Program-made: the position numbers and the translations under genes
NCBI RefSeq assembly: GCF_902652985.1
Contig: NC_047024.1
Coordinates: forward strand, 25,110,001 to 25,174,000
DNA from: Pecten maximus
Lineage: Eukaryota
Direction of reading: 5' to 3'
DNA length: 64,000 nt
The notes under the pieces: model-generated
What the model saw: only the letters and a program-made list of their open reading frames with translations
Told to the model about the DNA's origin: nothing
Database searches by the model: none
Shown here: piece by piece, positions 1 to 64,000 of the stretch
How positions within the stretch are numbered: position 1 is the first letter of the stretch
How the letters are laid out: each line of letters starts with the position of its first letter

Positions 1-2410
1 TAACTTTTAATTAACAAAAACTGCGTCATCATAATGCTTGGTTGATAAAGGATATAAATAAAGACTGAACACAAGCGCTGGAAAGGCTTGAATTCTACAT
101 CAGCTATATAACAACAGCCCCATACGTAAATACCAGTCAATGAATCATTCAACGGAACGATACAAAGACCACTCACACGAAGACACTGTGTAAACATTGA
201 CGTTAATTGCATGTTCTTTATCCTGATAACATCACTGTAACAAAAATAGTAAAAAAGCGCTGTATAAGTTGTCTACCAGGAAAGATCAAGGGATATATGT
301 ATATATATATTTGCTCTATCTTATTCTTAATCTGTGTCGTTAGTGTTTCGGCCCTCCAGGATCGAGTGTGGTTTACCGACGTTTTTTTGTTGGGGTCACT
401 GAAGAAACCCATGAATAAGGATGCGACTTAAAAAAAATGCAGGATGCGACTTAAAAATGCACCCCCCTCCTAACCCCTAACCCCCCTCCCAGGAAGAATC
501 GATGATTTCTTCTCTTCTCCTTGAATTCTTCTCAGGGGACAAAGCGGAGATCGCAACTGACCTGCAGCTACTCCCATGCTCCCAATACCACAATGGATAT
601 CTCTTTGGCTTTTCCTTTCTTTCTTTTCTTCTATTTCTTCCCGGGTTTTGTTTGTTATAATTTGATGGAGTCTCACTGGTCGCCCGTCTTTATTCACGCA
701 TTGAACTGCTGTTAATTGGAAGCTATGAATGCCAGCTAGACAAATGCAAATTTAATGAAGCGCGCTAGCTGCAGTATAAATTCAAATATAAAACCACGAA
801 ACAAACATACGTTTTGCCACTAAGCTAAAAGTTATCATTTTTGCAGTTGGTGATAGACTTCTCCGAAAGTCCGAACTCGTTAAAACCCTGGACAAGGTAG
901 ACAATAATTTGGTGGATATTCTTCAGAAAAGGCGATGTGACCAGGAACATGCGATGGCACTTGATTTCTCCAGACAGCTGAAGGTAAATAGCCAGATATA
1001 TCTCACGACGAGTCTCACCTCATCATATATACACCTCTCAAGATGAGTCTCGCAATATGTAAATCTAAAATGAGGTATATATTATGTTCTATATATAGCT
1101 CGAGTTGGGTGTCTCGAGGTTATACTCTATAAACGAAGTAGGTTGGGGTTGTCGTTACTTGGATTAACCTGTTTGTCCGGAAGTTTAAGGGGGAATTGTC
1201 CTGACAAACAGGTTGATTACTTGTGGCCGATTCCAATGCTATGTTATACATATCAAAACTTTACCCTGGAATTGTGCATCTGGACACATTTCTGTCATTC
1301 GGGCCCTTTTTATTGGACTTATGACCAATCATTGACATTCCTTGTCCAAATATTTACAGAAAGTTTAAACATATATAGGTAAACTAGAATGACCTGTCGC
1401 GTTGACCTTTTTGTGGAATATTCAAAGTGGGTAGTTCCATGATTGCACAGGTGTGTTAACAAAATATATTGATACGGAATACTACTGTGTCCAGCAGGGT
1501 GCTGTTTTGGACCATCCGTTTTTGTTACAATTTTATATTGACAATACAGGGATTGTATCATTTACTTTTGATGCATGGGTAACACATATTCAAGTAACTA
1601 TGTGATCAATTGTTCACATCTTAACAGTTTTGCCGCTAAATCTAGACCAGTATAAATACAAATGATGCAGCTGATGATATGGTTTGTTACATTATAAAAA
1701 AAACTAACATATATACATGTATATATACAAAGCACCTATTTCCCCTAAATGACTATAGACTCGTCTGTAATCAACACGACAGGTCATTCTGAACGGACTA
1801 TACCATGTAATGTTGATATATTGTGTGTTAAATTTTCATGATTGAATTGATATAAATAAATCTATGTCTTATGGTGAAAACAGGCTCATCAAAAAGAATG
1901 TAATAATTTCATTCGGAACCCGAATTTGATTAATCTTTGAACCTTTATTAAAAAATAACTATTTTGTGGTCAATTCTTCCTAAACTACTGCATTTATTTC
2001 AACACAATATGATTAGTTTGATCAGTATCATAGCATGCATAGTTGTGTATCTTATTTCCCCCAAAATATTTCATGTTTATGAATCTATCAAGATTACCCC
2101 ATAATATTTGTAACATATTTTCCTTCAAACCTGCTTATAAGTGAAATGAAATGTCACCAAATTTCGTTGCAATGATGACTAGAACGGAGGTTGAGCTGAA
2201 CCTGGTTGGTCAAAATGCAGCCGTTCAGATAAACCTGAACATTAGTATGTGGAAGTTTGCACAACAATTTATCAACCACTTGTCATCTGTGCAGTTTAAA
2301 GTTTAGAAGTCATTAAAATGTTGCAGCGTACTTAGAAACTTATCTATTTATTAAAAAAAATGTGTTACTTCAAATGAGATCAAACTGTGGAAATCCGTAT
2401 ATGGAGAAGG

Positions 2411-4711
2411 ATGTTTGACCCAAAAGGCCGAAAGCACTATTATCATAATACTGATTTATACCAACAGATAGCTGAGCTGAAGATGATTCTAGTAAGACAA
2501 CAGAGCTACATCCAAAGACTTGAGCTACAGAATAAGGAGCTGGACGGAGTCCTTAGAGGGGTTCTCTTCGACCCTGACACAGAGCAGGTAGGTTAAAACC
2601 TTGGGTGTAAGCAGGCATTTTCTGGCCTCTCAGTCTGTTATGCGTTAACTTTGCATAAATCCTTCTGTATGAAGCAGAAGACGCTTACTCTTTCTGAACT
2701 TCTGGTCTTATTCTTCCTGTACTATTTTTAGGTTCTCCGTGCAGATCTAGATTTTTTGTTCATGTTTTGCTTTTGCCTTCGTTTTTCCGACTTTGATTTA
2801 GAATTATGATTTTTTTATTATGTCGGTTTTTCCCTTCGTTTTTTCATCGAATTGGAGTTAGAATTATTATTTTGTTTTTATGTTGGTATTCTCTGTTATT
2901 TTTATTTTATTAATTAAGCAATTAGTCTATCGAACGAATATATGCTTTAATGTTAATTATTCGACAATACTTTTATGATTTAATAAAACTATATTTAGAT
3001 GTGCAATTCGCTTTTGTGTTATTGTTCAATCTTAGAAGGTTATATGCTTTACCAATGCCCAGGCTTTGCCACATCGCTCATTCATGGCCATGAAATAATA
3101 TTTCATATATAACCCTATGAAATTGGTCGGTTTCAGTTCAGCGGCAATTACTTTGTGCGAAACGCTGTACAAAGCGGTGAGGGGTTCAGCACTATGGCAG
3201 ATATATTACACTGTGACAACGCCAGTTACCTCCCCGGCAAGTCAACAGACCCAGACATGGTTGGCTCACAGACGTTTGACATCGGTAAGTGTTTAAGTGT
3301 AAACATTGGTTAATGCTACTCTCTCGCTAATGTGAGGATTCAATCAGACTAATAACACAACAAATATTCAATTTTTGTTGATACTAAAATATCGTAAACA
3401 TTTACTTTTTTCAACATCATTGCCCAAATGGATGTTATTGTGTTTGTTAAACGTCCTCACCACAGCCAGTCATATAAGGAAGAGGCATGGCTGGCTGTAA
3501 TTTCGTGACTAACTGCTATAGATGCTTTCACACGAATATTTTTTTTTAATTAATTTAAAAAAAGGAAAGAAAAAAAAGAAAATTGAAAGTTTTGGGTGTA
3601 AGCAGACATTTATCTGGCGTCTGTTGAGGCGTTCTTTGCATAAAATCCTTCTGTATTAAGTAGAAGACGCAAACTCTTTCTGAACGCCTGGTCTTATTCT
3701 TCCTGTACTATTTCAAGGATATCCGTGCTGACCTAGATTTTTTTTAATATTTGGTTTTCAATTTCTACGTTCAAAAACACTGCTTTTTAATAATAAACGT
3801 ATCAATGTTATTCCTATTACTATCTTTGAAATACAGATCATCATGGTACACTACGTCATGAAGATCTGACTGGTCGGTCAGGGGTCGTGTTCAGATGACC
3901 AACCATTCATAACTTGAAATATTTTGCCAGACTCTGCTTCCCTCGGAAAGCTCATGGCTTGTCCCCACTGAATAGATAATATCCGAGTGTCCCGAATGTC
4001 AACCAAACTAAAATGGCTGCGCCCATCGCCAGCCACTTCTCGTCCAAAACGATATGGTTTAGTGGACAAAGTATGCGTAGTTTTCTGGATTTTTCATTGT
4101 TGTAACGAACAATGCCCCGGAAGGAAAGGAAGAAGCAAAACAACAAATAGACCAGAGGCTAATTATTTTTTCAAAACTGTTTCGATAGCCTGTTTTATTT
4201 GCACACACTGCCGAACAGGCATATTGGAGACGCTTTTTGATTGGCTAAAATATACCTTTGTACGGTAAGCATTGAGGTCAACTGAACATGACCCTTACCG
4301 GCCAACGTCAGATCTTCATAACGTTGTGTATAATAATGATCTGTATGTCAAGTAGCATGTTTTTATCGTTAATTAACCAAGATTATATTTTATTGTTCTG
4401 TCTAAGGGTCGAAAGCTCAACGTCTGTCTGCCGAGAGAGAGGTGATATTTGATCCTAAAATGCTGAGGTACATGTGCCAAGAAACTCTAGCGGCCATTAA
4501 TTCTGACATCGCCGAGATAGGCTCTGGTGAAAAGGTCAAACATGGACATGACCCGGAAATAATTCAAGTACTTGATGGCGAGGCCAGGGATCTCAATAAC
4601 TCGGGGGATGAGATAGCCAGCAAAGCGATAGTGACAAAAGTGGAACCAACAGAAACAGCAACGGATCCCGTCCTCGACATCAACGGGAACATTAATCTGT
4701 CATTGATCTAG
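2411..4711 (+). CDS. Orphan 3-exon protein with N-terminal coiled coil, copy 1 (~209 aa from ATG 2411)
   Basis: Exons 2411-2587 (CAG|GTAGGT, phase 0), 3137-3284 (TTTCAG| ... G|GTAAGT, phase 1) and 4407-4711 (CTAAG|) join into one open frame: MFDPKGRKHYY...LYQQIAELKMILVRQQSYIQRLELQNKELDGVL...FSGNYFVRNAVQ...GSKAQRLSAEREVIFDPKML...INLSLI*. AATAAA follows near 4894. No recognisable homolog. Confidence 0.65.
3826..4351. mobile_element. MITE-like element (~525 bp, ~75 bp imperfect TIRs) in intron 2 of the orphan gene, copy 1
   Basis: Left end TTGAAATACAGATCATCATGGTACACTACGTCATGAAGATCTGAC... is an imperfect reverse complement of right end ...GTCAGATCTTCATAACGTTGTGTATAATAATGATCTGTATGTCAA. Confidence 0.8.
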
Positions 4712-6267
4712 AAAGGAACAAACTGTTAAATCTGTTTTATCAGTCAAAACGTAGGTCATTTTCGAGGTGATATGATATGTTTGTCATTTGTTATCGTTGA
4801 GGTCAATGTATTTATGATATTGTGGTCAAAGTTTAAAAAAAAAACATGGCATGACTTGAAAATGTAAAAGAAAATTGTTAGTATTGATATTGTAATAAAA
4901 ATACTGTGGTAAGTGTTGATATAATTACAGAACTATCGTCGTAAATGTTTTGTATTATTATAAAATGTCTTTTGTAAATTTTGATATTCCAATAGAATGA
5001 CGTGACAAGTGCTGTTATTGTTCTTAAAAGACATTTATCAGTTTTATATTGTAATTGAATAAATGTTGTCTTTGTAAGCATTGTACAGGAAAGGAAGTCC
5101 ATAACTTAACGATAAAAATGTGATGCATGTATTACAAATCAAATTTATCTTTTGTAATTATTTAGTATAAATGTTACATTGTTTAATATACCAATGATAC
5201 AGTTGTATACTCAATAAATTACAGCTTATTATGTTTAAAACAGAAAAGACATTTTCTTTTATCATTTGGATAGTTTGCTTCCATTCCCCGACACATTTTA
5301 AAATATGCGTTTTACTAGACATTTTTCATTTTGAGGTAGACATAACGGAACGTGGAGATGGACACCGAGGCAAGTAACAGAAAGGCTATCTCAAAAGCTT
5401 TCAAGAAATACCGATAAAAACATCAATTGTCAAGTAGGTCCATATGTATGGGTACTTGATACAATACGGCGTCAATAATTTTTTTTAAATGACCACTGTA
5501 TTGATCTCCGTCTCAGCGCTCTTCACCAGGTTACCATCTGAAGTCACGATCTGATTGAAAGAACTGCACAATTTCCCGGTATAAAACTTGTATTTGTAAT
5601 AGTTGGTCCTTTCATAAGCATTTTTAAATGATTGGTTTATTCAAAAACTGTTCACCAAAAATATCAGTACTATAATGCGGTCGACTTATACGCGTAATAG
5701 AATCAAGTATTATTTCACATGGATGTGCTACGTCTACTGATGATTGTCAGAATACTACAATAGATAGACTTTATGTATACATGTGATAACAATAAATACA
5801 TAAAATAGGATATGGCAAGGCTATAGTCTATGTAGCAATACTGTGGTATTTTGTCGCTTTCGTTTGTCCTCTTATGATTGAAGTAATATATAAGCATGCT
5901 ACTTTTTGTTGCATTCTTATTTTAGCGCATACCTAATTTGAATAAACTAGCGAAATAATAAATTGGTGCATCCAAAATACTTTAAATTGAAATAAGCACA
6001 ATCACAAATTATCCGGATGGTATCAGCGTGACACCCGTTAAAATAAGATTATCGCCAACATATGTATGTTTACAGTAACCGATAGAAAACTAAAGGAATT
6101 CGCAATTATATATATACATAAGATATATACAATGTTTGTTATAACGTAAATTAAGTAATATCACAAAAAATACTATTAATAATATTGTAACCAAGACATA
6201 AGCGATGGTCAAATAAATTTGCCTGATGTGTCAGTCCTATCAATGCTGACATTTTAAAATCTTGAAT

Positions 6268-8014
6268 TTAGTCAACATACCAGTCCATAGGGTGATTAGC
6301 TACATTGTCACCTCTATGTTGATGTTCACCGATCGTCCAACGTGTCTCCTTCATCTCGCCATTTGTCGTTAGAATCAAAATTCTCCAAAATGGAATAAAG
6401 TTGGTGTCATTGTCGTCGAATTCCATCAAACGAAAAACCTGAGCTGCAACGTTACCATCGGTACTCACTTCGATGTTATCTGCGGTCACGATGAGTCTTT
6501 CTGTAGCCGATAGTTTAACGATACATCGCAATCTTGATCCGGCTCGAACAGCTTTTGCTAAATCAAGCTTCGATCCTTCAATAGCAGATCCACTTGTACC
6601 AGTACCAAGAACAAGACGCCATTGTCTTGTGTCAACAAACCACTGAGCAGCCGTGGTCGATTTATCATACCCCGCCTTCAGGGAGGTACCACGATGGTAG
6701 AGGTCTGTAAATATATCTCCATTTGTCGATATTCTGACCAGTTTAGATATGACATTGCCTACATTCTGTTGAGTTTCTGTCGATGATACAACCTGGCTCA
6801 GTAGCTGAGCAGTGACAATACCGTTGTTAATGGCAATGTTATCTGCATTCATTGCATAACTGTCAAATACAATTCGAACCCTCCTGCCTTGGTTTATCAT
6901 GTCCAGTAGTTCTTGTTTGGAACCAAGAGTTTCATCGCCATTCTTTCCGTGGGAAAAGCTATGAGTCCAACAATAGTCTGCAAACCAATTATTGTCGCAT
7001 GTATTTGCAAACGATTGTGTCAAGATTGTACCAGCTCCGATGGACGGACGAGAAACTTCTTTGGAACCAAATGATGATTTCAATACCACAAACCAGTAGA
7101 AAGGACTTGTATACCATTGGCTAAAATCGGAGAGTCCCAGCAATGACCCAACTCTCCAAACAGTTTGAGACGCTATTCCACAACTATCGTCAGTAAGTTC
7201 AATGCGATCAGCAGAATAAATATAATTTGATGTTCCACTTCGGTTTTCCAACATTCTAATGCCCGCGCCCTCCTCTGCAGCCTTGAAAAGGTCATACAGG
7301 CTACCACAGGTCGAAGATCCGTTGGCATGGTTACAGTACACAGGGTTCACCTGCGAGTCTGTTTGCATCAATGGTCTGTATGATATTTGAATATAATTGT
7401 AAGTACAATATAACATTGACCGATATCCAGTTCTCTAAACTTTGAATATAAATTGCTGACAGTCTTTCGCTATCTACCCTAATATATAATTTGAAATTAT
7501 ACGTACTGTTGTATATGTAATTATATACTTACAGATAAGTTTTTATATGAAAATACCGACCGCTCCTAAAATGCCATAACGGAACACATTAAAGCAGGAA
7601 TTATCAGAAAATGTGAGATCAACAAATATAGATACCTTTGCCATAGGCATACGTACCTGGTAAACCAAATGGAATGCTTGCCTATTGGCAATGTAGATGA
7701 CGGATTTTCTGATTTGCCAAGGTAGACCTTGCCAAAATGTACAAGCCCATGATCGCACACCTTGACAAATTTCCAGTACATATTTGACACAAAAGTGCCC
7801 CAGCTGCTCTTTGATAGAACAAAAAGAGAAGCTGCACAGACGACGCCATCTTTAATCATAATGTCGTCAACCTCTAAGTAAACATCAGGTGGCAGGTGTA
7901 TCCTCATGTCATCGCCTCTTATCGCGGCAGACAGCACATCAGCTCTGCTACCGTTAAGAACACTGCCGTCTGCGTCCACCTCGAACAATATTTCCCATGT
8001 TTCACTGCAGTTGG
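6268..8014 (-). CDS. Duplicated 3' exon cassette (exons 3+4) of the secreted four-repeat protein, copy 1; no 5' exons of its own
   Basis: Exon 3 8014-7657 (TTAAAG| ... AG|GTACGT) and exon 4 7375-6268 (ATACAG|); open frame ending HPMDWYVD*. Confidence 0.75.
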
Positions 8015-9340
8015 CTTTAACAAAAATGTTTCGCAGCTGTACAACAATATAAGATGCATTGATAAGCATTAAACAACAAAATTACGTAACATATTGTTTC
8101 CAATTTCGACCAAAATTGGACAGAATTAAGAATTGATGAATGCTGAAAATGCACTATAGACCCTTTTGTGGTCTTTTTAGCACGTTTAGTCAGAATTTAA
8201 TTTAAATAGCTTATAAGCTGAATTGATTCTGAAAATGTACACAGTGACCCTACCCCTTACTCATCAGGCCTCCTTGTTCATGGAAGTTTCTTGGTCATTA
8301 TTTTAAAATATTTGCGACCAAAAGATATGAGACGTAAAAATAGGTCAATGTGACCTACCTTTTCAGTTTTTCAGTTTTTGACATTTCTAAATCCGATACC
8401 TACTTACCAAAAACTACATAAATAAGGGGACTATGGGTCTAATAATGACATCTAGTGATGTTTGACTTCCTTCAGTTTTGAAAAAAACCACCCACACAAA
8501 TACATAAATAAATAGGTGAATAAATAAAATAAAATGAAATAATAAAAAATACCAAATCTCAACGCAATCCAATGGGATGTCTAAGTTCAAGAGCCCTCGT
8601 CTGGAAAAACATATCATTCTCCTTCACCCCCCCCCCCCCCCCCTCCCCCACCCCCACCCGTTCCCAGGAAGAATCAAGGATTTCTTCTCTTCTCCTTGAC
8701 TTCTTCTCAGGGGACAAAGCGGAGATCGCAACTGACCTGTAGCTGCTCCCATGTTCCCAATACCACAATGGATATCTCTTTGGCTTTTCCTTTCTTTCTT
8801 TTCTTCTATTTCTTCTCGGGTTTTGATTGTTATAATTTGTTGGAGTCTCACTGGTCGCTAGTCTTTATTCACGCATTGAACTGCTGTCAATTGGAAGCTA
8901 TGAATGCCAGCTGGACAAATGCAAATTTAATGAAGCGCGCTAGCTGCAGTATAAATTCAAATATAAAACCACGAAACAAACATACGTTTTGCCACTAAGC
9001 TAAAAGTTATCATTTTTGCAGTTGGTGATAGACTTCTCCGAAAGTCCGAACTCGTTAAAACCCTGGACAATGTAGACAATATTTTGGTGGATATTCTTCA
9101 GAAAAGGCGATGTGACCAGGAACATGCGATGGCACTGGATTTCTCCAGACAGCTGAAGGTAAATAGCCAGATATATCTCACGAGTAGTCTCATCTCATCA
9201 TATATACACCTCTCAAGATGAGTCTTGCAATATGTCAATCTAAAATGAGGTATATATTATGTTCTATATATAGCTCGAGTTGGGTGTCTCGAGGTTATAC
9301 TCTATAAACGAAGTAGGTTGGGGTTGTCGTTACTTGAATT

Positions 9341-9407
9341 AACCTGTTTGTCCGGACAATTCCCCCTTAAACTAAGTTTAAGGGGGAATTGTCCGGACAA
9401 ACAGGTT
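9341..9407. repeat. Perfect palindrome, 33 bp arms with 1 nt spacer (also 17557-17623; partly deleted at 1166-1214)
   Basis: AACCTGTTTGTCCGGACAATTCCCCCTTAAACT-A-AGTTTAAGGGGGAATTGTCCGGACAAACAGGTT. Confidence 0.95.
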
Positions 9408-10580
9408 GATTACTTGTGGCCGATTCCAATGCTATGTTATACATATCAACACTTTACCCTGGAATTGTGCATCTGGACACATTTCTGTCATTCGGGCCCT
9501 TTTTATTGAACTTATGACCAATCATTGACATTCCTTGTCCAAATATTTACAGAAAGTTTGAACATATATAGGTAAACTAGAATGACCTGTCGCGTTGACC
9601 TTTTTGTGGAATATTCAAAGTGGGTAGTTCCATGATTGCACAGGTGTGTTAACAAAATATATTGATACGGAATACTACTGTGTCCAGCAGGGTGCTGTTT
9701 TGGACCATCCGTTTTTGTTACAATTTTATATTGACAATACAGGGATTGTATCATTTACTTTTGATGCATGGGTAACACATATTCAAGTAACTATGTGATC
9801 AATTGTTCACATCTTAACAGTTTTGCCGCTAAATCTAGACCAGTATAAATACAAATGATGCAGCTGATGATATGGTTTGTTACATTATAAAAAAAACTAA
9901 CATATATACATGTATATATACAAAGCACCTATTTCCCCTAAATGACTATAGACTCGTCTGTAATCAACACGACAGGTCATTCTGAACGGACTATACCATG
10001 TAATGTTGATATATTGTGTGTTAAATTTTCATGATTGAATTGATATAAATAAATCTATGTCTTATGGTGAAAACAGGCTCATCAAAAAGAATGTAATAAT
10101 TTCATTCGGAACCCGAATTTGATTAATCTTTGAACCTTTGTTAAAAAATAATTATTTTGTGGTCAATTCTTCCTAAACTACTGCATTTATTTCAACACAA
10201 TATGATTAGTTTGATCAGTATCATAGCATGTAGTTGTGTATCTTATTTCCCCCAAAATATGTCATGTTTATGAATCTATCAAGATTACCCCATAATATAA
10301 ATTTGTAACATATTTTCCTTCAAACCTGCTTATAAGTGAAATGAAATGTCACCAAATTTCGTTGCAATGATGACTAGAACGGAGGTTGAGCTGAACCTGG
10401 TTGGTCAAAATGCAGCCGTTCAGATAAACCTGAACATTAGTATGTGGAAGTTTGCACAACAATTTATCAACCACTTGTCATCTGTGCAGTTTAAAGTTTA
10501 GCAGTCATTAAAATGTTGCAGCGTACTTAGAAACTTATCTATTTATGAAAAAAATGTGTTACTTCAAATGAGATCAAACT

Positions 10581-12919
10581 ATGGAAATCCGTATATGGAG
10601 AAGAAGGATGTTTGACCCAAAAGGCCGAAAGCACTATTATCATAATACTGATTTATACCAACAGATAGCTGAGCTGAAGATGATTCTAGTAAGACAACAG
10701 AGCTACATCCAAAGACTTGAGTTACAGAATAAGGAGCTGGACGGAGTCCTTAGAGGGGTTCTCTTCGACCCTGACACAGAGCAGGTAGGTTAAAACATTG
10801 GGTGTAAGCAGGCATTTTCTGGCCTCTCAGTCTGTTATGCGTTAACTTTGCATAAATCCTTCTGTATGAAGCAGAAGACGCTAACTCTTTCTGAACTTCT
10901 GGTCTTATTCTTCCTGTACTATTTTAAGGTTCTCCGTGCAGATCTAGATTTTTTGTTCATGTTTTGCTTTTGCCTTCGTTTTTCCGATTTTGATTTAGAA
11001 TTATGATTTTGTTATTATGTCGGTTTTTCCCTTCGTTTCAACGAATTGGAGTTAGAATTATTATTTTGTTTTTATGTTGGTATTCTCTGTTATTTTTATT
11101 TTATTAATTAAGCAATTAGTCTATCGAACGAATATATGCTTTAATGTTAATTATTCGACAATACTTTTATGATTTAATAAAACTATATTTAGATGTGCAA
11201 TTCGCTTTTGTGTTATTGTTCAATCTTAGAAGGTTATATGCTTTACCAATGCCCAGGCTTTGCCACATCGCTCATTCATGGCCATGAAATAATATTTCAT
11301 ATATAACCCTATGAAATTGGTCGGTTTCAGTTCAGCGGCAATTACTTTGTGCGAAACGCTGTACAAAGTGGTGAGGGGTTCAGCACTATGGCAGATATAT
11401 TACACTGTGACAACGCCAGTTACCTCCCCGGCAAGTCAACAGACCCAGACATGGTTGGCTCACAGACGTTTGACATCGGTAAGTGTTTAAGTGTATTTAT
11501 TTGTTTAAAACATTGGTTAATGCTACTCTCTCGCTAATGTGAGGATTCAATCAGACTAATAACACAACAAATGTTTAATTTTTGTTGATACTAAAATATC
11601 GTAAACATTTACTTTTTTCAACATCATTGCCCAAATGGCTGTTATTGTGTTTGTTAAACGTCCTCACCACAGCCAGTCATATAAGGAAGAGGCATGGTTG
11701 GTTGTAATTTCGTGACTAACTGCTATAGATGCTTTCACACGAATATTTTTTTTTAATTAATTTTAAAAAAGGAAAGAAAAAAAGAAGAAAATTGAAAGTT
11801 TTGGGTGTAAGCAGACATTTATCTGGCGTCTGTTGAGGCGTTCTTTGCATAAAATCCTTCTGTATTAAGTAGAAGACGCAAACTCTTTCTGAACGCCTGG
11901 TCTTATTCTTCCTGTACTATTTCAAGGATATCCGTGCTGACCTAGATTTTTTTAATATTTGGTTTTCAATTTCTACGTTCAAAAACACTGCTTTTTAATA
12001 ATAAACGTATCAATGTTATTCCTATTACTATCTTTGAAATACAGATCATCATGGTACACTACGTCATGAAGATCTGACTGGTCGGTCAGGGGTCGTGTTC
12101 AGATGACCAACCATTCATAACTTGAAATATTTTGCCAGACTCTGCTTCCCTCGGAAAGCTCATGGCTTGTCCCCACTGAATAGATAATATCCGAGTGTCC
12201 CGAATGTCAACCAAACTAAAATGGCTGCGCCCATCGCCAGCCACTTCTCGTCCAAAACGATATGGTTTAGTGGACAAAGTATGCGTAGTTTTCTGGATTT
12301 TTCATTGTTGTAACGAACAATGCCCCGGAAGGAAAGGAAGAAGCAAAACAACAAATAGACCAGAGGCTAATTATTTTTTCAAAACTGTTTCGATAGCCTG
12401 TTTTATTTGCACACACTGCCGAACAGGCATATTGGAGACGCTTTTTGATTGGCTAAAATATACCTTTGTACGGTAAGCATTGAGGTCAACTGAACATGAC
12501 CCTTACCGGCCAACGTCAGATCTTCATAACGTTGTGTATAATAATGATCTGTATGTCAAGTAGCATGTTTTTATCGTTAATTAACCAAGGTTATATTTTA
12601 TTGTTCTGTCTAAGGGTCGAAAGCTCAACGTCTGTCTGCCGAGAGAGAGGTAATATTTGATCCTAAAATGCTGAAGTACATGTGCCAAGAAACTCTAGCG
12701 GCCATTAATTCTGACATCGCCGAGATAGGCTCTGGTGAAAAGGTCAAACATGGACATGACCCGGAAATAATTCAAGTACTTGATGGCGAGGCCAGAGATC
12801 TCAATAACTCGGGGGATGAGATAGCCAGCAAAGCGATAGTGACAAAAGTGGAACCAACAGAAACAGCAACGGATCCCGTCCTCGACATCAACGGGAACAT
12901 TAATCTGTCATTGATCTAG
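10581..12919 (+). CDS. Orphan 3-exon coiled-coil protein, copy 2 (218 aa)
   Basis: Exons 10581-10784, 11331-11478 and 12615-12919; ATG start, all splice sites intact, 657 nt open frame. Confidence 0.65.
12034..12559. mobile_element. Same MITE-like element, copy 2
   Basis: Duplicated with the unit; same TIRs. Confidence 0.8.
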
Positions 12920-14473
12920 AAAGGAACAAACTGTTAAATCTGTTTTATCAGTCAAAACGTAGGTCATTTTCGAGGTGATATGATATGTTTGTCATTTGTT
13001 ATCGTTGAGGTCAATGTATTTATGATATTGTGGTCAAAGTTTAAAAAAAAACATGGCATGACTTGAAAATGTAAAAGAAAATTGTTAGTATTGATATTGT
13101 AATAAAAATACTGTGGTAAGTGTTGATATAATTACAGAACTATCGTCGTAAATGTTTTGTATTATTATAAAATGTCTTTTGTAAATTTTGATATTCCAAT
13201 AGAATGACGTGACAAGTGCTGTTATTGTTCTTAAAGACATTTATCAGTTTTATATTGTAATTGAATAAATGTTGTCTTTGTAAGCATTGTACAGGAAAGG
13301 AAGTCCATAACTTAACGATAAAAATGTGATGCATGTATTACAAATCAAATTTATCTTTTGTAATTATTTAGTATAAATGTTACATTGTTTAATATACCAA
13401 TGATACAGTTATATACTCAATAAATTACAGCTTATTATGTTTAAAACAGAAAAAGACATTTTCTTTTATCATTTGGATAGTTTGCTTCCATTCCCGACAC
13501 ATTTTAAAATATGCGTTTTACTAGACATTTTTCATTTTGAGGTAGACATAACGGAACGTGGAGATGGACACCGAGGCAAGTAACAGAAAGGCTATCTCAA
13601 AAGCTTTCAAGAAATACCGATAAAAACATCAATTGTCAAGTAGGTCCATATGTATGGGTACTTGATACAATACGGCGTCAATAATTTTTTTTAAATGACC
13701 CCTGTATTGATCTCCGTCTCAGCGCTCTTCACCAGGTTACCATCTGACGTCACGATCTGATTGAAAGAACTGCACAATTTCCCGGTATAAAACTTTTATT
13801 TGTAATAGTTGGTCCTTTCATAAGCATTTTTAAATGATTGGTTTATTCAAAAACTGTTCAACAAAAATATCAGTACTATAATGCGGTCGACTTATACGCG
13901 TAATAGAATCAAGCATTATTTCACATGGATGTGTTACGTCTACTGATGATTGTCAGAATACTACAATAGATAGACTTTATGTATACATGTGATAACAATA
14001 AATACATAAAATAGGATATGGCAAGGCTATAGTCTATGTAGCAATACTGTGGTATTTTGTCGCTTTCGTTTGTCCTCTTATGATTGAAGTAATATATAAG
14101 CATGCTACTTTTTGTTGCATTCTTATTTTAGCGCATACCTAATTTGAATAAACTAGCGAAATAATAAATTGGTGCATCCAAAATACTTTAAATTGAAATA
14201 AGCACAATCACAAATTATCCGGATGGTATCAGCGTGACACCCGTTAAAATAAGATTATCGCCAAAATATGTATGTTTACAGTAACCGATAGAAAACTAAA
14301 GGAATTCGCAATTATATATATACATAAGATATATACAATGTTTGTTATAACGTAAATTAAGTAATATCACAAAAAATACTATTAATAATATTGTAACCAA
14401 GACATAAGCGATGGTCAAATAAATTTGCCTGATGTGTCAGTCCTATCAATGCTGACATTTTAAAATCTTGAAT

Positions 14474-16220
14474 TTAGTCAACATACCAGTCCATAGGGTG
14501 ATTAGCTACATTGTCACCTCTATGTTGATGTTCACCGATCGTCCAACGTGTCTCCTTCATCTCGCCATTTGTCGTTAGAATCAAAATTCTCCAAAATGGA
14601 ATAAAGTTGGTGTCATTGTCGTCGAATTCCATCAAACGAAAAACCTGAGCTGCAACGTTACCATCGGTACTCACTTCAATGTTATCTGCGGTCACGATGA
14701 GTCTTTCTGTAGCCGATAGTTTAACGATACATCGCAATCTTGATCCGGCTCGAACAGCTTTTGCTAAATCAAGCTTCGATCCTTCAATAGCAGATCCACT
14801 TGTACCAGTACCAAGAACAAGACGCCATTGTCTTGTGTCAACAAACCACTGAGCAGCCGTGGTCGATTTATCATACACCGCCTTCAGGGAGGTACCACGA
14901 TGGTAGAGGTCTGTAAATATATCTCCATTTGTCGATATTCTGACCAGTTTAGATATGACATTGCCTACATTCTGTTGAGTTTCTGTCGATGATACAACCT
15001 GGCTCAGTAGCTGAGCAGTGACAATACCGTTGTTAATGGCAATGTTATCTGCATTCATTGCATAACTGTCAAATACAATTCGAACCCTCCTGCCTTGGTT
15101 TATCATGTCCAGTAGTTCTTGTTTGGAACCAAGAGTTTCATCGCCATTCTTTCCGTGGGAAAAGCTATGAGTCCAACAATAGTCTGCAAACCAATTATTG
15201 TCGCATGTATTTGCAAACGATTGTGTCAAGATTGTACCAGCTCCGATGGACGGACGAGAAACTTCTTTGGAACCAAATGATGATTTCAATACCACAAACC
15301 AGTAGAAAGGACTTGTATACCATTGGCTAAAATCGGAGAGTCCCAGCAATGACCCAACTCTCCAAACAGTTTGAGACGCTATTCCACAACTATCGTCAGT
15401 AAGTTCAATGCGATCAGCAGAATAAATATAATTTGATGTTCCACTTCGGTTTTCCAACATTCTAATGCCCGCGCCCTCCTCTGCAGCCTTGAAAAGGTCA
15501 TACAGGCTACCACAGGTCGAAGATCCGTTGGCATGGTTACAGTACACAGGGTTCACCTGCGAGTCTGTTTGCATCAATGGTCTGTATGATATTTGAATAT
15601 AATTGTAAGTACAATATAACATTGACCGATATCCAGTTCTCTAAACTTTGAATATAAATTGCTGACAGTCTTTCGCTATCTACCCTAATATATAATTTGA
15701 AATTATACGTACTGTTGTATATGTAATTATATACTTACAGATAAGTTTTTATATGAAAATACCGACCGCTCCTAAAATGCCATAACGGAACACATTAAAG
15801 CAGGAATTATCAGAAAATGTGAGATCAACAAATACAGATACCTTTGCCATAGGCATACGTACCTGGTAAACCAAATGGAATGCTTGCCTATTGGCAATGT
15901 AGATGACGGATTTTCTGATTTGCCAAGGTAGACCTTGCCAAAATGTACAAGCCCATGATCGCACACCTTGACAAATTTCCAGTACATATTTGACACAAAA
16001 GTGCCCCAGCTGCTCTTTGATAGAACAAAAAGAGAAGCTGCACAGACGACGCCATCTTTAATCATAATGTCGTCAACCTCTAAGTAAACATCAGGTGGCA
16101 GGTGTATCCTCATGTCATCGCCTCTTATCGCGGCAGACAGCACATCAGCTCTGCTACCGTTAAGAACACTGCCGTCTGCGTCCACCTCGAACAATATTTC
16201 CCATGTTTCACTGCAGTTGG
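14474..16220 (-). CDS. Duplicated 3' exon cassette (exons 3+4) of the secreted four-repeat protein, copy 2; no 5' exons of its own
   Basis: Exon 3 16220-15863 and exon 4 15581-14474; open frame, one G>V change versus copy 1, ends WYVD*. Confidence 0.75.
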
Positions 16221-18404
16221 CTTTAACAAAAATGTTTCGCAGCTGTACAACAATATAAGATGCATTGATAAGCATTAAACAACAAAATTACGTAACATTT
16301 TGTTTCCAATTTCGACCAAAATTGGACAGAATTAAGAATTGATGAATGCTGAAAATGCACTATAGATCCTTTTGTGGTCTTTTTAGCACGTTTAGTCAGA
16401 ATTTAATTTAAATAGCTTATAAGCTGAATTGATTCTGAAAATGTACACAGTGACCCTACCCCTTACTCATCAGGCCTCCTTGTTCATGGAAGTTTCTTGG
16501 TCATTATTTTAAAATATTTGCGACCAAAAGATATGAGACGTAAAAATAGGTCAATGTGACCTACCTTTTCAGTTTTTCAGTTTTTGACATTTCTAAATCC
16601 GATACCTACTTACCAAAAACTACATAAATAAGGGGACTATGGGTCTAATAATGACATCTAGTGATGTTTGACTTCCTTCAGTTTTGAAAAAAAACACCCA
16701 CACAAATACATAAATAAATAGGTGAATAAATAAAATAAAATGAAATAATAAAAAATACCAAATCTCAACGCAATCCAATGGGATGTCTAAGTTCAAGAGC
16801 CCTCGTCTGGAAAAACATATCATTCTCCTTCACCCCCCCCCCCCCCCCCCCCCCCCCCCTCCCCCACCCCCACCCGTTCCCAGGAAGAATCAAGGATTTC
16901 TTCTCTTCTCCTTGACTTCTTCTCAGGGGACAAAGCGGAGATCGCAACTGACCTGTAGCTGCTCCCATGTTCCCAATACCACAATGGATATCTCTTTGGC
17001 TTTTCCTTTCTTTCTTTTCTTCTATTTCTTCTCGGGTTTTGATTGTTATAATTTGTTGGAGTCTCACTGGTCGCTAGTCTTTATTCACGCATTGAACTGC
17101 TGTCAATTGGAAGCTATGAATGCCAGCTGGACAAATGCAAATTTAATGAAGCGCGCTAGCTGCAGTATAAATTCAAATATAAAACCACGAAACAAACATA
17201 CGTTTTGCCACTAAGCTAAAAGTTATCATTTTTGCAGTTGGTGATAGACTTCTCCGAAAGTCCGAACTCGTTAAAACCCTGGACAATGTAGACAATATTT
17301 TGGTGGATATTCTTCAGAAAAGGCGATGTGACCAGGAACATGCGATGGCACTGGATTTCTCCAGACAGCTGAAGGTAAATAGCCAGATATATCTCACGAG
17401 TAGTCTCATCTCATCATATATACACCTCTCAAGATGAGTCTTGCAATATGTCAATCTAAAATGAGGTATATATTATGTTCTATATATAGCTCGAGTTGGG
17501 TGTCTCGAGGTTATACTCTATAAACGAAGTAGGTTGGGGTTGTCGTTACTTGAATTAACCTGTTTGTCCGGACAATTCCCCCTTAAACTAAGTTTAAGGG
17601 GGAATTGTCCGGACAAACAGGTTGATTACTTGTGGCCGATTCCAATGCTATGTTATACATATCAACACTTTACCCTGGAATTGTGCATCTGGACACATTT
17701 CTGTCATTCGGGCCCTTTTTATTGAACTTATGACCAATCATTGACATTCCTTGTCCAAATATTTACAGAAAGTTTAAACATATATAGGTAAACTAGAATG
17801 ACCTGTCGCGTTGACCTTTTTGTGGAATATTCAAAGTGGGTAGTTCCATGATTGCACAGGTGTGTTAACAAAATATATTGATACGGAATACTACTGTGTC
17901 CAGCAGGGTGCTGTTTTGGACCATCCGTTTTTGTTACAATTTTATATTGACAACACAGGGATTGTATCATTTACTTTTGATGCATGGGTAACACATATTC
18001 AAGTAACTATGCGATCAATTGTTCACATGTTAACAGTTTTGTCGCTAAATCTAGACCAGTATAAATACAAATAATGCAGCTGATGATATATTAAAGGTTT
18101 GTTACATTATAAACAACTAACAGATATACATGCATATATACAAAGCACCCATTTCCCCTAAATGACTATAGACCCGTCTGTAACCAATATGCTAATCAAA
18201 GTTCAACACGACAGCTCATTCTGGTCGGACTATACCATGTAATGTTAATAGATTGTGTGTTAAATTGTTTTGATATTTTATTCGGACCTCGTTTTATTTG
18301 ATTAATCTTTGAACCTTTGTTAAAAAATAACTATTTTGTGGTCAATTCCTCCTAAACTACTGCATTTATTTCAACACAATATGATTAGTTTGATCAGTAT
18401 CATA

Positions 18405-20926
18405 CAGTTGGGAGCAAACTAAACTTGGTACCAAGTGCACTTCGTAGTGCACACGTAGTGAACAACGTAGTGCACTAGACTAAACATCGTAGTGCACTTG
18501 AGTTCACTACGATGTTAACTCCAGTGCACTACAATGTTAACTCCAGTGCACTACGATGTTAACTCCAGTGCACTACAATGTTAACCCAAGTGCACTATGA
18601 TGTGCACTTTAGTTCTTGGGTAAATGTTGTTATGAGCTATATGATTGTAGGACAAAACCACCCCGGACATTAGCCCCTCCCCCCCCCCCCCCCCCCCCCG
18701 GACATTAGCCCCTAGGACAAAAGCACCTCCGGACGAAAGCCCCCCCGGGGCTTTTGTCCGTACCTCCACATGATTTGATGTGTTGTATATTAACCTTCAG
18801 ACTCCGTACCTATAATTATGTATACATATTAAGTAATCTCCATTGAAAGCCATCAATTACTTGTTTGATATAAGATAAACAAACAAATTAATTTATTTTC
18901 CTGAAACCTTCACATACAATGTTATAATTATAGTTATATTCATGAAATATAAATTATTAATCAATTAAGGAGTACCTAATTAAATATATATAAGTAATCT
19001 CCATTGAAAGCCATGTTTGTTATAAAATGAGAAATCATTTTAGATTTCATCCATATACTAATTAGCAATACTGCATTTTGATTGTCATTTAAATAATGAA
19101 ACTGAAAATTCAGTGAAAACAAAAACAATTTTGTTTACTGCACTGTGCAGATACAAAATATGAAACAATTGACCAAGCACTGTTTACTATTGTATACTGT
19201 TCACAGAACTGTATTAAGTTGAGTCGCGTTACATAATTATGAAAACAGTTCAAACTGAGTAACAAGTTAATCTCCCTGTGGCTTCTCGGTTGTACCTTGT
19301 TGTGCCCATCTCCCCCACCAAAAAAGAAAGTCAAAGTGAATAATCCTACTTTAAATGTAAGTATTAATAAATGTGCATTCTTATTGATCAATATACGACA
19401 CCCAGCGTTTACCAGGTAAGACATTCTGAACTACGATACAGGTAAAGTATTTTCTTAGTCAGGTGAGACTACAGGTGTGAGAGTAGAACAATAGGGGATA
19501 ATTACAGGTAAGGTCTAACCAAGAGATCAATTTTCACACCTTGGTCTTGTATGGTCCAGGTAAATTCCATGTAAAAGTGGTCAGTCAAATGCAACATTTT
19601 GTAATCAATCATTTCAGCAAAATAATAATGATAAGTAATTAACCTCCATAGACATTTGAAAAAAAAAAATTTCATTTGTTTATAATCTTATAAATATAAT
19701 AATGTTATAAGTAATGAAAAAAGTAATCAAATTATAAACATATTTGTTTTACCTACTATTTTTAAGATCTAGTCGATGCAGACATTCGGTCTAGCATGAC
19801 TGTAACTATAATTTTTGACACTTGGATTTGACCCATACTCTAATACACACAGCTTGGTGACACTTATCAAAACGACAGGTAAACTCAAAAGTTTTTATTT
19901 GGATTTTAAAAACCTTTATAATATTATCTCGAAAGTCTTATTATAAAATTATATAAACTTGCAAACCAGTATTTTTATTTCTCAATAATAATCAATAATT
20001 TTAACGGGGAAACTAATTTATACACTTATTAGGTACATACGATAAAAATTAGATTGGGGACTGATTATATATAATTACATGAGTGTTTAGGGGAGGGGTA
20101 GCCATGCATGACTAGTACAGTACCTGTACAGGTAAACCCTTCATTAAGCTTAATGCCCTTTGGCCATGCCCAGAACAGCTGGACTCCTTGTGCCAGATTC
20201 CTCAGCTGTGTTTTCACACCTTTCAACAAAATAACAATCATAATCCCATTTTGTGTGATTTACCTGGTCTGGAAAGACTTATATACCTGACGGTATACAA
20301 ACTATAACATTTATGTTGCATGTACAATATATAACTCAATGAAGGCAGAATCAATATTGCTTGATGTTGATCGATTTAATTTTAATTCCAAAACTGGTAT
20401 TTTCCATGCTTCCTTAATTATAATTAATCTTAATTTAGTGTAAATGCATGGATGTAATGGGTGGAATTAATGGATGGAATTGATGTAATATGATACCTGT
20501 ATTTTGTCAGTTTTTGTGTATATTCTATTTACCAATACGTGACATGTATTATACTTATATACATGTAATAAACATATCTGAAATAAAAGTAAAATGTACA
20601 CACCATCATGAACACACACAATATACATGGACTAGTCCCTGTATATATATTTTTGAAATTTTGTTTTAATGAAACATTTATATGTTCAAGAGATTATGCA
20701 TTGTATATCAAATACTTTGTATGTATTGACTCGATTGCACTACGATGTGAACTCAAGTGCACTACGATGTTCACTCCAGTGCACTACAGTGTTAACTCTA
20801 GTGCACTACGATGTTAACTCCAGTGCACTACGATGTGAACTCAAGTGCACTACGATGTTAACTGGAGTTAACTTTTGTAGTGCACTGAAGTGCACTAGAC
20901 TACCAAGTTTAGTTTGCTCCCAACTG
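18405..20926. mobile_element. Non-autonomous TIR DNA transposon (Tc1/mariner-type TA target duplication), 2522 bp
   Basis: Perfect 26 bp TIRs CAGTTGGGAGCAAACTAAACTTGGTA / TACCAAGTTTAGTTTGCTCCCAACTG, flanked by TA...TA. The empty site CAGTATCATAGCATG is present in copies 1 and 2. 22 bp subterminal tandem repeats; no transposase ORF. Confidence 0.92.
18647..18763. mobile_element. Small nested TIR element/remnant made of GGACAAAAGCCCC-type repeats
   Basis: GTAGGACAAAACCACCCC ... GGGGCTTTTGTCCGTAC inverted ends with internal GGACATTAGCCCC repeats. Confidence 0.5.
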
Positions 20927-21279
20927 TAGCATGTAGTTGTGTATCTTATTTCCCCCAAAATATTTCATGTTTATGAATCTATCAAGATTACCCCATAATA
21001 TTTGTAACATATTTCCCTTCAAACCTGCTTATAAGTGAAATGAAATGTCACCAAATTTCGTTGCAATGATGACTAGAACGGAGGTTGAGCTGAACCTGGT
21101 TGTTTAAAATGCAGCCGTTCAGATAAACCTGAACATTAGTATGTGGAAGTTTGCACAACAATTTATCAACCACTTGTCATCTGTGCAGTTTAAAGTTTAG
21201 AAGTCATTAAAATGTTGCAGCGTACTTAGAAACTTATCTATTTATGAAAAAAATGTGTTACTTCAAATGAGATCAAACT

Positions 21280-23593
21280 ATGGAAATCCGTATATGGAGA
21301 AGAAGGATGTTTGACCCAAAAGGCCGAAAGCACTATTATCATAATACTGATTTATACCAACAGATAGCTGAGCTGAAGATGATTCTAGTAAGACAACAGA
21401 ACTACATCTAAAGACTTGAGTTACAGAATAAGGAGCTGGACGGAGTCCTTAGAGGGGTTCTCTTCGACCCTGACACAGAGCAGGTAGGTTAAAACATTGG
21501 GTGTAAGCAGGCATTTTCTGGCCTCTCAGTCTGTTATGCGTTAACTTTGCATAAATCCTTCTGTATGAAGCAGAAGACGCTAACTCTTTCTGAACTTCTG
21601 GTCTTATTCTTCCTGTACTATTTTAAGGTTCTCCGTGCAGATCTAGATTTTTTGTTCATGTTTTGCTTTTGCCTTCGTTTTTCCGATTTTGATTTAGAAT
21701 TATTATTTTGTTTTTATGTTGGTATTCTCTGTTATTTTTATTTTATTAATTAAGCAATTAGTCTATCGAACGAATATATGCTTTAATGTTAATTATTCGA
21801 CAATACTTTTATGATTTAATAAAACTATATTTAGATGTGCAATTCGCTTCTGTGTTATTCTTCAATCTTTTAACAAACAAGCGTGTTCTCAACTAGAAGG
21901 TTATATGCTTTACCAATGCCCAGGCTTTGCCACATCGCTCATTCATGGCCATGAAATAATATTTCATATATAACCCTATGAAATTGGTCGGTTTCAGTTC
22001 AGCGGCAATTACTTTGTGCGAAACGCTGTACAAAGCGGTGAGGGGTTCAGCACTATGGCAGATATATTACACTGTGACAACGCCAGTTACCTCCCCGGCA
22101 AGTCAACAGACCCAGACATGGTTGGCTCACAGACGTTTGACATCGGTAAGTGTTTAAGTGCATTTATTTGTGTAAAACATTGGTTAATGCTACTCTCTCG
22201 CTAATGTGAGGATTCAATCAGACTAATAACACAACAAATGTTTAATTTTTGTTGATACTAAAATATCGTAAACATTTACTTTTTTCAACATCATTGCCCA
22301 AATGGCTGTTATTGTGTTTGTTAAACGTCCTCACCACAGCCAGTCATATAAGGAAGAGGCATGGCTGGCTGTAACTTCGTGACTAACTGCTATAGATGCT
22401 TTCACACGAATATTTTGTTTTAATTAATTTAAAAAAAAAGAAAAGAAAAAAAAATGAAAATTGAAAGCTTTGGGTGTAAGCAGACATTTATCTGGCGTCT
22501 GTTGAGGCGTTCTTTGCATAAAATCCTTCTGTATTAAGTAGAAGCCGCAAACTCTTCCTGAACGCCTGGTCTTATTCCTGCACTATTTCAAGGATCTCCG
22601 TGCTGACCTAGATTTTGTTATATTTTGTTTTCAATTTCTACGTTCAAACACACTGCTTTTTAATAATAAACGTATCAATGTTATTCCTATTACTATCTTT
22701 GAAATACAGATCATCATGGTACACTACGTCATGAAGATCTGACTGGTCGGTCAGGGGTCATGTTCAGATGACCAACCATTCATAACTGGAAATATTTTGC
22801 CAGAATCTGCTTCCCTCGGAAAGCTCATGGCTTGTCCCCACTGAATAGATAATATCCGAGTGTCCCGAATGTCAACCAAACTAAAATGGCTGCGCCCATC
22901 GCCAGCCACTTCTCGTCCAAAACGATATGGTTTAGTGGACAAAGTATGCGTAGTTTTCTGGATTTTCCATTGTTGTAACGAACAATGCCCCGGAAGGAAA
23001 GGAAGAACTTCAAGAAGCAAAACAACAAATAGACCAGAGGCTAATTATTTTTTCAAAACTGTTTCGATAGCCTGTTTTATTTGCACACACTGCCGAACAG
23101 GCATATTAGAGACGCTTTTTGATTGGCTAAAATATACCTTTGTACGGTAAGCATTGAGGTCAACTGAACATGACCCTTACCGGCCAACGTCAGATCTTCA
23201 TAACGTTGTGTATAATAATGATCTGTATGTCAAGTAGCATGTTTTTATCGTTAATTAACCAAGGTTATATATTATTGTTCTGTCTTAGGGTCGAAAGCTC
23301 AACGTCTGTCTGCCGAGAGAGAGGTGATTTTTGATCCTAAAATGCTGAAGTACATGTGCCAAGAAACTCTAGCGGCCATTAATTCTGACATCGCCGAGAT
23401 AGGCTCTGGTGAAAAGGTCAAACATGGACATGACCCGGAAATAATTCAAGTACTTGATGGCGAGGCCAGGGATCTCAATAACTCGGGGGATGAGATAGCC
23501 AGCAAAGCGATAGTGACAAAAGTGGAACCAACAGAAACAGTAACGGATCCCGTCCTCGACATCAACGGGAACATTAATCTGTCATTGATCTAG
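21280..23593 (+). pseudogene. Orphan 3-exon coiled-coil gene, copy 3, nonsense allele
   Basis: Exons 21280-21483, 21998-22145 and 23289-23593; CAA>TAA at 21409-21411 (codon 44). Confidence 0.6.
22699..23233. mobile_element. Same MITE-like element, copy 3
   Basis: Duplicated with the unit; same TIRs, 9 bp longer internally. Confidence 0.8.
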
Positions 23594-25159
23594 AAAGGAA
23601 CAAACTGTTAAATCTGTTTTATCAGTCAAAACGTAGGTCATTTTCGAGGTGATATGATATGTTTGTCATTTGTTATCGTTGAGGTCAATGTATTTATGAT
23701 ATTGTGGTCAAAGTTTAAAAAAAAACATGGCATGACTTGAAAATGTAAAAGAAAATTGTTAGTATTGATATTGTAATAAAAATACTGTGGTAAGTGTTGA
23801 TATAATTACAGAACTATCGTCGTAAATGTTTTGTATTATTATAAAATGTCTTTTGTAAATTTTGATATTCCAATAGAATGACGTGACAAGTGCTGTTATT
23901 GTTCTTAAAGACATTTATCAGTTTTATATTGTAATTGAATAAATGTTGTCTTTGTAAGCATTTTACAGGAAAGGAAGTCCATAACTTAACGATAAAAATG
24001 TGATGCATGTATTACAAATCAAATTTATCTTTTGTAATTATTTAGTATAAATGTTACATTGTTTAATATACCAATGATACAGTTATATACTCAATAAATT
24101 ACAGCTTATTATGTTTAAAACAGAAAAAGACATTTTCTTTTATCATTTGGATAGTTTGCTTCCATTCCCGACACATTTTAAAATATGCGTTTTACTAGAC
24201 ATTTTTCATTTTGAGGTAGACATAACGGAACGTGGAGATGGACACCGAGGCAAGTAACAGAAAGGCTATCTCAAAAGCTTTCAAGAAATACCGATAAAAA
24301 CATCAATTGTCAAGTAGGTCCATATGTATGGGTACTTGATACAATACGGCGTCAATAATTTTTTTTAAATGACCACTGTATTGATCTCCGTCTCAGCGCT
24401 CTTCACCAGGTTACCATCTGAAGTCACGATCTGATTGAAAGAACTGCACAATTTCCCGGTATAAAACTTGTATTTGTAATAGTTGGTCCTTTCATAAGCA
24501 TTTTTAAATGATTGGTTTATTCAAAAACTGTTCACCAAAAATATCAGTACTATAATGCGGTCGACTTATACGCGTAATAGAATCAAGTATTATTTCACAT
24601 GGATGTGCTACGTCTACTGATGATTGTCAGAATACTACAATAGATAGACTTTATGTATACATGTGATAACAATAAATACATAAAATAGGATATGGCAAGG
24701 CTATAGTCTATGTAGCAATACTGTGGTATTTTGTCGCTTTCGTTTGTCCTCTTATGATTGAAGTAATATATAAGCATGCTACTTTTTGTTGCATTCTTAT
24801 TTTAGCGCATACCTAATTTGAATAAACTAGCGAAATAATAAATTGGTGCATCCAAAATACTTTAAATTGAAATAAGCACAATCACAAATTATCCGGATGA
24901 TATCAGCGTCACACCCGTTAAAATAAGATTATCGCCAAAATATGTATGTTTACAGTAACCGATAGAAAACTAAATGAATTCGCAATTATATATATACATA
25001 AGATATATACAATGTTTGTTATAACGTAAATTAAGTAATATCACAAAAAATACTATTAATAATATTGTAACCAAGACATAAGCGATGGTCAAATAAATTT
25101 GCCTGATGTGTCAGTCCTATCAATGCTGGCATTTTAAATTCTTGAATTTAGTCAACATA

Positions 25160-28100
25160 TCAGTCCATAGGGTGATTAGCTACATTGTCACCTCTATGTT
25201 GATGTTCACCGATCGTCCAACGTGTCTCCTTCATCTCGCTATTTGTCGTTAGAATCAAAATTCTCCAAAATGGAATAAAGTTGGTGTCATTGTCGTCGAA
25301 TTCCATCAAACGAAAAACCTGAGCTGCAACGTTACCATCGGTACTCACTTCGATGTTATCTGCGGTCACGATGAGTCTTTCTGTAGCCGATAGTTTAACG
25401 ATACATCGCAATCTTGATCCGGCTCGAACAGCTTTTGCTAAATCAAGCTTCGATCCTTCAATAGCAGATCCACTTGTACCAGTACCAAGAACTAGACGCC
25501 ATTGTCTTGTGTCAACAAACCACTGAGCAGCCGTGGTCGATTTATCATACCCCGCCTTCAGGGAGGTACCACGATGGTAGAGGTCTGTAAATATATCTCC
25601 ATTTGTCGATATTCTGACCAGTTTAGATATGACATTGCCTACATTCTGTTGAGTTTCTGTCGATGATACAACCTGGCTCAGTAGCTGAGCAGTGACAATA
25701 CCGTTGTTAATGGCAATGTTATCTGCATTCATTACATAACTGTCAAATACAATTCGAATCCTCCTGCCTTGGTTTAACATGTCCATTAGTTCTTGTTTGG
25801 AACCAAGAGTTTCATCGCCATTCTTTCCGTGGGAAAAGCTATGAGTCCAACAATAGTCTGCAAACCAATTATTGTCGCATGTATTTGCAAACGATTGTGT
25901 CAAGATTGTACCAGCTCCGATGGACGGACGAGAAACTTCTTTGGAACCAAATGATGATTTCAATACCACAAACCAGTAGAAAGGACTTGTATACCATTGG
26001 CTAAAATCGGAGAGTCCCAGCAATGACCCAACTCTCCAAACAGTTTGAGACGCTATTCCGCAACTATCATCAATAAGTTCAATGCGATCAGCAGAATAGA
26101 TATAATTTGATGTTCCACTTCGGTTTTCCAACATTCTAATGCCCGCGCCCTCCTCTGCAGCCTTGAAAAGGTCATACAGGCTACCACAGGTCGAAGATCC
26201 GTTGGCATGGTTACAGTACACAGGGTTCACCTGCGAGTCTGTTTGCATCAATCGTCTGTATGATATTTGAATATAATTGTAAGTACAATATAACATTGAC
26301 CGATATCCAGTTCTCTAAACTTTGAATATAAATTGCTGACAGTCTTTCGCTATCTACCCTAATATCTAATTTGAAATTATACGTACTGTTGTATATGTAA
26401 TTATATACTTACAGATAAGTTTTTATATGAAAATACCGACCGCTCCTAAAATGCCATAACGGAACACATTAAAGCAGGAATTATCAGAAAATGTGAGATC
26501 AACAAATATAAATACCTTTGCCATAGGCATACGTACCTGGTAAACCAAATGGAATGCTTGCCTATTGGCAATGTAGATGATGGATTTTCTGATTTGCCAA
26601 GGTAGACCTTGCCAAAATGTACAAGCCCATGATCGCACACCTTGACAAATTTCCAGTACATGTTTGACACAAAAGTGCCCCAGCTGCTCTTTGATAGAAC
26701 AAAAAGAGAAGCTGCACAGACGACGCCATCTTTAATCATAATGTCGTCAACCTCTAAGTAAACATCAGGTGGCAGGTGTATCCTCATGTCATCGCCTCTT
26801 ATCGCGGCAGACAGCACATCAGCTCTGCTACCGTTAAGGACACTGCCGTCTGCGTCCACCTCGAACAATATTTCCCATGTTTCACTGCAGTTGGCTTTAA
26901 CAAAAATGTTTCGCAGGTTTACAACAATATAAGATGCATTGATAAGCATTAAACAACAAAATTACGTAACATATTGTTTCCAATTTCGACCAAAATTGGA
27001 CAGAATTAAGAATTGATGAATGCTGAAAATGCACTATAGACCCTTTAGTGGTCTTTTAAGCACGTTTAGTCAGAATTTAATTTAAATAGCTTATAAGCTG
27101 AATTGATGCTGAAAATGTACACAGTGACCCCACCCCTTACTCATCAGGCCTCCATGTTCATGGAAGTTTCTTGGTCATTATTTTAAAATATTTGCGACCA
27201 AAAGATATGAGACGTAAAAATAGGTCAATGTGACCTACCTTTTCAGTTTTTCAGTTTTTGACATTTCTAAATCCGATACCTACTTACCAAAAACTACATA
27301 AATTAGGGGACTATGGGTCTAATAATGACATCTAGTGATGTTTGACTTCCTTCAGTTTTGAAAAAAAAAAACACCCACACAAATACGTAAATAAATAAGT
27401 GAATAAATAAAATGAAATGAAATAATAAAAAATACCAAATCTCAACGCAATCCAATGGGATGTCTAAGTTCAAGAGCCCTTGTCTGGAAAAATATCATTC
27501 TCCTTCACCCACTGAAGTGTCTTTAACAGACCAAGGGGCTGAGGCAATATGCCACCCTCAACCCAATCTGATACCTGTGTGGGCACCAAGAGTGCCATTA
27601 CTTTATCTGTATATAAAATATGTCGTTAATCCTAAGGTGATTCGCTACACAGAGAGTCTTTAATCTGTTGTTGATACAGCAGCACAGGTTACGGTAGTTA
27701 GCTTGGACTTATTCAACTCACTGGAGACTAACACGATTTGAAAATGTCGATAAAGATGATGATGATATTTGATATTTATGAGATTGATAGTGTTGCAGCA
27801 TGATGATGATGATAATGGTTATGATTGTCATGATTGGGATAATGATTTTTGATATTTATCAGATTGAGAGTGTTGCAGCATGATGATGATAATGATTATT
27901 ATTATTGTCATGATTGAGATAATGACATTTGATATTTATGAGATTGATAGTATTACAGTTTGATGATGATGATTATGATGATGATGGTGATGGTGATGAT
28001 GATGATGATGATGGTTGTCAATTGGGATAATGATATTTGATATTTATTAGATGGACGGTGTTGCAGCATGATGATGATGATGATGACGACGATTGGATAA

Positions 28101-31100
28101 TAATCATGATGACGATGATTAGGACAATTGCCCAAGATGATGCCTTGTTGGTGTGTGTAGGCGTGTGCGTGTGTGTTTGTGTGTGTTATTTATCTGTCTT
28201 TTGATGATATAAGAAAAGGCAAAACTAAAAAAGATAAAAAAAAAAAGGGGGTTTCAACATGTAGAAATTCTTCAAGTTTGCGTAAGCTGAATTAGTGGGT
28301 AAGCCAAAGAGTGACAAAGATGTACAGCCCTATAGGGACATGGATGGTCTCCTTGCTGCGGCCACCTTAAAGACTGATACCCTGTACTGATGACATGTTT
28401 GTTAAACTATGTAATCCTTCATTACTTGAAGTTGTGGATAAAGCTTACGGGAATCAAAGTGAATGTGAAAGAAATCCCACACCCCGACACCGGTATTGCT
28501 TTCATTTTGGATACAGATACCTCAAATGTGTCGTTTTGTACAAAGCTATCCCAGTTGCAAGGGGACAGACCTGTGTGGTTAGCTATGCGAATAAGGTGTT
28601 AACGCCCGTTCAAAGGAAGTATTGCACTACTCGCAAGGAGCTGCTTGCCATCTTCATATTTACACGCCACTTCAGACAGTAACTGCTTGGGAGAAGATTC
28701 ATTTTGCGCACGAACCACAAAAGTCTAATATAGATTCTTGATATCGGAATATCAAAGGTCAGTTAGCTTGTTGGTTCGAAGAACGTTCCTCGTACGATTA
28801 CCGTCATCAAAAATAGGTCTGGAAGGTGACCATCAAAATGCAAATCCATTGTCTCGCGTTCCGGGCAGGCTTGAAGAATGTCTCCATTACAGGAAGTCTG
28901 TTCCTTTGTAGTACATGTCATGAGGAGGCCCCCGAGAATAAGGCGAGACCTTTGAAGAGGAAATAGATCTGCTAAGGTACCTTCTGCAGGAAACATACTT
29001 TGACAGGAAGGTCTTTCGACGGGGGATCTTCTACAGAGGTAAGTCCTTCATAGCGGACATGACCAAAGGATGCCGGGCCATCTTGGTCAGGCGAAGACGC
29101 TTGAGCAGGTACAAAGGAGTGCTATTTGGTACGGTATGATATCAGATTACAAACGTTACATCGACATATGTGATATGTGAAGTATGCAACTTCCAGTCTA
29201 TGGAAAGAGATATACTGGGTTCATTATCAGTTACAGAGCAATGAAACAAATAATTATGTGTTGATTGTGGTTGTCTAGTTTACAGAGTGGGTCAATTTTA
29301 TGGTTATGTTTAAACTCATTAAGCGTTTACTGTTGATCTAAAGGATTTCTAATATCCTAAAATGAATGCTAGAAACATTTCTATTTTGACAATCTTCTTG
29401 GTTCGACTTGACGTTATCTCCATTAGATGTAAACAATTTATAATAAGTAATTATGGCTTATACATCGACTATAATAATGAGTCAGTTGGTTGGCCATTTT
29501 TCTGATGACAAAATATTTCCGTTTTTATATACAATTTGAGGATGGATGAGCTGTTTAAAGTAGGGAGAAGTGAATCTTGTGTTACTCGTCTACTCGGGCG
29601 TGACGGTGGCGAAACCTGTATTTTAAGGTATGTTATAATCTGAATAAACAAACAACATTAAAAAACAAACAAGAAGAAGAAAAAAAAGTCCTGGACGTTT
29701 TAAGGGATAAAAAGACCATGCTTACATTGCTTATTCTCTAGAGGAGACCCTTCACGGATATAGACGTCCTCTGTAGACGTTATATTGCTGGCTAGTTTAC
29801 ATTCACCACTTGTTCGGTTAAATGTTACAAGCATTTCGCCAACGGGCTGCAATAAAGCGAGGCACTGTATCGTACTCTCAACGGTCGTGACGTCACGGAT
29901 AATCGTTCTACTTCTCTCCTCTTGGTGACAGCTTCCGGAACCACCTGTCTGGTTGACTCTTCCTAAAAGCCATTGTCGCTCCATCTTGAGAGAAGCGCAT
30001 GTTCCTTAATATGAAAAAGGAAGTATTTTGTTTCAGTTAGTGATCAGGTATGGCCATAATTTAGCCTACTCAAATACAAAATAGTGTTTCTTAAATCAGA
30101 ACTACTAATAACCATCTAATCACGAAAGTCTGAGTCAAAATTTACAAAATATGTTTCGTGCGTCATTGCTGACGTTAGTGTTAAAAGATGAGTGGACGTT
30201 TATAAAGCATCATCAGCAGGCAAATCTTGAAAAGTATAGAAATGCTATTTGCATATGCTACAGCGTCGATAGCTTATACACTCCTTTCACAAAAATGAAT
30301 GCATAAAATGGCACCCATGATAAAGAAATATATCTTATATAACGCTAACAAATGAAGTATTTGAGCAAACTTTACATAAATATAGAGGCGGAGTACGAAA
30401 GATGGTTTACATTGAATTGAAATAAATAAATAAATAAATAAGACAGAAGCTCAATCTTTTGGAGGGCGGTAACAGCGACATTTTTTTTTTTAAATGTTTG
30501 CATTCTATAAAACTTTTCAAACGGGTCATAATTAATCTTTTGTGGCGGCATAGCATCTTTAGTTTGTTATGTTCAAAAGCCTTCGATAATTAATCAAAGA
30601 TTTGTGGCTATTTCATTTTTAGAAGATTATGAACACATCAAAATTCAACTTTTTACCTCACGTTTTTGATGGCATTCTGTATTATTTATACGGCCGTACT
30701 AAACCTGTTTTGGTACACCAAATTTCCAGCTAAATGTTCTCTTACCCTAGAAAAATGTATTCACATTTACCGATGTGAAGTTTCCTTATTTCACCCCAAG
30801 GTTGAAACAGGAGATTTCAAGTCCATAATTGTATGACGTCACCGCAACAATAAAATGACTTCAAAATAATACGTCAAACGGCATGTAAACAGTGTCGGAC
30901 ATTGATGTAACGTCAATATCAGATATGCCATTAGATATTTAGGACAAACATTGGAAGAGAAAAATAAACATTCACTGTCTTTTGTGAAGGAAAAGGTGAT
31001 CTCAGCATTTGGGTAAGGCAGTCAAGCTGCAGTATTCCTCTTGGGATTAAGATCCATTGTCTTACCCCTAAAGAGTGTACTAGTCTTTATCATTGCAATG

Positions 31101-31359
31101 AAAAGCAGGCTAACCAAGATTAAACTTAAAACCACCCTTATTTGTTAAAAACCAAACGTTTAGTTTGTCCAAATCAGGTTTTATTTTCAGAACATATCCC
31201 AAGAAAATATTATCTTATCCCTTGTGTCATTGATTGTCAGTTGGGCCTAATACTGTAATGAAGACGAAACTTACCTGAAAATAATATTATCAGAATAACA
31301 TCCATTCCTACTACACAAATGTTAAAATTGGGCATTATATCATTCCTTTGGTAGCTCAT
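25160..31359 (-). CDS. Secreted protein (~605 aa): signal peptide + degenerate PAN/apple-like module + four tandem ~120-aa uncharacterised domains
   Basis: Exons 31359-31275 (MSYQRNDIMPNFNICVVGMDVILIILFS, phase 1), 30004-29726 (phase 1-1), 26894-26537 (phase 1-2) and 26255-25160. All junctions are GT/AG and phase-compatible (1818 nt). The exon 2/exon 3 link is supported by their adjacency in the 36 kb paralog. TGG>TGA at 25162-25160 removes the final WYVD. Confidence 0.8.
27520..29185 (+). mobile_element. Decayed Ty3/Gypsy LTR-retrotransposon pol relic (protease, RNase H, integrase zinc finger) in intron 2 of the secreted gene
   Basis: VVDTAAQVTVVS protease motif (~27667); FILDTDTSN...VVSYANKVLTPVQRKYCTTRKELLAI...HFRQ*LLGRRFILRT (28500-28720); PGHLGQAKTLEQVQRSAIWYGM...YIDICDM (29070-29180). 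Frameshifts and stops throughout. Confidence 0.9.
27750..28145. repeat. (GAT)n microsatellite-derived repeat with recurring TTTGATATTTATGAGATTGATAGTGTTGCAGC core
   Basis: About four copies of the core separated by GAT runs, followed by a (GT)n tract. Confidence 0.85.
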
Positions 31360-32554
31360 CTTCACAGTAGGTTGTCGATGGTCGCCGGTACTGTCGAACG
31401 CACCTGTCATAGTTAAAGTACACATACCTTTATTCGCTGATTAGTCTATCGTTTGAGGCGCCAGATTGAAATCGATAACAGTGGTTATTTTAATTGAACT
31501 AGGAGGTAATAGCGAAACAGTTAATGGAAGTTAATATTGCTCTCCTTTTCGATTCAATTTGTTGGTTTTTAGGTTCACATAGACATCCAGAGGAAACAAT
31601 TTTTTGCTGGGATATAAGTAAACAAAAATTGCTATTTGATTTTTCATATGGTAGGCTTCAGCATTCTGAACTGGTTATCAGTTACTTTTCTGTACTGGAT
31701 CTAGAAATACAAGAATGGTCTCTAGTTTAAATGTCGTTAAAGTGCACTTTGATCTGAGACAAGGATATCAAAAACAGTCGAAGTCGATACGCATAATTCA
31801 TTACTCGTCGCCGTAAAATTGAAACCGATGAATTTCTCCGCTAGCTGTTTCAGTTCATTTAACATTTGTGGATCGCTTCACATGCAAACATGTAACTGCA
31901 CTTAGAGTTTCTACAATTTATGCCTTAATTTGCGTTGTATTAGCATAAGAATGTATTTAAGTTTTTACAGATATCGTATTTATTTCAGGATGTTTATATG
32001 TGTACAAGGTGGAACATAAACGTATACAAACAATTTTGGTCAAAATGAAGTCCTGAATCGACTTACACTGAACAGACTACCCCTGGAAAATGATATTGAG
32101 TTCTTTATATAATGATTTGATAAGTAAAAAATATATCTTTTAATCCATCATACAATATAGTTGCTATTAACTTGTCTGTTTTGTTATTGTAATCCTAAAA
32201 ACGAGATATTTAAACCATTCACCGAAAGGACTATCCCTTCATATGTCTTCTATACTGTATAGAAATAAAGACATTTTTAAATCATGCACTGAATATAATA
32301 TCACCAATTACAACCAAGTCTAAAGATCAGGAAACGTGAGTCAGTACAGAGTTCTTAAAATATCAAACATAAACTTGGAATTCTTAACAACTTACGTTAT
32401 TCATTCGAAATCGATCCCAATAGTATATCTTTTCTTTAATGATTCTCAACCGCTACACCGACAATCTCCAGATATTCTAAATCGCTAACATATTCTTTAA
32501 AAATTCAATCTCATTACACCACATATGCCACAGAGATTCAAAACCGTTACATCA

Positions 32555-33560
32555 CTTATTCTCTATAGATTCTAAACCATTTGCAGTTCATATTCTCTAG
32601 AGACTCTATACCATTGACCCCTGCTATTCTTTAGATATTCTAATCATTAACACTTCACATTCTCTAGAGATTCTAAACCATGCCCCCCTTCTATTCTATC
32701 GAGATTATTAATTATTAACCTCTCCTCTTCTACAGAGATTCTAAACCATTAACAGTTCATATTCTCTAGAGATTATATACCATTAACCCCTACTATTCTC
32801 TAGAGATACTAATCATTAACACTTCATATTTTCTACAATAAATATTCTTAACCATCCCCCCTTCTATTCAATAAAGATTATAAACCATTAACCCTCCTCT
32901 TCTATAGAGATTCTAAATAATTAACAATTCATATTCTGTAGAGGTTCTATACCATTCCCCCTTCTATTCTATCAAGATTATAAACCATTAACCCTCCTCT
33001 TCTATAGAGATTCTAAATAATTAACAATTCATATTCTGTAGAGTTTCTATACCATTCCCCCTTCTATTCTATCAAGATTATAAACCATTAACCCTCCTCT
33101 TCTATAGAGATTCTAAACCATTAACAGTTCACATTCTCTAGAGATTCTAAACCATTAACAGTTCATAATCTCTAGAGATTCTAAACCATTAACAATTCAT
33201 ATTCTGTAGAGATTCTATACCATTTCCAATTCTATTCTCTAGAGATTCTAAACCATTAACAGTTTATTTTCTCTAGAGATTCTAAACCATTAACAATTCA
33301 TATTCTGTAGAGATTCTATACCATTCCCAATTCTATTCTATAGAGATTATAAACCATTAACAGTGCATATTCTCTAGAGACTCTATACCATTAACTCCTA
33401 CTATTCTCTAGAGATTCTAATCATTAACACTTCATATTCTCTAGATATTCTAAATCATTCTCCCTTCTATTGTATCGAGATTATTAACCATTAACCCTCC
33501 TCTTCTATAAAGATTATAAACCATTTACAGTTCATATTCTCTAGAATTTCCAAACGACTG
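32555..33560. repeat. 33-34 bp minisatellite with a 100 bp higher-order trimer
   Basis: Unit ATTCTCTAGAGATTCTAAACCATTAACAGTTCAT; near-identical blocks start at 32881, 32981 and 33081. Confidence 0.9.
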
Positions 33561-33999
33561 TTGCATCACTTATTGTATAGAAATTTTAAACCATCGCATT
33601 AACAATCGACATATTTCTTACTCATTACATTGTTTATAAACCCACCATGTTGGCTAAGGTATCGATATGTCAAAACGACCTTAACACTATCACCGTAACT
33701 AAACCGAGACGTCTACGGTAAGTATTGTTATCACGGGATGTATACGTAGATATGCGATGAAAATTAAAAAAAAAAACAAAAAAAACAAAACAAAAAAAAA
33801 CAAAAACAATAAAACAAAAAAACATATCAGTATATCTCGGTACACCGTGTCCATTGATATGTAATTTCAAGGTATTTCTTTTTGTATTGATAATCGGGCT
33901 ATCCCCGATGCTTTATATCCGTAACTATTGATCTAATGGTGTTAATAATCTAATACTTCTTTGATTACAGAACTGGAACAAACAATGCGTTTCGGTAGA

Positions 34000-34560
34000 T
34001 GTGATCGTGCATGACGTGTGTTTGATGGTATGTGACGTGTGCATATGGTCGTTTGTAACGTGTGTCTGATCGTACGTGACGGGTGCCAATGATCGTGTGT
34101 AATGTGTGTCTGATCGCACTTGACGTGTGCCTATGATCATACGTGACGATTGTCTGTGATTGTGTGTGTTGTGTGTCTGTGGTCGTGTGTCCGATCGTGT
34201 GTGACGTATGTCTGATCGTTTGTGGCGTGTGTCTGATAATTTTATAGCGTGTATTTGATCGCATGTTGTGTGTATTTTATCGTGTAGTTTGTGTCTGTGA
34301 TGGTATGGTGTGTGTTTGATTGTGTGGCGTGTGTCTTTGATTGTGTGTGACGTGTGCGTATGTGATCGTTTGTGGCTTGACTTTTGATCATATACAGTGT
34401 GTCGTTGGTCGTGCGGTGAATCTGTCATCGTTTGTGACGTGTGCTTGTGATCGTATGTATCGTGTGTCTGTGATCGTTTTGTGGTGTGGGATTTAATTGT
34501 ATAATGTGTGTGTGTGATCTTTTATTTCAGCCCGTTTTGTGATCGTTTGTCACGTGTTGG
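34000..34560. repeat. Degenerate ~21-23 bp TG-rich minisatellite
   Basis: Recurring TGATCGTGTGTGACGTGTGTC-like units. Confidence 0.8.
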
Positions 34561-35059
34561 TGAATATTTAATTACTCTAATATACATTTTCTGCGAATAT
34601 GTACGTATATGGTTTCGGGATTGATTGTTATAAATATATTATGAAATCCGCATAAACAGTTTAAACAAATACCGCATAAAACTTTCCACAGCCAATTTGG
34701 TGTCGACTTTTGATATTGTAATTTCTCTTCCTCTGGTATGTTTCTCATTGATCAATGAAATATTCACCGGAACAATATATAAGATCATGAACATTTAACC
34801 GCCAATCTAAATAATTGTATAAATGTTCTTGTTTGCTGCATGATTACAATTCGATCTTTTTCCATCGAATGGATTTATTTTAATTTCTTTTCATTTGCCG
34901 CTTATATTGTTTTATAAATGTTGAAACATTTTTTCATTGACTAAAATAGTTCTATTTTCAAAAACTAAAATATAAATTGCATGTATCATCACTGTCATCC
35001 TAATAAAAAAAGGATTACTTCTAGAGTCAACTGAACGATACTGACCTCGGTTCACTAAT

Positions 35060-35900
35060 ACGCTGACTGGAAGCTGGACACATACCTGAAGAACCTGACA
35101 TGAGGCTGCGGTCGACCTATTCGTCACTGGTACCTGTTGTCTTCCAGAAGAGTTCTCCAAGGCAGTCTAAAGCGCTACTGGGCAAGTTTCACGCCTATGG
35201 AAGAAGTTCATGCAGACATACATAGTTCATTTCCAGTAACATATCGAGAAAACAAGTATGTGTTGATGGTGATGAACCAGTTTGCGAGGTCGGTTGAGTG
35301 TTTCTCTTGCCGGATCAGATCCCGTAAACCGGGACGTTGACACTGGTCGATGGTGTTATCTCACCTTTTAGGAATATTTCTAAACTGATTAAAAGAAGAA
35401 CATAGATTGTAAGATCACGAGGAAGGTTTGCGATCTTTTAGTGATAGCCAAGACAAGGACAACACCATGTTATCCATCCAAGAATGGGCAGATTGAGAGG
35501 TACAATCGGACCAGTGTTCACGTTATACGATGTCACGCGGAGAATAGCAAAAGCGTACATTGGATGTACTTCCTCAGCAGCTGACTGCTGCCATGAAGGC
35601 GAGACACCTTCTCCAGACAGGTTTCACACCTTATCGGTTTATGCTTGGTAAGGAGTTCGTCAAGCCTCTTGATTTGATGGTTCGGATATCGACAATTACC
35701 ACTCCCAGCTCAATACCAGACGCTTTCGTTGAACAACGTGAAAACGGTAACAGAAACGCTCACACACTAGCCCAAAGCTGCTTGAAATCTACACAGGCCA
35801 AACAAAAAACGGGACTTGATGCATTCGATAGGAATCATTTTATGTCGGGGACATCGTGCTGAAGAAAGATTCCTCGACAAAAAAGCACGAAACGTCGTGT
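35060..35900 (+). mobile_element. Decayed Ty3/Gypsy integrase relic
   Basis: PMEEVHADI...ENKYVLMVMNQF, KTRTTPCYPSKNGQIERYNRT and QTGFTPYRFMLGKE match the rve core; disrupted frame. Confidence 0.9.
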
Positions 35901-36044
35901 CCCTTTGTAAGGACCTACGTTATCTCGAAAGCTCTGTCACCCACATTCTCGATCGATAGTTGATGTCGATAAAATATCTACAATCGAAATGCTTATTCAG
36001 AAGATATGTGTCCCGCGAATATAAACACTTTGCATTATCATTAC

Positions 36045-36774
36045 CTGTAAACGAAATGAAATGCATGCCTTTTCGTGGTGGGATAGACTGTTTTTCTGCT
36101 TCACAAAGCAGATCTAACTTGCTTAAATGTACAAGTCCATGATCGTACACTTTGACAAATTCCAAGTACATGCTTGGCGCAAAAGTGTCCTAGCTGCTCT
36201 TTGAAAGAACGAATATAAAAGACATACAAACGACGTCATTTTTTATAACGATCTCGTCAGTCACTTAGTAAACATCAGGTGGCCGGTGTATCCTCGTGTT
36301 GTCATCCATTAACGCAGCAGACAGCATGTCTGCTCTAGTACCATTTAGGACACTACCGCCTGCGTTCCCCTCGAACAGCTTTTTACGTATCATCACAGCG
36401 TCCTAGAAAAAAATGCAAAATATCTCGCTGTAGGAAATAAGTCTATACGTTTCCTTGTTTGGTTTTTTCACCTTAAAGCAGAAAGCTTCCTAATTAAATC
36501 AAAAGGATCAAGTTTCCGTTATTAGAAGTCGTTTTTGAGGCTGTGTCCTTAAAAACAAAACATGAAACATCCGCTTGCTCGGTTAAATGTTATAAACATT
36601 CCGCCAACGGACTGCACAGAGGCCATACACTGTATCGTGCTCTCGACGGTCGTCGTGAGGTGACGATATGAATTAGCTTCCGATCCTTCTCTTCTCGGCT
36701 ACAGGTTCCGGAACTGGTCTAGCGGACTCTTCCCAAATGCCAATGTCGCTCCATCTTGAGAGAAGTGCATGGTT
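36045..36774 (-). pseudogene. Older paralog of the secreted four-repeat gene (exon 2 and exon 3 remnants)
   Basis: 36774-~36570 matches exon 2 (CTSLKMERHWHLGRVR*...TTVESTIQCMA). 36402-36045 matches exon 3 (LNGTRADMLSAAL...PPDVY*...LSKSS*...FVKVYDHGLVH) with several in-frame stops and a frameshift. Confidence 0.9.
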
Positions 36775-37369
36775 CTGAATAAGGAAAATTTTTGGTCAAG
36801 TACACTTCTCTGAGTGATAAGGTAAGGACATGAATAAAACTTCTCTCAAATACAAATAAATGTTTATCAGATTTGTGCTATACTAAGTTAATCGTTTACA
36901 GGAGTTATTTCCCTTCGATTGTAGATTATTGAAAGATAAAAAGGGTGCTATATTTGGATGCTGTGACAAGGTGTATTAAAAGGTTTCAAAAGATTGTGAG
37001 TCCATAATGTAAATTTGTCAGTGTTGTGTGATTTAAACAATGCAATGTAATATAATTGAGAATGTCAATTACCGCTGTCAGAAATTAGTCACCCCGGCGA
37101 TTGTCGCGATAAGCAATGTCATGTTGCGACAATTCATTTGGATTTTGGGTCGAGTTGACCTATTCATATGTAACGTGCTCGAGAGCCCATACGATATGCT
37201 GTATAACAGCAAAGGTTAGCTAATTTTCTGATGTTATTACATGATGTTTGTATCTAGAATATTGGTCATTGGAACTAAGTGATCTTTGCATCAGAATTCA
37301 TAATTTATCGAGTAGTATAGCTTATACTCTAATCGGGTCAAGCACCATTAGAATATTGTAAGTCGTAAC

Positions 37370-37540
37370 ATTATGTGTTACATTGTTAGTCTAATTAGTG
37401 ACATTATAAGTCAAGTTACATTGTTAGTCTAATTGACATTACATACCAAGTTACATTCTAAGTCAGGTTATATTGTAAATCAAGTCACATTGTGTAAATC
37501 AAGTTTCATTCTAAATCAAGTTACATTGTAAGTCAAGTCG
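37370..37540. repeat. Short ~17 bp tandem repeat
   Basis: Recurring CAAGTTACATTGTAAGT-like units. Confidence 0.7.
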
Positions 37541-51390: not shown

Positions 51391-53690
51391 TCACATTGTT
51401 GCATGCATTTTGACACGAGCAAAATAGAAAGTAGTCAGTATTTTTGATTTTTATTTAAGCCAATGTTTCACGTGTGAAAAGCGCGAAAATAAGTAACCGC
51501 TAAAAAAGCTACGTTTACAGTACGCTCTGTGAGGCTTTGAAGAAAAAATGATCTCCTTTTAACATTGTGCATAGAAATGCCCTTTCCCTTCAGGCAAATT
51601 TTAGGACTATAACAAAAAACAAAAACATAGTCCCGTGAGGAAGGTTAAGGGTTCCATCTGCAAGATAAATACAATTTCAACTTGCTTATCCCTGCTTCAA
51701 TAAAGTTCAGTTACTTTAAGTTGGCAGAAAGGACAGGTAATGCCATTGTCAGTGTCATATGTGCGGATAGAGTGTCACGTTTCCCGTATCGAAATGTGAC
51801 ATGTCACTGTGACAGCGCTATAAAAACAGACGTCTTTGGTCCTCATGTTCGTGAAGTACTAAACTGACTACGTTGATATTCTTATTTGGACATAAGGTAA
51901 TGCCAACTCAAACCAGTCAGTGTGTTGTTCTTGAAGGTAATCACACGTTCGATCCTAGGAATTTCTGTTTTGAAATTTGATTTTGAAAACAAGGATGTTT
52001 TTTTTTGATTGATCTATTTAACCTCCCCATCCAAATTTTGACATTTGTTTTGACTTATTTCAGTTCCCTCCTAGGTATCAACACGTTAGCTATTAGCTCT
52101 AATGACGAGCTCTGAAAGGACGAACTGTGGTATAAAAAGTTAAATTCAATATTGCTCCACGGTAATATCATATGGTGTTAATATCATATGTGTCTTTGTA
52201 TGAAATCCTTTGGTATACATCATTTTATAGTCGTATTGGTTTCGCTTTACTATTTAAGAACAAATTTAAGTCTCTTCCTGACGAAATAGTATTAGATCTG
52301 CTGTCATTTCTGTCCGGGGTGGCTACATTTTCTACATTGTTGAAATCTTACCTGATATAATACCTGTGAGGTATCCTGTTTCACGAGCCCAAAATGATAC
52401 ATAGTCTTACATGATCGGTCGTAGATAGTGCAAAGGAGGTCCCACCATAGCGCTTTCAAACTTGACTGGTTATATATATATATGGGCACAACAAGAACAC
52501 CTGTTACTGAGGGGAGTGAGGGAGGAGAGACATTGCAAGGTAGGTTTCCAAAACAGTAAGTAATTTTTACTTCATTATGTTGTTGCGATTCTCTAAATCA
52601 ATTGTGTTTTCAGTATATTATCCTCTACTGTAAAATGATATTACTTGCAATTAGATGAGGTGAATCTATTTTAGGATTTTTGCAACAGAGAAATTTGATA
52701 AGACAGCAAACATAAACCTGTTTTGATAGTTTGAAGCGAGTGATTTAGTAGTATTTTCAGGAATTGTATTAATTACGCGTCATATGTAAAGTTAGAAAAC
52801 ATATTGTTCTCTTTATAAAACATACCTTAGAACACTCGGTGGGATAGTGACAATGTATAACATATTCGGTTTTTGTTTTTGTTTGTTTTTGGTTTTGTAA
52901 TTGTTTCCATACTCTCGTGACTTATTTTTTTATTTTTCGTTCCTTTGCACTGGCCATTTTTGCTTTATATACTTACACATCGAGAATATCAATTATTTCA
53001 TAGCGTTGCATAATTTACCTATTTAAAACATAGAAGTACATCACTGCCCAAAGACATCATATTATATTAAATTAGATTAATAGATGTATTTGTCAAACAG
53101 AGAAGCATAATTAGGATGTCACTAACTTAATGATGATATTTAGCATTGATACAAGCAGTAGATGAAGTTTTAGTGTGAGATCTACGTTTATTTTGATGAT
53201 ACTGAGGATTGTATCCTTTGTTTCCATTGAAACTGATCCCCGTTAATAATGCATGAAAATGCAATACGTCATCCACTTTGGGAAACAACTCTAAATTAGT
53301 CAGTCCGAGAATAAAAAGCATTTCCAGAATGGCAGAAACTTTTTCCCTAAGTGAATATTCCGTAGTTACATTATTTTTTGTCGCTTTTGACTACCATGTA
53401 GGTACAGGAATGATAGCCTGTTGTTACCTACTGACTGTTAGCAGAACTGACAGTTCAGGTGTAAATCCCCTGCTGAATCCAGAAGAGATCTCTTTATTTC
53501 CGTTACGTTACCGATCACAATGGAATTTGATGACATAAAAGATTTGATAAAAAAAATTTGTTTAATATTTATAAACATTTGTTATTCAAGTTTTAATTAT
53601 TCTGGAAATAACATGTATTTAAAACAAGGCGTTTGTTTACAGTACTGGTGCAAGATTCCCTAAAATTCCTTGAAGAGGTCGCCATTCGAG

Positions 53691-54298
53691 ATGACCTCGT
53701 GGCCCCTACAGACGTTGCTGCTACTCTTGTCAATAGTTGCTAGGGCTTCGGCCTCAGGAATGATGAAGGATTTGGAACTATTGAACGATACTTTATTTGA
53801 GGATTATCGACCCGAATTCCGACCTGCGTTTTACCTTAACGAAACTGTAGAGGTCAAATTAGAGTACTATCTCTACTCTGTCATCGACTTCAATGTCGTC
53901 TCGGAGGTCGTCTCATTGGCCGGGTCGATGAGGATAATGTGAGTGATACAAATATATTAATATAATCTTAGACTATGTCGTCTGCTTCCAGTTAGTATTA
54001 ATAGAAAAAAATATTAGAACCTTCTCATACTTTATCACTTGATGATATACGTTGAATGTGCAATTATAGTTAGATCAGATTGCCCCCCCCCCCCCCCCCA
54101 ACCCTTAATACCACCCTAAAATATACAGACTACTTCGGTTTCACAGTCGATGCATCGTCAGTTATCACGACCGCTTTTGATCCATCTTCTCATCTTTAAA
54201 TCATTGTCATACGACAAAAGAATAACATGCATTAATATTTGAGAGTTCTAAACTTTAAACTTTGAACGTTGGACTTAAATTGAAAGTGAATCTCTCTC

Positions 54299-54347
<49 letters not shown>

Positions 54348-57300
54348 ACACACTTCCGGTTTTTTGAGTGTTACTTTTTGTTGATATAGTTCGAGTAGAC
54401 CTAAAATATTTTTATATTAATACTAACCAGAAGCAGACACCTGTTTCTTAAATAATTTTTCATTTTGATGTGGGATTTAGGAAGACTAGTTGCATTATAC
54501 TTGTTACAATATTGTACATTATACTAACATGTTACAATATTGTACATTATACTAACATGTTACAATATTGTACATTATACTAACATGTTACAATATTGTA
54601 CATTATACTAACATGTTACAATATTGTACATTATACTAACATGTTATAATATCGTACATTATACTAGTGACACACATGTACATTACACTAACTAGTGACA
54701 CACGTGTGCATTATACTAACTAGTGACACACGTGTGCATTATACTAACTAGTGACACACGTGTACATTACACTAACTAGTGACACGCGTGTGCATTACAC
54801 TAACTAGTGACACAACTGCGCATTACACTACCTAGAGACACACGTGTGCATTACACTAACTAGTGACACACGTGTGCATTACACTAACTAGTGACACACG
54901 TGTGCATTACACTAACTAGTGAAACACGTGTGCATTACACTAACTAGTGGCACACGTGTGCATTACACTAACTAGTGACACACGTGTGCATTACACTAAC
55001 TAGTGACACACGTGTACATTACACTTACTAGTGACACAAATGTGCATTACACTAACTAGTGACACACGTGTGCATTGCACAAACTAGTGAAACACGTGTG
55101 CATTACACTAACTAGTGACACATCTGCGCATTACACTAACTAGTGACACACGTGTGCATTACACTAACTAGTGACACACGTGTGCATTACACTAACTAGT
55201 GACACATGTGTGCATTACACTTGCTAGTGACACACGTGTGCATTACACTAGCTAGTGACACACGTGCTAGTGACACACCTGTGCATTACACTAACTAGTG
55301 ACACACGTGTGCATTTCACTTATTAGTAACACACGTGTGCATTACACTAACTAGTGGCACAACTGCGCATTGCACTACCTAGAGACACGTGTGCATTACA
55401 CTAACTAGTGACACACGTGTACATTACACTAACTATTGACACACGTGTGCATTACACTAACTAGTGACACACGTGTACATTACACTAACTAGTGGCACAC
55501 GTGTGCATTACACTAACTAGTGACACACGTGTGCATTACACTAACTAGTGACACACCTGTGCATTGTACTAGCTAGTGACACACCTGTGCATTATACTAA
55601 CTAGTGACACACGTGTGCATTACACTTACTAGTGACACACGTGTGCATTACACTTACTAGTGACACACGTGTGCATTACACTTACTAGTGACACACGTGT
55701 GCATTATACTTGCTTTCTCTTCCGGAACACTAATCTTGGTCTTATTCTCCTCGTACTCTTGATTTATGTTTTGTTAATAGTTTGTGTTAATGTGAATGAC
55801 GTTTGGTTACCCATCTTAACTGTTTTTGACTTCAGCGGATAGGATTGATGATTTGCCAAATCAAAATCATTATTTTGCAGTTTTTAACATCAATAAATCA
55901 ATGGAGAAAAGCTGTGTATTTTTAAGATTTCTTTTTCTTTTTTTCACCTTTTTTCATATTTGTACCAGTGTAAAGATGTTATGACGTTGGAACATGGTCA
56001 GGAATATACCCAGATATAGGTCATTGCAGAAATATGCTGATGTCATAGATTTTACACTGAGTATATGAACATTGAATAGAGTGCAATTGACATTTGCATC
56101 ACATCAAACAAAAAATAAGCTATGTCGTTTTAAATTGTGGCGATACTTAAAATTTTAATGAAGTATTAGTACGAAGAAGTAAGGGAGTTTCTTTTAAAAG
56201 TTTTGCTTGGAGTAGACAGTATATATCACAATTGGTATATTGTATTTTAAGTTATCGAAGAAAACATTGATTTTGCCATTCATTGACTGATGAAAGCAAC
56301 ATGAACAATCTCGCATAACTTGCATGAGGGATTAAACAGCTCTGTCAAAGATTGTCGACATATTCTTGATAAAGTTAATCATTGATGACATATTTAATTA
56401 CTTAGGTGGAACGACTATCGGCTGAAGTGGGACCCGTATGATTATGGTGGGGTCGAAGGAATGGTACTTCCGGCTAGCCAAGTATGGCTCCCAAGGATTG
56501 TCCTACTAAATGCCGTGGACAGTATAGAACATATTGGATCAGAAGACTTCAGCGTGTTCGTCATACACACGGGAGAAGTGTATTGGAATCCAGCTGTCAT
56601 ATTCATGTAATACCGCATTGCTCATAACTACCAATAGTTTCACACAGCGATAATATAAAGTTATGCATTCGCAAATATGTCCGAAGAGTTGAATTCGCGA
56701 AATAAATTATATCCCTCAAGGTGCAACGCCAACGCTGCAATTGTAATACAGTATTTTGGTATACTGCAAAATAAAAACCCAAAAAACAAACAAACAAACA
56801 AACAAAACAAAAACAAAACAGAAAACCCAAAAAACCTAACCTTTTGTGCTGAAAAATGTTTAAATAAGTGAATTTAATAAAATGATGGTTAATCGAATAA
56901 CTAGGCTATATAGTTGTCAGTGTCCTGTGTCCTACGTCAGATATGCCTCCCCTTCCTTCTTTTTTTACAAGTGTTCATTGCCTTTGTAAATTTCTGAATT
57001 AAAAATTTTCCACAAGAAAGTTTCACAGAATTTAAGAAAGTTTCATAACTAGTTTTCCTCAAATCTAAAAATGAATGTGAAGATGGAATTGAAAACTGAA
57101 ACTATATAACTGTTGTTAGCGTGCATTTTTCATTTGAGTCAATAATTCTAAATTGTTTGATTGAAGTATTTTATATTGTTTTGTGCTATTATTGGCATTG
57201 CTCTTTATCTTACTAGGTCTTTGTGTCACGCGAACATGCGTTCCTTCCCGAAGGACCACCATACCTGTTTACTGATCCTGAACAATATGATTCACACGAA

Positions 57301-58027
57301 GACAGAGATGAGACTCTCTGCACTTAACCACAAGGTAAATATGGGGTATTATACAAAGAACGGTGAGTGGGATGTAACCTGGACAAAGATGTCGGACAAC
57401 TATAGTAAATATAAAGAGCAATCAGCCTCTTTCATGACAATAACTATCGGCATGGCCCGGAAGTCGGAATACTTCATAATAAACGTGCTGATTCCTGTGG
57501 CGGTTTTGTGTATTCTCGAATCATTTGTGTTCCTGATCCCCGTGGGATCTAGTGATCGGGTCTCCTTTTCAATGACTCTATTTTTAGCCTTGTCTGTCTA
57601 CATGTCAGTAATGGGCTCGTTTCTACCGACGACCTCTGAACCGTTGCCAGGGATGACGTATTTCCTGTTGATGTCCGTGATACACAGTACATTGGTTGTC
57701 CTGCTGACTATAGTTACGATTCGTCTGCACGAAAGAGAGGATATGCCGGGTAGATTAGTTCGTTTGTACTGGCGAACAGTTGGGAGGAAAAAAATGAAGA
57801 AACAATACAAGAATGACGACAATTTAAACGAGAATGTTCCATTTGACGATGGAATTCAGGAATCTACTGAGGTATACGAATCCAAAGTTCCAAAGAAAGG
57901 TTCCTTGCTGCAGGCTGTAGATGTGTTTTTGTTTCTGTTAGCACTAACAAGCATGCTAGTGATGTGCATTGTGTTCTACGTGGTCTACCTTATGAATATA
58001 GAGGAGGAGGTAGTTGATTTAGACTAA
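53691..58027 (+). CDS. Divergent nAChR-like (Cys-loop) non-alpha subunit B, ~419 aa; tandem paralog of subunit A
   Basis: Exons 53691-53938, 56406-56606 and 57217-58027; first two coding exons the same size as in gene A (248, 201 nt). WNDYRLKWDP, Cys-loop CHANMRSFPKDHHTC, NGEW, M1-M4. Confidence 0.93.
54490..55712. repeat. 28 bp minisatellite in the first coding intron of receptor B (two sequence variants)
   Basis: TAACATGTTACAATATTGTACATTATAC units (to ~54665) then TAACTAGTGACACACGTGTGCATTACAC units, same period. Confidence 0.95.
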
Positions 58028-58576
58028 GCCTCTGTTACACAATGCTACATGTATGATTTTGGAAGCTGAACCCCTAATGTGGAGTCCAAAGTACGTGCTT
58101 CGTTTCATTGTGATTGCCAGAATTAAAACTTTATGACATTGTAGGAGAGTAAAGGATATGAGCTTACATCAAAGATATTTCACTGTTGTATTTTTGACCT
58201 TTCGCGCTTAGATAATGGGATAAAGATATTACTTTTTAACTAATAGTATAACAGAGGTCATTTACTGCAGGTTATTACCGTGTATTAAGACGGTTTGCTT
58301 AACCCCAATAAACATTTAAATGAACCTGATGTTTATAAATGAAAAGACGTAATGTTATTTTCTAGGAAATAAAATGTTTGTCGTCCGTCATTGGTCTGTG
58401 AGAAGAGGAAAACAACGAATAAAATTAACAGAATGTAGCAACAGCGTTTATATGATATTGACTATCCTGGGGTCCGGTGGGATTTCACATAATGATATTG
58501 TATTTGAACTCATACTATATATATATATATAATGGGAAGGACTGGTTACGTTAAGGACAGAATAGCGGTTACATAT

Positions 58577-58722
58577 ATAGAGAATACATGGTCAGTGTCT
58601 TAAAAACAGCTGTATTTTGGCTCGGGACAGAAAGACAAAAGTGGCTCGCCAAGGCTCGCCACTTTTGCCTTTCTCGCCAAAATACAGCTTATATTTTAAG
58701 ACACTGACCATGTATTCTCTAT
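58577..58722. mobile_element. Hairpin MITE (~146 bp)
   Basis: ATAGAGAATACATGGTCAGTGTCTTAAAA ... TTTTAAGACACTGACCATGTATTCTCTAT; almost wholly self-complementary. Confidence 0.85.
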
Positions 58723-59084
58723 GTATGGAATGTAAGTACATTATTGAGACCCTGTAGTGATCTTTTGGACGTCTATGGCTTATTCATGTATAAAAATCTG
58801 TTCATGAATGGATATCTATATGTATTATGTAATAGCTATTTTCATCTATTCAGCTATGTTTTCATCTAATTCCCTACCCCTCCACTACTCCACCCTTCCA
58901 TTCCTGTCAGAATCAGTTGTTTATACTGTTAGTATTGGTGGTTGGCTCATTTTTGCGACAAAACATCAGCTTTCCTGACACGACATCCAATGCCTCTTGA
59001 GCAAACGGATAGGTACATTAGTTTTTGAATCCAAGCATTCATGATTTACAATATCTTTAAATTGGCATGCAAACTGGTTGTTTA

Positions 59085-59695
59085 AATAAGTAGGTCAATC
59101 AATAGGTACTTGGCTATGATTTTTTACGGAAATATAGATAAATGGCCTCAACGTAGTGTTATAGACCCATCAACAAATTAGGTCATAAAGGGCCAGAAGG
59201 GAGCTAAACGAACACCGTCAAATTATGTCAAATATGGATTTATGTTATGTGATACAGGACCATAGGATAGTTTCAACAAACATCATCTTGGTCAAATAGA
59301 TAAAAATTAGGTCATATCAAGGTATTATCAACTAATACCAACGAATTAGGTCAAATATGAATGTAAATTAGGTTATATATGACCACAAGGTAGTCTTAGG
59401 GAACACCAAGAAATATATCATATGGGGTGTAAAATAGGTTACATAGGGTCACATGGTAGTCGCCATAAAGAGCAATGAATCAGGTCAAATAGGGATGGAA
59501 AATAGGTCAAATAGTAAAGGAAAGTAGGTCATATTGCAATGGAAAGTAGGTCATACGGGGTCAGAAGGAAGACGCAATGTACATCAATGAATTAAGTCAA
59601 GCATGGAAGTAAAACAGGCCATACAAGTCCACAATGAAGTCTTAATGGACATTAACGAATAAGGTCATCAATTTAAGTAGGTCATATGGGCCATA
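59085..59695. repeat. Highly degenerate tandem repeat rich in TAGGTCA
   Basis: About 15 (A/T)AGGTCA-like words in 600 bp, all on one strand. Confidence 0.7.
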
Positions 59696-60659
59696 ACCCA
59701 TTAAGGGCATTCTTAAAAAATGGCAGTTTTACCGGAATTTAAAGAAAAAGGACATCATCGCTAAGCATATGCAATAAGGAGTTTGGCACAAAAACCCACC
59801 CCGCACTCCGTATATGTGTATAATAGATACATACGTTTTAAACACAAACCAAACATTGGGTAAGGGGTTTCAACGACCACATCAGAATGCATAGCAGACA
59901 TGGGGAAAGGCGAAGGAATGATATCCTAGGTCACAACAACATTTGTTTATCTTTCTTTTGACGGTTTAAAAATACGATGATATTTCATTTTTAATATTTT
60001 AAATTGTGTGAAAACATGTTAAACCTGCAAAACAACTTTTTTTTCAATATTAAGATGTTTATGTGGGTTTAATTACATATATATGCACACACAGATTTTT
60101 TTTCATAATTTATTCATCATTAACGCACTGTGGCGACAATGTGGTGTGACCTTTACCCTGCTCTGTCTAGGTTTTGACGCCTCTGGTGCGGGCTTCCTGT
60201 TCTCCTATAAACCTAAAGTGTATGGTTAAAGACGGATAGGGTTACCCTAACAAAGTACAGATACCCCGATACCGTAGATACGACCACAGAACACTGCTCA
60301 GGTATAATTACCACTTTATACTCCAGTCGTACATAACACTTATACTCATATTTCACTCGTTTACATGTGAAAAGTCTCAAACGTTAAAAAAATCAAAAAA
60401 AATCTTGTTAAAATTCTTGATATCATCCCATGCAGCATTTACCTTCTCACAGATGTACATACAGATCAGAGATAAAATATTGTCGTGTATATTACACAAG
60501 ACGTCAAATATTGACTATAAGATTTAATATATTTTTCATGTTTAAACGATGAAATGTCACATTTGATTTATTGATACAAACATCGGTAGTGTACAAGGTA
60601 GGCAGAACTGATAATGTATTCGAAAACGCATTGAAGCCATTGAATCATTCCTATGTTAA

Positions 60660-63600
60660 GCAGAGACACGGTGTACCTGTCCCTACAGAGAGACACTGTG
60701 TACATATCCATATAGAGACACACTGTGTACCTGTTTCTATAGAGAAACTGTGTACTGTCTCTATAGAGAGACACTGTGTACCAGTCCCTGAAGAGAGACA
60801 CTGTGTACCTGTCCCTGTAGACACTGTGTACCTGTCCCTATAGTGAGACGCTGTGTACCTGTCCCTATAGAGAGACGCTGTGTACCTGTCGCTATAGAGA
60901 GACACTGTGTACCTGTCCCGAAAGAGACACTGTGTACACCTGTCCCTGTAGAGAGACACTGTGTATCTGTCCCTGTAGACACTGTGTACCTGTCCCTATA
61001 GAGAGACACTGTGTACCTGTCGCTATAGAGAGACGTTGTGAACCTGTCCCGAAAGAGACACTGTGTACCTGTCCCTATAGAGAGACACTGTGTACCTGTC
61101 CCTACAGAGAGACGTTGTGAACCTGTCCCTATAGAGAGACACTGTGTACCTTTCCTATAGAGACGCTGTGTACTTGTCCCAATAGAGAGACACTGTGTAT
61201 CTTTCCTATAGTGACACTGTGTACGTCTTCCTATAGAGAGACACTGTGTACCTGTCTGTATAGAGTGACGCTGTGTACCTGTCCCTATAAAGTGAGGCTG
61301 TGTACCTGTCCCTATAGAGAGACGCTGTGTACCTGTCCCTATAGAGAGACACTGTGTACCTGTCGCTATAGAGAGACACTGTGTACACCTGTCCCTATAG
61401 AGAGACACTGTGTACCTGTCCCTGTAGACACTGTGTACCTGTCCCTATAGAGAGACGCTGTGTACCTGTCCCTACAGAGAGACACTGTGTACCTGTCCCT
61501 ATAGGGAGACACTGTGTACCTGTCCCTACAGAGAGGCACTGTGAACCTGTCCCTATAGAGAGACACTGTGTACCTTTCCTATAGAGACGCTGTGTACTTG
61601 TCCCAATAGAGAGACACTGTGTATCTTTCCTATAGAGACACTGTGTACGTCTTCCTATAGAGAGACACTGTGTACCTGTCCCTATAGTGAGACGCTGTGT
61701 ACCTGTCCCTATAGAGAGACACTGTGTACCTGTCGCTATAGAGAGACACTGTGTACACCTGTCCCTATAGAGAGACACTGTGTACCTGTCCCTGTAGACA
61801 CTGTATACCTGTCCCTATAGAGAGACGCTGTGTACCTGTCCCTATAGAGGGACAATGTGTACCTGTCTCTATAGAGAGACACTGTGTATCTGTCCCTATA
61901 GAGAGACACTGTGTACCTGTCCCTATAAAGTGAGGCTGTGTACCTGTCCCTGTTGACACTGTGTACCTGTCCCTACAGAGAGGCACTGTGAACCTGTCCC
62001 TATAGAGACACACTGTGTACCTCTTTCTATAGAGACAATGTGTACCTGTCCCTATAGAGAGACACTGTGTACCTGTCCCTATAGAGACACTGTGTACCTG
62101 TCCCTGTAGACACTGTGTACCTGTCCCTATAGTAAGACGCTGTGTACCTGTCCCTATAGAGAGACGATGTGTACCTGTCCCTATAGAGAGACACTGTGTA
62201 CCTGTCGCTATAGAGAGACACTGTGTACACCTGTCCCTATAGAGAGACACTGTGTACCTGTCCCTGTAGACACTGTGTACCTGTCCCTATAGTGAGACGC
62301 TCTGTACCTGTCCCTACAGAGAGACACTGTGTACCTGTCCCTATAGGGAGACACTGTGTACCTGTCCCTACAGAGAGGCACTGTGAACCTGTCCCTATAG
62401 AGAGACACTGTGTACCTTTCCTATAGAGACGCTGTGTACCTGTCCCTATAGAGACACTGTGTACCTGTCCCTGTAGACACTGTGTACCTGTCCCTATAGT
62501 GAGACGCTGTGTACCTGTCCCTATAGAGAGACGCTGTGTACCTGTCGCTATAGAGAGACACTGTGTACCTGTCCCGAAAGAGACACTGTGTACACCTGTC
62601 CCTGTAGAGAGACACTGTGTATCTGTCCCTGTAGACACTGTGTACCTGTTACTATAGAGATACACTGTGTACCTGTCGCTATAGAGAGACACTGTGTACC
62701 TGTCCCTATAGAGAGACACTGTGTACCTGTCCCTGTAGACACTGTGTACCTGTCCCTATAGTGAGACGCTGTGTACCTGTCCCTACAGAGAGACACTGTG
62801 TACCTGTCCCTATAGGGAGACACTGTGTATCTGTCCCTACAGAGAGGCACTGTGAACCTGTCCCTATAGAGAGACACTGTGTACCTTTCCTATAGAGACA
62901 CTGTGTACGTCTTCCTATGGAGAGACACTGTGTACCTGTCCCTATAGTGAGACGCTGTGTACCTGTCCCTATAGAGAGACACTGTGTACCTGTCGCTATA
63001 GAGAGACACTGTGTACACCTGTCCCTATAGAGAGATGCTGTGTACCTGTCCCTATAGAGAGACAATGTGTACCTGTCTCTATAGAGAGACACTGTGTATC
63101 TGTCCCTATAGTGAGACGCTGTGTTCCTGTCCTATAGAGAGACGCTGTGCACCTGTCCCTGTAGACACTCTGTACCTGTCCCTATAGTGAGACCCTATGT
63201 ACCTGTCCCTATAGAGAGACGCTGTTTTCCTGTCGCTATAGAGAGACACTGTGTACCTGTCGCTGTAGAGAGGCACTGTGTACCTGTCCCTGTAGACACT
63301 GTGTACCTGTCCCTATAGTGAGACGCTGTGTACCTGTCCATATAGAGAGACGCTGTGTACCTGTCGCTATAGAGAGACACTGTGTACCTGTCCCGAAAGA
63401 GACACCGTGTACACCTGTCCTTACAGAGAGACACTGTGAACCTGTCCCTATAGAGAGACACTGTGTACCTGTTCCTACAGAGAGACACTGTGAACCTGTC
63501 CCTATAGAGAGACACTGTGTACCTTTCCTATAGAGACACTGTGTACATGTCCCTATAGAGACACTGTGTACCTGTCCCTGTAGACACTGTGTACCTGTCC

Positions 63601-64000
63601 CTATAGTGAGACGCTGTGTACCTGTCCCTATAGAGAGACGCTGTGTACCTGTCGCTATAGAGAGACACTGTGTACCTGTCCCGAAAGAGACACTGTGTAC
63701 ACCTGTCCCTGTAGAGAGACACTGTGTATCTGTTCCTGTAGACACTGTGTACCTGTCGCTATAGAGAGACACTGTGTACACCTGTCCCTATATAGAGAGA
63801 CACTGTGCACCTGTCCCTGTAGACACTGTGTTCCTGTCCCTATAGTGAGACGCTCTGTACCTGTCCCTACAGAGAGACACTGTGTACCTGTCCCTATAGG
63901 GAGACACTGTGTACCTGTCCATACAGAGAGGCACTGTGAACCTGTCCCTATAGAGAGACACTGTGTACCTTTCCTATAGAGACGCTGTGTACTTGTCCCA
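60660..64000. repeat. 27 bp satellite array with 23/25/29 bp variants, continuing past the window end
   Basis: Unit AGAGAGACACTGTGTACCTGTCCCTAT; more than 100 copies; explains all ORFs after 60560. Confidence 0.97.

Follow-up and report, generated by a model that had tools for sequence, protein, structure and literature searches.

What kind of protein is encoded on the minus strand at positions 25160-31359 of a 64,000-nt stretch of Pecten maximus DNA (NC_047024.1; hereafter the window, within which all positions are numbered), and what might such a protein do? The first-pass annotation described a secreted protein made of four copies of an unnamed domain, extracellular in character, lectin-like or matrix-forming, and belonging to a family undergoing birth-and-death. 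All four of the units that it quoted were found in their places on the minus strand: WEILFEV at 26877, VNPVYCN at 26230, WTHSFSH at 25849, and WRLVLGT at 25501.

The gene at this position (copy 3; two partial duplicates lie downstream of it) could be modeled from sequence and homology as four exons with canonical AG/GT ends, spliced in frame and coding for 605 aa up to the first stop. Exon 1 (31275-31359, minus strand, as are all exons below), which more than the others is a prediction, supplies an ATG, a hydrophobic putative signal peptide and a phase-1 GT donor in frame with exon 2 (29726-30004), where a degenerate PAN/apple-like domain may occupy approximately aa 30-121, by comparison with a region of the homologue P0010. 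Exon 3 (26537-26894) encodes the first VirK-like repeat, R1, from aa 128 onward with two conserved Cys, as placed by profile alignment. Exon 4, which in the splice model spans 25148-26255, encodes a linker and R2 (25850-26255, aa 250-376), followed by R3 (25502-25849, aa 377-492), both delimited by repeat alignment, and R4 (25163-25501, aa 493-605), the repeat whose equivalent in the structural model was superposed on the VirK protein of PDB entry 5XTA. The fourth unit is indeed present, but its WYVD ending, which had earlier been merely bracketed, is broken by a premature TGA (25160-25162) that replaces the terminal Trp; past it come YVD and the stop codon at which the other copies end (25148-25162). 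The copy-3 protein is probably secreted: the sole hydrophobic stretch detected in it by hydropathy lies at approximately aa 15-27 (mean KD 2.76 over 11 residues), N-terminal and within predicted exon 1, where a signal peptide had been proposed. Eight N-x-S/T sequons were counted, in line with the several noted before. The scallop paralogues P0013 and P0014 have a hydrophobic stretch at the position matching that of exon 1.

The four units, approximately 117 aa each and starting at aa 128, 250, 377, and 493, resemble one another beyond chance at the profile level. HHalign comparison gave probabilities of 95.8-98.9% for all six repeat pairs (E 8e-9 to 3e-17, over 110-112 columns), and single-sequence Smith-Waterman scores were equalled by only 0-2 of 1000 shuffles for five of the six; the R1-R2 pair, equalled by 39 of 1000, was not significant by itself. 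A consensus derived from 400 repeats (W1, G11, G16, L21, G28, R32, A56-Q57, W77, T84-x-G86, G96, W112) is close to the one given in the first-pass annotation. At cut-off, Pfam returned nothing for the window exons, for 15 scallop proteins or for the repeats in 83 family members, an NCBIfam scan of the 83 members had no match to the repeat, and lectin HMMs had none in the repeat region of any of the three sets. PDB sequence searches with P0001 (the protein of copies 1 and 2), an 83-sequence profile and a single-repeat profile gave nothing better than E 0.14. A Pfam match to SopA (E 0.02-0.03, 15 bits against a cut-off of 27) was dismissed as noise. The domain is therefore unnamed as far as Pfam and NCBIfam families at cut-off go, but its fold is one already known.

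That fold emerged from an AlphaFold model of P0001, which is 98% identical to the copy-3 protein over exons 3-4, computed with 15 sequences (pLDDT 84.7, pTM 0.88). Each domain of the model combines a beta-hairpin with a single helix and about eight other strands, and this hairpin-helix-strands pattern is seen four times. When the model was compared with 48,161 chains, 5XTA was the sole match at Z>=5 (VIA Z 10.7, rmsd 1.9, 100 of 120 residues, 16% identity, aligned on R4), the second row reaching Z 4.1. Foldseek ranked 5XTA 43rd, with a probability of 1.00, a TMt of 0.56 and E 0.016. An Atlas model of a different homologue, P0003, had a PF06903 VirK cluster as its top row (TM 0.64 by target, 113 residues), while the Atlas feature search with P0003 gave no usable match and a viral fold library gave 0 matches at E<=0.001. 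The domains of the four-repeat protein are accordingly modeled with the VirK fold of 5XTA, by explicit superposition for R4 and by repeat homology for R1-R3. Top rows of the whole-model Foldseek search (laminin, PCNA, neuraminidase) were discarded, having a TM of about 0.1 and an rmsd >20.

Similarity to VirK in sequence is far fainter. The Pfam scan of the window exons had no VirK match, and among the 83 family members only two had sub-threshold matches to PF06903 (best 15.6 bits, E 0.018, cut-off 23.7 bits), with one further match at 12.7 bits, also below cut-off, among 30 members scanned; the sub-threshold matches fall on HMM positions 4-45, a faint helix-Gly-strand motif. An HHalign comparison of the 400-repeat profile with a shallow alignment of 14 VirK sequences scored 17.9, above all 100 column shuffles (maximum 16.8), at a probability of 9% over only 30 columns, and the per-position repeat profiles reached probabilities of 0.2-4.5%. 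Repeat profiles did not retrieve 5XTA in the PDB sequence search. Because this similarity is marginal, we call the repeat VirK-like and not a member of PF06903. Common ancestry of the two seems likely. VirK of the Agrobacterium pTi plasmid, Xanthomonas and Dickeya, and Legionella lpg1832/NttG (5XTA), share with the scallop repeat the predicted fold, a similar domain size and export (predicted for the scallop protein), and neither has an assigned function. The structure of 5XTA was reportedly published by Zhang in 2017. The VirK-YbjX family of Shigella and Salmonella is not known to be related to PF06903. VirK consists of one domain of about 145 aa preceded by a signal peptide (homologues of 144-173 aa were retrieved in a search limited to 79-252 aa), whereas the scallop protein has four tandem domains and a PAN-like domain. 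The 5XTA entry contains four chains, a parallel with four-repeat packing that is suggestive and no more. Passages of earlier reports describe VirK as type-II-secreted, with no assigned function and, in Dickeya, no mutant phenotype (PMC5700972; PMC9007343), list lpg1832 as secreted with an undefined role (PMC6617341), and list PF06903 in plant-associated Proteobacteria (PMC554113). The four-repeat family is present in both scallops and Myxococcota; for VirK, the passages concerned name Proteobacteria (PMC554113; PMC6617341).

How widespread is the four-repeat arrangement? Exon 4 of copy 1 is 100% identical to P. maximus LOC117336610, and the other 14 of its 15 matches were scallop proteins, with four species represented. 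A profile of these 15 sequences found 370 representatives at E<=0.001 (50% clustering), 150 of which were among the matches listed, so that the unnamed family comprises at least 370 representatives at that clustering. A second homologue search, based on a deep alignment, yielded nothing beyond 11 proteins from scallops, all found before. Among 159 proteins, 57 had four repeat matches and 101, many of them fragment-like, had fewer; the one with five owed the excess to two halves of a single repeat. Four is hence the ceiling per protein in this set, and the module is C-terminal, since in 50 of the 51 proteins that have all four repeats in full, no more than 10 aa follow the last one. Pfam scanning of 64 longer members identified six C-type lectin domains in P0019, a Sushi domain in P0090 (with a sub-threshold PAN match) and in P0111, and LamG3/ConA-like domains in P0109, P0124, and P0133; the other partners were one DUF4215 and one weak PHP_C, and 56 of the 64 had no Pfam match. 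A strongly hydrophobic N-terminus was present in 19 of the 51 four-repeat proteins and absent in 32, likely as a result of incomplete gene models, and an internal TM-like stretch was found in none (0 of 51). The predicted features and the fusion partners alike bear out the extracellular character proposed at the outset.

A quick unrooted tree of 48 four-repeat proteins, computed with long-branch warnings, separated a bacterial-type clade of eight members (SH-aLRT 100) that are lipoprotein-like and have low-complexity linkers; a lipobox-like pattern was found in four of ten bacterial-clade proteins. The remaining members are called animal-like here by inference. A GTDB scan with two R2 patterns confirmed two of ten candidate stretches, one in a Polyangiaceae MAG and one in a Myxococcales MAG, a count that is a lower bound, and the Myxococcales protein is 99.5% identical to P0133. 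The four-repeat module thus also exists in myxobacterial proteins, which makes it an extracellular module common to animals and bacteria. Bacterial R1, R2, R3, and R4 scored best on the profile of the same position in 7, 10, 7, and 4 of 10 proteins, and the reverse test gave 1, 23, 38, and 12 of 41 for animal-like repeats. Between the two groups, R2 and R3 therefore match position for position, R4 does so in part and R1 does not. Since R2 and R3 do so, comparison of the sequences favors, but does not prove, a single origin of the four-repeat order.

The N-terminal domain of the scallop protein is harder to place. Exon 2 is conserved among scallop homologues, and the region of P0010 aligned to it (50-135) matched Atlas PAN clusters with a feature score of 0.89 and a structural TM of 0.52-0.56. 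Folded alone, exon 2 gave a low-confidence model (pLDDT 49), and the Pfam PAN HMM had no match above cut-off for exon 2 or the 15 scallop proteins. Resemblance to the PAN/apple clan (PF00024) lies in a strand-helix-strand-strand core, an S-x-x-x-C motif and F-N-x-x-x-x-x-C-x-L-like spacing. The PAN helix usually carries a CxxxC motif, of which exon 2 lacks the second Cys. We regard a degenerate PAN/apple-like domain as a lead. The sub-threshold match to PAN_1 in P0090 is a separate occurrence in the family.

What might the four-repeat module do? A fold in common is no proof of a function, and none can be borrowed from VirK. Conservation was assessed in 44 rows (35 animal-like and 9 bacterial, after dropping 7 near-duplicates). 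What the four repeats have in common is chiefly Gly, Leu, and Trp, and no D/E/H/C/S/K position reaches 70% in every one of them. One possibility is that the protein is an enzyme with an active site in a single repeat or between repeats, and some polar residues are indeed well kept in the animal-like set (R2 D115, 94%; R4 R32, 94%; R4 D45/N46, 74%; n = 35). However, these are not kept at the same level in the bacterial clade, one Gly is the only invariant residue across 83 aligned proteins and leaves no invariant set of catalytic type, and no enzyme fold was found above Z 4.1; catalysis is accordingly very unlikely. Better shared between the groups are Y76, R92, and W93 of R2 (71-77% of the 35 animal-like and 89-100% of the 9 bacterial proteins), and W77 and R32 of R4 are kept in the animal-like set. 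In 24 of 35 animal-like proteins a Cys before R1 is accompanied by one before R3, a pair that might form a disulfide and so tie the module together.

The reading that we prefer, with about even chances of being right, is that the module is a compact unit without enzymatic activity that binds its ligand multivalently outside the cell; this ligand would most likely be a glycan, the ligand class being the weakest step of the reading. It is put forward because of the export signals, the lack of membrane segments and the recognition-type partners. The C-terminal module of four tandem VirK-fold domains would be the working end of a secreted or surface-displayed protein, which would be exported, glycosylated and disulfide-bonded. 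The four domains would pack into one pseudo-symmetric unit and bind a repeating extracellular ligand multivalently and without catalysis, the candidate ligand being most likely a glycan on microbes, in mucus or in matrix. Putative contacts are aromatic/basic patches (Y-W and R-W, or W-H in the bacterial proteins), whose conservation is highest in R2 and R4, and the PAN-like domain would be accessory. For a compact unit speak the pTM of the model and its fourfold secondary-structure pattern. Against the binder reading stand the scallop copy-3 protein itself, in which the Trp of the R2 R-W pair is replaced to give R-P, the 58 of 64 scanned members with no lectin, Sushi or LamG partner, and the 32 of 51 without a hydrophobic N-terminus. 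Tandem-repeat invertebrate lectins (tachylectins, C-type, F-type, galectins, R-type) are secreted proteins of small beta-rich repeats, encoded by multigene families that are labile in bivalves. The scallop protein likewise consists of repeated small beta-rich domains and is predicted to be secreted, but Pfam and PDB searches matched its repeat to none of these families by sequence or fold. Because no lectin family matches the repeat, the lectin-like or matrix role suggested by the first-pass annotation can still only be surmised.

Two other extracellular roles compete with that of a binder, each with a small share of the probability. A carrier or scavenger would hold a small hydrophobic ligand, lipid or metal in each VirK-fold domain or in a central cavity of the four. 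A beta-rich domain of secreted type with conserved Trp and other aromatics would suit it, as would the lipoprotein-like bacterial members and the setting of the L001 gene, which adjoins an RND-type transporter and a TolC-like gene and is near a TonB-dependent-receptor-like gene (labels read from their sequences). None of these neighbors, however, recurs in the 6 kb downstream at L002, where the upstream side is the contig end, and the lectin, Sushi, and LamG fusions suit surface recognition better; we consider a carrier quite unlikely. Equally improbable is a structural matrix protein, acting by protein-protein assembly in shell, periostracum, byssus or a mucus scaffold. Its secreted type, its glycosylation sequons, the PAN-like domain and the several paralogues per scallop genome would all fit, but the protein is globular and of non-biased composition and the module is also present in myxobacteria. 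Moreover, no paper naming any of seven scallop gene IDs was found in the open literature (subscription papers, supplements and InterPro/CATH/TED were beyond the scope of the search).

The occurrence of a tandem four-copy VirK fold in scallops and in lipoprotein-like proteins of myxobacteria extends that fold to animals, and the members fused to lectin, Sushi, and LamG domains are clues to what it binds. The papers found on "VirK-like" proteins, judged by title or the start of the abstract, concern bacterial topics and none animal proteins. A bolder scenario, which we think improbable, is that the module is a single-chain VirK oligomer that arose once, was horizontally transferred between myxobacteria and marine invertebrates, and in animals grew into an expanded family of secreted glycan-recognition proteins in immunity or mucus. 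If true, it would represent an undescribed lectin fold, and its conserved binding patch would be the first functional handle on the VirK of plant pathogens.

The locus itself was earlier described as a recent triplication with an older pseudogene. Duplication is evident, but only one copy is 5'-complete, the one with the late nonsense codon. Copies 2 (14474-16220; exon 3 at 15863-16220, exon 4 at 14474-15581) and 1 (6268-8014; exon 3 at 7657-8014, exon 4 at 6268-7375), both on the minus strand, are intact, reading through WYVD to the next stop, and a sequence search of the window found no exon 1 or 2 for either. The partial nature of these duplicates, like the PAN-like exon 2 and the TGA at 25160-25162, goes beyond the earlier description. 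The terminal Trp is highly conserved in R4 (94% of 35 animal-like repeats, 100% of 9 from the bacterial clade), and the residue lost in copy 3 maps to the last high-confidence strand of the AlphaFold model. By removing the last core strand of R4, the nonsense codon probably impairs the copy at 25160-31359.

The repeated unit is 8.2 kb long, with a breakpoint inside intron 2 approximately 600 nt upstream of exon 3. Copies 1 and 2 differ at 2 of 1467 coding nt and are 99.4-99.9% identical, while copy 3 differs from them at 15-17 of 1467 (about 1%; 7-8 synonymous and 8-9 non-synonymous codon changes, including the stop), with 0.7-2.3% in intron and flanks. A passage in the literature gives the heterozygosity of the P. 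maximus genome as 1.71% (PMC7191990). Because the coding divergence among the three copies (0.14-1.2%) lies within that range, they are indistinguishable from a duplication of haplotypes or of the assembly. The extra copies could be uncollapsed haplotypes or an over-expanded tandem unit, with the nonsense codon an allele or an error, an explanation to which the low divergence of copy 3 and the near identity of copies 1 and 2 both lend weight. Three copies exceed two haplotypes, however, and one clean novel junction within intron 2 is found in both copy 1 and copy 2. In addition, a 2.5-kb DNA-transposon-like insertion (18403-20928, unstranded; 28-nt perfect terminal inverted repeats, TA target duplication) is found solely in the copy-3 unit, and the TA sites at 2031 and 10224 are empty; this agrees with paralogy, though an insertion that is polymorphic would give the same picture. 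We hold an artefact to be doubtful, though the least improbable of the alternatives considered here. Birth-and-death fits the locus as far as duplication and decay go, but a divergence within the allelic range leaves the claim qualified.

Another reading, compatible with any of the functional ones, is that exons 1-2 are joined by splicing to exons 3-4 of one of the intact copies, 2 or 1. The locus would then be a single gene with alternative 3' cassettes and not a set of three decaying genes. Copies 1 and 2 retain the exon-3 acceptor with approximately 600 nt of intron 2, and they lie downstream in the same orientation, in frame, intact and only 2 nt apart in 1467. The NCBI model of an intact copy (P0001), however, begins with another short first exon that encodes no signal peptide, and a polyadenylation-like signal follows each copy by approximately 630 nt, so that such splicing seems unlikely. 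For a bivalve genome, duplication and decay of this local kind are nothing unusual. The older pseudogene was recovered as a relic on the minus strand at 36046-36781, in which neither exon 1 nor exon 4 was detected, and which consists of an exon-2-like piece (36570-36781) with a stop and a frameshift and an exon-3-like piece (36046-36378) with 57% aa identity and two stops.

Upstream of copies 2 and 1, the duplicates of exons 3-4 of the main gene, a 1.4-kb segment contains a minus-strand ATG (16968 and 8752, respectively) that agrees with the beginning of LOC117336610, NCBI's model for copy 1. Because the model takes its ATG from this segment, it lacks the signal peptide and the PAN-like domain, and the model may be an annotation patch. 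On the plus strand, each copy of the duplicated unit has one candidate exon (approximately 23290-23590, 12614-12916, and 4406-4708) consisting of an AG acceptor, about 100 codons, and a stop. Judged from sequence, this is likely the terminal exon of a convergent gene, and no Pfam match was found for any of the three.

Several mobile elements and repeats are also present. A non-autonomous-looking DNA transposon at 18403-20928 has perfect 28-nt TIRs, a TA duplication, and palindromic minisatellites in subterminal position, and its ends are presumably Tc1/mariner-like. Decayed LTR-retrotransposon-like fragments, with what we take to be RNase H-like and integrase-like wording, lie in intron 2 (28371-29200) and at 35050-35950, where the latter occupies the expected site of exon 4 of the older, broken relic. 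An inverted repeat of approximately 560 bp spans 42461-44864 (arms 42520-43079 and 44344-44864, 89% identity). Tandem satellite arrays were found at 32429-33594, 50303-51397, 54491-55714, and 60662-64000, the last of which occupies the window end and gives spurious Cys/Thr-rich ORFs.

Two nicotinic-receptor-like Cys-loop ligand-gated ion channel genes (45228-48348 and 53664-58024, both plus strand), with matches to Pfam Neur_chan_LBD and Neur_chan_memb, form a tandem pair with very long coding exons.

Around the bacterial homologues, ORF reading suggests neighbours at 79-4630 and 11060-13354 of locus L001: the Polyangiaceae gene comes after putative genes of TolC-like and RND-transporter-like type, and a gene resembling a TonB receptor apparently lies close by. 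A probable IS3-like fragment (6290-6667) lies close to the Myxococcales homologue (L002). In P0085, a 1294-aa representative of the family homologues, DUF4215 myxobacterial-type Cys-rich repeats are followed by the four-repeat module.
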